A DNA stretch of 64,000 nt from positions 23,622,001 through 23,686,000 of the forward strand of contig NW_027362768.1 in the NCBI RefSeq assembly GCF_046119375.1, in the 5' to 3' direction. Below, in pieces: positions 1 through 64,000 of this stretch (positions are counted from its first letter, which is position 1; the number at the start of each line of letters is the position of its first letter). Position numbers and translations under genes: made by a program. Source of the DNA: Phyllobates terribilis. Its lineage: Eukaryota. Under the pieces are notes generated by a model. That model was not told the origin of the DNA, made no database searches, and saw only the letters and a list, made by a program, of their open reading frames with translations.

Positions 1-465
1 TACCCATCCGAGTTCCAGTACCGTCAGCTGGTTCTCGGCAGTATCTTTGGCACGGGTACTCCCTCTTGCCCAGCCTGGTTACAGCACGCCAGCTGTTTCC
101 GGGTAGTGTCAACGTCACTTTGCCTCCAATGCGTTGTCCTGTCATGTTGCGGTCGGGTTAGCCGACTCTATGGTGCCTGCAGTTTAAGTGACTCCTATGT
201 GGGCTGAGGGATCTGGCAATGAAGGCTGGTTCCATAGTGCCAATAAGACAAGCACCCCCTGTAGGTACCTCCTGCTTAGTAACTGAGTTCCAGTACCGTC
301 AGCTCGTCCTCGGTAGTTCCATTGGCTCTTGTACCTTCTGCTACCCATCCGGGTTCCAGTACCATCAGCTGGTTCTCGGCAGTTCCTCAGCCTTCTTGTA
401 CCTTCTGCTACATTTCCAAGTTCAAGCTTTTTGAAATGGTTCTTGGTAATCACTCTGGATCTCCC

Positions 466-960
466 TGACGAGGACCCTGAAGACGCGGACCCTGAAGACC
501 ACCCCGAAGAAGACGAGGACCCCGAAGACGAGGACCCTGAAGACGAGGACCCTGAAGACCACCCCGAAGAAGATGAGGACCCCGAAGACGACGACCCTGA
601 AGACCACCCCGAAGAAGATGAGGACCCCGAAGACGAGGACCCTGAAGACCACCCCGAAGAAGACGAGGACCCCGAAGACGAGGACCCTGAAGACCACCCC
701 GAAGAAGACGAGGACTCCGAAGACGACCCTGAAGACGACGACCCTGAAGACCACCCCGAAGAAGACGACGACCCCGAAGACGACGACCCTGAAGACGAGG
801 ACCCTGAAGACGACGACCCTGAAGACCACCCCGAAGAAGACGAGGACCCCGAAGACGAGGACCCTGAAGACGAGGACCCTGAAGACCACCCCAAAGAAGA
901 CGAGGACCCCGAAGACGACGACCCTGAAGACGACGACCCTGAAGACTACCCCGAAGAAGA
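466..960 (+). repeat. Purine-rich triplet-built minisatellite (GAAGACGAGGACCCT / GAAGACCACCCC units)
   Basis: Tandem 12-15 bp units seen directly; they read as PEDED/PEDHPEE in one frame. Confidence 0.9.
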
Positions 961-1324
961 CCAAGAAGATGACCCTGAAGAAGATGACCAAGAGGACAAA
1001 GAGCAAGAAGACAACCACCAAGGTACAGAAGAACAAGAGACAGAAAACCAAGAAGCAGAAGTACAAGAAGCTGCAGAAAAAAAGCGGAAGAACAATAAGC
1101 ATAAGACTAAAAATCAGAGCAAAAGATATTATCTAAATTATAAGCAGAAGATGACTAAGCAGTGTATGGGGGTGAGTCCGTTCCTCCTCGTGTTGCCCCT
1201 GGAAAAGACCTGCTGCTGCAGGCCAAACTGAACGCGGACAAATCCTGTTGTAAATCTTTTGTGATGGGCAGAACGAAAGGTGTAATGTTCAAACTTTTAT
1301 AGATAACAACTACAGGAATGCCTG

Positions 1325-1560
1325 TCACAAATAAGAATATGATGAATAAGAAGAATATGAAGAAGATGAAGAAGTAAAATATGTAGAAGAATAATAGTTG
1401 AATAAGAAGAATATGAAGAATGTAAAAAAAAAGAATAATACGAAGAAGGTGAAGAAGATGAAGAAGGTGAAGAAGTTAATGAAAAAGATACTGATGCTGA
1501 GGATGATGAAGGAGAAAGTGTGGGAGAAGTAAAAAAAGAAGGTGAAGAGCATGGAAGTAG
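1325..1560 (+). repeat. Degenerate (GAA/GAT)n low-complexity tract
   Basis: Runs of gaagaagatgaag seen directly. Confidence 0.8.
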
Positions 1561-2047
1561 TGAAACATAAATATCTGATAAAATATAAAAAAACTTAACA
1601 TAGTCAATATTTCCGTAACTCAGAACGTCTTAAAAAAATATTAATTCCTACTATTCCATTTGATTGGGCTAAACCTCTATGCCTTTATTGCCTCCCCCAC
1701 ATCCCCCAATACATTCTACATTATTCTTAGTTGTTTTCCTTCATGTAGAATTAACCTACAAGGAAAGAAAGGGTTTATTTTTATTCCTATATTTGTGTCC
1801 CATTGACTTGCATTGGTTTCCGGTATCGGAATCGGCGATATCCGATACTTTTTGGGTATCGGTCCGATCCAATCCGATCCAATATTTCCCGATATCGGAA
1901 GGTATCGCTCAACACTAGTCACGAACCCTTTTTTTATTAACCCCCACAATTGATAAAGACTGGCGCATGCCCCCGGTCGGACCATACCAGCACTCGGACT
2001 GCCTTGCATCAGTACCGTGACCGCAGTGACCCGGCCGCGGCAGCACA

Positions 2048-3575
2048 TTGGCACCTTTGAAATTGTTCCAGAAAATGAAGTATTTCTCCCAGAATATTAT
2101 TGCTGTTACACATTGTTATACACATGTTTATTTTCTTTGTATGTATTGGAACAAAACAAAAAAACAGAAAAAAGGCAAATTGGACACATTTCACACATTT
2201 CACACAAACCCCGAAAATGGGCTAGACAAAATTGTTGGCACCTTTCCAAATTTGTGGGTAAACAACTTTGTTTCAAGCTCGTTCAAACTCACCTGTGGCA
2301 AGAAACAGGTTTGGGCAAAATGAGAATCACACCTGAAACCAGATAAAAAGGAGAGAAGATGACTCAATCTTTGCATTGTGTGTAGGTATGTGCCACACTA
2401 AGCATGGAGAACTGTCTGAGGACTTGAGAACCAAAATTGTTGAACAATATCAACAATCTCTATTTCACAAGTCCATTTCCAGAGATCTTGATGTTCCTTT
2501 GTCCACAGTGCGTAACATAATCAAGATGTTTACAACCCATGGCACTGTAGCTAATCTCCCTGGACGTAGTCGTCAGAGAAAAATTGATGAAAGGTTGCAA
2601 TGCAGCACAGTCTAGATGGTGGATAAGAAGCCCCAATCAAGTTCCAAAGAAATTCAAGCTGTCCTGCAGGCTCAGGGTGCATCAGTGTCAGCGCAAACTA
2701 TCTCGACATTTGATTGAGAAGAAATGCCATAGCAGGAGAACCAGGAAGACCCCACTGCTAACACAGAGACTTAAAAAAGCTAGACTGCAGTTTTACAAAA
2801 TGTACGTGAGTACTCCAAAATCCTTCTGGGAAAGCGTCTTGTGGACAGATGAGACCAAGATAGAGGTTTTTGGTAAACCACATCATTCTACTGTTTACCG
2901 AAAATGGAATACGGCCTACAAAGAAAAAAACAGTTCCCACAGTCAAATATGGTGGAGGTTCAAAGATGTTTTAGGGCTGTTTTGCTGCTTCTGGCACTGT
3001 GTGCCTTGACTGTGTGCAAGGCATTGGGAAATCTGAAGATTACTAAAGGATTTTGGGTCACGATGTAGTGCCCAATGCCAGAAAGTTGGGTTTGTGTCCT
3101 AGGTCATAGGTCTTTCAGGATGGAAACAAAGCACTGGAGAGTTCTGAAGTGGCCAGCAATGAGTCCCAATCTACATCCCATTGAACATCTGTGGAGTGAT
3201 CTTAAAATTGCAGTTGGCAGAAGGCACCATTTAAATTAGATATCTGGAGCAGTTTGCAAAAATTCCAATTGAGAGCTATAACAAGCTTGTTGATCGTTAT
3301 AGGAAGAGATTGATTGTAGTTATTTATTCCAAAAGGTGTGCAACCAAGTATTAATTTGAGGGTTCCAACAGTTTTGTCAGGCCCATTTTCGGGGTTTTGT
3401 GTGAAATGATGTCCAATTTGCCTTTTTTTCTCAGTTTTTTTTTGCATTGTTCCAATACACACAAAGGAAATAAACATGTGTCTCACAAAACACATGTAGT
3501 TGCAATAATTTTCTGGGAGAAATACTTCATTTTCTGGAACAATTTCAAGGGTGCCAACACTTTTGGTCATGACTG
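2048..3575 (+). mobile_element. Tc1-family DNA transposon with long (about 200 bp) TIRs; outer end of left TIR lost
   Basis: 2048-2240 is the inverted copy of about 3365-3575 (ttggcacc-ttgaaattgttccagaaaatgaagtattt). The right end ...CATGACTG is followed by TA. Confidence 0.9.
2404..3354 (+). pseudogene. Tc1 DD34E transposase, disrupted
   Basis: Fragments ELSEDLRTKIVEQYQQ, TPLLTQR, VLWTDETKIE, WPAMSP-LHPIEHLW and ATKY*, with several frameshifts and stops. Confidence 0.9.
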
Positions 3576-4269
3576 TATTTATAAAAAACTATTTTTTAAA
3601 AATGTTTTATTATTTAGTTTAGTTTAGTTCAGAAGACTTTTATTGCTTGTTCTATATATTGCAATGCAGTATATAGTGTAAATGATGGTTTTCTATGAAG
3701 TGCCAGACTTGGTATCAGTACCAAGATGGCAGCCAGAGTATCAAAAAGACAGCCAAGGGGCATTTCATTAGGACTCCTGCTGCCATAATAACCTACCTGC
3801 ACCCCAAATGCATAGAGAAAGAATAATATTCAGATCACCTGCACCTGGTTGGTCGCAAGGCTGCTTGCTAGGCAGTAGACCAGTAGAAGGAAGAGACTGG
3901 AGGCAATGTCCAAAATTAATTAAAACCTGAAATGCATTTCCTCAAGTTTAAAACATGTAAGCAGTAATATTCCATATACAGGGTACAGAAGTATTGGTTA
4001 CATGTTTCAGGCAAAACTGGCCCTTAATTATAGCATCAAAAACAAATATACAAAATTTAAAAACCTTTCAAAAGGAAGTATCATAGTACAAATTGATAAA
4101 TTCATTAATTTCACCTGATAGGTGTTATTAAACCGCAATGATCAGAGCTAGCCAGTCGTCAACTGCTGCCTGTGGAGCGGGCTCAGCTACAGAGCCTGCT
4201 CCATACATGCAGACTCCAGTTCAGATGTATATTTACATTCACTTGGGCCAAATTTAATCTGCAGCATAA

Positions 4270-4660
4270 AAATGACCCCAAATATGCAGCCAATGTCATA
4301 AAGAACTATCTTCATCAGTACAAGGAGTCCTGGAAGTGATGATATGGCCCCCATATAGTCCTGATCTCAAAATCATCAAGTCTTTCTGGGGTTATGTGAA
4401 GAGACAGGAGTATTTGAGCAAGCTTACGTCCACAGAAGATCTGTGGTTGGTTCTCCAAGATGTTTGGAACAACCTCTATGCCGACATCCTTCAAAAACTG
4501 TGTGCAAGTGTACCAAGAAGAAGGGTGGTCACACCAGATTTAAATTTCTATTTTGTTCGTTCACTTAGCATTTTGTTAATTGAGAAAAATAAACTATTAA
4601 CATTTCTGTTTTGGAAAACATTCTTACTGTGCAGCATTTTTTTCCACCCCTGCCTAAAAC
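4270..4660 (+). mobile_element. Tc1 transposase C-terminal fragment with right-end remnant
   Basis: WPPYSPDLKIIKSFW matches the Tc1 WPxxSPDLNxIE motif. Confidence 0.7.
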
Positions 4661-5439
4661 TTTTAGTATGGTATTTCTGGCTTTGTTTAATCATTTACTA
4701 TGTATGTACTCTGTACATTATAATGACTGCTGTTGTTGACAGCTTTGTTTACTAGTTTATTACACAAATAAAATAAGAATTGAAGGGTTGAAATTGAATT
4801 TTCTTCTTACCCTCTTACAAAGACAGACTGGACCTTCAATTTGTGAGCTTTCAGCTCCCCCATCTGGAATTATGCACTTGTTTATGTTTGACTGTCTGCT
4901 TATTTTCAACTATATAATCTGTATATACTGTATCAGTCAGGAGTTAAAGGGCTGGTCCACTACTTGGACAGCCTCTTCTGTATCCTTATTTTTTCTCCTT
5001 GTAAAATAATAAGACTTGTACTCACTTCTGGTGCTGATGCCGTTCCAGCTATATCACAACTGGCTCTCCAGGGGCTCGCATGACATTGTTATTCACTCTT
5101 CACATTGGATTAGTGAAAAAATGATAAAACAAGGATGGAACACTGAAGTAAAATGGATCAGTAGTGTAGCTACCGGAATAAGGCAGAACGGGCGGTTGCC
5201 CAGGGCCTCAAGCTCAGAGGGGAGATTTGCTACCCCTAACTGTATTGGCATGGAATGCACACCAATACAGTTAAGCCCTGCGGAAGAGCAGGGAGACACA
5301 ATCTCCCTGCACTACTGCTCTCTGCACTCTGTAGACCACAGGTCGTTTTAAGCCCACAGAACGGCCAAGGCACCGGCACGTCAGAGTCACGCGCGGTGAT
5401 AGCATTGAACCGCATCGGGACTCTGATGTGGATGCTATG

Positions 5440-6020
5440 TTAGAGTTTGCGAGCTAATGCGGGGGCCATTATACAGTTTAGGGGCTAATGTGGGGGCCAT
5501 AATACAGTTTGGGAGCTAATGTGGGGGCCATTATACTGTTTAGGGGCTAATGTGGGGACCATTATACGGTTTAGTGGCTAATGCAGGGGAAATGATACAG
5601 TCTGATGGCTACTGTGGGGGTCATTATAATGTGTTTTGGGGGAACTGTTGAGATGTCAGTGTAGCGAAGCTGTGGGCCCATTATACTGTGTAGTGGGCAG
5701 TTGTGGAAACATCATATTGTGTATAGAGGAACTGTTAGTGCATTATACTGTGTATAAGGGAGCTGTGGGTCCATCATAAAGTATATAGAGGAGCTGTACA
5801 TTGAGGAACTCAGGGGACATTATTAGATGTTAAGTGGGTGCTTTAGAAGCATTATTGTTATGGGGCACTCAGAGTACTGTGAGCATCAAAGGTACGCAGG
5901 GGCATTATTATTTTCTAGGGACAAAATGTGGACACTGTTTTCGAGGGCACTTGCACTTGCACCAACTAGAGGGCACAAAGGAGGCATTATTACTGTGTAT
6001 GGGGCACAGTGGACTGCAGG
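5440..6020 (+). repeat. About 31-bp minisatellite (GGGGGCCATTATACAGTTTAGGGGCTAATGT), degenerating rightwards
   Basis: Unit starts at 5461 and 5492, spaced 31 bp. Confidence 0.75.
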
Positions 6021-6021
6021 A

Positions 6022-6288
6022 GGGACTGGTGCACTTCACAAAATAGATGGCATCATGAGAAAAGAAGATTATGTGCCAATACTGAAGCAACATCTCAAGA
6101 CATCAGCCAGGAAGTTAAACATTGGGTGGAAATGGGTATTCCAAATGGACAATGACCAGAAGCATACTGTCAAAATGGTGACAAAGAGGCTTAAGGATAA
6201 CAAAGTCAATGTTCTGGAGTGGCCATCACAAAACCCTGATCTCAATCCTATTGAAAATTTATGGGCAAAGCTGAAAAGGCAGGTGTAA
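6022..6288 (+). mobile_element. Sleeping Beauty-like Tc1 transposase fragment
   Basis: GTGALHKIDGIMRKEDY...VFQMDNDQKH...LEWPSQNPDLNPIENLW. Confidence 0.85.
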
Positions 6289-7055
6289 GCCTCTGGTTTC
6301 AACTGTATACAACGTCGTGTTCACTTTAAGGACCATGTGAGTGCAAGGGGTCGCTTATAGGAACATCTCTGTTTACTTCAGTAGATTCCCCTTTAATGCT
6401 GTAGTCTCTGTAAATCACTAGTGGTTCAGCAAGCCGAGTCTGATGGGCACTGATGCATTCAAGTGCCTGTATTTGCCTGTCTGAGTTTGGCTCCAAACTA
6501 ACTGTGTGTGCGTGCATGCTCCCACCATAATCTTTGCGGTGGGTCTGAGCTCAAGACTTACTGACCTGTGTCTGGTTGCTGTGTTGTTGCAGAGATGAAA
6601 CTGCCTGGGCGATGGCTATTTGACCAAGGGATGCTGAACTCTAACCGGTGTGTGGTACCACAGCTGACTTGCTGGAGGGCCCTTCGGGTGCCTCACGGGT
6701 GTCATAGAGGAGTTACAGGGGAAAAAGAGGCCTTTTGTGATTAGTATTACAGGCAAGAATATTCTCAATGTCTAAGTAGATTACAAATAAAATAGAACAG
6801 CAGCTGCAAATTACATGCAAATGGTTAATGGTAGGTGATGGTCAATTGCATATTCCCCATCGCCTCACACTATCCAATAAAAAATTGGATAGCACTTGTC
6901 CAATGTATATGGTGGTGTCAGCGAGCCCTAACACTTGGTCTGTGTACTGTCCACTGTCCACTCGGACCGAAAATATGTTCACTCAAATGTAACGGGATTT
7001 GGGAGTATGACCCGACGGGGCCATAGACTATAATGTGGGCTGACGCAGACGTATG

Positions 7056-7878
7056 TGTAGCGCCCCGAGGGTTCGGCCGCTACAGGGGTATTGCACCTCT
7101 GCCAGAGGTGTGATATTCCACTCCCGGGTAAGGATGGAGTATGGACCAGGGCTCAGGTAGCTGCATACAGCACACACACCCCATTTCCGAGGGACAGCTC
7201 AACAGTGCTCCCATTAGTACAGTAATGCAGGCACGACAGACCATGTCCCTGGCTGGAGTGGGGAGGGGGGAGGAAAACCCAGTGATGTAGGAGTAGGAGG
7301 GGACGGTTCCTGAGCGTAGACACGTTTACCCGCGCAGATCCGCGGCAGCTGGACAAAAGTTGGTCACTGGTGAGGCAGGCCAGAGAAAGGACAAAAAGGG
7401 GGTCCTGAGCCAGACTTCTGAACTGCCTGGGAGTTGACCGAGCCCCACAACTGGTGGACGCAGCACGGCTCGGACAGTCACTACCTGTACAGAAGTGACC
7501 CGGAGCACATGAACTGTGAGTAAAAGACATTGGATTGCAGTACGTTGTCTGTGTACTTTCTCGCTTCTCCAGCACTACCGGTACTGGGACTCCCTGCACC
7601 ATCACCCCCATCATCCATTGCACAACCCTGGGGCTACACTCTTCCCGTGGGGAGTTAAACAACCTCAGCTGCGTACACCATCAGCCTCAGGGGATTACCT
7701 TGCAGCGGCGGTTCATAATAACCGCAATCCACGGGTGGCGTAATCGGACAACATGAACAGCACATAGCAGACTACCATTGGCCTGACCACCCTGAGCCAC
7801 GGAACCGGGTTGCCACTACTACCCCCATCGTCTCCTGTTGCCCGGCTCCGAGTGCCCCACGGCCCAGGGGGCGAGTCA
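7056..7878 (+). mobile_element. Solo Gypsy LTR related to the LTRs of the CSD element at 21801
   Basis: TG...CA ends (TGTAGCG...GGGGGCGAGTCA) and a 4-bp TSD TATG on both sides. The first ~90 bp resemble the LTR at 21801. Confidence 0.92.
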
Positions 7879-8140
7879 TATGCTCTGTCGTTTTTGGGTG
7901 TGTACGCCTACTGGAGGCAGACACTCATACATCGTAGATTTCGTCTGGGTGTCTGCCTCCAGTAGGCCCAATAGGCCCAAAAATGATGCACGTCAGAGCG
8001 CATGTTCAATCAGCTAGCACCATTATCATCTATGGCCCCGTCTGCACATACGTCCAAATTCCGTTTTGCGGTGGGTTCAGATGCAAACCTCAAAGGGACC
8101 CATGAACGTGAAGATAAATGCAATATGAAAGCACCCTTAA

Positions 8141-9424
8141 AGGAAGCCTGTCACCTTGGAAAATGCTATTTACCTATAGATATAGGGTTAATCTGCAAGT
8201 AAATATTGTTAAACTACTTCCTGGCCGCCTTATTGAAAGTGTAGCTACCAGGAGAAAATTAATTTATTTCCTACTAAGATGCGTCCTCTTTAAGTCACAG
8301 AGGCGTGCACAGAGCGGCTACAGGCACAGAGCGGCTACAGGCACAGAGCGGCTACAGGCACAGAGGGGCTACAGGCACAGAGGGGCTACAGGCACAGAGG
8401 GGCTACAGGCACAGAGCGGCTTCAGGCACAGAGCGGCTACAGGCACAGAGGGGCTACAGGCACAGAGGGGCTACAGGCACAGAGCGGCTACAGGCACAGA
8501 GGGGCTACAGGCACAGAGTGGCTACAGGCACAGAGGGGCTACAGGCACAGAGGGGCTACAGGCACAGAGGGGCTACAGGCACAGAGCGGCTTCAGGCACA
8601 GAGCGGCTACAGGCACAGAGGGGCTACAGGCACAGAGGGGCTACAGGCACAGAGGGGCTACAGGCACAGAGCGGCTTCAGGCACAGAGCGGCTACAGGCA
8701 CAGAGCGGCTACAGGCATAGCTCACAGGATTTGTTCACAAGACTGTATTTATCGGTCCAAGTGCTGTCCGTGAAAAACCAGACAGTACTCGGACCAATGT
8801 TGTTTCTTCCATAAATTGAATGACATTCAAATCTATGGGTGTGCAAAATAAAAAAAAGGATGTCATACGGAGCCACAGTATAGCATCTGTTTTTTTACAG
8901 ATACACTGCAATTCTTTATCACAGGAAACTGTAAATGGTCCTGTAAATTATTAATAACTGCTACTGTAAAAAAAAAACGTATTGCACACGGATTGGACAC
9001 AGTTGACAAGTGAGAACAAAATTGTCTGAGTTTTCTGGATGAAATGCTGAGAATTGTTTACACGCTCGTGTGAACTTAGCCTACTGCTCACTGTACTGTG
9101 AGCGGTGGCTGTAAGCATGCCTTGGCACTTTAATTGACAGCTTGCTCTGCACAAATGCATTCCAGAATGAGCTGTCAATCACAGTGTCGGGGTGTGCTTA
9201 TAGCCGCTGCTCACAGTATAGTGAGCAATGCTGTAACCAGTTACTATAGCTGCTCCATTCACACCCCATGACTGAAAGCCGGCGGCTGCCAGGAAGAAAT
9301 AAGTTAATTTTTTCCCATTGGTGGCACTTTCAGTGAGACAGTAGGCAGTATTGTAATGCTATTTACCTGCAGATTAACCCTATATCTGCAGGTAAATAGC
9401 ATCTTCGGTGGTGGCTGGTTCCCT
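8141..9424. mobile_element. T2/Kolobok-type MITE
   Basis: TTAA flanks, termini AGGAAGCCTGTCACC and GGTGGCTGGTTCCCT, and inverted subterminal GCTATTTACCT...GATTAACCCTATATCT blocks. Confidence 0.75.
8307..8717 (+). repeat. 17-bp minisatellite (GCACAGAGSGGCTACAG), about 24 copies
   Basis: Uninterrupted tandem units with no spacers. Confidence 0.95.
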
Positions 9425-11423
9425 TTAACTGGAAGATTACAGACATCTCTACACCCTTTTAAAACTTTGTGTATCATTAGGTCAAATCAACAGGAAGCTT
9501 TGCAACATTTTACAAAACACTAAACCTATGTGTAACTTGATGTTGAAGCTATTGCTAAAGTCTAACAAAGAAGATGTAAGGAAGGTGGGTGAAGTTAGAA
9601 GAATGTAGCACTGAATATATCCACATCGGTGTGAATTTTAGACTGGGAAATCTGGAATGGAAAGAGTTAAAATAACATACTAATGTGATCAATGAGCTAA
9701 GTAACCAATATCTATCTGCAGACCATCCATACTTGTTGTACAACACATGACTCATACTTGCTGTTTTTACTGTGACATTTATGTGTATCAACACTCGGCA
9801 TACATCTTATAAGTGTAGACTGAAAAGCATTACTGACTAAAAGACATAGAGAGACACATGCCAGGATCTGGCTTTAGCTCTGGCACTTTCTCTATACATG
9901 TACTTAGCTAAAAGACTTATCATAAAGATCTGCCTTAGTTTTATCTCTCCCTATGTGACATAAAAATTAAACTTCACAAAGAGGAAGGTAGTCAGGCATT
10001 ATGGGCCACATGCGGTTTCTTCAGGAAGCGAAGCTGCTAAGGGAGGAAATGACAACACATTTAAATTACTGGGACACTGATATAAACATCTGCAATATTT
10101 TTATGCTTGTAGAGTTTGCTAAAAAGGTTTCCAAATAAAAGCAGGGTTTAGCTATAGGTGGTGCAGAGGTAGCAGTTGTAGGCAGGTCAGATGCCTAGGG
10201 TTGCCCAAGGGTCAGGCTACCAGATAAGAAGACATGATTGAAAAAACCATCATCTGGTCCCAGGGGCGGACATATCGTGGGCCCAGAGGTGAAGGAGGGC
10301 CCGTCAGCACCTGTGACTATTTCAGCTGGATGCGTGTCCAAGGACGCACATTTAGCTGAAATGTATTGCGGCGTAGGGAACCCGTTGACTCCCTGCACTG
10401 CAATATACACGCCGCCAGCCAATCAGAGGACGGCAACTGATGTCAGCGTGCCCATGACTGGGGGAACATGGCAGTGACGCCATGCCCCATGGCAGGGATA
10501 CCGAAGTCAGCTGCCGGATCCCGCGCCGGCTGTAGAAGAGGAAACCACGTGGCGTAGGAGCGTGAGGGAAGTGAGTAGTATTGTTTGTTTTTAATGTATG
10601 GATGGAGCACATTGTACCAGGATGGGACCAATTATACCTGGAAGGGGACCAGGATGGGGGACATTATAGTAAGAAGGTGACTAGGATGGGAGACATAATC
10701 TCAGGAAGGGGCCCAATATGGGAGACATTGTTACTGGAAAGTGCCTCCCTTATTATGCACCATCCTCTCTGGCAAATAAATATAAGGTAGAATAAAAACA
10801 TAATGCATAGCCACACTGCAGTAAGTAAATACATGGTTACACGTAAAAAACATGGGGTACATAGTTAATATTTTTTTTGTCAAAATGGCTGCAGCATACA
10901 TGTGCACCTACATACAATATTATGCTTATACTAACAGGTGGCCCTTGTTTTTGGTTTTGATTTAGTTTTTTGGACTCAGTACATTTGGGATGTGGTTCTC
11001 CCTTGAGCTGTGCACCTTTATCTACTCAGTTTTCCATAGGTAGATTTGAAACATTTTCAGGCACTGGTCCTGCTTTGCCTTCCGTTTATTTTGAGGATGG
11101 CCCCAGGATGGGCAACATCATACCTCTCAACTTTTGAAGAACAGAAAGAAGGTGAGATCATGCAGCGCGCATCGATTCATGGGACTCTGGTCCAGGGTCC
11201 AGGTCAGTGCTACCTGGCGGCTGGAGGGAGGTCTGCAAATCTCCGGCGTTCCTGCAGCAGCTTTTGATTAGCCATGGCAGCCGGACGTCATCTGTGCGCC
11301 CTGTTCATCTGTAGTTGGGACCTGTGGATTTATTTTTGGTTCATTCATTCACGGTTGGAGCTGCCAGAACTTTCTCATCTTTATGTAGCTTCACTATATG
11401 ATATCTGGCTTTTTGATGTCTTA

Positions 11424-11775
11424 GTCCGTGTTCACACGTAGCATATAACAATCTTCTCTGATTATTGCTGAATTTTTTTATACATTTTGTGAAGCCGCGT
11501 GTTTAATGTGTTTTATTATAGTACAGAAAAACTTTGATTCTACACTTAAAAAAGTATCTGCAATTTTTTACATGTGTTTTTTTTAGACTCCACATAAAAG
11601 CCTCCAGAGGAAAAAAAGCACGAAAATCACACAGTTCAGCAGCGTCTTTAGACGCACAGTGGGCACAGTTTTCATGAAATCACATCCACTTTATTTGGAC
11701 AGTTAAACAGCAGAATTTCTGTGCAAGAAAAGAGGCAGAAAATACGCAGTATTTACATTACATGTGAACATGGTC
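11424..11775. mobile_element. Short MITE (G-CC-TGTTCACA termini, Harbinger-like)
   Basis: GTCCGTGTTCACAC at left and TGTGAACATGGTC at right, flanked by TA. Confidence 0.55.
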
Positions 11776-12269
11776 TACATGTCTGTTAGAACCGTCCTGT
11801 TTGTTTTTTCCATCTTGTGTTTTGCGGTCACGTGACCATCTGCCTTTATATTCCAGCTCCGCCCTTTTGGCTGTGCTGGACTTCAGTGTTTGACTGTTTC
11901 TCTAGCCAGGTGCTTCTGTGCCTTTCTCTGTCAGTTCGTTTGGTCCTTCTGGGACCTCTAGTACTTTTTTTTTGTCTGTTTCTCTTTTTGTGTTCTGCAA
12001 AAACTTCTCTGTTTAGGAGGTGTCCCATTTTTGTCCCCGTCCTTAGTTCTTTTAGGGACCCCTCCCCTTATGCTATTGGTCTTCATTCAGACTAGCCGAG
12101 GACTAAGCGGGTCTGTTCGCTAGGAACAGGCAGCCCGCTTCATCGTAAGGTTTCAGCTTAGTTTTACTGTAGGGACAGTTTTCCCTTATCTTTCCTTAGT
12201 TCATGTTGCAGATCATAACAGTAAGTCCTGCCCAAAAAAAGCTAAAAGGAAAGAAATTCGGGGATCAGT

Positions 12270-13100
12270 ATGGTTTCCATCCAGGATTTGGCTCAACGCC
12301 TGCAGGGATTGTCTCTGGAGGTGGCCGAACTCCAGCAACATGTGAGTAGCTGTTCTGAAGCGCATTTTGTGGAACCCAAGGTAGGACTGCCTGATGTTTT
12401 TATGGTAAACAGCAAGATTTTTTTCCTTTAAAAATGCTTGTTTGCTATATTTTCGTTTGAGACCAATGTCCTCTGGGAATGAATCACAGCGCATTGGTTT
12501 TATTATGTCACTTTTGCGCAAAGAACCACAGGGGTGGGCCTTTTCTCTCCAACCTAATGATCCATGTTTAAGGTCTGTAGAAGAAATTTTTTCTGCTATG
12601 GGGCTATTATATGATAATAATTGATTGAATCTCATCTGCTGAGGCAGAACTCAGGCATTTGAATCAGGGGTCAGGTGATGTTGAAAATTATTGTACACAC
12701 TTCAGAAGATGGGCCTCAGAAGTTAAATGGAATGATCCAGCTCTGAAATGTCTATTTCTTGCTGGTCTGAGTTAAAGGGTTAAGGATTTGCTAATTGCAT
12801 TCCCCGCACCTGAGACTCTGCAGGATGCCATGCAATTAGCTGTTCGTGTGGATAGGAGACTGAGATTTAGACAGAATGAGGTAAAGACTCCTGTAATGCC
12901 AGGTCCTAGTTCCCAGAAAATCTGTTCTGATGGCGGAGAACTGATGGAGGTTGGGGCGAAGTCGCTCCACTCTCTGGAAAGAGACCGGAGGTTCGCGAGG
13001 AATTGTGTCTTTATTGTGGTAAAGCTGACCATTTGATTAAGTATTGTGAGCTTCGTTTAAGTAAAGAAAAGAAAAGGTCAGTTACGCCCGTATAGCTCGT
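12270..13100 (+). pseudogene. gag: Element A gag, frameshifted
   Basis: MVSIQDLAQRLQ..., FRLRPMSSGNESQRIGFIMSLL...QGWAFSL, LAVRVDRRLR, and a CCHC knuckle CLYCGKADHLIKYC. Confidence 0.8.
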
Positions 13101-13139
13101 TTACGCTCTGCAGGAGTATTTCTTTCTGGGAGTACTACT

Positions 13140-16100
13140 TTGCAGGAAAATTTGATTGAATTTCAGGTATTTGTGGATTGTGGTTCAACACTTAATGTGA
13201 TTGATAAAGGGTTTTTGGAAAACCTTAAATTGAAATCCAAATCTTTGTCATCACCTATTTCTGTGATTGCTATTGATAACACTCCCTTGAAATGTATTAC
13301 TCACAAGGTTGCTGCATTTCCCCTCACTATCAATGGACTTCACCAAGAAGTTTTGGACTTGGTTTTATTACATAATTTACCCTCTGCGGTCGTTCTAGGA
13401 TTGCCTTGGTTAAAACTGCACAATCCTTTGCTGGACTGGTCTACTAATGTGATTAAGTCTTGGAGTCCGAAGTGGTATGATAAATGTTGTAACGGTCGCA
13501 TTGCGGCTGTGGAAAAAGGGGAATTACCTGTACCTATTCAAGATTTTTGGAGGGTTTTTTCGGAGGAGGAGTCGCAAGTTTTACCTCCTCATAGGGATTA
13601 TGATTGCGCCATTGAGTTTGTTCCTGGAGCTACTCTTCCCAATAGTCGCTTGTTTAATCTGACTATCCCTGAAAGAAAGGCCTTGGAGGAGTACATACAG
13701 AATGGCCTGGCTGCTTGTCACATTAGACCTTCTAAGTCGCCTGTGGCAGTTGGATTTTTCTTTGTTAAAAAAAAGGACGGGGGTTTATGTCCATGTCTGG
13801 ATTTTCGTGAAATTAATAAGATTACCGAACGCAATTCCTACCCATTACTGTTAATTCCTGACTTGTTTAACCAGTTAGTGGGGGCCAAGTGGTTCTCTAA
13901 AATTGATCTCCGGGGGGCATACAATTTGTTACGAGTGAAGGAGGGTGATGAATGGAAAACTGCTTTTAACATTCCGGTAGGTCATTTTGAGAATCTGGTG
14001 ATGCCTTTTGGTCTTACCAATGCACCTGCATTTTTTCAGAACCTTATTAATGACATCCTGAGACCTTTGATTGGTAAGAATGTGGGTGTGTATTTGGATG
14101 ACATTTTGATTTATTCACCAGATCTAGAGTCCCATTGGCAGAGTGTACGTGAAGTTTTGCAGTTATTGAGTGATAATTCACTCTTTGCTAAGCTGGAGAA
14201 ATGTGAGTTAGCTGTGCAGAAAATTAGTTTTTTGGGCTACATTGTCTCCAGCGAGGGCTTTGAGATGGACCCTGTGAAGGTTCAGGTTGAGCAGGAATGG
14301 CCTAGGCCTATTGGTTTGAAATCTATACAGAGATTTTTGGGTTTTGCCAATTATTACAGGAGATTCATTAAGAATTTTTCTGTAATTGTTAAGCCTCTGA
14401 CCGATCTCACCAAGAAAGGTGCGAATATGGTCCAGTGGACTACTGAGGCCATTGAAGCGCTTGAGAATCTCAAAGAGAGGTTCAGTTCTGCCCCTATCCT
14501 TATGCAGCCTGATGATGTGGTGCCCCTGAGGGTTCGACCGCCACAGGGATTCTGCACTTCTTTAATGGAGTGTTGTATTCCTCCTCTGAGGTAAGAACAG
14601 TGTGATGGTCAGGACCCTTCCTTCACATACAACACCACACTTCTCCACCAGAGGGGGCTAGAATGCACTAGGTGCTGCCCTCCTGGTTACAGGGAGACTG
14701 GGGAACCAAGAGTTAGGGGAACCATTTAGTGGGTGAGGATGGAGGACTCACATTTTAGTGACACTGTAAAATTCGTATTTAATAAAAAGCCATCTTGGTT
14801 TTTGGTCCTGGTAGTCTAGTTCTTTGATGGTCCTTGTTAGTCAAGTTACCTGGCTGTCATGTACTGTGATCTCCCACCCTGAAAGTGGATCCTGTGTGGA
14901 CCTGCAGTGGATGGAGGCACAGCCCTCGTACCCCGGCCTTGGGACGAGGGGCAGGTTGCAGACAAGGAATGTCTCAACCTGGTCAAGGACCACGACCAAG
15001 AAGGCCCAGAGCTTAAGAGTGTAGCTCCACCGCAAATGGGTCCCAGGGAGGATGCAGACGGAGCGGTATACGCCACCTGTCCTCGTCCACCTGATATATT
15101 CAGAGGGAGCCCGGCTGCAAGAGGGGTACCGGCCCCAGACACCCGACCTTGCTACTCCACGTCCTGGTCGGGAAAGCCCGGTTGGCCCTGAGGATCCCAC
15201 CGGGTAACGGAAAGAGCAGAGCTGCCACCCGTGCCCTTTTTCTGAGAGGAGTTCAGAGGGAGACCCGGCCTATCTACACACCCAGACAGGAAAGGACCCG
15301 GTCTGAAGTCTAGGAACACTCTGGTGCAGGGTCCTGATTTAACGCTGGACTTACTCGGAGGTTGTCGGACCCTCGTCTCTGGTGGCCGCAGAACTCCGCG
15401 AGGAGCAGGGAGTCGCCTTCCTTCTGCCATCTATGATGTGAGTAAAGCCTTGGAAGTTCACCCCTATGGCCTCCGGACTCTTTATTCTGCGCCACACTGC
15501 ACTATGCAGACTTTCTAGACTATTACCCCCGTCATCCTGTCTTTCTGCCCTGAGGCCCTGCTCCGCCTGTGGGGAGTAATAACAACGTTGGCCGCTATAC
15601 CACCATGCCTCAGCGGACTGCAGCGGCGCTGGTGGCCTTCACCAGGTGCCACAGGTGGCGTAGTCGTAATCAGCCACTCAACCCGGATAAGCCCGTACCA
15701 TCCTTTTAATTGTGACGGCCCTGGGCACGGAGCGGGTCCGGGCCACGGCTGCATCGCATCTCTCGAACTTAGGACCCGACTCCGAGTCCCCATCTCTCAG
15801 GGTAAAAAGGGGCTTACAGGAGGCTTTGAGGCGTCACAATGAGACCAAGCCTTTTTTGGTCGAGGTCGATGCTTCATCGGTGGGGGTCGGAGCAGTTTTG
15901 TCTCAGGAGAACAAGGATGGAGTACATCCTTGTGCCTTCTTTTCGAAAAAATTTTTGGAAACCAAACTGAATTATGATGTTGGAAATTTGGAGTTGCTGG
16001 CTATTAAACTCGCGTTTGAACATTGGCGTCATTTTTTGGAAGGTGCTAGATTTCCTATTCAGTTTTTCACAGATCATGAGAATTTGATCTATCTGGATGC

Positions 16101-16245
16101 TGCCAAGCGCTTGAATGCCCGTCAAGCTAGGTGGGCACTTTTTTTTTCTCGGTTTCATTTTTCTGTTACCTATATACCTGGTACTAAGAATGTTAAAGCC
16201 GATGCTTTATCTCGCAGTTCCTCCAACAATTATACTCGTTCCTAA
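13140..16245 (+). pseudogene. pol: Element A pol (protease, RT, RNase H), split by an insertion
   Basis: FVDCGS protease, KIDLRGAY and YLDD RT motifs, [10 protein letters not shown] and ELLAI RNase H motifs. Removing 14516-15838 and one TSD restores ILMQPD-E-TKPF. Confidence 0.9.
14516..15838 (+). mobile_element. Solo Gypsy LTR (1323 bp) inserted into element A pol
   Basis: TGTGG...GCGTCACA ends with TSD ATGA on both sides. The 5' end resembles the LTR at 54800. Confidence 0.9.
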
Positions 16246-17230
16246 ATTCAACCTGGGCAGGATTGGAACTCATGATGCATTATTACAAACATTGTATAAA
16301 CTTTTCAGACACATATGTTATGACAGACCAATCACATATATTATCTACTGATTTATATGTAAGTATACTGATCGGAATAATTTACTCCACTTTGATAGTC
16401 TGCACCCTTTCTCTATGATTTTTTTTACCTAAATCCTAGTTACATAGAGTTAAACAATTTTTTTCTAATAACTCCATTCAAGAAAAGTGTCTAGATGAAA
16501 TGGGGGATAAATTCAAAGAAAGGGGTTACCCATCTAGAGTTTTACACCAATGTTTAAATGCGACTTCAGTGAAACGTGAGATCGTGTTCCCTTTGTTCTC
16601 ACGTTTCATCCTTATGTATCCAGACTCCATAGGACGATACATAAATTTTGGAATATCCTGCAGACAGCATATCCAATTATTAAAGAGTTTCAGGTCCCCT
16701 TTCTCCCCTGTTTTAGGCGACCCCCTAATCTTAGACAAATTAGTATGAGCAGACATTAGTTCCTTTCGGAGTTGCTTACGGCAACATTGTCAAATGTCCA
16801 TGCGGTCTCTTGTGTGTTGATGAAACCACACAACATATAAGAGACCACATTTCTAAGCATTAATCCACCATTACATGTAAAAATTTATATTTGCACCCTT
16901 TATCATTTCAATATGGCTGGTCATACTGTGGCTCAATTGAAGTTCCAGGTGATCGAACAGGTTCATCCACCTCGCTGGGGGGTTCCCTTATCCATTTACT
17001 GAAAAAGCGAGAGGCATTTTGGATACACGAACGTAAAACCCTTACACCAAAGAGCCTTAATCGAGACTATGATTTACAGTCTTTTATGTGAACCAATCCT
17101 GAGAATCCTGCCCCTTCACTTTTTTTGAAAAAAAAGATAAAATAATTTTTACATTCTAAATTCTCCAGTACACTTCCTACATAGGGAGAGAAAAACTTTA
17201 AATGGTTTTGACCATCTATGCAGAACCTTT
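16226..17230 (+). mobile_element. Penelope-like retroelement 3' fragment (RT thumb plus GIY-YIG tail)
   Basis: YTDRNNLLHFDSLHP, FKERGYP and LLKKREAFWIH..KTLTPKSLNRDYDL are typical PLE C-terminal motifs. Confidence 0.75.
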
Positions 17231-18194
17231 GTGTGGCACCCCAGGGGGTCTGGTTTCTACAGTGGTAGTAATACCATGTCTGGGAGCAAAACAGGAGTTT
17301 CCTGGTCAGGAACACACTACTTGCAACACGTCCTGCTCCAGACCAGAAAAGGGGAGGATCCTGCCCTTTGTAACTGGATCTGGAGGCGGGGTTAGCCAGT
17401 TCAGTCAGTGTGAGGAGTCAGATAGGACACTAAGGAGCAAGGAGCTGAGGACTGGAGCTGTGCAGAGCTTGTCCTGGCCAGGGTATACAGAGAACCGGAC
17501 ACCGGAGTCCGAGGCTGTGGGACCCTTCAAGCCCAGCAGCAGATACCGCAAGGCAGGAGATTGCAGGTCTCCTGGCCCCCAGAAGCCCGGAGGCTCAGCC
17601 ACATGAAAGGACCAGTACCGCCACAGAGGAGCGAGGAATACACGGGATCCGAGTCGCCAGCCATACGGGTGAGCAGCATGTTACACTCAGGGACGTGGGC
17701 TACAACATGACTATAAGCGGGATAGCTAAAAGAGTACAGTCAGAACGGCAGGCCTACAACTCCACCTGGCCAGGGTAATTCTAGGATTGCTCCCAGACTT
17801 ACCAGGCCCTCATCTCTAGCAAGTACTCCTGTCGGGGTCTATATAATTGTCACCAGTAAAGACCTCAGGACTGCACTGCAAAGACTCCGTGTCATTACTA
17901 CTGATCCAGGTACTATCACCACCATCATCCTTACACGCTGCCCTGAAGCTACACTCTTCCTGTGGGGAGTTACACTACCTTGCTGCGCATATCACCAGCT
18001 TCAGCGGACTGCTCCGCAGCAGCGGTTACTAATAACTGCATTCCACAGGTGGCGTAGTCGGACTATACACATAGACTTCCCTGATTTGACCACCCTGGGT
18101 CACGGACCGGGTCGCCGCCACGGTGACTACTACCCCCAGCATCTACAAGGCCCGGCTCTGGGTATCCCCCACGGCCCAGGGGGCGCGTCAACTT

Positions 18195-18212
18195 TGGTGT
18201 AGTCGGCAGGAT
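18195..18212 (+). promoter_or_regulatory. Primer-binding site, tRNA-Ser (AGA-type acceptor)
   Basis: TGGTGTAGTCGGCAGGAT is complementary (one mismatch) to the vertebrate tRNA-Ser 3' end ...AUCCUGCCGACUACGCCA, recalled from memory. Confidence 0.85.
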
Positions 18213-18497
18213 TTCGTGCCCGCGACCACCGGGTACTGCGCGCCTTCACAGACTGTGTCGCATACCGTGGTGAAGATTTCCCGCCATCTGCTGGCGTTTT
18301 CCCGCCATTGTCTGCAATTTTCGGGTCGCCGCGCGAGAAGAAGAGTGGCGGAACCGCTGGAAACTCACGAAGTTCAAAGCCCCTCCCCGCGCGCTGACGC
18401 AACACCTGGTCCTGGAAGGAACCCCAGTGAGCGCTGACGTCAGACGCGTGCGACGCCAGGTCCTACAAGGAGACCATCGCCTGCGGAACTGCGGCCT

Positions 18498-19535
18498 ATG
18501 GAGGAAAAGAGAAGGAAGGTAGGCCACGGTTCACTATGGGGGAGGAAGACGCCGGATATGGAGGGAACTTCCACCGCCAGCGCGGCCGCTGCCGCAGTGA
18601 TGCCATTCACAATGCCCTATATCCCGGGAGCGGCGTGGCTGCCCCAGTACTTAGGAGAGTCGCACACCCTGAGTGACTTCAAAGAGAGACTAAGCAGCCT
18701 GTTTAAGGTATATCCCCTGTCCGAGGAGCAGAAAGTGAGCATCCTTATAGGCCAGTTAATCGGTGCAGCCCAGAGAGAAGTAAAATCCTGGTCAGCCAGA
18801 GAAAAAGGGACTGTAAAAGAGATACTGGCCTGCCTAAAGGACACTTTTGACACCCGCACCACCGCAGATATAAAAATGAAGTTCTATGGGTGCAAACAAC
18901 GGGCACAGGACAGTGTACGGGACTATGCTTTAAACCTGCAGGAGGCGCTGAGGGCCATCAGACAGGTAGACCCTGATAGTGTGCGTGATGCAAACAGACT
19001 GTTAACTGAACAATTTATTGAGGGTTTACTGTCCAGCGCCCACCGAACCCAGCTGCGCATCATGGCTCTGCAAAACCCTGACTTAGACTTTGCTCAGTTT
19101 AAGGACAGGGCCATCCAGGTGCTACGAGAACCAGCATCAAGTGGCGCTACAGCTCACCGCCGCCCGGCTATCACCTACCACCAGGAGGTGGCACCCTTTT
19201 CCCCAGAGCCTGTAGGAGCTGATGCACAGACTCTGGATAATGCCCCGTCAACAGACCTGCACCATCAGGTCCAAGAGCTAACTAAAAGTGTAGCAGCACT
19301 AACCAAAACTGTGCAGTCCTTGCAGGTGTCCCCCAAAGGAAGGATTCAGCTGGCTTCCAGTCCGGAGGACGTCCCGTGGTGCCGACAGAAGAGGATTCCA
19401 CCATCCAGAGGGAGGAACAGCGACCGCTACGACCAGGACGGACAACCCATCTGCCGCCGCTGCAACCAACCAGGACATTATGCAAGGTACTGTCATTTAA
19501 ACGAGCAAAACCTGGGGCAGTGGGCCAACCCCTAG
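18498..19535 (+). CDS. gag: Element B Gag (capsid plus CCHC nucleocapsid), open reading frame
   Basis: 345-aa ORF with FYGCKQRAQDSVRDYALNLQ, LLTEQFIEGL and CRRCNQPGHYARYC. Confidence 0.88.
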   Translation: MEEKRRKVGHGSLWGRKTPDMEGTSTASAAAAAVMPFTMPYIPGAAWLPQYLGESHTLSDFKERLSSLFKVYPLSEEQKVSILIGQLIGAAQREVKSWSAREKGTVKEILACLKDTFDTRTTADIKMKFYGCKQRAQDSVRDYALNLQEALRAIRQVDPDSVRDANRLLTEQFIEGLLSSAHRTQLRIMALQNPDLDFAQFKDRAIQVLREPASSGATAHRRPAITYHQEVAPFSPEPVGADAQTLDNAPSTDLHHQVQELTKSVAALTKTVQSLQVSPKGRIQLASSPEDVPWCRQKRIPPSRGRNSDRYDQDGQPICRRCNQPGHYARYCHLNEQNLGQWANP

Positions 19536-21800
19536 GCATAAGACCACCAGGCCCATCAAGCTGGCGAGACAAATATGTGGGAGGACGACCGGTCCTACCT
19601 GTCGTGCTGGACGGCTTTCCAATGAGCGCGTTGCTGGACACTGGATCCCAGGTGACCACCATCCCCTACATTCTTTTCAAACGGTACTGGACTGACTCTG
19701 ACATCACCCGCCGTCCAGATGAACATTTGAGCATTTATGCCAGCAATCGTCAGCCTGTACCTCAGGTGGGGTTCAAAGAAGTGACCATAAAGGTTGGCAA
19801 AGTCGAGCTGCCAGCACAAGGACTGATTATTGTCGACATTGATCGCCGAGAAAGTCATCCTATGATAACTTTAGGCACTAATGTCATTGAAAATTGACTT
19901 GCAGAAATAATTGTCTTATTGCAGCAGGTTGCGGAAACCGCCAGTTCCAGCCAGCAGCGCGTTCTACAAAGGAAGATCCGAGCCCTGATGAAAAGACAGC
20001 AGGTAGAACTGTCTGGTGGTGAAATTGGTAGTGTTAGGATGAGCGACCCATTCCCAATCGCCATGCCCCCAAAAAGTGAGATGATGATATGGTGCCGGGC
20101 AGCTATTGGTCTAAGGGGTAGAAATTACTAGACCTTGGTAGAGCCCGTCTACTCTGACAGTAGGTCCACCATTTTGACAGCCAGGGGGGTGATTGATGTC
20201 CGCCATGGGAGGGTACCCGTCCGTATCCTAAACATTGGGGAAAGAGAAGTCCATTTGCCCCGGTATGCCACCCTAGCCAAACTGTTCACTGTCAACCAGA
20301 ATTCTATAAAGACAGTGGAACCCTTGCCTCCATCCCAACAGGCTGAGGATAACTGCTTCAAGGGACAAATGGAGGACTGGTGCCAGAAGCTGCATGTGGG
20401 CACTGACTCCACCCATCCACATCAAAAACAAGGAGTATACAGGGTGGTCCAGGAGTATGAGAGGGTCTTCAGTAAACACCCACTCGACTTCGGGCTGGTA
20501 AAGGGGGTTCAACACCATATCCCCACGGGAGACCATCCACCCATTAAAGAAAGGTATCGGCCTGTACCTCCTGCACACTACCAAAATGCCAAAGGGATGT
20601 TGCGAGAAATGAAGGAGGCTGGGGTAATAAGAGACAGTTGTAGCCCCTGGGCAGCTCCATTAGTTCTTGTAAAGAAAAAGGATGGCACTATGAGAATGTG
20701 TGTAGACTACAGGAAAATCAACCGCATAACACACAAAGATGCATACCCGCTACCCAGGATAGAGGAGTCACTAGCTGCGTTAAAATCTGCTAACTATTTC
20801 TCTACTTTGGATCTTACTAGTGGGTATTGGCAGGTTCTTGTAGCAGAGACGGATAAGGAGAAAACCGCATTCACCACCCCGATGGGCCTCAGCGAGTTCA
20901 ACTGCATGCCATTCGGGCTCTGCAACGCCCCAGGTACCTTCCAGCGGTTGATGGAGTGCTGTCTGGGACATAAGAATTTCGAGACAGTCCTGCTGTACCT
21001 GGATGACGTCATTGTATACTCCCAGACGTATGAGGACCATCTGAAGCACCTGGCGGAAGTGTTTGATGCCCTGGCTGGCTTTGGTCTAAAGGTGAAGCCC
21101 TCAAAATGTCATCTGCTGAAGCCCAAGGTACAGTACCTGGGGCACGTGGTGAGCGCTGACGGTGTGGCTCCAGACCCCGATAAAATCACAGTAATCAAGG
21201 ACTGGCCAAGACCCTCCACCATAAAGGAAGTGCGGCAGTTCCTCGGGTTGGTAGGCTACTACCGAAGATTTATTCCAGGCTTCCCCAAGATGGCGGCACC
21301 CATGCAGGACATCCTGGTAGGCCAGTCCAGGAAGGCCAAAAACCAGAAGCCACCATTCAAATGGGACAAGCTGGAAGATGAGTCCTTCCACCAGCTAAAA
21401 ATGGCCCTCACGGGGGGACGAGATCCTGGCTTACCCTGATTATGGCCAGCCCTTCATCCTCCACACGGACGCGAGCAACGTGGGACTGGGAGCGGTGCTG
21501 TCCCAGATCCAGCAGGGCAGAGAACGGGTAATCGCTTATGCCAGCAGGAAGCTCCGGCCCACAGAAAGGAACCCTGAAAATTACAGCTCCTTCAAGCTAG
21601 AGTTCCTCGCAGTGGTATGAGCAGTGACAGAGCGCTTTAAACATTACCTCGCCTCTCCAAGTTCACCGTATTCACAGACAACAACCCGCTGACACACCTG
21701 GACACTGCGAAACTTGGTGGCCTGGAGCAGAGATGGATGGCCCGACTCTCCAATTATGAGTTCACCATCAAGTACCGGGCTGGGCGCAAGAATGCCAACG

Positions 21801-24800
21801 TGTAGCACCCTGAGGACTCGGCTGCTACAGGGGTATTGCACCTCGACCCAGAGGTGTGGTATTCCACTCCCGGGTAAGGATGGAGTGTGGAACTGAGCTT
21901 AGTAGGCTGCATGCACTACATACATCCCATTTCCGGGGGACAGAACAACGGTACTCCCACCAGTATATGTGCAGGTACGACAGCGTCTGTCCCTGGCTGG
22001 AGTGGGAGGGGGGTGGAACATCCCAGTAGTGTAGGGGCAGATAGGGGGAGTACTCTGGGTAAAGCTAGGAGCCCATTGGGTGCTGGTCACCTGGGTTCAC
22101 ACATAGAGGGAGTATATAAGGTGGGCACCATCTTAGAATAGGGTCTTTGGTCTTTAGTCAGAGAGAGGAGGAGCAGAGCAGAGGAGCTCAGCCAGGAGGG
22201 CTGACAGGGAGCTGTGGCTCCGGCTGGGCCCAGCTCCAGAGCAAAGCCTGCAGTGAAGAGAGAGAGGAGGAAGAAAGGCCCAGAGAAGCAGAGACAGAGG
22301 GAACCCTAAGATCCCAGAATCAGACCAGAAAGGGTGAAGGGTTGGCAGAAGAGGGCACCGGATCCCAAGCTGGCGGAGGCAGAAGTAACCCTTAACCAGG
22401 AACCGGAGGTCGTGGGCAAGTTTTGCCACGACCCTCACCATATCCACCAGGAAGGCACACCACGAGTAGGGCCAGGGAAGCCAGAGAAGGTTCAACCACT
22501 AAGAGGCCCGAGGGAGCTGGACAGAGGTGGATCCCTGGTGGGGACGGCCAGGAGAAAGAGAGTGAAAGGGAAGCTCAGGACCACGCTCCGGAACTGCCTG
22601 GGGGTTAGCCGAGTCCCGCACCTGTTGGACGCAGCACGGCTCGGGTGGTCACTCAAGGCCAGAGTGACTAAAGCAACATCAGTGAGTAAAAACCCTGAAA
22701 CTGCATCTCCTGACTCTGCCTCTCCTTCCTGCATCATCACAACCCCCATCATCCACACCTGCTGCCCTGAGGCCATACCCCTCCCGTTGGGGGTTATACC
22801 ATCACTGCTGCACATATACCACCGGCCTCAGCGGACTGCTCTGCAGCGGCGGCTTCAAAGCCGCACTCAACGGGTGGCGTAGTCGACACTTAAACAACAT
22901 CTACAAAGACTGCCACACACTTAGTTTGACACCCTGGGCACGGACCGGGTCACCTCCACAAGGACTACTACCCCCATACAGATCCGGCTCCGGGTATCCC
23001 TTGAACATGGCCCAGGGGGCGCGTCAACTTTGGCGTAGTCGGCAGGATAACGTGCCCGCAACCACCGGGTACTGCGTGCCTGAAGAAAAGTTCGTATTTA
23101 CCGTAAAAAGAAGTCTCCCGCCAATTCCGGAGGGTCCCCGCCATCGGACGCCATCTCGGATCGGTTCCCGCCGTTTGCCCGCCATCTGCAGTCTTTTCCC
23201 GCCATCCACAGAGTTTCCCGCCATTGGGAAGCGGTTCCCGCCATCTGAGAAGATTTCCCGCCCTGGCAGAGCGGACGCCATTATGGGCGTGCCAGAGGGT
23301 GGCAAGAGGCCACCTCCCATCGTGGGCCAGGACCAAGAATGGCGCCAAAAGCGGAAACCGCCCCCACCAGCAGAGACTGTGATGCTTGAGATGTCCATCA
23401 GCGTGAGGGGACTGCCCCTGGAACTGACAATCACCAAGTTGCCCCGGGACCACCCTCAGGATGGGCGGAGAGAGAACAAAAGAGAGAAGATGGGAGCAGC
23501 TTGGAGGAGTCTAGAGAGAACGCACCCGGAGATGGAGGGAGAGGCAGGCAGCACCGACCCAGTGGTCAGGAGCCTGTTGCAAGCGACTACCCCAGAAGGC
23601 CTGGTGGAGATCCTGGCGCAGCTCCCCAGAGATCGGGAGCATGCACGGACCGCACTGGAGGGCTTGGCTCAGAGGATGGCCCGAGTGCAGCGAGACGTAC
23701 TGGCCGCGTGGAGCAGAGAAATGGCCCAGCAGGCTGGAACCCGCCAGCAAAAGACACCGCCAGCAGCGAGGAGCACGCCTGCCCTTGAAGGAAGAGCAGG
23801 AGGGACGAAGGCCGGAGACGGCGCCGTGGAGGGAGCTGAAGTAACGGAGGCAGGTAATGGGGACGTCTACACCCCGTACCCGGAGGCCGAGAACCTGCCC
23901 CAGCTCCCCGTCGCAGAGCCCGAAATCCCATTCACTGTGCCCGTCGCTGCACCGCCACTGCTCCAAACTAGGCCTCAAGCGGCAGGAGCCGCGGCCGCGC
24001 TCCCCGTGACGTCACGCGCCTCAAATCAGAGTGCGACCAAACAGGAAGCGCCATCGGCCTGGTCACAGGGCAGAGTACCCCCGGGCGCAGCCGTCTCCAC
24101 AGTGCCCTTCACATTCAGAGTGCCCCCGGGCGCCGCGGCAATCATCGCGCCCGCAACCTCCATCATGCTACCCCTGGGAGAAGACTTGTTTACCCAGCAT
24201 ACTTGCCCGGATGGGCAGCCCTTTGTGTGGCCGCCGGAGTTCGTCAATCCCCGACTCCGGAGGGAACGGCCTCTGGATGAGCCCCTGATCCCGGCTCCGG
24301 CGCCCGCCAAGATCACCCCACTCTCGTTGGAGGAGGCGCAGTTCGCGTAGGACCCCACTGGAGAAGACCTCATCGGGTTCACCCAAGAGACCCGGGCGGC
24401 CGCAGCCCAGCGTGCAGAGTGCTGCCGACAGCAGTTAGAGGTCTTCAACAGAGAAAGGAGAGAGAGGCGGGTCCGCGAGGAGCGGCTGCAAATCCGGAGA
24501 GCAGAGCAGAAAATCCGGACCCGACGGAACCCCCGTGCAGCCCACGGTCCCCGTGCCACCGGGACTGTAATCAAATTCCAACTGCAGCACGGTTGGGGCT
24601 TCATCAGGGATCACAAAACCCCCGGTGACGTTTTTGTAACCCGCAGAGATGTCGAGTCTCACCTACCGGAGGGACACCGTGGTCGTGACCTGTACCTGGG
24701 TGACGAGGTCACCTTCACCCGGCACCAGTGTGCCAAAGGACCCTATGCCCTTCATGTACATCGCCTGACGGAAGAAGAGCTGCGGTGTGAGGAGGAACAA

Positions 24801-26595
24801 GAGGACCCGGACGGGTCTGAAGCCTACCCTCAGGAAGGAGCAGGAGGGCATCGTCACCATTAAGAGGTGAACTGAAACTGTATATAGTTACCCGTAAGGG
24901 TATATGCCATGCTGCTTAATTAAAATGAGTTCCCCGTTGGGACAAGTGTGAACTGTTCCAGTGTGTCCCATTTCCCCACAGGCTGAGGACTGTGAGCAGC
25001 CATCCCTTTTTCCCACTGGCCGAGGACTGAGAGCGGCCATATCCATTGTATATAGTTGCGCTTCTTAAAGCGCCCCCTACTGGTTTTATAGGAAACTGTT
25101 TTTTCTACCAGAGACTGTGGCACTTACCTGGTCACAATTTGCACAAGTGGCCAGAGGTCAAAAATGTTTTACATGAAAAGTTTTATTATGCTGAAAGAGT
25201 TAATATTATTTTATGATGTGTCTGTAACATTTTAAGAGAGAAGTACCTCCCATAAAGGGATGGGTTGAAAGTTATATTTTATATGTAAGTGCACTTTCAA
25301 AAATTTGTATGTTTTTGGATATTTTATTCTTTTACAGCCCGAGGACGTGCTGTGATTTACCAGGGGGGAATGTAGCACCCTGAGGACTCGGCTGCTACAG
25401 GGGTATTGCACCTCGACCCAGAGGTGTGGTATTCCACTCCCGGGTAAGGATGGAGTGTGGAACTGAGCTTAGTAGGCTGCATGCACTACATACATCCCAT
25501 TTCCGGGGGACAGAACAACGGTACTCCCACCAGTATATGTGCAGGTACGACAGCGTCTGTCCCTGGCTGGAGTGGGAGGGGGGTGGAACATCCCAGTAGT
25601 GTAGGGGCAGATAGGGGAGTACTGTGGGTAAAGCTAGGAGCCCATTGGGTGCTGGTCACCTGGGTTCACACATAGAGGGAGTATATAAGGTGGGCACCAT
25701 CTTAGAATAGGGTCTTTGGTCTTTAGTCAGAGAGAGGAGGAGCAGAGCAGAGGAGCTCAGCCAGGAGGGCTGACAGGGAGCTGTGGCTCCGGCTGGGCCC
25801 AGCTCCAGAGCAAAGCCTGCAGTGAAGAGAGAGAGGAGGAAGAAAGGCCCAGAGAAGCAGAGACAGAGGGAACCCTAAGATCCCAGAATCAGACCAGAAA
25901 GGGTGAAGGGTTGGCAGAAGAGGGCACCGGATCCCAAGCTGGCGGAGGCAGAAGTAACCCTTAACCAGGAACCGGAGGTCGTGGGCAAGTTTTGCCACGA
26001 CCCTCACCATATCCACCAGGAAGGCACACCACGAGTAGGGCCAGGGAAGCCAGAGAAGGTTCAACCACTAAGAGGCCCGAGGGAGCTGGACAGAGGTGGA
26101 TCCCTGGTGGGGACGGCCAGGAGAAAGAGAGTGAGAGGGAAGCTCAGGACCACGCTCCGGAACTGCCTGGGGGTTAGCCGAGTCCCGCACCTGGTGGACG
26201 CAGCACGGCTCGGGTGGTCACTCAAGGCCAGAGTGACTAAAACAACATCAGTGAGTAAAAACCCTGAAACTGCATCTCCTGACTCTGCCTCTCCTTCCTG
26301 CATCATCACAACCCCCATCATCCACACCTGCTGCCCTGAGGCCATACCACTCCCGTTGGGGGTTATACCATCACTGCTGCACATATACCACCGGCCTCAG
26401 CGGACTGCTCTGCAGCGGCGGCTTCAAAGCCGCACTCAACGGGTGGCGTAGTCGACACTTAAACAACATCTACAAAGACTGCCACACACTTAGTTTGACA
26501 CCCTGGGCACGGACCGGGTCACCGCCACAAGGACTACTACCCCCATACAGATCCGGCTCCGGGTATCCCTTGACCATGGCCCAGGGGGCGCGTCA
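21801..26595 (+). mobile_element. Non-autonomous LTR retroelement CSD-1 (no gag or pol; single ORF with a cold-shock domain)
   Basis: LTRs 21801-23026 and 25371-26595 differ by about 7 substitutions and one indel. TSD AACG, PBS TGGCGTAGTCGGCAGGAT (23031-23048), PPT CCAGGGGGGAA, 2344-bp interior. Confidence 0.95.
23283..24863 (+). pseudogene. About 526-codon ORF: helical N-domain, Pro/Ala linker, coiled coil, C-terminal cold-shock domain; one in-frame TAG at 24348
   Basis: The same frame after the TAG gives TGTVIKFQLQHGWGFIRDHKTPGDVFVTRRDVESHLPEGHRGRDLYLGDEVTFTRHQCAKGPYALHVHRL (about 24561-24767), with RNP1 GWGFI and RNP2 DVFV. Confidence 0.85.
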
Positions 26596-29500
26596 AACGC
26601 ACATGCACTATCCAGGATGCCTAACTTGCCAAATGGGGGAGAAGACCCAGAAGAACTGGAAGAGATAGAAATCCCCGCTTTCCACCGTCATGGGATAACT
26701 CAGTGCTCCCACTGTGTGAAAGACAGGTACTCTGCCACCAAAGAGGCCACGTTCAATCCCTTGCCCCACCACAGCTGGGCAGAAACACAAGACAGTGACC
26801 CGGCCGTCCACCTAGTCAAAGAGTTGCTGACACGAGCCGACTCATACCCTGACCCAGATGCTCCAGAGGAGACCAAACAGCTGTGGAAAGAGAAGAGTAA
26901 GCTGTTCATCTATGAAGGGAAGCTGTGTCGAAGAACTGTCAACTCCCGGACGCACGAGCTGGTCTGGCAGGTGGTAGTCCCGAGGCGGGACGCGTCTATG
27001 GTCTTGGAAGCGTACCACGATGGAGCAGGACACTTCGGATGGAAAAAGCTGGAAGTCCTGCTGCGTGATCGGTTCTATTGGGTTGGCATGAGAGGAACAG
27101 TCGAGAAGTGGTGTCGAGACTGCGGACCGTGCAACCTGAGAAGGAAAGACCGTGCCAGCCAGAAGGCCCATCATCACCAAGCAGCCACTCGAACTGGTAG
27201 CCCTAGACCATGTGAAGCTATCCCCGAGCAGGTCAGGCTATGTCTACGCTCTCACCATCGCAGACCACTACTCCCGGTTCCTGGTAGTAGTGCCAGTCAA
27301 GGACCAAACGGCTCAGACAGCAGCCAGAGCTTTCCAGCAGCACTTCTGCCGCCCGCATGGTTACCCAGAACGTGTGCTAACTGACCAAGGTCCTGCCTTC
27401 GAGGCAGAAGTATTCCAGGAGTTCTGCAACCTGTACGGCTGCAAGAAGATCAGGACAACGCCTTGTCACCCCCAGACCAACGGGATGTGTGAAAAGATGA
27501 ACCAGGTGGTGACAGACCTACTGAAGACATTGCCCCTGGAGGAACGCAGTCTGTGGCCAGAAAAGTTGCCAGACCTGGTGGACCTCTACAATCATATCCC
27601 AGTGAATTCCACCAACTGCACACCAGCGTACCTGTTGCGAGCGAGACCTGGTAAGCTGCCCATCGACCTGGATATGGGAGTTCTGACACCAGAGAACGCC
27701 TCACCAGATGCGGATTGGGACACTGAGTGGCAACAGCAATACCGTAAGGTACAGGAGAGTGTTGAAAGAAGTCTGTCTCAAGCAAGAGAAAGGCAAGAGA
27801 GGACTTACAATTAACATGCACCAGCTGTTCCCCTGTCACCTGGAGAGAAAGTCCTAAAGAGGAAGAGGCGACTTCACAAGTTGGATGACCAGTGGGAAAA
27901 AGAGCCGTACACCATTTTACCATCAAACCATGATAACACCAAAGTGTGCCTCATAAGTAAAGACGGAGGAGAGACCACAGCAACAGTTTCCAGAGACCAC
28001 CTGAAGAAATGTCCCGAGCAGCTACAGCATGCTGAAGAAGGCCAAGATATCCCTCAACCCGCAGAGGAAGTGGAAGAAATGGTCAGCACAGTACTCGGAG
28101 AATTTCCCCAGTCATGGACACAAGTGAATAATGCCATTGTTGTGCCAGTCCTTACATTTCTCCAACCAGCCCCTCAAGCACCTACAGAAGTCTCAGTAGA
28201 GTTGGAAGAACCATTGGCCCCGGAGACAGAAGATTCCTCACCAGCAGACCAGGAGAATCTACCCTCTGCTAGTAGCGAGCCTGTCGTACCCACGGTAAGC
28301 CAAAGGATCCGTAGGAAGCTGCCCAACCTACCAGTGACACCTCAAAATACCAGTAGTGCAGATCACACAGTGCCCACTACACCAGGGGTAGGGAAAGGGG
28401 ACCAGAGCAGAACACAGACAGACAGCGTGTTACGCAGGTCTACCAGAAGCACCAGAGGTCAAATTCCTGCTCGTTGGAGAATATAAAATGTAATGTATAT
28501 TGCAAATGTTTTATGTGTGTATTAATGTGTTTTCCCAGTTAACCGACAGGTTTCAAAGACTTTCAGGTTATGGACAATGGATAACCAAAAACTTTGTCTG
28601 TAAATAGTTGCACCTGGAAAGTGTCCCTTTGTGCCAGACCACAGAACAAAAACCCGTGGAGGTGGCTGAAGACGTGGTCCAACATCCGGATCATCAATGC
28701 CCTGTAGCCACCCCAGGGCCTCCGTGGAGGGTTTGGGATGGGTCCCTCAAACTACATCTTCGGTGAAATGGACACCTGGTTGCGGATGATACCGTGACCT
28801 ATAATGACTGTAAATATGTTCATGTATTGTATATTGTTACCTGTTATACTTTTGCAAGATATGTTCAGTCCCGGAGTACTGAAATTTACTAGGGGGGAAT
28901 GTGGCACCCCAGGGGGTGTGGTTGCCACAGTGGTAGTAATACCATGTCTGGGAGCAAAACAGGAGTTTCCTGGTCAGGAACACACTACATGCAACACCTC
29001 CTGCTCCAGACCAGAAAAGGGGAGGATCCTGCCCTTTATAACTGGATCTGGAGGCGGGGTTAGCCAGTTCAGTCAGTGTGAGGAGTCATAGAGGACACTA
29101 AGGAGCAAGGAGCTGAGGACTGGAGCTGTGCAGAGCTCGTCCTGGCCAGGGTATACAGAGAACCGGACACCGGAGTCCAAGGCTGTGGGACCCTTCAAGC
29201 CCAGCAGCAGATACCGCAAGACAGGAGATTGCAGGTCTCCTGGCCCCCAGAAGCCCGGAGGCTCAGCCACACGAAAGGACCAGTACCGCCACAGAGGAGC
29301 GAGGAATACACGGGATCCGAGTCGTCAGCCGTACGGGTGAGCAGCACGTTACACTCAGGGACGTGGGCTACAACACGACTATAAGCGAGATAGCCAAAAG
29401 AGTACAGTCAAAATGGCAGGCCTACAACTCCACCTGGCCAGGGTAATTCTAGGATTGCTCCCAGACTGACCAGGCCCTCATCCCTAGCATGTACTCCTGT

Positions 29501-31926
29501 CGGGGCCTATATAATTGTCACCAGTAAAGACCCCAGGACTGCACTGCAAAGACTCCGTGTCATTACTACTGATCCAGGTACTATCACCACCATCATCCTT
29601 ACACGCTGCCCTGAAGCTACACTCTTCCTGTGGGGAGTTACACTACCTTGCTGCGCATATCACCAGCTTCAGCGGACTGCTCCACAGCGGCGGTTACTAA
29701 TAACCGCATTCCACAGGTGGCATAGTCGGACTATACACATAGACTACCCTGGTTTGACCGCCCTGGGTCACGGACCGGGTCGCCGCCACGGTGACTACTA
29801 CCCCCAGCATCTACAAGGCCCGGCTCCGGGTATTCCCCACGGCCCAGGGGGCGCGTCATTTGGTTATACTGATACTTATATACAGTATCTCCTTTTTACC
29901 ATTTTGTTAATATGGATACTTCGACGGCAATACTGTGAATACTGTCTCTTTAAAATTTTGACCATAAGACAGATATCATTACTAAACATTGTGTTATGTT
30001 AATAATCTGTTGTTTTGTTTTTACTTTAGAACTGCGCTTAATACATCCCACTTCACGTTTATCTGTGTCCTGACACTATTTTCTAATAAAGTATGTTTTT
30101 CACTGTTGTATTCTTGCTAATATTCTATGTCATGTCACAATTCCCTTTTTCCACTTCCACAGATGCCTAAAAGTTTCTCCTAGCACTTATGCGGTATTTA
30201 CCGCTCATACTATTGTGGATTGCCGACATCCTTTTAGATACCTCTTCCATCCTGACGCCATGTTCCCATACCAACCAGGATGCATATGAACATCCGTAAA
30301 TCGCTTCTTATTGCACAAACTCCGGTCTCCACCCACAGTGATGTCACTTCACCATGACTACTGCGAAGCCTGCATTGCCCAGTCTTTTCTTTTCCCCACA
30401 CGCCCACAGTGAGTGATGACTTTTCCATGTCTACTGCGATGCTTGCAGGATTGTGACGCGCCCCCTGGGCCGTGGTGTTCTCGGCAGCCGGGCAGGTCCT
30501 GTATTGGGGTAGTCTCAGTGGCAGTGACCCGCTCCATGGCCCAGGGCGGTCAAATAAAGAACAGTCAATTGGGGAAATAAAGTTTTTGGGGATAATGTTC
30601 GTGACGCCACCCATGGTATGCGGCTATATGGGGCCAACGCTGCGGTGCAGATCCACTGGGGCTGATGGTGACGCAGAAGATAGTGCAGCTCTTCACGGGC
30701 AGAGCTAAGCTCCAGGGCAGTTTATGGTGATTTGAAAAGATAGATGACAGTGTAGTGCAGGGCTGAGGGCGCAGGTAATGACCAGACAACACAAGAATGG
30801 CGGTTTCCTCTACCTTTACTTGAGGCTTGACGGTGCACACCGGGACACTGGTAATAGCTGGTGATGGAGATCCGGGCGACCTAGAAGCAATTTGGGGATC
30901 CACCTCGCCAGGTGGAGTTGTAGGCCTTCCCTCTGCGCTATCCTCTTTGGCCCTGCTGCTTAAAGCCCTTTTCAGGTGTCGTTCCTTCGTGGCGGCGCCG
31001 GGCCCTAGTATGCTACTGAGCCGCCGGATGTTTGGTGGGGCCAGGAGACCTGCAGTCTCCTGCCCTACGGATTTAGCTGTCGGGACTTTAGTACCCGAAC
31101 AACCACAGGCTCCGGTGTCCTGTTTCTTCCGCTTTTCTCTGGGGCGAGCTTGGTCACAGCTCCTTTCCCCAGGTTCTCCTCGTCGCTCTTCTGTCTCCAA
31201 CTCCCTTTTCTCACTCCAACTGACTTTTCTAGACCCCGCCTCCAGGCTCCAGTTTAAAGGGGAAGCTCCCCTGAAACTGGGATAGAGCTCCCCCTTCCGG
31301 TCTGGGGCCAGGAAATGTGTTGGATGCTGGTGTTACCTGATAAGGGGACCCCTCCTTGCTTCTAGGCATGGCAACACCCCCTGTGAGGGAGGCAATGCCA
31401 ATGTGGCATCCGGACTCCTGGAGTGCCACATTCCCCCCTAGTTAAATTCAGTACTCCCGGACTGAGGACACCTTTAGAATTAAACAATAACGATATATAT
31501 TCCAAAAAAATTTACAAAGTCTCAAAAAGGCAAAAATTGCAGAACAACAAAAACCAAACCAAAATTGGGAGCAGTCATTGGGCACCTAGTCTTTACGCCA
31601 CTATCCAGAAATTGTCTTTTCCCGGGTACATGAAGGTTGGCTGGTGGGAACCGCCTCAACCCACTTCGTGTATCGTCCCTGGGCGTGGCTTCAGGGCACT
31701 CTGTCGGTGGGCCTGGTTTTCGGCCACGCCTGTGGTTTATTTTCAAGGCCAACAATTAACTTTACTCAACATTGTTCTGACCACACCTAGTCCTGTGGTC
31801 CATTTGTCCATAAATATAATAACTATATACACTCACGATTGCTTAAAAGTTCTTACAGGAAGTCTCTGTAGGCTCTCATGCTTAACGGTTGCAATTATAT
31901 ACTATACACTATTATCTTATTACACC

Positions 31927-34900
31927 TTAGTCCTTATAATGGGCAGGGATCTGAACTCTGGTACTATGGGTTGATCTACGCAGTACATTTATTGCCAATG
32001 ACCTACCTGGGTCTCTAGTGTCTACCGCTGGTGTGGTGGGAGCACTATGGACTACACTACAGTTAGTCTGACGTAACACTGGTAGGCTTGGTAGTCTTCT
32101 ACAACCTCTTTGACTCACCATGGGCATGACAGATTCACTGCTAGCAGGGGGTGGATTCATTTGTTTCTCTTCGGTTGTGGCATCTATTGCTGGGGCCGTC
32201 TGGTCTCTCAGCTGTTCTGGAGTCTCTGCGGCTTCCGGTAAAGCTACTTGGGGAAAGGTCAGGACAAGTACCACGATTGCTTGGTTCACCTGCGTCCAAG
32301 ACCGGGGAAATTCTCCAAGGATGGTTTGAACCATCTCTTCCACCTTTTCTGTGTGCTGGGGGCTGTTTTGTTCTTCCTCTTGGTGTCTCAATTGATCAGT
32401 GCATATCTTCATGTGGTCTCTTGAGTCTGCCGCTGAAGTCACTCCTCCATCTTTACTGATGAGGCATACCTTGGTGTTGTCGAAATTTGAAGGTAAGAAG
32501 ACGGTGTATGGCTCAACCTCCCACTGGTCATCTAATTTGTGAACTCGTCTCTTCCTTTTGAGTACCTGTTCTCCAGGTGATAAGGGAACTGCAAGTGCAT
32601 GCTGATTATAAGTTCTCTCCTGCCTCTGTCTTGCCTGGGACAAACTTCTCTCTACACATTCTTTCACCTTGCGGTATTGTTGCTGCCGCTCTGTATCCCA
32701 ATCTGCACCTGGTGATGTTGTCACAGGTGTTAAAACTCCCATGTCCAAGTCAATGGGTAACTTGCCAGGTCTTGCCCTCATCAGGTAGGCGGGTGTACAG
32801 TTGGTGGAGTTCACTGGGATGTGGTTATATAGGTCTACCAAATCCGGTAACTTCTCCGGCCACAGGCTACACTCTTCAAGGGGTAACGTCTTCAACAGGT
32901 CTATTACCACCTGGTTCATTTTCTCACACAACCCGTTGGTCTGGGGATGATACGGCATCGTCCTTATTTTCTTGCAGCCGTACAAGTTACTGAATTCCTG
33001 AAACACTTCTGCTTCAAAGGCTGGGCCTTGGTCGGTAAGCACTCGTTCAGGGTAACCGTGCGGGTGACAAAAGTGTTGTTGAAACGCTTTGGCTGCCGTC
33101 TTAGCCGTCTGTTCCTTCACTGGCACTACTACCAGGAACAGTGGTCTACTATGGTGAGAGCGTAGACATAGCCTGACCATCTTGGGGCTAGCTTCATGTG
33201 GTCCAAGACTGCCAATTCAAGTGGTTGTTTGGTGATTATGGGCTACAGGGGAGCCCTCTGGCTATCACAGTCTTTCCGTCTCAGGTTGCATGGACCACAT
33301 TCTCGACACTATCTCTCGATTGCTTTCCTCATGCCAACGCAGTTAAATCGCTCACGTAGCAGGACTTCCAACTTCTTCCACCCAAAGTGTCCTTCTCCAT
33401 CGTGGTACGCCTCTAAGATCATTGGCGCATCCTGCTTCGGGACTACCACCTGCCAGACCAGTTCGTGTGTCCAGGAGTTGATGCTTCTCTGACACAGCTT
33501 TCCCTCGTAGCTGAACAGCTTGCCTTTCTCCTTCCACAACTATTGGGTCTCCTGTGGAGCATCTGGACCAGGGTGTGAGTCAGCTTGTGTCAGCAACTCC
33601 TTTACTAGGTGGACAGCCGGGTCGCTATCCTGCGTCTCTGCCCATCCATGGTGGTGCAATGGGTTAAACGTGGCCTCTCTGTTGGCGGAGCGCTTGTTCC
33701 TCACACAGTGGGAGCCCTGGGTCACCCCGTGACAATGGAAAGCCGGTAGCTCCATCTCCTCCAGCTCTTCCAGGGTCTTCTCCCCCATCTGGCAAGTTGG
33801 GCATCCTGGACAGCACATTAGCATTAGCATTTTTATGCCCCGCCCGATACTTGATGGTAAACTCGTAGTTGGACAGCTGGGCCATCCATCTCTGCTCCAG
33901 CGCACCTAGCTTCGCCGTTTCAAGGTGGGTCAGCGGATTATTGTCTGTGAAAATTGTAAACCTTGCTGAAGCCAGGTAGTGTTTGATGTGCTCTGTTACA
34001 GCCCAGACTATGGCTAAAAACTCCAACTTGAAGTAACTATAGTTGTCGGGGTTCCTTTCCGTGGGACGGAGTTTCCTGCTGGCGTAGGCAATCACTCTCT
34101 CTCTACCCTGCTGTACCTGGGATAGCACCACTCCCAATCCCACGTTGCTGGCATCCGTATAGGGTATAAAGGGTTGGCCATAGTCGGGCTAGGCCAGGAC
34201 TTTCTCTCCCGTAAGAGCCACCTTCAGTCGAGTGAAGGATTCTTCTTCTTTTTTACTCCACTTGAACGGAGGATTCGAGTTCTTGGCCTTCTTGGACTGG
34301 CCCACTAAGAGGTCCTGCATGGGTGCCGCTATCTTGGTGAGACCCTTGGATGAATCCCCTGTAGTAGCCTACCAGCCCGAGGAACTGCCGCACTTCTTTG
34401 ATAGTGGAGGGTCTTGGCCAGTCCTTGATCAAGGTGACTTTTTCAGGGTCTGGTGCTACACCTTCGGTGCTTACCGCATGGCCTAGGTACTGCACCTTGG
34501 GTTTCAACAGGTGCCACTTGGACGGCTTTACTTTCAGGCCAAAACCGGATAAGGCCTCAAACACCTCAGCCATGTGCTCCAGGTGGTCTTCATATGTCTT
34601 TGAGTAGATGATTACGTCGTCCAGGTACAGCAGAACGGTTTCAAAGTTTTTGTGTCCTACGCAACACTCCATTAACCGCTGGAATGTTCCCGGGGCATTG
34701 CAGAGCCCGAATGGCATGCAGTTGAACTCGCAGAGGCCCATTGGTGTCGTAAACGTGGTCTTCTCTCTGTCCGCCTCTGCCACGGGAACCTGCCAGTACC
34801 CACTGGTGAGATCTAAAGTGGAGAAATAGTTAGCGGATCTCAGTGCAGCTAATGATTCCACAATTCTGGGTAATGGGTAGGCGTCCTTATGTGTAATGCG

Positions 34901-36139
34901 GTTAATCTGCCTATAATCAACACACATCCTCATTGTACCATCTCTCTTTCTAACGAGGACTAATGGAGCTGCCCAAGGGCTACAACTATCTCTGATCACC
35001 CAAGCCTCCTTCATCTCCCGTAACATTCCCTTGGCACATTGATAGTGAGCTGGAGGTACAGACTGGTACCTCTCTTTAATGGGCGGATGGTCTCCTGTGG
35101 GGATATGATGTTGGACCCCTTTTACCTGCCCAAAGTCTAGTGGGTGTTTGCTAAAGACTCGCTCATATTCTTGGACCACCCGGTACACCCCATGCAAAGG
35201 GGTGGAGTCAGTGCCTACTTGTAGCTTCTGACACCAATCCTCCATCTGACCCTTGGAGCCATTGTCCTCCGTCTGTTCGGACGGAGGCAAGGGTTCCACT
35301 GCCTTTATTGCATTGTTACTGACAGTCAGTGAACAGCTTAGCAAGGGTGGCATATCGCGGTAAATGGACCTCTTTCTCCCCACAATTCAGGATGAGTATC
35401 GGTAATCTCTCCTTGCGGACATTGACTACCCCTCTGGCCGTCAAGATGGTTGGCCTACTATCAGAGTACACGGGTTCTACCAGGGCCTGATAATCTTGAC
35501 CCCTGAGACCTATTGCTGCTCGACACCATATTAACATTTCACTCCTAGGGGGCATTGCAATGGGGAATGGATCACTCACTCTGACACTGCCGACTTCTCC
35601 ACCAGACAGCTCTACCTGTTGTCTCTGCATTAGGGCTTTGATCTCCTTCTGCAGAACTCGCTGCTGACTAGAACTGGCAGTGTCTGCGACCTGTTGCAAC
35701 AAAACAATAATTTCCCCAAGACAATTCTCTATCACATTGGTGTCTAAGGTTATCATAGGATGGCTTTCTCGGCGATCAATATCTACAATAATCAACCCTT
35801 GTGATGGCAATTCTACTCGGCCAACCTTTATGGTCACCTCTTTATACCCCTTTATACACCTCTTTATACATGAGGCCAGGGCTGACCATTGCTGGCATAG
35901 ATGTTAAAGTGTTCACCTGGACTGCGGGTAATGTCTGAATCAGCCCAGTATCGTTTAAAAAGGATATATGGCATCGTTGTCACCTGGGAACCAGTGTCCA
36001 GTAACGCGTTCATCGGGATGCCATCAAGCACGACAGGTAGGACCAGTCGTCCTCGCATATACTTGTCTCGCAAACTTTGTGGGCCTGGTCATCTTACTCC
36101 TGGGGGTTGACCCTCTGCCCCAGGGGTTGTTTGTTTAAA
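31927..36139 (-). pseudogene. pol: Element E pol, with multiple frameshifts
   Basis: [33 protein letters not shown] and GLCEKMN. Confidence 0.92.
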
Positions 36140-37079
36140 TCGCAGAATATTGCGAGGTGCCCCGCCTTTTGACAGCGGCGGCAGATGGGTTGTCCGTTCT
36201 GGTCGTAGCGATCGCTGTCTCTCCCTCTGGTCAGTGGAATTCTTCTCTGCTGTCGCCCCGGGACGTCATCTGGACTGGAAGCCAGCTGGATTCTTTCCTT
36301 TGGAGACACTTGCATGGCCTGCATGGTTTTGGTTAGTGTAGCCACACTTTTGGTCAGCTCCTGGACCTGAAGGCGTAGGTCTGCAGAGGGGTCATTATCT
36401 AGGGTCTGCGCGTGAGCCTCCACAGGTGCCGGGGAGAAGGACGCCACCCCCTGGTGGTATGTGATAGCTGGGCACCGGAGGAATGCAGTGCCACTTAGGG
36501 TTGATTCTCGCAGCACCCGGATGGCCCGGTCTTTAAATTGCGCAAAGTCCAGATCAGGGTTTGGCAGAGCCATAATGCGCAGCTGTGTCCGGTGAGCGTT
36601 AGACAGGAGCCCCTCGATAAACTGTTCGGTTAGCAATTTGTCCTCGTCTCGCACACTGTCGGTGTCTACCTGTTTAATGGCCCGCAGTACCTCCTGCAGG
36701 TTTTGAGCATAGTCTCGTACACTGCCTTTTGTTTGCAGCCATAAAACTTCATTTTAATCTCCGCTGCCGTGCGTGTGTCAAAGGTATCCTTTAACCTGGC
36801 CAGTATTTGCTTAACAGTGCTTTTGTCCCTGCCCGGCAAGGACTTCACCTCCCTCTGGGCTACACCGATTAGCTGGCCTATAAGGATGCTGACTTTTTGC
36901 TCCTCAGACAGGGGGTACACTTGGAACAAACTTCGCAGTCTCTCCTCAAATTCGCTCAGGGTGTGCGACTCCTCTGAGTACTGGGGCAACCACGCCGCCC
37001 CTGGAATATACGGCATGGATAAAGGCATTACAGTGGCGGCGGTCGCGCCCGCAGCTGGATCCTCTCCCAGGTTGGGCAT
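36094..37079 (-). pseudogene. gag: Element E gag, frameshifted
   Basis: MPYIPGAAWLPQYSEESHTL..., LLTEQFIEGLL and CRRCQKAGH, homologous to element B Gag. Confidence 0.88.
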
Positions 37080-38691
37080 CTTCCTCCCCCCCAGTGAACC
37101 TCAGACATGTCCTGACTCCTGGGTTTCGGCTGGCGCACCAATCTGCTGCTCTGCAGGCGAGAGGGATCGCTTACCCCGCGGTTCCCGATCGGGCCTCCTG
37201 CTTTCCCTCCGCTGACGTCAAATCACGTTATTATATAGCTCAGCAAAGTCTATGGCACACAACACCCAGTTATACCGGGCTAAAATACTGTTCGTGACGC
37301 CAAGTATGGCGCTCCTCCTGGGCCGTGGGGTACTTGGTCCTGTATTGGAGTAGTCTTGGTGATACTGACCCGGTCTGTGGCCCAGGGCGGTCAAATAAAG
37401 AACAGTCAATTGGAGAAATAAAGATTTGGGGATAATGTTGTGACGCCACCCGTGATATGCGGCTATATGGGGCCGCCGCTGTAGTGCAGATCCACTGGGG
37501 CTGATGGTGACGCAGCATAGATGGTTCAGCTCTCCACAGGCAGAGATAAGCTCCAGGACAGTATATGGTGATTTGAAAAGGTAGATGTTGTCGGCAGGGA
37601 CAGTGTAGTGCAGGGCTGAGGGCGCAGGTAATGACCAGACAACACAAGAATGGCGGTTTCCTCTACCTTTACTTGAGGCTTGACGGTGCAGACCAGGGCA
37701 CTGGTAATAGCTGGTGATGGAGATCCAGGCGGCCTAGAAGCAATTTGGGGATCCACCTCGCCAGGTGGAGTTGTAGGCCTTCCCTCTGCGCTATCCTCTT
37801 TGGCCCTGCTGCTTAAAGATATGCTGCGGCCCTCGTTCCTGAACAATCGTTTATTCCTCGCCGTATGGCAGGCAGCTCGAGCCCTTTTCAGGTGTTGCTC
37901 CTTCGTGGCGGCGCTGGGCCCTAGTATGCTACTGAGCCGCCCGATGTTTGGTGGGGTCAGGAGACCTGCAGTCTCCTGCCCTCCGGATTTAGCTGTCGGG
38001 ACTTTAGTACCCGAACAACCACGGACTCGGGTGTCCTGTTTCTTCTGCTTTTCTCTGGGGCGAGCTTGGTCACAGCTCCTTTCCCCAGGTTCTCCTCATC
38101 GCTCTCCTGTCTATAACTCCCTTTTCTCACTCCAACTGACTTGTCTAAACCCCGCGTCCAGGCTCCAGTTTAAAGAGGAAGCTCCCCTGAAACCGGGTTA
38201 GAGCTCCCCCTTCTGGTCTGGGGCCAGGAAATGTGTTGGATGCTGGTGTTACCTGATAAGGGGACCCCTCCTTGCTTCTAGGCATGGCATCACCCCCTGT
38301 GAGGCAGGCAATGCCAATGTGGCATCTGGACTCTTGGGGTGCCACAATTGCACCACCTGTTCCTCTCGTAACACGCCCTTCATTTAAGTGCTCACTGGCT
38401 AGTCTGCTGTCCTAAGGTGACACTCCTCCACGATGACGCATGAGCCCATCCTACTTACACCATGCCCTTATTGGTCCATCTTTTCTATTTAGTAATTGGT
38501 CTCTCTATTTAAACCAGGAAACTCCTATCTTACACTAGTGCTTACGCTCCTTATAGCAGTGGATACAGAGGAACAAGCTGGTATACTTTTGCACTGTTTC
38601 TGACCTTATGTTCCTGGGCAGTTTGGTAATTCATATTTTTTGTCTTGTTTCCTCATTCTGGGCTGTCCAACTGCCGATAGGGCATGGTATA

Positions 38692-40065
38692 CAGTGATGA
38701 GCAAAAGGGTAACAATGTTTTGAACTTTTGACTTTCAGGCTCCATATCTCACCATCCACTACTGCTTCGAATGTGAGATTACCATCATTTTATATCCCAA
38801 GCGAAAGGTCACTGGTTCAAATCGAGAAACAGCCATGAAGAAGATTTCACAAGAAAAGAGAAATATCATCATCCGGCTAATCAATAGCGGTCTCTCATAC
38901 AAGAAAGCTGCCAAATTGCATCATGTGAGTGCCATGAGAGTTGGAAAAATATGAAATGAAGTCCATCCATCCATTCAAAAACCAAGAGGTGGACTTTCAG
39001 GCAAAATATTGGAGTCAACAAGTTGGCTAATCACAAGGTTTATCAGTTCTGGCGCAACAAACACGGCAGTGGAAATGGCTAGTACATTTTGCAATAGTGA
39101 GATCACAGACGTCCATGCAAGCACCGTTCGATGCACCTTACACAAGTCTGGAATAGTGGCTCGAAAAAAGGTGAAGAAGCCTCAACTTCAATATCGCCAT
39201 AAGAAGCGTTGGCTCGAGTTTGTACAAAAAGTGGACAGTAGAAGATTGTAAACGGGTGATTTGGAGTGATGAGACCGAAGTCAATAGACTAGGCTCTGAT
39301 GGGTGCAAATAGGTCTGGAAGAAACAAGGGAAAAAGTGACTAATGAAATGAGAAATGGAAGGAACTGTCAAGTTCGGTGGATGAAACCTGATGATATGGG
39401 GTTGTTTCACAGTCAAAGGCATTGGATACTTGACCAGGATCGATGGTGGTCTCAATGCTGAGCTATATGTGAGTATCCTACAGGATGAGTTACTTCATAC
39501 ACTCGAGTGCTATGGGTCTGAAAAGGACGATATAGTGTTCCAGCAGGACAACGACCTGAAGCATAGGTCGAGATTGGCGTAGAAATGGCTCAATGACAAT
39601 GAAGTGGAGGTGCTGTATTGGCCTCCACAGTCCCCAAACCTCAACCAAATCGAACACTTGTCGGTAGAATTGAGGAAAAAACTGTATACATACCAAAGTT
39701 AGTCAACCAGTATGCACCAACTTTGGGAACGTGTAAAAGAGACCTGGGATCAGATTTCGGTCCAGACATGTTTGAATCTGATTGAGAGCATGCCCAGAAG
39801 GATTCAGGCAGTGTTGAAAGCCAAAGGTGGATTTGCAAAATACTAACAAAATAATAAAAATGAAAATTTATATTTTTAGGAGCAAAACAGTAACATGACA
39901 AGAATCTGCATAACTAATTATATGATAAATAGTTGTAAGTCAAATTTATGTATGAGATAGTCAAGATGGTTGTCTATAAAATGATGGAAGTCTCACGTTC
40001 AAAGCAGTAGTGAATGGCCTGAAAGTCAAAAGTTCAAAACATTGTTACCATTTTGCTCTGCATTG
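38692..40065 (+). mobile_element. Tc1-family transposon, full length; defective transposase at about 38835-39846
   Basis: TA-flanked TIRs (CAGTGATGAGCAAAAGGGTAACAATGTTTTGAAC and its inverse), with WSDET, MIWGCF, FQQDNDLKH and WPPQSPNLNQIE motifs. Confidence 0.92.
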
Positions 40066-40099
40066 TAAGTCAGGTCTATCTAAAACTCATATAGCATTT

Positions 40100-40420
40100 G
40101 GTTTCCATTTTGGTTGAATCTGCCACTCTTTTTTTCTCATTCCACAAAGATCTGTTTCATTCTTTCATTCTTACAACTTCCTTTTTCCATTTTGTTTTTC
40201 TTCCTTTTTCTGTGTTTTCATTTTTCACTCTTTTGCTTCCCTTTTTTTCCCCTCTTCCCTTTTTTTCTCTTTTTTCTTTTTCCCCTTTTTTCTTCTTTTC
40301 TCCTTGTTTTCTATTTTCCCTTCCCTTTCTCCCTCTCCTTCCTCCTTCCTTTCTTTTTTCCCTTTTTTCTCTTTTTCTTTTTTCTCCCTTTTTCTCCTCT
40401 TTTTTATTTCTTGATTTTCC
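40100..40420. repeat. Polypyrimidine (T/C) low-complexity tract
   Basis: About 300 bp of almost pure T/C on the plus strand. Confidence 0.85.
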
Positions 40421-41298
40421 TTAGTATGACTCTCACCTATAGCCTTGGTCCACTTATCATTATTTTTCCTATAGCTCTGATTTACATTTCATCTAAATCT
40501 GGACTTCATTGGTTTGATTGTACATTGATTTTGTTATGTTCTGCATTTTATTTTATGTTTGAATACTTTGTACATTTATGGTTTGAAAATCTAATAAGTG
40601 TGTATAGACATGTGTACTTTCCAGTTGACTTTCATTCAATTTCGGGATAGGATCCTATTCGAGCACCCAACCTCAGAATTGCCGTGTGTATTATATAAGT
40701 ATATAAAAATACGGATCGATGTTCATCAGTGCTTTGGATCAAATCAAATCATCAGTCTTTGGTTCGTGTTAGGTTTTACTATCAGTGTTTCATCAGTGAC
40801 TTTCATTGATTAAAAAATAAATAAGTAAATTGTAAAGCTTTCCCAATTCATTGCAATGTTAATCATGGACTGGACACTGATGGCATCTGTGTGCTGTTCA
40901 TGATTTTCACGGACCCTTAGAATTGTATGGGTACTTTGATCCATGACTGTGATCTAAAATGGAATTGTCCCTGTGACTTTTTGAGGACCATTCAGACCAC
41001 AGTAAAACTTGGGCGTGTGGACAGACTCGTAAACCATTATAGCTGTATTCTATCTCAGAAAATCACAGATAGAACATGTACATTACTCACAGACATCAGA
41101 GTGAGGCCTAAGAGTTACTTATTACTATTCTATTCAAATAGACCATACACAGTGCATAATTATGCACTACGCAATAAACCCTGAATATCTGTAGTATTCC
41201 TAGGCTCAAGCCCCGGATGTTTGGCCTAGTGTCCCAGATCTCTAAGTGACTGCCAGATTGAATTGTATTCACATCCACTGGAAACAAAGTTGAATACT

Positions 41299-41990
41299 AT
41301 GGCAAAAATTGGAAGCTGGCACGTTTAGGTGGGCTGCGCTGCGGGAATGAAGAGGCTTGGGATTCCACGATGGTTTTTATTAATACCAACGCGTTTCTGC
41401 GCCGGAATGGCGCCTTTCTCAAGGTATAAAAACCAAATGAACAGGACACAACAACTGAGGGCTTTAAGTAGGAGAAAATGGCTCCAAAAAGCACAAGGAA
41501 CGCCCCTAAAATGGGAGGGGGAGGAAGCGAGGAGAAAAAAAAAGGGGTGTTGACACAAGGCACAAGGAAGGTAAAGTGGTGAATAAAGCAGAGAAGAAAT
41601 AAATAAATAAATAGAGTTAAATAAAGTTAACTTTGTTCCCTGCACTCCTTCTCTATATATTTATTCATTTCTTCTCTGCTTTATTAACCACTTTACCTTC
41701 CTTGTGCCTTGTGTCAACACCCCTTTTTTTTTTTCCTTTTCATTTTTTTTCTTTCTCCTCGCTTCCTCCCCCTCCCCTTTTAGGGGCGTTCCTTATGCTT
41801 TTTGGAGCCATTTTCTCCTACTTAAAGCCCTCGGTTGTTGTGTCCTGTTCATTTGGTTTATATACCCTGTAAAAGGCGCCGGTCCGGCGCAGAAACGCGT
41901 TGGTATTAAGAAAAACCATCCTGGAATCCCAAGCCTCTTCATTCCCGCAGCGCAGCCCGCCTAAACGTGCCAGCTTCCAATTTTTACCAT
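41299..41990. repeat. Long inverted repeat (arms about 41299-41616 and 41651-41990) with Penelope-like hammerhead remnants
   Basis: The arms are reverse complements across a 34-bp spacer, and each carries stem-GAAACGCGTT. Confidence 0.88.
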
Positions 41991-42228
41991 TACCTCTGGA
42001 AGAACCATTTCCTGCAGCAACGGGGCAGCAGCAGAGGCTTTTGATGCATTTATAGGTGTTGTGCCTGCACACAACACCTTTAGGTGAGTGCTACCATTGA
42101 TTATACCTACCCCTTGCCAGACAGTATTGCCCTATTTTGTCCCTCTCCAGAGCTTCTCAAAGTTGAATACTATAACAGAGCAACAGGCCTTTACAACAGT
42201 GATGTAACTTGAGTCTTAGGGTCCCAGG

Positions 42229-44043
42229 TAGTGATGGGCGAACCCGAACAGTAAAGTTCAGGGTCCGTACCGAACACCTACTGTTTGGGCACGGACCCCG
42301 AACATGGACTTCCTCAGTAAGTCCGTGTTACTGTTTGAGCTCTGGCTCGGGTTCGGGTGTTTCCCGCTCTGTCACAGCGCAGGAAACACAGGCTCTGATC
42401 GGCGGTAATACCATTACCGCGGTCAGAGCGCTGTGGCATCATGTTGACAGGTGTCAGCATGATGACATAGCTGTGACAGTAACTCGCGGTAAAAAGCTTA
42501 CCGCGGGTCATAGGCGACGGCTGATGGTACTACTACCACCATCAGCCGGCGCCTCCTGTCGTAGGGAACAACAAGCGCAGGCACTGCTGGATGGGAGCAG
42601 TAGTCTCCCATCCGCCAGCGCCTGTGCTCTGCTGAAAGTAAAAAAAAATGTTACCATTAATAAAAAAAAGTTCAAATAAAATTAAAACACATTATACTCA
42701 CCTACACCTTGTCCCCAATGTTTGGCGCTCCTGCAAAAAAGAAAAAAGAAAAAAACTCCATATACTTGACTCGCCCCCTGGGCCGTGGGGCACCCGGAAC
42801 TGGGCTTCAGTGCGATGATGGGGGTAGTAGTGGCAACCCGATCCCGTGGCTCAGGGTGGTCAGACCAAATGCTGTGTTAGTCTATTTGTAGAGTTATGAA
42901 TGTCTGACTACGCCACCCGTGGATTGCGGTCAGGGATGACCACTGCTGCTAGGCAGACCGCTGAGGCTGATGTTGGTGTGCAGCACAGGGGTAGGATAAC
43001 TCCCCACGGGAAGAGTGTAGCCTCAGGGCAGCGTATATGAATGCTGGGGGTGATAGTGCAGGCCGCAGTAATAAAAGTTCAGAGTCCGCTTCAAACAGTC
43101 CAGGGTCTTTATTGTAGGTATTACTACTGACCCAACAGGAGTACCGGGTAGGAATGGGCCTGGGTATCTGAGAGCACTCGGGCGAGCCCCACTGGTCAGG
43201 GTGAGTGTGAAGGCCTACCGTTCTCTCTCTGCCCTTGCTGACTATCCCCCTTTTCGTGGTGTGATAGCCCACGTCCCTGAGCTGGCCGTGTACTTCGCCT
43301 GTATGGCTTTCGACTCGGGCCTTAGGTACCTTTTGCTTTTCCGTGCTGTACCGGTCCCTCTGTGTGGCGGAGCCTCCAGGCTTCTTAGGCCAAGGGACCT
43401 GAAATCCCTCACAGGATGGTTCTCTGCTGCTGGGCTTGCAACCCTGACAGCCTCGGACCCCAATGTCCGGTAGTGATTCTCTCAGCCAGGACCGGCTCTC
43501 GTCGCCTCTGTCCCTGGCTTGCAGTCTCTCCTCTGCCTCACGGACTCCTCAGCTGCTGCTGACCTGTCCCTCTTCTCTGAGAACCCTTCTGGACACTTCA
43601 GAAGTGGGTTCTGGTCTCTCTAACCCTGCCCCAGTTCCAGCTTTTATAGGGGCAGCCTGCTCCCCCTACTGGCCTGGGACAGGAGGTGCTGCATGCTAAT
43701 GGTCCCTGACCAGGGAACCTCCCTCCTGCTCTCAGACACAGCCTTTAATATTTGTGGCATCCAGGCCTGGGGTGACACATACTCACCGTACACCTAGTCC
43801 CCGAAGCCCATGATCACCTGTAATAAAAGTAAAATAATAAAGCAACCTCATCCTCACCTGTCTGCTGCAGTCCAAATAGCAAGGGCCAGGGATATTTGGC
43901 TCCCCCATTCACATGAATGGGTTCCTATTTTCGGGTTCGGGGTTCGGGTACTGTTTTGGTACCCGAACCCCAACTTTTAAAAAACTGTTCGGCATTCGGC
44001 TCAATTAGCCAAACCCGAACAGTTACAGGTTCGCCCATCACTA
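42229..44043. mobile_element. hAT MITE
   Basis: TIR TAGTGATGGGCGAAC and GTTCGCCCATCACTA with an 8-bp TSD GTCCCAGG. Confidence 0.93.
42767..43779 (-). mobile_element. Solo Gypsy LTR nested in the hAT MITE
   Basis: Minus-strand end ...CCACGGCCCAGGGGGCGAGTCA with TSD TACT on both sides. Confidence 0.9.
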
Positions 44044-46299
44044 GTCCCAGGGCAACAATTGTATCTGGTTCCTTGCCCCCCCCACCACACACACACTAGC
44101 ATAGATTCCAACCATCCTCGATTCAATAGAATGAGCTGTCCCACTGTGCCTGGAGGTCAGTGCTATGTCTTGACTTTCACTCATGCTGTGTAATGACTTG
44201 TCTTCTGCACAGCTGTGCCGACTTCACTGCGTGTGTTCATTGCTCAGCAGTAGTTATTCCTCCTCCACTAGGAGAAGGACTGTCATCTGTTTGTGCACTG
44301 AGCATACTCACTTTCATTTAATTAACTCATTCTACTCTATTCCTGAGGTCTCCCCAAGATTCAAACGCACAACCTACAACATTGGAGGCAGCAGAAAAAC
44401 CTATGAGCCAAAGGATTAACTCTTAAGTATAGAAGAATAGAAAGATTTTCTGTAATTGAATATGCATTGAACGCATCTTCATTACAGGCACATTGTACTG
44501 ATACATAGAGCTACTCTTCTGTATACTAGGTTAATCCTATAAAGAGCTAGCGTAACAGAACATATCAAGAAATTCCTACATAGCTACTGGATAGGAATAA
44601 AGGGTTCAGCACAAAAGACATATACAAGTATATACTAGACTATATACTAGTAGATTTCTAAATACTTGTATTCTAGAAGTAAAATAAAAGTCAGATTTTT
44701 TTGTTCCTATAACATTAATGAAGAGTAATGAAAAACAATTACAATGATGACATTTTAATGCACTTTTTAAAAAAATAAAAATTACAATTCAGCAAATAAT
44801 ATGGTCACATTTGGTGTACCTGTAATCGCTGCAACACAGTGAACAGATTAATTAGTGCTAGATAAATGGCATAAAAATGATGTGATTGATTCTTTTATCT
44901 ATTAAAACCATAGTAAATGTAATAAAAATGTAACGCTGAGGCCGTGTTCACACATTTTTGCTGCATTTTTTTTATCTGAAAGTCTTCTGTAGGCGATAGG
45001 GTCTGTGTACACTGCCCATAAAAAAATAAATAAAACAAGGCAATACGATCATTTTCTAAGTAATACTTCTAAATAATACAGTCATATCGTTACTTAATAA
45101 CAAGTATTAGCCCTATATTATTACTGAACAAAACCTACTATACAAAGACCATACAACATACAAGAGGCACCTAATACTGCCACATCATGACCATATGCTA
45201 CTAACACATAGTGTCCGAATAAAATCCCCAATCCTGTTACTGAGGAAAACTCACTATACCAAGACCAATATAAAGATAATACTACATACAAAGAACCTCC
45301 AGATAATGACCATCATATTGATTATTAATAAAAATTACAGTGCTAACTAGTGATGAGCGAGCATGCTCACTACTGCTTGGTGCTCGCCCGAGCATCTCAC
45401 TGCTCGAGATACTCGGCGCTTGCCGAGTATTTCCAGGTTGCTCGGGCGGGAACTCGGGTCCCCTCCCTGCATGTTAAGCGCTCTTTAGAGAGCCAATGAA
45501 CATGCAGGGATTGCCTGTCATCCACTGTAATGCCGTAGCCATGTTGGTTGTGGGCATTACAGTGATTGGCTGGCCGCACAGCGTCATCAGGTCTATATCA
45601 TACCTGGCGCCGCCATGCTCATCACAGTCACTCCGGATCAGACAGTGTAGGGAGAGCTGCTGCTGTGTCAGGGAGAGATTTGATCGTGTATTAGATAGTG
45701 TAGGGCGAAAAACCGTACATTACACATATCCATCTTAACAAACAGTCCTTCTGAGGACTAATCCATCTGCAGAGATATCAGGCAGGCAGGGTGTATAGGC
45801 AGGCAATGTATATAGCAGACTGCAGTGCATATAGCACAAGAGACTCCATTCCAATTCTGCCTTCTGCTGCTGTTAGATATTTCTATACAAAGGCCCAGGT
45901 CTCAGGGGCCAGGAATACTTTTCTTTGGATCTTAATCCTCATTATTTGCTTAAAAAGCAATCCAGAGAACGCCATTTTTTCTGCGCCATTTGCTTGTTGG
46001 CACTGCAGAATACAGCCAGGTACTTTCCATTTTAGAGCGGTAGAAACCCAGCTATTTAAAACTGTGCTTTCTCCGTCGAACGGATCACATATACGTTGTC
46101 AAAAAATACTGCCATTTCTGGCCTCCATTAAAAATTTCCTTTAGTGTGTCATTGAAGCAATTCACCGCAGTTTGCTGTTCAAACTACTTACCTATAGGCC
46201 AGGTATTTAAAACTGTGTTTTCGCTATCACACGGATCACATATAAGTTCGCTCCAAACTCAGTCATTTGTAGTGAGCGTGGAAGATACTGTCCTCCATT

Positions 46300-49200
46300 T
46301 AAAATAGGCAAGGCACGTGGCAAGGGACGGGGATGCTAATGGTGCATGCAGAGGCCGAAGATAAGGCTGTGGGCAAGCCGAAATTGTGCCACAACAAACA
46401 CCCACATCTTCTCGCCTGACCTTCCTGTCCCAATTTCTAGGGGACCGCAGCACACCACTATTGAACCCAGAGTAGTGTCAAAAGGTTGTTGGTTGGATAG
46501 CGGATAATGCTTCCAGTCACTTAGCCACCACCACCACCACCCTGTCTTTCACACGGTCAAGTCTCTGTAGCCGTGAGTCTTGACCGCATATTCCTCACCC
46601 TGATCCTCCTTCCTCCCACCATGCAGAGTACCCAGAGACAACTGATCCCACACTTGGACACTCTGAAGAGCTGTTCACTTTTCCATTTATAGATTCGGGC
46701 CTCTCGCCCGGTCCACTTGAAGCGGGGCAAGAGGAGATCGCGTGTAGCGATGCCCAAATATTTGAGCAGCCACGGTCACACGAAGGCGATGGTGGGAAAG
46801 TGTCACAAGAGGTGGACGATGATGAGACACAATTGCCAGAAAGTCAGGAGGAGGACCAGGGTGCGGAAGTGGAAGACGAGGTGGTGGATGATATTGTATC
46901 TGACCCAACCTGGCAGGAGGACATGCAGAGCGAGGACAGCAGCACACAGGGGGAGGGAGGCAGAGCACCCCAACAGGCAGGAAGAAGCAGTGTGGTGGCC
47001 ACAGACAGAAGGCAGGCAACCGTTCCCCGTAACACCAACACGAAGGAAGTTGCCAGTACAACTGTTAGTTCTTCCCCAGTCTGGTTGTCTTTTAAAGACT
47101 CTGCCGATAACCCCAAAAAGGCCATTTGCACCATCTGCCAGCTCAGCATCAGCAGGGGTGGCAAAACGACCAGCCTGACCACCACCAGCATGATCAGGCA
47201 CATGAAAGCAAAGCATCCAACTTTGTGGGCCGAACCCCAGTGTCCAGACACTGTGTCTGCGGGAGGCACCATTGCTTCTTCCGCTATTGTGCATGCAAGC
47301 CAATCCCCTGTCCATGGTGCATGCGAAGATGCCTCCAGCCCTGCACCTGACGTTGCACACTCAAGTAGCAGCATTAGGAAGAACGTCCATGTCCTTGTCC
47401 CAGCGCAGCGTTCAGTTGTCCATACCCCAGTCCTTGGAACGCAAGCGCAAATATGCAGCCAACGCCCCACAGGCCAAACTACTAAATTCTCACATTAGCA
47501 CGTGTCCTAAAACATTAGCCGTGCTCTCAACAACGCAGTTACCGGTAAAGTCCACCTAACCACGGACACATGGACAAGTGCTTGTGGGCAGGGATGGTAC
47601 ATCTCGCTGATGGCACACTGGGTTAGCATAGTGGAAGCCGGGACCCAGTCGGACCTTGGGACGGAACATGTCCTCCCAACGCCAAGGATTGCAGGCCCTA
47701 GGTCAATCAGGGTTGCCCCCATGGTCTACAGCTCCTGCACCTCATCCTCCTCAGCCTCCTCCTATTCTTCAGCCTCCAATGACCACATCAGTCACAAGCT
47801 GGAAGCACTGCAGCACTGCCTCGGCCAAGCGGCAACAGGCTGTGCTGAAGCTAATATGCTTAGCTGAAAAACCGCACAATGCTGAAGAGTTGTGGACAGC
47901 TCTGAAAGAGCAGGCAGATCTGTGGCTCACATCGCTGAACCTACAGCCAAGTATGGTTGTGTGTGACAATGGCCGGAACCTGGTATCAGCTCTGAGGCGA
48001 GGCGAGCTCACACACGTACCATGCCTGGCCCATGAGCTTAACCTCGTGGTTCAGCGGTTTCTCAAATCCTACCCGGAGCTGCTGGATCTGCTTGTTAAAG
48101 TACACCTCCTGTGTGCCTATTTTAGAAAGTCAGCTACAGCTTCCGCCGCCCTTGCAGTGTTTCAGCAGCGTTTGCAGCTTCAAGCTCACTGACTGGTGTG
48201 TGATGTCGCCACGCGTTGGAACTCTACACTGCAGATGTTGGGAAGGATTTGTGAGCAGAAGAGGGCAGTTGTTAAGTACCAGCCACAACAAGGCTGTTGG
48301 TATTCAGTTCAGACTCCACACATAAGACCTCAGGAGTGGACATAGAGGTCAGACATATGTACCATCCTCCAAAACTTTGAGGACTCCACCAAGATGGTGA
48401 GCGGCGATGACGCCATAATTAGCTTCACCATCCCGCTTCTCTGTCTTCTGAAACGCTCTCTGCTCACAATCAAAGAGGATGCATTGCAGGCGGAGCATGA
48501 TGAGATAAAGCAAGGAACCATACAGGGTGATTACACACAGCCAAGCCTCATCTCATCCCAACGTGGATTGGGTGACAATGAGGAAGAGGAGGAGGAGGAG
48601 GAAGGACAGGAGCTAGTTTCATGCACTATAGACGGTACTACCTGCACAGCCGTCATACCGTCTGTTCAGCGTGGATGGCCAGAGGACAGAGAGGAGGAGG
48701 AGACCATGGTCAGTCATCCTCTTGGTGAGGACACGGAAGTCTTGCCTGTTAGTAGTCTGGCACGCATGGCTGAGTTTATGTTACGCTGCCTTTCCCATGA
48801 CCCTCGCATTCTCAAAATTTTGGGTGACAGTCATTACTGCTTGGTGACACTTCTAGACCCACGCTACAAGGAGAACTTTATATCTCTTATTCCTGAGGCG
48901 GACAGGTCTACAAAAATGGGGCAGTACCAGAAGGCCCTTGTTGCGGAACTATTAAAAAAATTCCCATCTGAAAACGCTGGCGGCAGAGGGCACACTTCGT
49001 TGGACAACCAAGGAGTACAGGCGAGAGAGACACAACTTCAATCCAGCAGAGGCAGAGGAACACTGTCAAAGTACTGGGAGAGATTTCTCAGACCCTCCCA
49101 TCGCACAGGCCCTGAGTCACGGGTTACTCTAACATGGAGTGGAAAGTTTGGGAAGATGCTGAGGGAGTACAATGCCGACCGTACCAACGTCCTCCGTGAT

Positions 49201-49458
49201 TCCTCTGTGCCTTATAATTATTGGGTATCCAAGCTGGATACGTGGAATGAACTGGCTCTCTATGCCTTGGAGGTCCTGGCCTGCCCTGCCGCCAGCGTTT
49301 AATCAGAGCGGGTTTTTAGTGCCGCTGGTGGAATTATAACTGATAAGCGCATCCGCCTGTCAACTGAAAATGCTGACAGGCTGACTCTTATTAAAATGAA
49401 CAAGGGCTGGATTGGGCCAGACTTCTCAACACCACCGAATGATAGCAGCGTAACATAA
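46300..49458 (+). pseudogene. hAT transposase (ZBED1/4-like), disrupted
   Basis: BED finger WLSF..AICTICQ..TTSMIRHMKAKH, VHLTTDTWTS, VCDNGRNL, CLAHELNL, DVATRWNS and CPAASV*SERVFSAAG..RLSTENADRL. Confidence 0.92.
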
Positions 49459-49880
49459 ACTCAAATCCAGTGTCTTTTCTTGGGAAGTGTATTCCCATGC
49501 ACCTTTTCACACCCACACATGGGTATACGCTTCCTGATTTTGTCTATTTGCTCTCGTCCTCCTCCTTCTCCTCATCCTCCACCACCATATCACCAGGGTG
49601 ACCGTGGTCTGTGATGAAACACCCACATAATTTTTTTAAAGGGTGTTTATGATGCCCGTGAAAAATTTTTTTTATACAATATGTTCATGTATATCCCCCA
49701 GGGGTAAATGTTTGTCAACCCATACACTTAGTGCATGGACATTACAAGTATATTAGACCCTCTCCTTTCTAATGGGAACATTTTTTATGAGGCCCTCCTC
49801 CACGTCTCTTCCAAGGGGCATTGAAGTGCTTCCAAATTTTTGGCAGCCCTTGCATTCACTGCATAGGCCAACACTATGGG

Positions 49881-50580
49881 AGACTCTCTCCTTTCTAATG
49901 GGAATTTGTCATTACTGTGGCCCTGCTCTGTGTGTCTTTAAATTCTTAGTGGGATTTTTCCTAAAATTGGTCAGCCGTTAGACTCACTGCATACCCTGTA
50001 ACTGTATAGCAGACCCTTTCCTTTCTAATGGGAACCTGTCGTACTTGTTACTGTGGCCTTGCTCTGTGTGTCTTTAAATTCTTAGTGGGGTTTTTCCTAA
50101 AATTGGTCAGCCGTTGGACTCACTGCATACCCTATAACTGTATAGCAGACCCTCTCCTTTCTAATGGGAACATGTCGTACTTGTTACTGTGGCCCTGCTC
50201 TGTGTGTCTTTAAATTCTTAGTGGGGTTTTTCCTAAAATTGGTCAGCCGTTGGACTCACTGCTTACCCTATAACTGTATAACAGACCCTCTCCTTTCTAA
50301 TGGGAACATGTCGTACCTTGTTACTGTGGCCCTGCTCCGTGTGTCTTTAAATTCTTAGTGGGGTTTTTCCTAAAATTGGTCAGCCGTTGGACTCACTGCA
50401 TATCCTATAACTGTATAGCAGACCCTCTCCTTTCTAATGGGAACATGTCATACCTTGTTACTGTGTCCCTGCTCTATGTGTCTTTAAATTCTTAGTGGGG
50501 TTTTTCCCAAATTTTGGCAGCCCTTGCAGTCACAGCATGGGCATTACCACTATAGGAGACCCGCTCCTTTATAATGGGAA
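49881..50580 (+). repeat. 136-137 bp tandem repeat, about 5 copies, in the hAT 3' region
   Basis: Unit starts at 50011, 50147, 50283, 50420 and 50557. Confidence 0.92.
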
Positions 50581-51610
50581 CATTTTTTTTACTGAGACCC
50601 TCCTCTATGTCTCTTCAAAGGGGTATTGGGTTGCGTCCAAATTTTTGGACGCCCTTGCCGTCACTGGATATGCAATAACAGTATAGGAGACCCACTTGTT
50701 AATAATGGGAACCACAAAGCATAGCCGACTGATGGATCTCTAACAATAGCTAGGGCCAACTGCTGGCCTTTTAAGAATTGTAAGGGCCATCTGATGTCCC
50801 TATAAAAATAGGCTTTATGACTTTCAGAGTCCCTCCATCATAAATAAAACAGGATGAGTCTGATGATGTGTCACACACCACATTGCCAGATAAGGTTGTA
50901 AAATGTTAAAATGACATTTCTCGGTGAATGCATTTGTCTTAAAAAAAAACAAACAATAGGATCTTTCTTTAGTATAAAAAACAGCGTCACCAATTTAACA
51001 ACAATGTAATCACATTGTTCAGCTCATGCACCTCCTCCTCCATCTCCGAAATGACCACATCAGTAACAAGCTGACAGCACTGCAGCACTGCCTTGGCCAA
51101 GCAGCAACAGACTGTGCTGAAGATAACATGCTTAATGCTTAATTGAGAAACCGCCCAGCGCTGCAGAGTTGTTGAAAGCTGTAACACAGCAGCCTGATCT
51201 GTGGCTCTCACCGCTGAACATACAGCCAGGCATGGTCGTGTGTGACAATGGGCGGAACCTGGTGACGGAGAAATGACAGCCGGGGTAGATACGGTTTCCG
51301 TCTATGCCAGCCCTTTCACCGAGCTAAAGAATATGGCTGTGGTGAAATACAACTCCCACTGAGAAGTTGTTTCAGATTGAAAAACATTGTGCCCACCAGA
51401 GGATTTGATTCTGAGGGCTAACCTTTCTCACCCACTCAAGAGCCCCATAGAAGCTGCAAAGTTAGCGCTATCATGAACTCTCCTGAGGTAGAAGCCAAGG
51501 CACACCAGAGGATTCTGTGGTGGGACCGTCCAACCCTGCTGAGAAGCAGTCCTGGTTAAGAAAAGTGTGTGGGAAGGTTCCTGGACACTCTATGGCTGCT
51601 TTTTTACAGA

Positions 51611-51737
51611 GGAGGAAACACATGCAAACACGGGGAGAACATACAAAGTCCTTGCAGATGTTGTCCTTGCTAGGATTTGAACCCAGGATCCCAGCGCTGA
51701 AAGGCTTCAGTGCTAACCACTGATCCAATGTGCTGCC
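51611..51737 (-). mobile_element. tRNA-derived SINE (V-SINE-like) 5' fragment
   Basis: The revcomp reads GGCAGCAC..TCAGTGGTTAGCACTG..GGGTTCAAATCC..GGACAACATCTGCAAGG..TTTGTATGTTCTCCCCGTGTTTGC, with A and B boxes. Confidence 0.85.
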
Positions 51738-52455
51738 GTTCACCCTCTAATATCTAACAGGCTTTTGAAACTTTCACCTACTGCCATTCTATCTTCAGCT
51801 CCTTTGTGAGAAAATGTATTTGGGCAGCCACACAGTCTACCAAATAAATTCCTGAGAAGGAAATTGGGGATGGCTTCGCTACTGGTACTGGGGGCAGTGC
51901 TAATACCGTGGCGTCGTACCATAGTTTGCTGGAAATATTCCAGGCTGGTAGGAGGCAAGCAAATTCCCACATAAAAGTACCAGCAGTAATGTTCAGGCCA
52001 CATTTCAAGTGCAAGCGGCTTTAGAGGACTTCCTGGGAGAAATGACACACAGGGTACATACGGTTTCCCTCTATGCCAGTCCTTTCATCGAGCTAAATAC
52101 AACTCTCAGCCAAAAAAGTTGTGGACTGGCTCCGTACCGTCCCTGGCCACATTCACCTGTCCACGTGTTTTTGGTTAGGCGGTCCTTCCCGGTAAGTGCA
52201 TTGGGGAGGGCACGGGTAATGTTGTGGGAACCGTGCTTGTGGAAGGCGGAGGCGACACCAGGAAATATAGTGGAGGCTGGAGACCGAGTATGGACACCCG
52301 GCCGCCGCCGGCATGAGGTTGTGAAAAGCTTCCGCTTCCACGAGCCTAAAAGGCCATATTTCAAGTGCAAAGAGCTGCCCAGAAATCTGGCAGTTTAGTG
52401 TTGCGGCCTGTGGGTGGGTGGGTGGCTGGCTGCATACTTGCACTTGCATTCCAAG

Positions 52456-55400
52456 TAACAGAAAACTAAGCAGATGGTGGCCTCTATCATCATGGCCTCA
52501 CCTCGGCACTATGAACTCTCCTGAAGGAGAAGCCAGGGCCCGCCGGAGGAGTCTCCGGTTCTCTGGTGAGCCCGTCCAACCCTCTGCCGGAAAGCAGCCC
52601 TGGCTAAGAAAAGTGTGGGGGAAGGTTCCCGGACACTCTATGGCTGCTTTTTTAATGTGGATCGGCCATGCTTATGCATGTGTTTTCTCAAAACGCATTA
52701 CAGATCAGGCCATTGTCCAACTCTGCATTCAAGAAATGTGTCCATCAAGCTGGGGGGGCCGCCCCAAGGTGTGTCCGACAGCAAGTTGCCATGGAAACCT
52801 GGGAGACAGTGCGGAGTCTCCAGGAGTCCAAACAGACCGCACCCGGAGGGCAAGATGGAGAGTCAGGAGCCAGCTCCCATCCGTGGTCCGCAACAAGAGG
52901 CAAGGCCTCTCAGATTGGAGGATGCCATGGCAGAGCTATCCCTGGAGGATACTGAATTCCTCCAGGCGGAAATCCAGGAGCTGGGCCAGAGAATGGAGAG
53001 GGCCCCGCAGGACGCCATTGCCGGCTGGAAAAAGGAGCTGCTGGAGAAGCTGATGATCCGGCAGCAGCCAGTGCTTCACTCCACCAGCAGCGCCCCAGCC
53101 CCAGAGGAACCTGAACGGAGCCAGGAGGCAGAGGATGGCACAAGCGCAGCCGCGGGAGCAGGTAAGGAGAGACTCCCTGTCCCGGGCGCTGACAGTGCTA
53201 GCCTGCTCGTGGGCTCCCTGGCGGAACCTCCAATCCCGGGCGCCTACTCCACCATCCTACTCCTGGGCCCCCTGGCAGAACCTCCAACCCTGGGCGCCTT
53301 CTCTGCCGATCAGCTCCCCGGTCTCCAGGTGAAATCTCCCGTCCCGGCACCTACTTTACTGACTGGCTCCCAGACCCCCTGGCGGAAACCCCGATCCCGG
53401 GCACTTGCTCCGCCGACATGCTCCTGGGCCCCCTACTGGAGCCACCTGCCCCCGCGCCCGAGTGGGTCTATGGAAACACCACCTACGACTGGTATGCCAG
53501 ATATAAGGACCAGCAAGGACAAGGACACCCCGCTAGCACCTGCACCTGCACCCCCGGTTACCTGCCAAGGAGGAGAGGAGTTCCGGTGGGACAACCAGGA
53601 AGGGGACCTCATGGGGTTCCCGAGGGAGATGCAGGCCCTCCGGAGGGAAGAGCACTGCAGGAGGGAGCTCCAGCTGTTGGAGCGGGAGCGTCACGACCGG
53701 CAGGTGCGATGGGAACAGAAGGAGGCCCGGAACTTGGCGGCTAAAACCCGGGCCCGCCAAGCAAGAGCTGCCACCCCTAGTCCCCGTCTAGAGGAGATCG
53801 TAGTCAAGTTCGATCTGGATGCGGGGTGGGGCTTTGTGAGGGAACCGCACACCAATCGAGACGTATTTGTCAACCGGCGGGATGTAGAACCCCACCTCCA
53901 ACAGGGGCATCCCAGCCGAGACCTTTAACCTGGTGACTTCGTCACATTTACCCGTCACAAGGGCGAGCGCAGCTGGTATGCCCTCCAGTTATATCGAGTA
54001 GCGAAAAGGAGAGACATGGCCCTGCAGCGCGAGGCTGAAGACCCGGCTGGGTCAGCCTGCAGGAACCAGGAGTTCCCCCGGAGGGAGCATCACTGTTAAA
54101 CTGTTTAAACTGTTTATAGTTACCTGGAAGGGTACAACCCTGCCAGTTTACAAAGTTAACTTGTGTGTATTCAAGGTTTTATAGTTACCCGTTTAAAGAA
54201 CTGTCAGGTTATGGATGGTGAATAACCAAAGAACTTTCCATTGTAAATAGTTGCACTTCTTAAAGTGCCCCTTATTGGTTTTATGCAACAACAAATGACC
54301 TCAGAACAAAAACCCATTTGGCGTGGCCGAAGACGTGGTCCAACACCTGGATCGTCTATGCCCTGCAGCCACGCCCAGGGCCTACGTTGAGGGTTTTCAG
54401 GCGGGTCCCTCATGCTCATGTTTGCTAGTTTGCACCTTGATAAAGAAAATGGACACCCGGTTACAGATCGTGCTGTAACCTATTGAAAAATGTTTTATAT
54501 GAAAAATGTTTTATAAGTGTAAAGAAAGATGTTCTTTAAAAAGTCTCATAATGTTTTGATAACATTGTAAGACTTTTTAAAGAACATCTTTCTTTACACT
54601 TCTAAAACATTTTTCATATAAAACATTTTTCAGTAACGTAACCAGTAACGTTCAAGAAAAAGTGCCTCCCATAAAGGGAAGAAAAAGTTGTTTGAAAATT
54701 CTTCTATGTGATGCATCAAAAATTTTGCATGTCTGTAACATACCCTGTGTTTTTACTCTGTTCTAGCCCGCGGACGTGCTGTGTTTTACCAGGGGGGTAT
54801 GTGGCGCCCCTGAGGGTTCGGTCGCCACAGAGGTACTGCATCTCACCCAGAGGTGTGGTAGCTCACTCTCAGGTAAGGAAAGAGTACAGCTCGGGACCCT
54901 AACACCTGCATCCAACACATACCCGCAGTGGGGGTAGGGCGAGATTGCACCTAAGGGAGAGCACAGTCCAGGGTCCCTAGCTGAGGGGAGGTACTATGTA
55001 GTGGGTGTGGGTGGAGAAAGTAGCTTAGGGGAGCACATGAGAGGAAGATATAAATAGAGAAGCCATCTTGTTTGAGTAGTAGGAGTCAGAGAGCAGTCTG
55101 AGGAGGAGAAGTGTGGGAGCAGGAGCTCTGTAGGAGCTCTGCTCAGGAGGAGGGCCTGAGGAGAGGCCCAGGACTGAAGGAGAGGGAGAGAGGAGCAGGA
55201 AGGGTGCCAGGAACAAAGAAGGGACCCCAGGGGTACGGGCAGTGCTGAAGGCCACCCGTGCGCCCGAATCTACCAGGAGGTGGAGGGGTCAGGCCACACA
55301 AAGGGGACCGGTCCCTCAATTAGCGGAGCACTTTATGTCTCAACTAGAAACTGGAGGCTGCAGCATTTCAAGTCCTGTAGTCAACAGTCCATATCAGTCT

Positions 55401-56017
55401 CACCAAGAAGGTAACTATAGAGGACCCAGGGGGTGGAACAGACGTCGCCCGACAAGGCCCGCAGGTACCGGATTGGGACACTTGGTATGAGGTGCAGGGA
55501 AATGGCCAGGGAGAGAACACACAGAAGGGGGTCCCGCTAAGTACTCCGGAGATATCTGAGGGTCGACTGAATCCCTCCCTGAGTAAGCGCAGCACGACGA
55601 GGGAAGTTACACCGGTACCGGTAACTTGGATTGCAACAAGCGTGAGTAAAGACCCTGAGGACTGCACCCCACTGTCTCTGTGATTATTAACTGCGCCATC
55701 ATCCCTGCACTACAACGCCCAGCATCACCTACTACATCTACACTGCCCTGGAGCTAAGCTCTACCTTTGGAGAGCCACACCAGCTTTGCTGCACTAACAT
55801 CAGCTCCAGAGGACCTGCTCCGCAGCGGCGGCTCCACATAGCCGCATACCACAGGTGGCGTCACGAACTGTACATAAAAACTCTATTAAATTCCCCTGTA
55901 AATAATCCCCTTTTGAATGACCGCCCTGGGTCACGGACCGGGTTATCGCCACTGTGACATCTCCCGTAGCAACGAACGGCCTGGCACCGAGTACCCCACG
56001 GCCCAGGGGGCGCATCA
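52456..56017 (+). mobile_element. Non-autonomous LTR element CSD-2 (5' LTR and PBS missing; 3' LTR at 54800-56017)
   Basis: PPT CCAGGGGGGTA followed by TGTGGCG..., LTR end GGGGGCGCATCA, a CSD ORF upstream, and 3' UTR blocks shared with CSD-1 and element B. Confidence 0.85.
52855..54099 (+). pseudogene. About 414-codon homolog of the CSD-1 ORF; one in-frame TAA at 53926
   Basis: IVVKFDLDAGWGFVREPHTNRDVFVNRRDVEPHLQQGHPSRDL*PGDFVTFTRHKGERSWYALQLYRV, plus a shared LGQRMER..DAIAGWKKE N-terminal block. Confidence 0.85.
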
Positions 56018-58786
56018 CTTGCATTCCAAGGAATGGGGTAGGGACAACTGAACGCTGCAGTGGGACAAGGACGTGGACGGTGATTGTTACAAGTCTGCAA
56101 CGACAGGTGCATGGCGGGAGGCATCTTCGCATGTGCCAAGGATCACTTATGATGGGCACACTTTTAGGCAGCGACCTGGAAGTCAGAGATGCTTCTAGAG
56201 GTCTTCCCCATGCTGTTCCCATGTCTTTTCAGCACTGTATGCATGTGTCTGAAGATGTGTCACACACCACATGGCCAGATAAGGTTGTAAAATGTTAAAA
56301 TGACATTTCCTGGTGAATGCATTTGTCTTGGTTGAAAGCAATTCAAAAGTGCAAAAACGCATCAAAAACACTGCGTGTGAACATAGCCCAAGTTGTGGAG
56401 GAGTATTTTTGTTTTTGGTTATTTATTTTGCCTTATGTACAAGTCATTACCCAGGAAAGGATGTTCCTTAATATATTTCCCAGGAAAATCCATTTTGGTT
56501 TCGTTTTTGTATGTTTTATTGTGAGTCCGTAAAAGTGGTGTAATACTCTGACCACGTTGCTGACAGCAGTGATCTGGGAGTCAGAGATACTTCCAGGGTT
56601 CTTCCCCATGCTGTTCCCATGTCATTTGAGCACTGTTCCCATCGATTTGGGCAATTTTTAGGCCCTATGCAGACCACCGGAGGGAGCCGCCTGAAAAATG
56701 CTCGAGTTTCCCATAGACTTACCAATGGGAGGTCACACTTTCAGCGACCTCGATAGTTACACCTCTGCTTTGAAGGTTACTTGATATAGTAACGTCATCA
56801 AGCTGCTTGCACTGAGCCCACTACTTGGGATTCTGAGTCACTCCCTTTGGTGTGGAAATGGGGTTTGGTGATTATTAGGTTATACTATTTTGGGTGCTCT
56901 TTTGGGTAATACAAGGGGGGGACAATGGAATAATTAAAATTGTATGGGGGTACTAAAGGAAGGATTATTATTTTATGAGGGCCTAAAAGGATTAATATAC
57001 ATATAGTACATATACTGTACACATATTACATATATACATATACAGTATGTATATGTTCCTACAAAAAAAGACAGCCAGTCGCCAGGTCAAAGTACAAAGT
57101 TTCATTGTTAGACAAAGATTACTCACATGCTGTATATACATTACTAAAAAATGTAGAGAACACTTAAAAGGGAACTATATTTTCTGGTAACTTTCCTGAA
57201 TAAGCTCACATTTGTGTGTGCATGTGGAATAACACAATTTTTAACCATTAAATGACTGGTATCCTACAATTCTCACCAGTTAATCTATCTATAATTTGCA
57301 ATTGACTCTGTGCTAGTGGGGGGGGGGAGCTACACTGATGCCTCCCATATACTAAACATACAGAGAGAAGTGTTCTTGTTCTTTTTTGCTTGATAAATCA
57401 CAGACAGGAGCATCAGAAGCACTGAAGAAATTAGATAGCAGGATTTAGCAGTGTAGCTGTGAATCCAGCACAGGAATAAGCTATCAAGAATCTGCATGTT
57501 CTGTTTCTCTGCCCCTCACTTTACTTCTACTCACTACCCCTTAGAGCACATTAAGAGGAGGGACCTGACACCTCACTGTGCTGCCATTGTGTTTTTTTAC
57601 AGTGACTATCTCCTTATCTTTCTTAATTGCTTTTCCCCTAGTTTTGCATCTTGCTAGTGTCCTTGTCAATACAGGTAGCATGAGACAGTTCCTGAAACCC
57701 ATTTACGTTGCACAGGAAGCCCAGCTCCCAGAGAATTGCATATCCATACGTGCTGCATAATGACCCTGATATTTCTGAATCAAATTAAACAAATATCACT
57801 GACCTAGGTAGACTAACAATATATTAAAAACTATTTTTTTTATCACTAAATATTAAAAGTATATTCCAATTCCACAGTGCAGTAGAAATTTAGATCCAAC
57901 CAGTCATATAGAAAGCAATGATAGTATTTTTCTCTATAATATTATACCACCAATACTGGTTATTTCCCTAGATAGACTGCTTTTGCTGTATACAAATATA
58001 GCAATATATTGCTGGATATTGGTGGTGAATTTTTCAACCAATGTGAATGGAGAATATCCTAGATAATAACCATTTCTTCTATTCAGCATACTTAGGTCTG
58101 CCTAGCTAACAGTCTGTTTCCTAATATCACAATAATATAAATAGCTTAAAGTTTATATGATACACTGAACTCTACATGGTCAAATAAATTATCCCTTTAT
58201 TTTATATAAGTGGAGTTGCTCAATGTGGATACATTGTTGCACTCAGCCAGCTACAGGGAGCAATTTAATTTATTCTTATTCTCCCAATTAGGCCGGGATC
58301 ATATGAGCGATGATTCTCTCTTCCGAGAGAATCGGATCAATTATGATTATGACACTCTGCTCAAACTTTGATCCAAGTTTGATCAGAGTGTCAGTTTACT
58401 GTGATCCAATTCTCTAGGATGAGAGAATCATATCCAGCTGTGGAGAAGATGGAGAACTTAATTTCTCCATCTTCTTCATTGTCGGTAAATCGGACTGCAT
58501 TCGGATGACATCGGAGAATAGTACAATGTTCTACATGCACGCATAGACTTGAATGGGTGCGTGTGATCTGATTTGCGGAGCCACTCGCAGCATGCTGCAA
58601 TCTTTTCCACAGACTAATTCGGTCTGTAGAAAAAAATGTAGATTTGCACTACCCCATAGTATAATATTGGTCCAAGTGCTATCCGATAAAACATCAGATA
58701 GCACTTGTCCGAGTTGTATGCTTGTGCTGCAAAATAGCTTAATTTCCACATGAATGGTTACTATATGCTATTAATCTATCATTTAG

Positions 58787-59155
58787 TCTAACTGAATTGA
58801 TACACTAGGCTGGCACACTGAATAATTAAATGACCTAATAATAACCAACAAGTATTATCCCTCGATGCATATTCAACTATTTATATTTGATGTCTCAGCA
58901 CGTTTCGCCCACCCTCTGCTTGGTGAGCACATCAGGAGACTATATCATTTACTGTATTATGGCACCATACTCTCTGATATTGACTCTGGCTGCCATAATA
59001 TGAGCCACTCAATATCAGAGATTCTAGTGCCATAATACATTAAATATAAGATATTAATAGCTGAACATACATCTAGTGACAAAACGTGTTGGATATTATT
59101 GGGTTGAGTAACTTAAGTATTCAGTGTGTCAGCCTAATATATCAATTCAATTAGA
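58787..59155. repeat. Imperfect palindromic element containing a degenerate type I hammerhead motif (minus strand, 58888-58947)
   Basis: Outer and inner arms are reverse complements; GTCTC-CTGATGT-stemII-GAAAC-GTGCT-GAGAC. Confidence 0.7.
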
Positions 59156-59464
59156 AAAGCATCAGCGAGAAAGGGGAGGCTCCATAAATGTCGCTTAGGT
59201 TTGCAAACCCTCATTTCACCTCTTAGACTTGAACATTGACTTTGGATTTATGGCACAGAGAACAGTGGAACTTTGGGGGTATTACTGCGGGTGCCTATGG
59301 TGAAAAGCTTTAGTTACCTACAGTGGCTTAACTAGAGTCCGATGGGACCCAGTGCAAAATTTGGACCTGTTGCCCCACCTGCATATTGTTCAGAAGTATA
59401 AGCCCTTGAAGTGTTCTAGTTCATACAAAGATATACTGTACGTGTTCGCCCTCCCATGCAATAA

Positions 59465-60265
59465 TGTCGACCATCATGACTCCTTCCTGTAATAATGTTC
59501 CCATCCTGGGCCCTTTCCTGTAATATCCCCATCTTGAGTCCCATCCTAGTATAATGACCTCTATCCCAGGCCCCTTCTAGTAATAATGTCCTCCATCCTG
59601 GTCCCCTTCTAGTAATAATGTCACCATCCTGGGCCCCTTCTAGTAACAATGTCCCCCATGCTGAGCCCCTACCCAGTATAATGTCCTCCATCCTTGGCCC
59701 CTTTCTGGTATACTGTCTCCAATCCTGGGCCTCTTCCAGTAATAATGTCCCTCATCATTGGCCCCTTCCTGGTATAATGTCCCCCATCCTGGGCCTGATC
59801 CTGGTATAATGTTCCCAATCATGGGCCCCTTTCAGTAACAATGTCCCCCATCCTGGGATCCTACCTGGCATAGTTTCCTCCATTCTGGGACACTTTCTGG
59901 TAAAATGTCCCCCATCCTCTTCTCCTTCCAGTAGTAGTGTCCTCCATCCTTGGTCCCTTCATGGTATAATGTCCTCCATCCCGAGTCCCTTCCATTAATA
60001 ATGCCCCCATACTGGGCCCCTTTCTTGTATAATGTCTCCCATCCTTGGCCCTACCCAGTAATAATGTCCCCCATCCATGGCTCCTTCCTGGTTTAATATC
60101 CCCCTTCCGGGCCCCCTTCCTGGTATAATATCCCCCATCCTGGGCCCTTACCTGTTATAATGTCCCCAATCCTGGGCCCCTCCAAATAATAATTTCCCCC
60201 AACATGGGCCCCTTCCTGATATAATGTCCCCATCCTGGTATAATGTCTCCCATCCTGGGCCCCTC
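59465..60265 (+). repeat. 32-bp minisatellite (TAATAATGTCCCCCATCCTGGGCCCCTTCCTG), about 25 copies; inverse copies also at about 10600-10740
   Basis: Unit starts at 59581 and 59613, spaced 32 bp. Confidence 0.88.
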
Positions 60266-60562
60266 CAGTAATGATTTCGTCTATTCTGGTGCTCTTCTCC
60301 AAGACAGTTAAAAAAAGAAATAAGCAAGTCTTCTTACCTTCTACTCCCACAACGAGCGGCATCCTCTTTTACAACCAGTACAGAGGCCGGCAGCTGACTT
60401 CAGTGTGCCCATCATGGGCAGTGCATGACGTCATTGCCATGCACTACCCATGATGGGTATGTAGATGTCATCTACCAGCCTCTGGTTAGCTGGTGGCATG
60501 TATTGCAGTGCAGAGAATCAGTGAGTCTTTGCACATGCATTTACTGATATGAACTCAGTTAA

Positions 60563-61559
60563 AGAGGACCTTTCACCAAATTTTTCTTGTTGAACTGGGA
60601 ACATGAAGTAATAGTGGTCACAGAGCAGAATAAATTGTTTGTTTTTTTTATTTTGCTTTTTCATTGATGAGATATTAGCGATCAAATTATTTATTACCTA
60701 ATGAGTTAACCTTTTTTATTTCCAAGTGTGTGTGACATAGTTTCTACTGGGTGTGGGAAGTTCTCCCTGTATGATGCTGACCAATCATAAGGAGGCAGTA
60801 ACACTCAAGGGAAGGAAGAACACACCTCTGCATATTTCTTTTCTGATGTACTGCCCCTCACCCCACAATGCCTGTTCGGAGATGAGCTGAAAGTGTCAGT
60901 ATCATACTTATGTCTGTTGTGCTCAACTTGTTTCATAGTTTGTAAGGATGATGGTAGACATAAATTGAGTTCAACCTATAACCTAACATTGTAATCACTC
61001 TGCAGTGAGATCAGAGTAGGCTGTCATTACTTCTCCTACAGGAGTAGTCCAGAACAGGCAGGCTGCTCCTGTGATAGATGCAATGACAGCCCTAATCTCA
61101 CTATAAGTTGCTTGAGCACAGTTGACATTAGTGTAAATACTGACACATTCTGTAATCAGGAGAACTGATAGAAGGAATTGTAAAGTGACCCAGCTAAACT
61201 CAGCTGTACTGTCCCTCCTCCTACACTGACTAATGCAGGAGATCAGAGTTGTGTCACTACATCTCACACACTGAGGAATCTGCTCTAGACTATGGTGAGG
61301 GCGCGTTCTTCTTTCCTTTGAATGCTGCTGCCTGTTTATGATTGGTCAGCATCAAACATTGAGAAGAAGTACACGCGCACAGTGAAAACTGTCTGTTAAA
61401 TACTACATGAACTGAAAAAAAAGTTAACTCATTAGGTGTCAAATACTTAGATTAATATCTTTGCAATGGAGAGGCGATATAAAAAGCTTTATTCCGCTCT
61501 ACAGTCACTATTACATCAAGTGTCTAGTTCAACGTGAAAAATTTGGTGAAAGATCCTCT
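60563..61559. mobile_element. T2/Kolobok-type MITE
   Basis: TTAA flanks; TIR AGAGGACCTTTCACCAAATTTT and AAAATTTGGTGAAAGATCCTCT. Confidence 0.88.
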
Positions 61560-64000
61560 TTAAAGGGATTGAGAGAACCTTATAAAATAGAGAGATAAGG
61601 CACTTTGCGTATGGATCAATGCAGAAATGACAAGAAATATTCATATACTGCATGCCTCATCTCACTTATTTTGTAGATTTTTACATCTTCAATGTATAGG
61701 AGTAAAATACTTAGTGAATCCACAGTAAAGTCTACATGTAACACATTTAGATTTTGCTGAATCTCTTCAGATTCAACATAGATTAGAAACTAAATAAGCC
61801 ATAGGCCATGGTCACACCACATTTTAAAGGGAGCCTGCTAGTAAAGTCGTGCTGGCCAATCCATGGGAAGCAGTAATTAGATGCTGGCTGCACGATTGCA
61901 GCCAGATATGATTTTCTATGAAATGCCAGAGAAAGCAAAAGCTTCCCTGCACAGCTCTAGTTGCTTGACAGATCTCTCCCATGTGAGAATATATATGGAG
62001 AGACCTGTCAGTCATTTTTTGAAGGGGCAGAAAGAAGCCTGCTCGGCTTAGTAACGGCTATTCCTATAGGCCGCGTTCTGCTCTTCAAACTATGTTTTCT
62101 CTGAAATACCAGACGGTTTCAGAAAAAAACATATCTGGCCATAATCGTGGAGTCAGTTTCTGATTCATGCTGCCTGTGGTTTGGGAAGCATGAATCAACT
62201 AACAGATTCTCTTTAAGGCCTCTGTTTAAGCTGCTGGGATGTATGTAAAACGTAAGAGAGACAAAGTTAACATTTTTATAAGGGTGTAAAAGTAACCATA
62301 TCTAGGGCATTGTTTGTCATAAGACTACCACTTTAAAAGGCCATTTTTTTTAGTTCCAGACAAAATTTGGGCAATTTTCATCTCGCCACTCCAGGATTAA
62401 TATGAAGTTCTGTTTTTGCAGTGAGTGAATCTATGTGTACTTTTATTACAATTTTCTTTTACAATGCTTTTTTCTTTTTTACTTTTTTTAATCCCATAAT
62501 GGAACATTCATTACACAGACTTTCTTAAAAATACAATATAATGTATATGCCTTTGTATAAAATGTATAAAATGGTCACCTAACATGATAAAGGTACTGTA
62601 ATAATCTGAAACACTTGACAAACTATCACATCAAGGTACTTTAAATTGTGCCTAAAACTGCAACTACCAGTGTTGCCTTTGTGGCAGTAGGGTAGTTTTT
62701 TATGGTATTTTTTATGTGTTTTTGAAACGCACCAAACAAAGCATGAGTGAAAGCTCATGGGTTGGGTTTACACATCACAAATTTGTTGATGGAATCTGTG
62801 GCCTTACTGCTGTGAATTTGACTCATTTACAAAAATGTATATGTTATCTATCTGTATAATGTACTCAAAATATGTGTAAGTCAGAAAGCTAGTAAAAGAA
62901 TTGTTTTCAGAAAACTTTCTTTCAAAGGCTGTGATAGTTTCATGAACGGGGACAACCCCTTTTTAGAGTTACACATACAGAGACAGCAGATTGATTTGAA
63001 TATGCAGGGACGGACCTACCTTTGGTAAGTGAATGGGGGGACCACGTCTACCTCTAAAGCAGGTGCAATTGTGCGTTATGATGAGTTATTGGGCTGCGCA
63101 GGGCCCATATATTGTTCTTGCACAATTTTTCTGTCTGTGTCCGCTCCTGGAATATGTCATTTAAACTATTTATTTTGTGCAAAGTCACATATATTGATTA
63201 AAGATTGCTGCAGCCTAACATTTCAAGAAAGCAAGTGTGTACTTTGCATTACATTTGCACATTATAAGCAAGTAAATGAGAAGAGGTGCAGTGTCTTGTT
63301 TCTTCTTAACAAAGGAGTTATTTAATAGCACGCCTTTATTTCCTTCCTGTGTAGGTCTGTGGCTTGGTAACATTGCTTTTCTATTCTGAATTTCCATGAT
63401 CAGGTCAAAGTATTCGTCTCCTATCTAATGGCTAATCGACACATTTAATTTGCCACAAGAAATTAGTATTAGGTTCTTCGGTGTGATCCCTGGAGAAAGC
63501 AACTATAGAATGAACACAGAGGTTCCAATTCATCAAAGCTTTTATGCCAGTATTCTGACATAAAAAGCATTGAATAGTTGCATAATTTTGGTGCAAATGG
63601 TGGTTGCACTAAAATTGTGCAACCTTTGGCACTCTCACGCCATTTTTGCACAGCTCTGACAAGTTGGGTGGAGCTGTGATGGGAGGGAGGCATGGCGACT
63701 GCCACTTGTTAAATTCATGGCCCCATATATCAGGCGCCAAAAATATAAAGCAGGATACACATTTACACATTAGTTTTAGACATAAGATGCCTTTACTTTA
63801 TTATGTCTTTATATTTTATGCTATTATATATTATATAGCTGAATTGGTGGACAATTCAGAAATTCCACACCACCGGTCTATATAATATATTATGGTCCCA
63901 TTAAGTGTCATATTCCACCTTCTTTCCCAATAGCTGTATTGGTTTGACCTGTGGGCTAAACCAATCAAAAGGGGCTTCTTTCTCTTCCTCCGTCCTCTTA

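Follow-up and report, generated by a model that had tools for sequence, protein, structure and literature searches.

Elements of a Ty3/Gypsy group that is very abundant in the 10.6-Gb genome of the frog Phyllobates terribilis carry, inside each LTR, a second match to the 3′ end of that tRNA-Ser which primes their reverse transcription. This internal match, here called site I, has very probably been selected to fit the primer. The question of how LTR elements choose a single tRNA, open it and hold priming back until a particle is ready for it has a long history, most of the work having been done on HIV-1 and yeast Ty elements. The frog elements offer a natural experiment on it, with two primer types between which all three primer-matching sites have been switched, single mis-primed copies that serve as controls, and strand-transfer accidents, fixed in about a hundred or more cases, in which pairing in vivo has left its mark. 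Tens of thousands of copies carry, besides the primer binding site (PBS), primer-matching sites I and II. An earlier sequence-only reading had pointed out the internal site; the third site (site II), the pseudoknot and the strand-transfer accidents described below go beyond it. We found no description of an arrangement in which a duplicate dock for the primer 3′ end is joined to a conserved pseudoknot, and it provides a structural signature for annotating the group.

Every LTR of the group carries a second match to the primer 3′ end

The window, that is, the whole 64,000-nt stretch of DNA that was analysed (source genome 10.57 Gb), contains three Ty3/Gypsy elements of one group, named B, C and E, and four further LTRs of the same group (Table 1). 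The LTRs have TG...CA termini and are separated from the PBS by a 4-nt spacer, 4-bp TSDs flank the three elements and two solo LTRs, and a purine tract precedes the 3′ LTRs; the TG...CA LTRs, short TSDs, PBS and purine tract typical of Ty3/Gypsy are thus all present. In both B and E, Pfam matches to gag, protease, reverse transcriptase (RT), RNase H and integrase follow one another as is typical of Gypsy. The Gag of B matches PF14893 at 32.1 bits (cut-off 25) and is PNMA-like, which points to a place for the group with the Barthez lineage, where Table 1 of PMC3670739 puts the PNMA genes. The nearest RT proteins are those of poison frogs (89% and 77%) and fish. As side observations, the spacers lie at 18191-18194, 23027-23030 and 37303-37306 and measure 8 nt instead in loci L068 and L069; the cold-shock domain (Pfam CSD) of the pol-less element C is encoded at 24351-24863; the A-family LTR is inserted as a whole into an unrelated Gypsy element, where it separates the RT part from the RNase H part, and the RT of this element is 42% identical to that of B; and an ORF at 46584-47498 with a BED zinc finger is probably a piece of a hAT-type transposon.

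Table 1. Coordinates of elements, primer-matching sites and structural features in the window
Feature	Location	Coordinates	Strand	Remarks
Element B		17232-29858	+	4-bp TSD; PNMA-like gag, PR, RT, INT
5′ LTR	B	17232..18190	+	
3′ LTR	B	28900-29858	+	
Element C		21801-26595	+	nested, pol-less, cold-shock domain ORF
LTRs	C	5′ 21801-23026; 3′ 25371-26595	+	
Element E		38346-30454	-	5′ LTR 38346-37307; 3′ LTR 31430-30454
PBS	B	18195..18212	+	tRNA-Ser AGA type, one CpG-type mismatch, 4 nt past LTR end
PBS	C	23031..23048	+	AGA type, perfect
PBS	E	37285..37302	-	CGA type, one mismatch at position 16
Site I	B 5′ LTR	18050..18061	+	12-nt complement of tRNA-Ser(AGA) 3′ end
Site I	B 3′ LTR	29718..29729	+	one mismatch
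Site I	C 5′ LTR	22875..22885	+	
Site I	C 3′ LTR	26444..26454	+	
Site I	E 5′ LTR	37437..37448	-	CGA type, degenerate
Site I	E 3′ LTR	30596..30609	-	CGA type
Site I	solo LTR 7056-7878	7736..7747	+	AGA type
Site I	A-family LTR (about 14500-15837)	15656..15666	+	AGA type
Site I	solo LTR 43779-42767	42904..42915	-	AGA type
Site I	LTR 54800-56017 (purine tract before LTR)	55856..55868	+	CGA type, 13 nt matched
AGTAAA hexamer, conserved	B 5′ LTR	17855..17860	+	likely poly(A) signal
AGTAAA hexamer	C 5′ LTR	22685	+	
Structured domain directly 5′ of site I	B	17943..18049	+	five helices
Helix P1	B	17943-49/17998-18004	+	
Upstream hairpin	B	17953-57/17966-70	+	loop 17959-65 pairs 18043-49 (pseudoknot)
Second crossing helix	B	17982-87/18015-20	+	
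Front hairpin	B	18022-27/18034-39	+	named by the earlier reading
Site II	B 5′ LTR	18117..18130	+	complement of tRNA nt 1-11
Site II	B 3′ LTR	29785-29798	+	
Site II	C LTRs	5′ 22955-22968; 3′ 26524-26537	+	
Site II-like stretch	E 3′ LTR	30512-30522	-	
Site II	A-family LTR	15742-15752	+	11/11 with tRNA-Ser(AGA) 5′ end
Site II	LTR 54800-56017	55948-55958	+	11/11 with tRNA-Ser(CGA) 5′ end
3′ U5 domain	B	18093..18181	+	helices 18093-97/18177-81, 18107-13/18149-55

A search of the window with a 14-letter pattern that covers both primer types, allowing one mismatch, returned 10 matches against 0.40 ± 0.59 expected from 100 shuffles. Each of the 10 LTRs of the group holds exactly one; the sequence-only reading had claimed a site for every LTR. 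All the coordinates that it listed hold; it had missed the site in the 5′ LTR of E and had counted 14 nt, instead of 13, for the match at 55856. From the start of site I to the LTR end the distance is 141 nt in B, 152 nt in C and 142 nt in E. Among 44 representatives, the match to the primer is near-invariant up to position 11 in the AGA type (20 rows) or 13 in the CGA type (24 rows) and collapses at positions 15 and 16 (3/44 and 0/44). Positions 1-11 correspond to the CCA, the discriminator and the 3′ acceptor strand of the tRNA, position 11 being the end of the acceptor stem. The linker beside the site diverges freely while positions 1-11 stay near-invariant, in families whose Gag proteins are only 38% identical.

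An AGTAAA hexamer lies 146-236 nt upstream of site I in 43 of the 44 representatives, with ATTAAA in the remaining one, and is followed by CA and then by a GU-rich stretch. With the hexamer taken as a likely poly(A) signal, and judged by its position alone, site I is probably located in U5 and would be present once per RNA; a search for poly(A)-tailed retrocopies ending behind the hexamer gave none. Several observations concern the surroundings of the site. In six loci (L020, L043, L046, L069, L070 and L035) U3 types have been exchanged between U5 types, and the breakpoints fall close to the hexamer, which is what recombination at a short R would produce. We considered and dropped a promoter role for the TATA-like words of the CGA linker; they are missing in most AGA families, and a start there would leave no R. 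In L102 and L138, two independent rearrangements broke at nearly the same base of this linker, behind TATA-like words and some 100-115 nt before the PBS-proximal stem. The main AGA clade has in its linker a sequence partly complementary to site I and to the PBS (18075-18085 and 22905-22915), which might be a folding switch of that clade alone; this anti-site is absent in the CGA and A families, and we rejected it as a general feature.

Site I follows the isodecoder used as primer

The tRNA-Ser(AGA) genes of the host (L083-L087) and its tRNA-Ser(CGA) gene (L075) end in complements of the two PBS types, in agreement with the isodecoders that the sequence-only reading had assigned to B, C and E; the PBS of B and that of E each have one mismatch (Table 1). 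Fourteen of 20 fetched tRNA-end matches were not genes. They were element junctions where reverse transcription had read into the tRNA, at least seven of them as far as the variable arm or anticodon loop. Because such read-through elements carry their copied tRNA sequence, tRNA-Ser(AGA) and tRNA-Ser(CGA) are the actual primers. Copies of tRNA-Ser well beyond 18 nt were seen in L069, L073, L074, L076-L079 and L082 (around 1420-1525), and the longest ones (L073 and L078) halt in the anticodon loop, the effect expected of a modified base at that point.

Genome wide, pattern counts of site I/PBS types gave 49,098 AGA/AGA and 1,301 CGA/CGA combinations, against 6 AGA/CGA and 1 CGA/AGA. The concordant total of 50,399 versus 7 is a lower bound that includes segmental duplicates and misses families with different LTR ends. 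All seven discordant matches turned out to be artefacts: five stem from one family whose LTR terminus looks like the CGA word, one matched in the flank, and in one an AGA site has lost 3 nt. The prediction that the site follows the primer isodecoder therefore passed its genome-wide test. Six positions distinguish the two primers, and all six are changed in site I. Agreement was also complete in the first 30 junctions taken without selection for site I, where site and PBS were readable in 28 and concordant in 28/28; of the other two, one had no site I (L001) and one no PBS. Among the 14 read-through elements, 12 had a concordant site I, one a degenerate one and one none. This last element, L074, has an unrelated LTR and the same primer; therefore, site I is no by-product of tRNA-Ser use. 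Since the pol-less element C retains both site I and the PBS, the arrangement acts in cis.

Site I is inherited and has been switched together with the PBS

We then searched the genome for other PBS types and obtained 40 matches, seven of which look copied from other tRNA-Ser isodecoders. Five of six mis-primed copies that were fetched retain the parental site I, and the sixth lost the site by deletion; the site is therefore inherited and not recopied in each cycle. Mis-priming rewrites the PBS alone and its products stay single, so the agreement between the two sites is kept by selection or by rare copying plus selection. Genes exist for two of the mis-priming tRNA-Ser types, and no exact gene for the third was found among 100 of 197 matches listed. 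One of the two types is encoded in a tandem array of about 196 tRNA-Ser(CGA/TGA) genes (G000:C11:604.78-604.99 Mb and beyond, L149-L159), whose isodecoder is not used as primer by any family of the group.

The large concordance counts go back to a small number of evolutionary events. Trees of the U5 flanks built without site I (73 rows) need two changes of primer type, none of the bootstrap trees (0%) being compatible with one, and each form of the front hairpin occurs with both primer types. The AU test rejected a single AGA clade (P = 0.025) in a careful tree of 66 rows, from which 11 rows had been left out (duplicates, near-copies, long branches or rows lacking the site), and did not reject it in three quick trees of 44 rows (P = 0.23-0.73). 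The RT tree gave no help: few intact own RTs were available, two rows were nested unrelated or uncertain, and the A family had no RT within 7 kb. Overall, the flank comparison points to one certain and one probable co-switch of site I and PBS, of six bases each.

A pseudoknotted domain and a match to the tRNA 5′ end accompany site I

The 3′ strand that directly precedes site I belongs to a 7-bp helix, its partner being the loop of an upstream hairpin. The covarying hairpin that the sequence-only reading had described ahead of the site holds up, but as only one of five helices. In the pseudoknot and two further helices 98.3% of the cells are paired and 9 of 19 pairs show double changes; the covariation score of these three helices was reached by 0/500 shuffles and beat all slid controls as well, in a test that sequence relatedness inflates and in which the helices were picked from the same alignment. 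Anchor-based counts back the fourth (crossing) helix and the front hairpin. At the family level, sense-strand G.U pairs are tolerated in the domain. Single-sequence folding gave inconsistent results, with a mean unpaired probability of 0.26-0.33 for site I, which is thus not consistently open. No Rfam model, those of ribozymes, IRES, xrRNA and T-box included, reached its gathering threshold in the window, five loci yielded four sub-threshold, chance-level matches, and an HDV-like reading of the domain was ruled out both by eye and with Rfam.

Between site I and the PBS, and ending 60-86 nt upstream of the latter, lies site II, which matches the 5′ end of the tRNA. It was the strongest of 24 tRNA windows scanned (-4.0 kcal/mol versus shuffles, at the same place in 36/44 representatives). 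The cognate tRNA pairs better than the non-cognate one in 34/44, with G.U-type variants present, and by the order of its halves the site corresponds to the tRNA 5′ end and not to the PBS. Pairing extends over 11/11 positions in most CGA families and 12/12, with G.U pairs, in the A family, and is bulged or mismatched, and weak, in the main (largest) AGA clade; ungapped pairing of at least 10/11 was found in 35/37 CGA loci versus 15/35 AGA loci. In B, the site forms a 3-nt bulge with the AGA tRNA and pairs ungapped at 10/11 positions with the CGA tRNA, fitting the latter better. Site II is held in the loop of a 3′ U5 domain whose helices are well paired and covary weakly. The same scan gave no anticodon signal and values of -1.5 to -2.3 kcal/mol versus shuffles for T-arm and variable-arm windows at the pseudoknot loop, where the T-arm match is weak and lost in the main AGA clade.

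Strand-transfer accidents mark pairing at site I

At 71 genomic places, a full 18-nt tRNA copy is followed by the linker that normally stands behind site I. Thirty of these were fetched, and 29 consist of an LTR end, the 18 nt and a repeat of the U5 end, in most cases no more than 1 nt off register. A wider pattern gave 175 matches; reading the first 100 by eye, we found 72 with the tRNA tail, 13 with the shared 11-13 nt alone and 15 ordinary sites. CGA types, whose match is longer, account for 17 of the 85 duplication junctions versus 2.6% of the elements. Many duplicated segments derive from another subfamily than the LTR in front, and therefore two RNAs were co-packaged. In the simplest reading of these junctions, plus-strand strong-stop DNA would anneal to the site I complement carried by another minus strong-stop DNA. 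The duplications are rare, with a count in the order of 0.2-0.3% of that of PBS junctions, and have the appearance of errors; as costly products, present at about a hundred or more junctions, they argue for selection on site I. In some cases the duplication is found in both LTRs or in triplicate (L145/L146, L124 and L138/L139; G000:C7:436224292 and 436231437), so that duplicated leaders have been passed on in later rounds. Elsewhere, two LTRs 3.8 kb apart are both duplicated, one with and one without the tRNA tail (G000:C2:430437188 and 430440959).

An 18-nt tRNA copy in the context of site I occurs at only three places genome wide. Two are deletions to the PBS with no matching 3′ LTR within 10 kb. 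The third (L160/L163) is a full-length element in which the site of the 5′ LTR has been overwritten in register and that of the 3′ LTR has not, which gives a route for co-switching. There is little sign of routine internal priming, and the earlier suggestion that site I serves for alternative priming finds almost no footprint, although such priming would in any case yield poorly integrating products.

A proposed parked primer and its alternatives

The sequence-only reading had also suggested that site I is a second tRNA dock. Comparative evidence makes this the best-supported reading, in a form to which we give about an even chance: sites I and II of the leader would hold the tRNA-Ser parked in a non-priming state, and its 3′ end would then be handed to the PBS. 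The three primer-matching sites stand in a fixed order in the leader (likely U5): site I, site II and the PBS with its usual 18-nt match. With a tRNA held at both I and II, the acceptor stem would be open and the 3′ end would be fixed at the base of the pseudoknot, where extension from site I would be hindered. While the 5′ end stayed anchored at II, the 3′ end would move from site I to the longer and more stable PBS match, probably with the help of nucleocapsid. Nearest-neighbour hand sums, which ignore the folding of the leader itself and tRNA modifications, give PBS + II an advantage of 3-9 kcal/mol over I + II. A need for three matches would explain why single mis-primed copies founded no families, and as a side cost the cDNA complement of site I would trap the tRNA-copied plus-strand tail, leading to duplication of the U5 end. 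More tentatively, and with a good deal of doubt, U5 might be seen as a tRNA-gated switch, in which the double pseudoknot and two acceptor-strand sites would form a T-box-like clamp that picks a single tRNA-Ser isodecoder, separates the strands of its acceptor stem, keeps the freed 3′ end away from RT and times the onset of reverse transcription; such a switch would lock the primer choice in some 50,000 elements and be updated only by rare tRNA-templated overwriting.

One moving tRNA and two tRNAs bound at once predict identical sequences, and the sequence evidence is the same for both. It is possible, if fairly unlikely, that a second tRNA sits on site I while the first occupies the PBS and site II, bridging two genomic RNAs or marking them for packaging. 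tRNA-linked dimers have been proposed for Ty3 (PMC5371799 and PMC11381356), and the duplicated segments from other subfamilies show that two RNAs are co-packaged; however, we found no palindrome or other bridge, deletions of parts of the Ty3 PBS do not stop packaging according to PMC11381356, and the place of site II midway between site I and the PBS suits one anchored tRNA.

Rather improbably, site I might act at the cDNA level, its complement in minus strong-stop DNA mimicking the tRNA end and pairing with PBS RNA or with the plus-strand tail so as to aid primer release or strand transfer. The sole directly footprinted pairing is of this kind (29/30 fetched of 71; 72/85 junctions from the first 100 of 175), but the events are error-like at their order of 0.2-0.3% of PBS junction counts, and the sense-strand G.U pairs of the flanking structure, together with a site II whose partner is the tRNA, point to a function at the RNA level. 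We regard as very unlikely that site I is a neutral relic, an old tRNA-templated copy that strand-transfer accidents have sometimes overwritten, giving concordance without function. The copying route exists, as L160/L163 with its 5′ LTR site overwritten to 18 nt demonstrates, yet places of this type number only three genome wide, positions 1-11 are near-invariant beside a diverging linker and 38% identical Gag proteins, no discordant family was found, and the site brings costly duplications.

A decoy role for 3′ tRNA fragments, also raised by the sequence-only reading, is highly improbable, even if such fragments do exert their effect on LTR elements via the PBS (PMC7472051, section 4.3). An 18-22-nt 3′-tRF would use its seed to pair with PBS positions of about 12-21, and these are missing from site I; a further copy in cis would give the RNA one more target and remove none, and site II is left unexplained. 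Equally remote is a DNA motif such as a CTCF-like or other factor site, which site I may resemble: the purine-rich core around the beginning of the site shows high conservation in both LTRs, but the seven bases before the site covary with the upstream loop and those after the site start follow the tRNA type, neither of which fits a protein site.

Relation to known primer contacts

In FIV, a U5 loop pairs with the 5′ end of tRNA-Lys3, and site II would be the same kind of contact; FIV is not known to have a duplicate 3′-end site. Our literature search returned no account of the U5-loop contact; PMC5371799 states that there is extra pairing in FIV. Two sites for primer tRNA in one Ty3/Gypsy RNA are found in Drosophila gypsy, where two 11-nt sites match tRNA-Lys2 and one primes; according to PMC1635307, the second gypsy site is located at the RNA 3′ end, and its partners in the tRNA are the anticodon and T stems. 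The frog elements, in contrast, duplicate the 3′-end match within the LTR, and their third site is complementary to the 5′ strand. In yeast Ty3 and Ty1, as in the frog elements, several separate segments grip the primer, and the Ty1 leader is pseudoknotted; unlike here, these segments pair with non-overlapping acceptor, T and D arms and the PBS is not recopied from the tRNA, as PMC5371799 and PMC11381356 describe them. In the frog elements the PBS is recopied and two sites compete for one tRNA 3′ end. Thus, sites I and II are extra primer-complementary segments outside the PBS, as in a multipartite PBS, and site II and the PBS pair with the primer without overlap, but site I overlaps the PBS match entirely. 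The A-rich loop and primer activation signal of HIV-1 are similar in that such non-PBS U5 contacts must change together with the PBS for a stable primer switch, which is what one or two switches show here; they differ in pairing with the anticodon or T arm and not with the CCA end (PMC7793103 and PMC11181671).

No description of a duplicated primer 3′-end match was found in searches of the open literature, and the available main text of two poison-frog genome papers does not mention primer sites. No relatives were found among viral contigs, 11 metagenome loci had no usable LTR-PBS, and viral and prokaryote collections gave 126 chance-like pattern matches, five of them exact and 0/5 with a second site. 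The accidents at site I have a counterpart in HIV-1 aberrant plus-strand transfer, where, according to PMC12657518, tRNA copies longer than 18 nt and misdirected second jumps are fixed in integrated DNA. Read-through into the tRNA and misdirected jumps are common to both systems, but in the frog elements the jumps have one fixed, conserved landing site.

What the first reader, a model, noticed from the sequence alone, without database searches (positions are those of the whole stretch)
21801..26595. Young non-autonomous LTR retroelement whose only cargo is a cold-shock-domain protein
A complete element (near-identical LTRs, TSD, tRNA-Ser PBS, PPT) has no gag, pol or env. Its single ORF of about 526 codons ends in a recognisable CSD (TGTVIKF, RNP1 GWGFI, RNP2 DVFV, LxxGDxVxF, KGPxAxxV). 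The loop length is closer to Y-box proteins than to CspA, and the usual Trp/His contacts are replaced. It shares the LTR end, PBS and leader with Gypsy B, into whose pol it has inserted, so B-type elements are the probable helpers. CSDs are single-stranded nucleic-acid chaperones (Y-box/FRGY2 oocyte mRNA masking, Lin28). The protein could aid packaging, storage or translation of element RNA, or evasion of small RNAs; this is inference. I know of no described LTR element family of this kind, but cannot search.
Basis: partly seen in the sequence, partly recalled or inferred. Interest (0 to 1): 0.92.

Follow-up and report, generated by a model that had tools for sequence, protein, structure and literature searches.

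The report
Frog retrotransposons carrying only cold-shock protein
This genome, likely a poison frog's, holds over 20,000 copies of a jumping element that lacks the usual replication genes, likely borrows them from a related active element, and carries one gene under strong purifying selection, encoding a cold-shock-domain protein that likely binds the element's own RNA to help it get copied.

Summary
Confirmed and larger than reported. The element (21801-26595) has 99.4% identical LTRs, an AACG target duplication, a tRNA-Ser PBS and a PPT, but no gag or pol. Correction: this copy's ORF has an in-frame stop at 24348-24350, before the cold-shock domain (CSD); 36 of 41 close copies are open. A CSD motif occurs 23,400 times in the genome (control 0). 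Of 20 copies sampled by position, 16 parsed as complete LTR elements, none with gag/pol. At least three families with different LTRs or primers carry the gene. Between subfamilies the CSD has dN/dS 0.07-0.09 at dS 0.8-1.1, so the protein is functional. It folds as an OB barrel and scores best against Y-box proteins. Gypsy B is old; a young intact gag-pol family sharing U5, PBS and leader is the likelier helper. The closest single-CSD protein hits are all from dendrobatoid frogs. Ten literature searches found no description; Repbase and Dfam were not searchable. Best mechanism (0.5): a protein acting preferentially on its own RNA, helping it compete for the helper's particle. Expression and binding are untested.

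The parts
21797..21800 (+). left target-site duplication AACG
   Evidence: repeated at 26596-26599
21801..23026 (+). 5' LTR (1226 bp); the first ~940 bp do not align to the helper LTR, the 3' part does; TATA-like motif at 22113
22875..22885 (+). PBS-like copy inside the LTR (also at 26444), which co-varies with the PBS across families
23031..23048 (+). primer-binding site for tRNA-Ser(AGA/TGA)
23139..23281 (+). leader array of 7 CGCCAT motifs shared with helper family H (candidate packaging or regulatory signal)
   Evidence: about 0.2 expected from a Markov shuffle
23283..24863 (+). sole ORF, 526 codons, start Met conserved across families A and B; interrupted in this copy
23559..23747 (+). 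conserved N-terminal helical segment (low-confidence model, dN/dS 0.19-0.36 within and between A subfamilies)
24348..24350 (+). in-frame TAG in this copy
24384..24527 (+). predicted 48-residue charged alpha-helix leading into the CSD, preceded by a conserved GEDL(I/M)GF motif
24549..24764 (+). cold-shock domain (OB fold), followed by an acidic tail to 24860
25357..25370 (+). polypurine tract
25371..26595 (+). 3' LTR
26596..26599 (+). right target-site duplication AACG
17232..29858 (+). host element Gypsy B (gag-PR-RT-RH-IN, LTRs 96.3% identical, TSD TTTG), older and broken
52822..56018 (+). second, 5'-truncated and broken CSD element (family B), 3' LTR about 54800-56018

Best explanation
This is one copy of a high-copy group of non-autonomous Ty3/gypsy-type LTR elements that carry a single, likely Y-box-derived cold-shock-domain gene in place of gag-pol; they are likely copied by a young autonomous family, and the protein likely binds its own element's RNA to help it compete for the helper's particle. 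Shown: structure, copy number, absence of gag/pol, purifying selection, a predicted CSD fold, and cis elements shared with family H. Inferred steps: the element's own U3 drives a transcript. The transcript is translated from the conserved Met. The new protein binds the RNA that made it (cis preference) through the CSD, with the helices as spacer or interaction surfaces. The coated RNA is then stabilised, routed to helper Gag or chaperoned through tRNA-Ser priming and reverse transcription. Helper integrase inserts it with a 4-bp TSD. After insertion, copies decay.
For: Non-autonomy: 40 of 40 close copies are LTR plus a colinear ~2.3-kb interior. Of 20 position-sampled copies, 16 parsed as complete and 0 of those 16 hold gag/pol. 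Retrotransposition: exact TSDs in 29 of 34 complete pairs, at different sites; LTR pairs up to 100% identical. Function: CSD dN/dS 0.07-0.09 between A subfamilies at dS 0.8-1.1, 0.09 within family B, 0.15 in family C, against about 1 for the upstream leader frame within A1; 0.11 in the position sample with the selecting motif removed. Selection acts during element replication rather than on inserted copies: about 60 of 150 older family-B hits have stops inside the match (my hand count) against 4 of 150 young A hits. Helper: family H has open gag (351 codons) and pol (1398) in 10 of 12 copies, LTRs 98.9-100%, the same LTR end and PBS, a near-identical ~60-nt leader, U5 82% identical and the CGCCAT array. 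Origin: the broad profile scores YBX1 54 bits, CspA 40-42, CARHSP1 21.5, LIN28 20. Precedent that host YB-1 supports retroviral RNA metabolism and early steps (PMC6040738, abstract).
Against: No expression, translation or binding evidence was obtained. The canonical Trp and the His-Phe after RNP2 are replaced in families A-C, so affinity or ligand may differ; their role in base stacking is recalled knowledge. Cis preference is deduced from population logic only. The same break position occurs in a second copy with a different LTR (L031), so broken copies may sometimes move, or the break recurred. The CGCCAT array cannot be the universal CSD target: it is in helper H, which has no CSD, and absent from families B and C. 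dN/dS pairs are not independent and use a simple counting method.
Confidence: 0.5

Rival explanations
1. The protein is a self-encoded activator or anti-silencing factor. It would bind Y-box-like DNA or nascent RNA at the element's own U3 promoter and keep it expressed.
For: The first ~940 bp of the LTR do not align to the helper's. LTRs diverge fast among A1 copies (79-99% to the window copy) while the CSD barely changes. Acidic C-terminal tail, net charge -9. CSDs bind ssDNA as well as RNA (PDB titles).
Against: A diffusible factor would also serve broken copies, which weakens purifying selection unless specificity co-evolves. The CSD is nearly invariant across differing LTRs. The acidic tail is less conserved than the CSD.
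Confidence: 0.2
2. The protein acts in trans on the whole system. It would export, store (oocyte masking) or shield element and helper RNA from small-RNA silencing, as an accessory gene split off onto a satellite.
For: Helper H lacks any CSD (12 of 12), as do Gypsy B relatives (20 of 20 between pol and the 3' LTR). Accessory RNA-handling proteins of LTR elements exist (CERV, PMC10309623 abstract). Both partners have bursts of near-identical copies.
Against: Purely trans benefits predict takeover by non-coding cheaters, yet 13 of 20 position-sampled copies keep a full ORF (the sample required an intact motif).
Confidence: 0.17
3. The ORF is a highly diverged Gag in which a CSD replaced the zinc knuckle.
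For: It occupies the gag position behind the same leader, and ends in a nucleic-acid-binding domain.
Against: No similarity to helper Gag (HHalign probability 0.1%). The full-length model shows no capsid fold, only two helices and the CSD in disorder (mean pLDDT 49, shallow alignment).
Confidence: 0.05
4. The cargo is a passively carried host fragment or a domesticated host gene.
For: LTR elements capture host mRNA by template switching (PMC5131818 abstract). A few low-copy divergent CSD ORFs exist (L151, L168).
Against: dN/dS near 0.1 at dS near 1 between active lineages. Tens of thousands of dispersed copies, decaying after insertion.
Confidence: 0.03

Closest known systems
Non-autonomous LTR retrotransposons (TRIMs, LARDs, Helenus/Ajax/Cassandra)
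   Same: Two LTRs, PBS, PPT, TSD, mobilised in trans (PMC10886601 passages; LARD recalled).
   Different: TRIMs are under 1 kb and encode no mobilisation proteins. These elements are 4.4-5 kb and keep a protein under strong purifying selection.
Xenopus 1a11 and xretpos
   Same: Frog LTR elements with an ORF and no pol, expressed in embryos (PMC4585706 passages).
   Different: 1a11 encodes a Gag-like protein and copy numbers are tens to hundreds. No CSD is mentioned in the passages read. No sequence comparison was made.
Additional ORFs in LTR retrotransposons (Cer1 CERV; bdelloid ORF3s and TelKA2n; plant aORFs, orchid demethylase domain)
   Same: An accessory or captured gene maintained by an LTR element. 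TelKA2n is non-autonomous and keeps an env-like ORF. CERV handles genomic RNA. Plant cases seen as search listings only.
   Different: There the extra gene mostly accompanies gag-pol. Here a CSD gene is the only gene, and the fetched helpers do not carry it.
Y-box proteins (YBX1/YBX2) and bacterial CspA
   Same: CSD/OB fold with RNP1 and RNP2; best profile hits are YBX1/2.
   Different: About 30% identity; Trp and His-Phe replaced; the domain is C-terminal, behind a long charged helix; intronless and inside a mobile element.
LINE-1 ORF1p (functional analogy, recalled)
   Same: Helix plus RNA-binding domain; proposed cis-preferring RNA coat and chaperone.
   Different: Unrelated fold and element class; oligomerisation was not tested here.

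Membership tests
Non-autonomous LTR retrotransposon | Paired LTRs (TG..CA), PBS, PPT and TSD | tested here: met
Non-autonomous LTR retrotransposon | No gag/pol between the LTRs | tested here: met
   0 of 16 complete position-sampled copies; families B and C
Non-autonomous LTR retrotransposon | Many independent insertions | tested here: met
   29 of 34 complete pairs with TSDs at different sites; 23,400 motif matches
Non-autonomous LTR retrotransposon | Autonomous partner sharing cis elements | tested here: met
   family H; sharing is shown, mobilisation itself is inferred; no partner was searched for family C
TRIM | Under about 1 kb and non-coding | tested here: not met
   4.8 kb with a constrained ORF
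Gag-only elements (1a11-like) | ORF homologous to Gag or with a capsid fold | tested here: not met
Cold-shock domain (PF00313) | Pfam score above the gathering cut-off | tested here: met
   35.3 against 27 bits
Cold-shock domain (PF00313) | Five-stranded OB barrel | tested here: met
   predicted model, block pLDDT 85-94 over the domain; Foldseek E 3.7e-7 to CspA, 2.8e-6 to YBX1
Cold-shock domain (PF00313) | Full set of canonical aromatic/His contact residues | tested here: not met
   RNP1 W/F and RNP2 F kept; Trp and His-Phe replaced
Cold-shock domain (PF00313) | Binds single-stranded nucleic acid | not testable with these tools
   needs EMSA or CLIP
Y-box protein family | CSD closest to YBX among CSD proteins | tested here: inconclusive
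   broad profile favours YBX1 (54 against 42 bits); the narrower profile ties YBX1 and CspA; the tree was unresolved
Y-box protein family | High CSD identity and Y-box domain order | tested here: not met
   about 30% identity; CSD is C-terminal; Y-box domain order is recalled

The most novel reading that the evidence does not exclude
A satellite class of LTR retroelements: an ancestor swapped gag-pol for a captured Y-box cold-shock domain and uses the protein as a cis-acting adaptor to outcompete its helper for virus-like particles. The gene has persisted across at least three LTR/primer shells and several helper lineages in dendrobatoid frogs, and makes up roughly 1% of a 10.6-Gb genome.
Probability: 0.4. 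Interest if true: 0.9.

Novelty: new variant of a known kind. Interest (0 to 1): 0.78.

Why it matters
Non-autonomous LTR elements are usually non-coding or keep gag or env remnants. Here the only gene is a likely host-derived nucleic-acid-binding domain under strong purifying selection, in tens of thousands of copies. That points to a step in the retrotransposon cycle where a parasite of a parasite gains by bringing its own RNA-handling protein. It makes two questions testable: what Y-box-type proteins do for LTR element replication, and how satellites compete for a helper's particle. It also names a concrete contributor to genome expansion in poison frogs, where transposable-element bursts are reported (PMC12822217 passages). 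Pipelines that classify by gag/pol domains would likely miss these elements, and gene annotators call them uncharacterised host genes.

Tried and rejected
1) CARHSP1/CSDC2 origin, a resemblance I recalled: rejected, 21.5 bits against 54 for YBX1. 2) CSDE1 retrocopies on C1 as donor: LTR-free processed copies, with CSDE1 structures scoring 14-17 bits. 3) CSD as a third ORF of autonomous elements: not seen in 20 Gypsy B relatives or 12 H copies; other autonomous lineages were not examined. 4) A longer protein from an ATG inside the LTR: the upstream frame has dN/dS about 1 within A1 (0.6 between subfamilies) and is often broken. 5) CGCCAT array as the CSD target: present in the CSD-less helper, absent from families B and C. 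6) Expression: no RNA holder listed. Four runs, two guessed to be RNA, cover the interior in 28-30 of 30 bins as contigs, but their RNA or DNA nature is unknown and no control was obtained, so this is no evidence either way. 8) Pfam scan of the N-terminal helical segment: no convincing family. ESM Atlas hits for a homolog were all under 0.9, leads only. 9) Metagenome contigs: 277 pattern matches, none confirmed. Word-index protein searches gave 1, 2 and 0 hits. 10) The CSD tree with host outgroups had long branches and weak support. 11) Earlier findings of the scan: nothing.
Full report
Observation. The element spans window 21801-26595. Its LTRs (21801-23026 and 25371-26595) differ by 7 substitutions and one indel, and it is flanked by AACG on both sides. 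The PBS (23031-23048) is complementary to tRNA-Ser(AGA/TGA) genes of this genome: 36 places matched the pattern, and ARAGORN called tRNA-Ser in 4 of 14 loci fetched and in 0 of 3 others. A PPT precedes the 3' LTR. It sits in the RNase H end of an older gag-pol element, Gypsy B (17232-29858, LTRs 96.3%).

Family. The genome is 10.57 Gb. A degenerate 29-nt pattern for the peptide DVFV(T/N/K)RRDVE matched 23,400 places, with 0 for the reversed control. This misses mutated copies, while tandem and segmental duplicates are included. At about 4.8 kb each this would be roughly 1% of the genome (inference). All 40 close copies fetched have a 5' LTR and a colinear interior. Of 41 sequences including the window's, 3 were not parsed and 4 had interrupted LTR pairs. 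Of the 34 complete pairs, 29 had exact TSDs, and median LTR divergence was 0.45%. From the conserved Met through the CSD, 36 of 41 are open. To reduce selection bias I took 20 motif matches spread along the first 34 Mb of C1: 16 parsed as complete elements with 2.0-2.6 kb interiors and LTRs 97.3-100% identical, none of the 16 held gag or pol, and 13 of 20 had a full ORF.

Diversity. Family A has several subfamilies, some with identical LTRs. Family B, represented in the window at 52.8-56.0 kb, is older (LTR pairs about 92-98%), uses the PBS TGGCGTCACGAACAGGAT, and shares part of its 3' UTR with Gypsy B. The minus-strand Gypsy in the window uses that same PBS. Family C has an unrelated 1-kb LTR (TGTAAT...TTACA), a different N-terminus, a CSD region 35-39% identical, and 401 motif matches. 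Low-copy divergent CSD ORFs also exist (L151, L159, L168).

Selection. Pairwise Nei-Gojobori estimates used 72 natural copies with open frames of at least 430 codons; broken and duplicate loci were left out. CSD: dN/dS 0.09 (A1-A2, dS 1.07), 0.08 (A1-A3, dS 0.81), 0.07 (A2-A3), 0.09 (within B). Preceding helix 0.06-0.13 between A subfamilies; N-terminal helix 0.19-0.26; linker 0.42-0.52; upstream leader frame 0.97 within A1 and 0.61 between A1 and A2/A3. Eight single pairs gave CSD pN/pS of 0.09-0.17, with bootstrap upper bounds of 0.32 or less and differences concentrated at third positions; family C gave 0.15 over 12 copies. The position sample gave 0.11 with the selecting motif excluded (13 of 19 frames used). 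Older copies decay: about 60 of 150 family B hits carry stops (hand count) against 4 of 150 for A. Constraint therefore acts on replicating lineages (inference).

Protein. AlphaFold on the C-terminal 171 residues of a close copy (18 sequences) gave mean pLDDT 78.5: a 48-residue helix, a five-stranded barrel and a short helix. Foldseek matched CspA, YBX1, CARHSP1, Unr and Lin28 CSDs. The full-length model is mostly disordered, with a low-confidence N-terminal helical segment and no capsid fold. HHalign to helper Gag found nothing. A profile across all families ranks YBX1/2 (52-54 bits) above bacterial Csp (42 or less), CARHSP1 (21.5), LIN28 (20) and CSDE1 (17). The narrower A/B profile ties CspA and YBX1, and the tree is unresolved, so Y-box origin is likely but not shown.

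Helper. The 20 fetched relatives of Gypsy B (from the top 150 hits) are decayed, with LTR pairs of 85-98% where both could be aligned, and none has a CSD ORF before the 3' LTR. A related family H has 123 of 123 scored Gag hits at 100% identity. Of 12 fetched, 10 have open gag and pol, all have LTRs 98.9-100% identical, and none has a CSD. H shares with family A the LTR end, spacer and PBS, a near-identical ~60-nt leader, 82% identity over 255 bp of the LTR 3' part, a similar PPT, and a CGCCAT array (median 8 in H, 6 in A1, 4 in A2/A3, 1 in B, 0 in C). The first ~940 bp of the LTR do not align. H is the likely current helper; mobilisation was not shown.

Range. An exhaustive HMM search of 1.84 billion representatives returned five single-CSD proteins among the top eight. 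They are labelled Phyllobates terribilis, Ranitomeya variabilis, R. imitator and Anomaloglossus baeobatrachus (two), all uncharacterised or unnamed. The first may come from this same genome and is not independent. One Anomaloglossus protein aligns over helix and CSD (probability 99.9%). The other 145 listed hits have two or more matched stretches and crowd out weaker relatives, so absence from other frogs is not shown. Whether these annotated proteins lie inside LTR elements was not checked.

Mechanism. An ORF kept at dN/dS near 0.1 by an element that cannot replicate alone must aid that element's own copying, most simply in cis. I favour (0.5) a protein that binds its own transcript and improves its stability, delivery to helper Gag, or priming and reverse transcription. 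Rivals are an activator or anti-silencer of its own promoter (0.2), a trans-acting accessory factor (0.17), a diverged Gag (0.05) and passive or domesticated cargo (0.03). Expression, binding and protein partners are untested.

Literature. Ten full-text searches found no description of CSD-encoding LTR elements. Three searches requiring cold-shock terms together with element or taxon terms gave zero papers (9, 40, 139). Two papers that mention the term use it for host genes (single passages of PMC11445987 and PMC13583293). Seen as passages: PMC10886601, PMC12822217, PMC4585706, PMC5408684. Seen as abstracts: PMC10309623, PMC6040738, PMC5131818. Others were seen as listings only. No supplements were read. 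Repbase, Dfam, subscription journals and repeat libraries in supplements could not be searched and may already hold these families as unclassified repeats.

Verdict. [quoted passage not shown] Interest 0.78.

Noticed in passing
window 22875-22885 and 26444; 18050; 55856: A 10-13 nt copy of the PBS lies 130-170 nt before the LTR end and co-varies with it: TGGCGTAGTC in family A, helper H and Gypsy B; TGGCGTCAC in family B and the minus-strand Gypsy; absent in family C. Possibly a second primer contact or a decoy for tRNA fragments.
   Followed up: partly
L110, L123, L125: Shortened derivatives that keep LTRs and only the CSD with a new upstream sequence (interior about 1.1-1.4 kb).
   Followed up: no
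L151 (G000:C4:791.48-791.52 Mb), L168 (C9:374.39 Mb), L159: Low-copy, very divergent CSD ORFs. L151 keeps the RNP2 His; L168 is 73% identical to an R. imitator protein; L151 and L168 share LTR-like flanks. Candidates for old families or domesticated copies.
   Followed up: partly
L131-L132 (G000:C1:734.43-734.45 Mb): Intronless CSDE1/UNR-like copies (gene name recalled from sequence) interrupted by non-LTR elements; exon-split matches at C2:702.8 Mb.
   Followed up: partly
window 30453-38346, minus strand: Second gag-pol element, 77-78% identical to Gypsy B, using the family B PBS; its lineage is a candidate helper for family B.
   Followed up: partly
window 7056-7878: Solo-LTR-like sequence 67-81% similar to the element's LTR.
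   Followed up: no
window 46584-49302: Decayed DNA transposon with a BED zinc finger; hAT-like by recalled resemblance.
   Followed up: no
G000:C12:56.8-58.7 Mb, C300, C313: Near-identical family A copies recur at 150-350 kb spacing, suggesting a large tandem duplication; 3.6-kb tandem LTR-ORF-LTR arrays occur elsewhere.
   Followed up: no
L035, L045, L050, L099: CSD elements are often nested in or beside one another and in gypsy elements.
   Followed up: no

Follow-up and report, generated by a model that had tools for sequence, protein, structure and literature searches.

A predicted double-pseudoknot 3' UTR RNA shared by a frog Ty3/Gypsy retrotransposon clade and its pol-less cold-shock-domain derivatives

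The window analysed here, a stretch of 64,000 nucleotides from the 10.6 Gb genome of Phyllobates terribilis, is a nest of LTR retrotransposons with named homologues in frogs (43% for Rana temporaria; 93%, over one quarter of the query, for Phyllobates terribilis). Using Pfam, self-BLAST and the flanking sequence, we delimited a Ty3/Gypsy LTR retrotransposon on the plus strand, element B (17232..29858), with LTRs at 17232-18190 and 28900-29858 that are 96% identical and a 4-bp target duplication. On the same strand lie its primer-binding site (18195..18212), complementary to the 3' end of a tRNA-Ser of the AGA/TGA type, and a polypurine tract (28890..28899) ahead of the 3' LTR. In element B, Pfam identified a PNMA-like gag with a zinc knuckle, protease, reverse transcriptase (RT) and integrase, with frames broken. 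A second Ty3/Gypsy element, E, is found on the minus strand (30453-38346; LTRs 30453-31430 and 37336-38346) and contains a PNMA-like gag, RT, RNase H and integrase as in B, with a primer-binding site near 37302 (minus strand) for tRNA-Ser of the CGA type. The marks of a Ty3/Gypsy host element are therefore all found, namely an LTR pair, a primer-binding site, a polypurine tract and gag followed by protease, RT, RNase H and integrase, and no env-like ORF lies between the pol stop and the polypurine tract in B or E. The pol regions of the two elements are 77-78% identical, yet their 3' UTRs cannot be aligned by blastn.

Two further elements in the window lack pol. CSD-1 (21801-26596) is inserted within element B, has LTRs that are 99.3% identical and encodes an ORF with a cold-shock domain. 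Of CSD-2 the window holds the 3' part only, with just its 3' LTR. The first-pass annotation of this DNA had called CSD-2 non-coding; it is indeed pol-less, yet it has a cold-shock-domain-like ORF with 47% identity over 110 amino acids to the Pfam-positive ORF of CSD-1.

Elements B, E and CSD-2 share a motif which, judged by comparing its copies, is an RNA of about 100 nt that belongs to the 3' UTRs of one Ty3/Gypsy clade in a frog and of the cold-shock-domain derivatives of this clade that lack pol. The exact core pattern has only three matches in the window, and these are the three copies first annotated: in the 3' UTR of B (core 28661-28748, plus strand), in E (31644..31744, core 31730-31644, minus strand) and in CSD-2 (54307..54412, core 54321-54412, plus strand). 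Across 83 distinct copies, the order of the predicted strands is an A-tract, P0a, P1a, a long loop, P3a, two bases, P1b, P3b, a linker, P4a, a loop ending in P0b, and P4b. On the plus strand of element B, the A-tract and P0 5' strand (ACCCGT) identified by copy comparison occupy 28648..28657, the P0 strand being predicted to pair with the P4 loop, and the P1 5' strand GGTGGC follows at 28661..28666. The long loop is variable but retains the invariant word GGYCCA (28676-28681), and with it a hairpin, P2 (GGTCC/GGATC; word and hairpin together 28676..28692), that holds in part of the families only; GGYCC is also able to pair with the P1 5' strand. Hairpin P3 (GCCCTG/CAGGGC) spans 28699..28719, with strands at 28699-28704 and 28714-28719, and its loop holds the P1 3' strand GCCACC (28707-28712), forming the first pseudoknot. 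Hairpin P4 (GAGGG/CCCTC) spans 28727..28748, with strands at 28727-28731 and 28744-28748, and its loop holds the P0 3' strand (28738-28743), forming the second. The copy in E has P1, P3 and a P4 of GTGGG/CCCAC, and its P0 (31736-31732 with 31654-31650) has one broken pair that is intact in sister copies. P1, P2, P3 and P4 are all found in the CSD-2 copy, where P0 pairs 54312-54316 with 54402-54406. Given that the P3 and P4 loops both pair through their 3' sides with one upstream strand, the fold is predicted to consist of two nested pseudoknots.

It had previously been described as one H-type pseudoknot followed by a hairpin. The a-b-a'-b' strand order with a hairpin behind it recurs in all three copies of the window, and P1/P3 and P4 stay as parts of the predicted fold, but the pseudoknot formed by P0 with P4, which has the same strand order, and the P2 hairpin had been overlooked. 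The H-type label applies to the strand order and not to the geometry. A classical H-type pseudoknot has a short first loop, a second of 0-1 nt and a third of at least 3 nt, whereas the loops here measure 25-33, 2 and 0-2 nt, so that classical stacking would not be expected.

The motif is abundant in the genome. The exact core pattern has 12,999 matches (6,636 + 6,363) and the reversed pattern none (0 + 0); with P1 left free there are 16,938 + 10,088 matches, overlapping duplicates counted, compared with 135 + 95 for the control. Among the first 30 motif loci, 21 have pol upstream, seven have a CSD-type ORF, one has a weak match to a CSD element only and one has no match. We fetched 10 CSD-type loci whole, of which one (L295) is ambiguous, and in nine of these 10 the motif is flanked by a pair of LTR-like repeats (90-97% identical) and no pol match is listed in between, indicating that the motif is truly carried by pol-less elements. 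Its reported presence in coding and pol-less elements alike is upheld by these nine loci, but CSD-1 in the same window does not have it. In all 48 parsed UTRs the motif follows the last ORF, 155-325 nt past the stop codon, and precedes the polypurine tract. A sequence-free descriptor of the double knot was matched on the sense strand of 29 of the 48 motif-bearing UTRs, on the antisense strand of one of 48 and in none of 27 other UTRs. All copies come from this one genome and from one clade. Among viral and metagenome contigs, protein scans turned up no relative, and 103 pattern matches there were rejected as chance, as they have no integrase match and carry P0/P4 in two of 103 cases compared with 22 of 30 loci of the frog's own genome.

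We next consider the evidence for pairing. When 39 hand-picked copies were aligned by MAFFT, unfitted, 84.8% of the cells predicted to pair did so, compared with 34-51% when partners are slid; by helix, the values are 91% for P0, 98.5% for P1, 97% for P3, 84% for P4 and 46% for P2. P0, P3 and P4 vary between subfamilies in a compensated fashion. P0 occurs as ACCTG/CAGGT, ACCCG/CGGGT and ACCGC/GCGGT, plus a U.G form. P3 occurs as GCCCTG/CAGGGC, GCCTTG/CAGGGC, GCCTTG/CAAGGC and ACCTTG/CAAGGT, variants recovered by patterns that leave P3 or P1 free. P4 occurs as GAGGG/CCCTC, GTGGG/CCCAC, TGGGG/CCCCA and AGGGG/CCCCT, the first two being the compensated change already noted at first pass, which we confirm. 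The variable pair of P3 is C-G in 25 of the 39 copies, U.G in five, U-A in nine and never unpaired, and a second P3 change, from G-C to A-U, is present in two. The U.G intermediates within compensated changes suggest that it is the sense RNA that folds. Of the 32 changes that seven variable pairs underwent along internal branches, 26 lead to a paired state, compared with 10/38 and 13.6/38 for swapped partners.

Pair by pair, the signal is weaker. Our tree-aware covariation test, a home-made R-scape-like G-test of low power on 94 copies and a tree built from their flanking sequence (about five copies with an altered P1 5' strand being mis-registered), found no significant pair when run over all pairs. 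Among the 24 predicted pairs in the same copies, the sixth pair of P1 alone reaches E 0.023, with P0a4, P4a1 and P4a2 at E 0.17-0.30. We regard covariation as modest per pair and clear in sum: it is good in P0, P3 and P4 and weak in P1. For P1, covariation had been claimed from a G-C/C-G swap. This swap stands at the sixth pair, which is formed in 64 of 94 copies and replaced by A.C, T.C or C.C in other subfamilies, but the five core pairs are invariant and do not covary. Where the 3'-strand G of the sixth pair is absent, the 5' partner appears by eye to be free (A, T or C), which would fit a bulge. Genome-wide, the U-A pair of P1 has changed on both sides at three loci, one of them compensated. 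RNAalifold on the 39 copies kept P3 and paired the P1 5' strand with GGYCC instead, a rival hairpin that makes P1 the least certain helix and a switch possible. Folding stability of single sequences, calculated with a nested model only, is not unusual (z −0.97 to −1.78), with the sense strand no better.

We turn to the distribution of changes on the tree. The core columns of P4 and P0b, which were never part of any search pattern, have undergone no changes on internal branches and 23 on terminal branches, compared with 70 and 109 in the linkers (Fisher p 3e−5). The word GGYCCA together with the UU at the start of the P4 loop likewise has no internal and 11 terminal changes (p 0.008). The stem cores are under purifying selection, and the A-tract, GGYCCA and the two U at the P4 loop start are held by selection during replication and decay after insertion. 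No internal changes beside many terminal ones is the pattern expected if the motif mattered during replication, and selection on the stems supports the earlier proposal of a cis-acting, sense-strand RNA structure common to autonomous and pol-less elements.

Not every element of the clade has the motif. Of 20 young copies picked by protein match alone, 10 have the motif and 10 do not. The motif-less copies belong to a young family with short branches that is nested, with starred support, inside the motif clade (nine copies in a tree built on the final 600 nt of pol; UTR recombination may also play a part). This autonomous family has 15,454 exact genomic matches to its 32-nt UTR marker, and a long stem enclosing GGAC-rich loops stands at the motif's place. 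The young CSD-1 family has the motif in none of 30 copies, and the CSD-1 3' UTR of the window (24864..25362, plus strand) constitutes a natural negative control in which the whole pseudoknot block is absent while two GGAC hairpins, two Pumilio elements and a small hairpin are retained. No motif was found at 50 loci of more distant families, some of them truncated, and families of about 45% to 60% integrase identity are thinly sampled in this comparison. Three B-like loci (L032-L034) are interrupted by insertions and were rejected as motif losses. The first-pass annotation had taken the motif's retention by an element without pol to imply a cis-acting RNA function. That such a function would be obligatory is unsupported, as the motif is missing from the young autonomous family (0/10) and from CSD-1 (0/30). 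The motif is not essential; rather, we infer from these comparisons that it may be helpful but replaceable.

The motif is surrounded by other recurring features, here given for the plus strand of element B. Upstream there is a hairpin with GGAC in its loop (28566..28586; found by eye and uncounted), the stem of which differs between families (GGTTAT/ATAACC, GGCTG/CAGCC, GGCCG/CGGCC). This is followed by a match to the Pumilio-response-element consensus, TGTANATA (28599..28606, with a second at 28809-28816), and on its 3' side by a small GCAC/GTGY hairpin (28610..28624). Downstream of the motif there is a conserved ATGGAC word with a hairpin GGTTGC/GTGACC (28768..28799), which elsewhere reads GGTCAC/GTGACC or GGTTAC/GTAACC. 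Over the 48 UTRs that bear the motif, TGTANATA averages 1.69 occurrences per UTR, compared with 0.06 in shuffled and 0.02 in antisense sequence, and it is absent from the adjacent pol. Its fifth base is variable (T 33, A 23, G 21 and C 11 over all 75 UTRs), as is that of the Pumilio element consensus, UGUANAUA (bioRxiv 10.64898/2026.03.10.710821). GGAC is enriched about three- to fivefold in all three groups of UTRs: 3.69 per UTR compared with 1.28 in the 48 motif-bearing UTRs, 5.67 compared with 1.23 in the young motif-less family and 2.53 compared with 0.79 in distant families. The UTRs are related by descent, so the GGAC and TGTANATA ratios are descriptive. As GGAC is enriched even where the motif is missing, its display looks older and more general than the knot. 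An internal ribosome entry site was rejected, as the conserved ATG of ATGGAC opens no conserved downstream ORF in 36 copies (3-99 codons, median 11). A splice-acceptor-like tract after the pol stop was likewise rejected, being found in 45 of 48 UTRs and in 46 of 48 pol regions themselves and thus not enriched.

The fold does not correspond to a known RNA class. An Rfam search, the check proposed at first pass, gave no match in the window at the gathering threshold and none on the motif in five further loci. Relaxing the threshold to E up to 5-10 produced no motif match either, the best local hit being Prion_pknot with 14 of 39 bits (E 5.4). HDV-like ribozymes have a nested P1-P2-P3-P1.1-P4 order with a catalytic C in J4/2, and hammerheads have CUGANGA, GAAA and a UH site around three helices. 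Both were rejected, in agreement with the first reading of the topology: the helix order differs from HDV on both strands, hammerhead look-alike words are found only in the B and E types with no UH site, and neither has an Rfam match. A described class of exonuclease-resistant RNA (xrRNA) was also rejected for want of an Rfam match. Nor does the motif appear to derive from a tRNA, as alignment against shuffles gave p < 0.05 on the sense strand in one of 39 copies for each tRNA-Ser; the antisense counts (6/39 and 7/39) are on a par with the tRNA-Gly control (6/39). We found no paper on this motif in the literature searched, a search whose reach did not extend to most subscription journals, Repbase and Dfam. 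The nested double knot looks undescribed, while structured cis elements in the RNAs of LTR retroelements are already known.

One such element suggests a function. The musD transport element of mouse requires a kissing loop, along with a pseudoknot, for export (PMC5767303), and the motif resembles it as a structured, non-coding cis element of the unspliced RNA of an LTR retroelement in which long-range loop pairings, and their topology, would matter (PMC5767303). The two differ in that musD is a type D endogenous element while the host of the motif is Ty3/Gypsy, with no Rfam link between them, and in that the motif has two predicted nested loop-to-upstream-strand knots in about 100 nt. Capsids of the PNMA, Arc and PEG10 type descend from the Gypsy group. 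Gag-like capsids of this kind select UTR sequences, as dARC1 requires its 3' UTR and PEG10 binds its UTRs (PMC12968388), and the gag of the motif-bearing elements is PNMA-like. dARC1 and PEG10 are domesticated genes, and the part of that source available to us describes no such knot for them (PMC12968388).

By analogy with musD, dARC1 and PEG10, we tentatively favor, at a little less than even confidence, that the motif is a binding platform for handling unspliced genomic RNA in export or packaging. One 5' strand comprising the A-tract, P0a and P1a would be captured by the P4 and P3 loops, and the resulting compact fold would present unpaired bases beside GGAC-loop hairpins and Pumilio elements. 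Such a platform could allow unspliced genomic RNA to be exported, kept or localised, as the musD transport element does, and then handed to Gag for packaging. Pol-less elements would keep the motif because they need the same RNA handling in trans, the young family would have built another GGAC-displaying scaffold at the same place, and CSD-1 would have kept the hairpins only. Of the functions originally proposed, export and packaging seem plausible, nuclease blocking may apply and catalysis is unlikely. Little has been described of the cis-acting RNA signals that vertebrate Ty3/Gypsy elements use. Gypsy elements occupy roughly one gigabase in a poison-frog genome, with strong expression in its germline (PMC6278860). 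The motif could reveal how Gypsy genomic RNA is selected for export or packaging, or yield a new compact fold, and a 100-nt fold with natural compensatory variants, deletions and a replacement scaffold is a small and cheap test object.

A bolder proposal, which we consider fairly unlikely, is that XRN1 is stopped by a ring which the two nested knots close around the 5' strand, or that the knots act as a two-state switch sensed by Gag or Pumilio. If so, a vertebrate Ty3/Gypsy element would make a protected subgenomic 3' RNA or toggle between translation and packaging, a retrotransposon would possess an xrRNA or switch of a new fold, and the motif-bearing and motif-less sister families would provide a natural comparison.

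Taken by itself, the nuclease block is an unlikely function. XRN1 would stall at the A-tract while reverse transcriptase, arriving from the 3' side, would pass; if Pumilio drove decay as well, a stable 3' fragment of the element's RNA would remain. Most pseudoknots, however, are not known to halt XRN1, and a fragment without the primer-binding site is of no obvious use. In favor, the 5' strand that comes immediately after the unpaired A-tract is predicted to pair with the loops of two hairpins, and Pumilio elements lie about 50 nt upstream. Viral xrRNAs are pseudoknot rings and, like the motif, 3' UTR structures near an unpaired 5' strand (PMC11499389). The region is covered by assembled contigs of four runs, perhaps three of them RNA, a kind of data that does not reveal RNA ends. 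The lack of an Rfam match, at the gathering threshold or at E up to 5-10, speaks against the idea, and our literature search found no xrRNA reported from a retrotransposon.

We regard as distinctly unlikely that the motif acts as a translation enhancer, or as a switch between translation and packaging, in which the P1 5' strand would alternate between pairing with the P3 loop, giving the knot, and with GGYCC, giving a hairpin. The model is Turnip crinkle virus, whose 3' UTR has a double pseudoknot, H4a/Psi3, and a loop-to-upstream-strand pseudoknot that needs five upstream adenylates, reminiscent of the A-tract with P0/P4 (PMC5336357). The rival hairpin found by RNAalifold is kept in 32-39 of 39 rows per pair and GGYCCA is invariant even where P2 fails, but that hairpin shows one-sided changes only. 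The helix arrangement is also unlike that of the virus, an uncapped plant virus with three hairpins in a T shape (PMC5336357), as the two knots of the motif are nested on one 5' strand, and no ORF lies downstream. Given the AGTAAA signal in the three LTRs examined, the element RNA should be capped and polyadenylated and a cap-independent enhancer would be unneeded.

An aid to reverse transcription, in which base pairing joins the invariant words to the primer tRNA-Ser or to the RNA 5' end, or the RNA dimerises through a P3 loop of the 2+6+1 type, seems to us quite improbable. The lack of covariation in the P1 core would make sense if it paired with something outside the motif. GCCAC in the P3 loop complements bases 7-11 of both primer tRNAs and AACC their T arm, but such a match is at chance level (about 0.12 over six invariant words), and changes in P0 break the tRNA match. 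A coupling between the sixth P1 pair and the primer type, perfect in the 10 CSD-type elements plus B and E, was rejected after it disappeared in 21 more: the 21 motif-bearing elements with a primer-binding site found, of 40 regions, divide into G/AGA 9, G/CGA 4, C/CGA 6, C/AGA 1 and a decayed A/CGA 1. None of the 24 elements given a coarse test showed a 5'-3' duplex stronger than in shuffles, and the P3 loop is not self-complementary. Among LTR elements, a Ty1 pseudoknot and a bipartite primer-binding site of Ty3, two segments of which lie in the 3' UTR, are needed for retrotransposition (PMC4974528). The Ty1 knot differs in lying at the 5' end, and for our motif neither tRNA bridging nor cyclisation rose above chance.

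That the fold has no function, and reflects shared descent, chance GC-rich complements or signals at the DNA level, is very improbable. All copies come from one genome and one clade, independent changes are few, none of the pairs reaches significance when all are considered, and successful families lack the motif. Against this stand the contrast between internal and terminal changes, the pair-preserving changes in three helices and the scarcity of P0/P4 among the metagenome chance matches, and although the UTRs of B and E cannot be aligned by blastn, all stems except P2 are kept in both. We give hardly any credence to a new class of self-cleaving ribozyme. Retroelements commonly carry ribozymes, and the motif is compact, doubly pseudoknotted, about 100 nt long and has some invariant unpaired bases, but the template would be severed by a cut between the primer-binding site and polypurine tract, there is free variation in L2 and in most linkers, the long loop is partly deleted in some copies, Rfam has no match and the CUGANGA and GAAA look-alikes are confined to some families.

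Finally, pol-less LTR elements have been described in frogs before. The Xenopus elements 1a11, lambda-olt 2-1 as well as xretpos differ from those found here in that the available part of their description mentions no cold-shock domain or RNA structure (PMC4585706). Like CSD-1 and CSD-2, they are LTR elements of a frog without pol, and they are transcribed in early embryos (PMC4585706).

Two pol-less LTR elements in the window, CSD-1 (21801-26596) and CSD-2 (52570-56021), carry a long ORF with a cold-shock domain at its end, and elements of this kind also occur genome-wide. A genome-wide search for the CSD-1 family gave 41,330 first-look candidates, and all 150 scored matches (150/150) were 97-100% identical; judged from sequence, this family is young. 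Its open frames reach about 730 aa. The sole database match of the CSD-type ORF was an uncharacterised frog protein, and our literature search found no description of pol-less LTR elements encoding a cold-shock-domain ORF. These elements are possibly more interesting than the double-knot motif itself. The 3' UTR of CSD-2 also holds, downstream of the motif, a 75-bp inverted repeat (54481-54635) that is 95% complementary with a 5-nt spacer.

In the 3' UTR of the motif-bearing clade, Pumilio-type elements, TGTANATA, were found to be conserved on the sense strand (28599-28606, 28809-28816, 31831-31824 and 54242-54249, and also in the CSD-1 UTR), with no enrichment of this word in the UTRs of distant families. 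GGAC/RGACH words are UTR-enriched across the 3' UTRs of all families examined (loci L001-L288) and frequently lie within hairpin loops whose stems covary. These words fit the m6A consensus; alternatively, the loops could be Gag-binding loops. GGAC/AGAC loops recur in the replacement scaffold of the young motif-less family (L250 and L258, for instance L258:735-930), which comprises a 14-bp stem around these loops plus a GGGG/CCCC hairpin. The loop of this hairpin is similar to the P4 loop of the knot, and its sequence suggests that a 5-bp pairing with an upstream strand could still form.

A hairpin directly behind the PBS (about 18217-18240 and in the leaders of L363-L402) has an RCCAC loop similar to the P3 loop. 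The loop word is retained despite stem changes, the type of element E being the exception. The LTRs themselves contain, about 150 nt ahead of their end, another PBS-like word in which tRNA-Ser-type bases come after CAGGTGGCGT (18046-18063, 15652-15669 and 55852-55869). In nine element copies (L336, L339, L344, L347-L350, L354 and L359), the PBS is extended by 10-45 further bases from the body of tRNA-Ser, an arrangement that resembles run-on of reverse transcription into the primer.

Elements of this group insert into each other. CSD-1 lies within element B with a 4-bp target duplication (21797-21800), and three B-like copies (L032-L034) are all interrupted at one GT-rich spot just past the pol stop. 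Elsewhere, the window contains a second, unrelated Gypsy remnant split by a solo-LTR-like segment (13065-16245), a BED-zinc-finger ORF (46584-47498) and tandem arrays of 17-nt (8222-8799), 136-nt (49908-50721) and 32-nt (59446-60292) units.

Follow-up and report, generated by a model that had tools for sequence, protein, structure and literature searches.

Within the window, the 64 000 nt stretch of Phyllobates terribilis DNA that was analysed, positions 52418–56142 hold the remains of an LTR retroelement, here named element 2, whose ORF encodes a protein with a C-terminal cold-shock domain (CSD). A complete copy of an element of the same type, element 1, lies elsewhere in the window, and the features of both and of their neighbours are listed in Table 1. 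The ORF of element 2 is real: it runs from the ATG at 52855, which matches the start position of the P. terribilis relative P0003, to a TAA at 54097–54099. Homology to element 1 starts further upstream, near 52739, and an N-terminal extension of the protein was considered there and rejected. Identity over this segment is equal at the three codon positions (12, 12 and 12 of 18), so it is probably a non-coding leader. Element 2 sits in a hAT-like sequence, the two halves of which flank it, and 13 nt are duplicated around it (52443–52455 and 56018–56030). Approximately 280 bp of other sequence occupies the expected place of the 5′ LTR, and neither a 5′ LTR nor a primer binding site (PBS) of element 2 was found anywhere in the window. 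When four stretches of the 3′ UTR were folded as a search for conserved RNA structure, they did no better than shuffled sequences (z −0.25 to −1.43), and Rfam returned no matches in the window.

Table 1. Features of the two CSD elements and of the gag-pol elements in the window
Feature	Position	Strand	Details
Gag-pol Ty3/gypsy element, candidate helper type	17232–29858	+	PNMA-like gag with CCHC, protease, RT, integrase; LTRs 96.5% identical
Element 1, complete CSD element without gag or pol	21801–26595	+	nested in pol of gag-pol element 17232–29858
Second gag-pol Ty3/gypsy element, candidate helper type for element 2	30454–38346	−	closest LTR match to element 2; PBS matches motif in element 2 LTR
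Left part of hAT-like target sequence	52418–52455	+	continues right of the LTR at 56018–56142
5′ leader remnant of element 2	52739–52854	+	homologous to element 1 leader (23392–23531); no codon-position bias
CSD ORF of element 2	52855–54099	+	414 codons; one internal stop, two compensating frame slips
N-terminal amphipathic helical block, conserved	52909–53067	+	17/49 residues identical vs null 10.5±2.2; no Gag similarity
Pro/Ala linker, five 54 bp units	53176–53444	+	units start at 53176, 53230, 53284, 53338 and 53391; unit from 53338 is 53 nt
F-x-WD...DL-x-GF motif	53575–53616	+	kept in family members
Long charged helix, about 50 aa	53617–53772	+	E/R/K/Q-rich; P0006 monomer model
Cold-shock domain, OB-fold barrel	53782–54006	+	contains internal stop, 53926–53928
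3′ UTR and polypurine tract of element 2	54100–54799	+	PPT 54791–54799; blocks in common with element 1 and gag-pol element
Fold-back hairpin in element 2 3′ UTR	54481–54635		75 nt arms, 95% complementary, 5 nt loop
3′ LTR of element 2 (TG...CA), sole surviving LTR	54800–56017	+	internal PBS-like motif at 55856

The fourth unit of the linker repeat in element 2 is one base short, and the frame slips there. The approximately 45 codons that follow match P0003 only in another frame (a score of 125 against a null of 27, versus 30 against 29 in the frame of the ORF), and the ORF frame is restored by about 53527. Element 2 thus has two frame slips besides the stop inside its CSD. In the original prediction, the single stop of each copy was sense in the other, and this was attributed to recent damage after insertion. 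Each stop does align with a sense codon one base apart, but ‘single’ understates the damage to element 2. Recent damage fits element 1, whose LTRs are 99.3% identical, but is not supported for element 2, with its three or more lesions and lost 5′ end. As the window holds no 5′ LTR or PBS for element 2, its damage is not datable. Within the CSD, element 2 deviates at 2 of 18 otherwise invariant columns, and the other seven members examined deviate at 0–4. Element 2 is an old wreck, and its value is as a second, diverged family that proves selection.

The N-terminal helix, the F-x-WD...DL-x-GF motif and the GWGF and DVFV-x-RRDVE motifs of the CSD are present in both copies, as had been predicted. 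The Pro/Ala linker had been counted as part of this common architecture, with repeats of about 54 bp in element 2. These repeats are present (53204–53434, 4.3 copies, 66% matches), and the expansion is specific to element 2: P0003 has one such unit. A coiled coil, also predicted, was not borne out. The hydrophobicity of the a and d positions is poor, at best 8/14 in element 2 and 5/16 in P0006 even when Ala is counted, and the long helix looks more like a charged single alpha-helix. The AF2 model of whole P0006 is of low confidence (pLDDT 48, built from four sequences) and only its long helix is usable on its own; this spans residues 271–318, with pLDDT values of 76, 93, 95, 91 and 68 in successive ten-residue blocks. 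The suggestion that the N-terminal block might be derived from Gag found no support either. Alignment of the block to the Gag in the window with hhalign gave a probability of 0.2%, and the best tblastn match to either gag-pol element was not credible (E 0.018). The atlas held no usable feature match, and its structure matches to the block were unrelated short helices. A capsid domain was likewise not detected in the CSD ORF, either as a Pfam Gag match or as a helical domain in the low-confidence P0006 model.

Element 1 is the only complete CSD element seen. Its LTRs (21801–23026 and 25371–26595) are young, and it has a PBS at 23031, a PPT and a 4 bp TSD, the same TSD length as in the gag-pol neighbours. 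With paired young LTRs and this TSD, element 1 shows that the CSD element moves as a unit. Its 2.3 kb interior contains one CSD ORF (23532–24863, with one stop at 24348) and neither gag nor pol, and is too short to hold pol. In both CSD ORFs the CSD was the sole Pfam match, with no gag, pol or zinc knuckle. Element 1 has all the hallmarks of a non-autonomous Ty3/gypsy element, namely paired TG...CA LTRs, PBS, PPT and TSD; of these, element 2 retains just the PPT and its 3′ LTR. The gag and pol between LTRs that mark an autonomous element are lacking from both and are carried by their neighbours. The LTRs of the two copies align only at their ends, with approximately 80% identity over the first 79–87 nt and 66–72% in the 3′ part, and they belong to different LTR families, as predicted.

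The window is dense with LTR retrotransposons, and the cis signals of the CSD elements resemble those of the gag-pol elements among them. The PBS of element 1 is nearly identical to that of the gag-pol element in which it is nested, and together with the first 54 nt of leader is 91% identical to it. The 3′ UTR of element 2 shares 116 and 83 nt regions with that of the same gag-pol element, with identities of 83% and 78%, respectively, and has other blocks of 86–90% identity in common with element 1. The LTR of element 2 is closest to that of the minus-strand gag-pol element 30454–38346 (72% over 342 nt), and it is to the PBS of this element that the motif at 55856 corresponds. The PBSs of both gag-pol elements are presumably of the tRNA-Ser type. 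The LTR ends of the CSD elements and their candidate autonomous partners are 69–72% identical. These signals match neighbours that have a PNMA-like Gag and Ty3-type pol, and not an ERV backbone.

The CSD ORF might instead belong, as an accessory gene, to some autonomous Ty3/gypsy lineage that is absent from the window, the two copies being deletion derivatives and selection having acted in the gag-pol parent. An accessory RNA-handling protein is indeed known from an autonomous Ty3/gypsy element, CERV of Caenorhabditis elegans Cer1 (PMC10309623). Against this, gag-pol is missing from what remains of two separately diverged families, and in element 1 the leader that follows the PBS runs directly into the ORF, then the UTR and PPT. 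Moreover, the resemblance of the element 2 3′ UTR to that of the gag-pol element begins just after the pol stop, and a six-frame search of the window with a CSD profile found only the two CSDs of elements 1 and 2 and none in any gag-pol element. We consider this origin unlikely.

The original prediction held that the ORF had long been kept under selection and that the protein is a conserved family trait, to be abandoned if protein similarity were no greater than expected from neutral DNA divergence. Selection was assessed with NG86 on a codon alignment of the two window copies, and the null was obtained by placing the same substitutions at random in 5000 shuffles. The copies are indeed dissimilar in DNA (57% identity over the aligned C-terminal codons), and BLASTP of the element 2 ORF against element 1 gave 43% identity over 203 residues (E 4e-33). 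In the CSD, which aligns without gaps, 38/72 residues are identical versus 25.1±2.8 under the null, a value reached by 0/5000 shuffles. Identity at the three codon positions is 66%, 80% and 39%, pN is 0.289 and pS is 0.665, giving a dN/dS of about 0.22, with dS near saturation. Over the C-terminal region 79/174 residues are identical (null 51.5±4.3), and dN/dS is 0.32 over the C-terminal 172 codons. The N-terminal helix also exceeds the null (Table 1; p 0.002), as does the long helix (27/67 versus 19.5±2.7, p 0.005), but for the latter the pN/pS interval of 0.49–1.04 reaches 1. Alignment at the protein level inflates identity in the gapped parts but not in the CSD. A simple count of stops is a weak test here, with approximately 6–8 expected across the pair versus 2 seen.

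That the likeness of the copies is a neutral leftover or chance could be argued from the linker and tail, which are not conserved. However, the excess of identity in the CSD and its concentration at second rather than third codon positions speak against this. Moreover, of the first 58 CSD columns, 16–20 do not vary in whichever seven of the eight members are compared. The codon-alignment test refutes the neutral explanation, to which we give practically no credence. Purifying selection on the CSD between the two families is confirmed, and relatives in other records share the same layout (below). We are highly confident in the type of element and in selection on its ORF.

When the whole protein was used as a query, one match was returned among the 8000 candidates scored. 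This was P0003, from P. terribilis, where the sequence is fused to a Harbinger-type transposase. The C-terminal part returned two among 799 candidates, including the unbroken P. terribilis protein P0006, which is 77% identical. Each window copy has its own P. terribilis relative. A profile search of 1.84 billion representatives gave 167 matches at E ≤ 0.001; among the 150 of these that were listed, the best four after P0006 (P0007–P0010) each contain a single CSD that has the same loop signature, and the whole layout of the CSD protein recurs in P0007 and P0008. A 15-sequence CSD profile gave at least 43 matches among 7996 scored candidates. At least seven of them carry a species name, in every case that of a poison frog (P. 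terribilis, Ranitomeya variabilis, R. imitator or Anomaloglossus baeobatrachus), with none of the named matches from any other amphibian; five of the seven were already in the profile, and this taxonomic range is a lower bound.

Two trees were built. The first used 70 of 190 proteins with a CSD match; a protein was retained if it was labelled, or if it had no more than two domains and 45 or more columns. In this tree 18 rows form a group at 81/83, within which 10, among them both window copies, group at 95/82. For the second, 36 rows were picked by hand, omitting one long branch and two near-copies, and 16 rows of the family come together at 94/95. P0064, which contributed to the 15-sequence profile, fell outside the family group.

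Some of the relatives are annotated as frog genes with LOC names, as would be expected if the ORF were a captured host retrogene, either a passenger or domesticated to serve the host, which may also be true of some bird-ERV CSDs. However, several database models are chimeric with unrelated genes, among them the Harbinger-type transposase in P0003 and an astacin/CUB protein in P0129. Both window copies are broken, at least two families have their own LTRs, one of them recently mobile, and the family CSD is only 31–33% identical to the solved Y-box CSDs of YB-1 and YBX2. A host retrogene is accordingly very unlikely. In poison-frog gene annotations, CSD ORFs of this kind are a contamination, in the form of chimeric ‘uncharacterized proteins’.

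An AF2 model of the P0006 domain is a five-strand OB barrel with a pLDDT of 95, and its structural matches CspA, CspC and YB-1 are tied at Z 12–13 (rmsd 1.3–2.4 Å). Scores for the Pfam CSD model (PF00313; cut-off 27 bits) are 36.9 for P0006, 32.9 for element 1 and, below the cut-off, 21.7 for element 2, and E values across the members range from 2e-4 to 3e-9. The residues of YB-1 that contact nucleic acid, including the stacking W65 and H87, have been described (PMC7498358). Across 18 family CSDs, the RNP1 and RNP2 phenylalanines are generally kept (equivalents of F74 in 16/18 and of F85 in 16/18), and an aromatic residue is found at the Y72 equivalent in 17/18. W65 is retained in 1/18 and H87 in 0/18, both being replaced in both window copies, and an arginine directly follows RNP2 in 16/18. 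Judged by these residues, the predicted binding surface is kept but remodelled. As W65 and H87 are nearly always lost, affinity or specificity has probably changed, and DNA is a possible ligand.

Both RNA and ssDNA are bound by CSDs (PMC7498358), and the CSD element itself lacks a zinc knuckle, both of which would suit a nucleocapsid-like chaperone for ssDNA or RNA that acts in reverse transcription, in primer annealing and strand transfer, inside helper particles. However, a CCHC knuckle is already present in the helper Gag, and we found no Gag-derived assembly sequence that would place the CSD protein in particles. A chaperone role appears quite unlikely.

The source of the domain was approached with profiles of two sizes. 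The 15-sequence profile scores best with the Y-box (67 bits, versus 51 for CspA, 29 for Lin28 and 24 for CSDE1) and aligns without gaps to YB-1/YBX2 over 67 columns. With a 3-sequence profile CspA is slightly above the Y-box (27.5 versus 23.1 bits), and in AU tests grouping with two Y-box-like rows and grouping with CSDE1 both survive (p 0.31 each). As the broad profile favours the Y-box, the narrow profile CspA, and the AU tests allow both the Y-box and CSDE1, a Y-box donor is only plausible. A Lin28-type layout received no support, as no zinc-knuckle match was found in P0001, P0002 or P0006–P0010. A BFVD fold search returned four matches at E ≤ 0.001, all of them CSPs from phages or giant viruses; none of the 50 matches listed was a retroelement. 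The CSD of the family has the longer loop of the Y-box proteins (YB-1/YBX1 and YBX2/FRGY2), but differs from them in the replacement of W65 and H87, in its C-terminal location and in lacking a long C-terminal domain.

We conclude, with a probability of roughly 0.55, that the locus is a decayed, 5′-truncated copy of a non-autonomous frog Ty3/gypsy LTR retrotransposon in which gag-pol has been replaced by a single CSD protein that binds the element's own RNA in cis, and which is mobilised by helpers. The Gag and Pol of related full elements would package, reverse-transcribe and integrate the RNA of the CSD element. The least certain steps are those in which the CSD may bind single-stranded RNA via the retained RNP1 and RNP2 phenylalanines and the new arginines, and may be bound mostly to the element's own transcript. 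Once bound, the protein could protect this transcript, or direct it to helper particles within the germ line, and the benefit would be better survival, export or packaging of element RNA in germ cells. The N-terminal helix might serve as a protein-contact module kept at a distance by the long helix and linker. Published work provides context: host YB-1 supports HIV RNA metabolism (PMC6040738), FRGY2 masks mRNA in Xenopus oocytes (PMC1477856), and expression of Ty3 elements has been reported from the oocytes of poison frogs (PMC11152451, citing Rogers et al.).

We prefer action in cis on the grounds that, in a multi-copy element that depends on helpers, an ORF is most easily maintained by selection if the encoding copy itself gains. 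The protein could also act in trans, as a counter-defence or a Y-box decoy that displaces masking of the FRGY2/YBX type or small-RNA silencing and so aids the whole Ty3 community. The gap-free fit of the broad profile to YB-1/YBX2 agrees with this, the replacement of W65 and H87 might suit a decoy, and the convergent capture of CSDs by bird ERVs is regarded as adaptive by its authors (PMC12287698). However, free-riding copies would share such a benefit, which would make long selection across many diverged subfamilies harder to explain. Action in trans seems slightly less probable still than an accessory-gene origin, and the cis-acting, helper-mobilised element remains our preferred reading.

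Non-autonomous LTR elements are usually thought to encode no useful protein, or Gag only. The TRIM, LARD and gag-only TR-GAG types, which are usually non-coding or gag-only, likewise keep LTRs, PBS and PPT and depend on helper enzymes; the CSD element differs from them in having a selected protein that is not Gag. The Xenopus elements 1a11, Xretpos and lambda-olt 2-1 are also frog LTR elements without pol homology, and an ORF was reported for 1a11 and Xretpos (PMC4585706). Going by their description there, they appear to differ from the CSD elements: 1a11 was described as Gag-like and the elements were thought by the authors to be immobile, whereas the CSD ORF has no Gag similarity and one copy was recently inserted.

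CSDs inside LTR retroelements have been reported in 46 bird ERVs, where they were captured several times (PMC12287698). As reported, those elements are Retroviridae by RT and their CSDs occupy varied positions, whereas the CSD elements have a Ty3/gypsy shell, no RT, a fixed multi-part protein in place of gag-pol and demonstrated selection. The Pfam E values given for the bird-ERV CSDs, 9e-26 to 3e-14 in 32/41 supplementary rows (PMC12287698), are lower than those of the frog members, though the search programs differ. The best functional analogy is CERV, a Rev-like accessory protein that handles genomic RNA of Cer1 in germ cells; exporters of this type are needed for unspliced element RNA to leave the nucleus. 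CERV is translated from a spliced mRNA, and Cer1 encodes Gag and Pol as well; no CSD is mentioned in the abstract (PMC10309623), and the analogy is one of function.

No description of a CSD-encoding Ty3/gypsy element was found in the titles and abstract openings of the literature searched, although subscription papers, Repbase/Dfam and bioRxiv supplements, which lay outside the search, may hold the family. The term ‘cold shock’ does not occur in the accessible text of PMC6278860, PMC11152451, PMC8672886, PMC4131045 or PMC4585706. CSD capture is known from bird retroviruses, and a selected form that replaces gag-pol was not found in the literature searched.

A broader scenario is possible, though we hold it as speculative. 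A satellite-like class of poison-frog LTR elements may have dropped gag-pol and kept a host-derived Y-box domain, rewired by the loss of W65 and H87 and the gain of arginines, as a cis adaptor. Its tasks would be to recognise RNA of its own element, to release this from the masking of mRNA in oocytes and to hand it over to helper capsids. The cassette would have diversified over several LTR families, which are paired with different helpers and types of primer. Such elements may add to the large genomes of poison frogs.

Two diverged families keep, in place of gag-pol, a selected non-Gag protein that is predicted to bind nucleic acid. This implies an unstudied step, at the level of element RNA, where helper-dependent elements compete. 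As the CSD is small and folds well, binding assays and CLIP could address the question. Together with the captures in bird ERVs, the frog elements suggest that LTR retroelements make recurrent use of cold-shock domains.

The entire block containing element 2, the decayed, 5'-truncated element encoding a cold-shock-domain (CSD) protein, is flanked by a duplication of 13 nt (52443-52455 and 56018-56030), as against 4 bp at the other elements. The target of element 2 is built from sequence related to the decayed transposase listed in the Table, which we take to be hAT-like from its Pfam BED zinc finger.

The near-perfect fold-back in the 3' UTR of element 2 is made of sequence related to the UTR of element 1, the complete CSD element. 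A 6-bp hairpin is common to both 3' UTRs; the two copies differ by one compensatory pair change, and the folding energy of this hairpin is no better than that of shuffled sequences.

Features in the window (window positions)
Feature	Position	Strand	Location or note
Solo LTR	7056-7878	+	same superfamily; 4-bp duplications
Solo LTR	start ~14516	+	same superfamily; 4-bp duplications
Solo LTR	42767-43779	-	same superfamily; 4-bp duplications
Tandem arrays	184-1564, 5423-5639, 8222-8799, 49711-50721, 59495-60242
hAT-like transposase, decayed	46584-49302		BED zinc finger (Pfam)
Near-perfect fold-back	54481-54635		75-bp arms; element 2 3' UTR
6-bp hairpin	25058-25073		element 1 3' UTR
6-bp hairpin	54253-54268		element 2 3' UTR
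CCCGCCA cluster	23117-23237	+	element 1 leader
CCCGCCA pair	18280-18301	+	helper leader
LTR-internal copy of PBS start	7736, 15656, 18050, 22875, 26444, 55856	+
LTR-internal copy of PBS start	30609, 37448, 42915	-

Among the other repeats, the solo LTR that starts at ~14516 interrupts another Ty3-type pol ORF (13065-14594). The tandem arrays comprise purine-rich 15-bp and 9-bp repeats that have long open frames, together with satellites of 31, 17, 137 and 32 bp.

Four database relatives of the CSD protein (P0003, P0129, P0157 and P0158) are gene models that fuse CSD exons of the family with unrelated sequence, namely a Harbinger-type transposase, astacin/CUB or other long tails. These are probably chimeric annotations lying over copies of the element.

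The heptamer CCCGCCA, complementary to the first bases of the primer-binding site (PBS), occurs 11 times on the + strand of the window. Six of these copies are in the leader of element 1 and two are in that of the helper, the gag-pol Ty3/gypsy element at 17232-29858 that is a candidate helper type. The heptamer is a candidate packaging or primer-related signal. Copies of the PBS start are also found inside LTRs, approximately 140-160 nt upstream of the LTR 3' end, and where an element has a true PBS as well as an internal copy, as is the case for three of them, the two co-vary in type. The internal copy may possibly serve as a second priming site, a primer-activation signal or a target of tRNA fragments.
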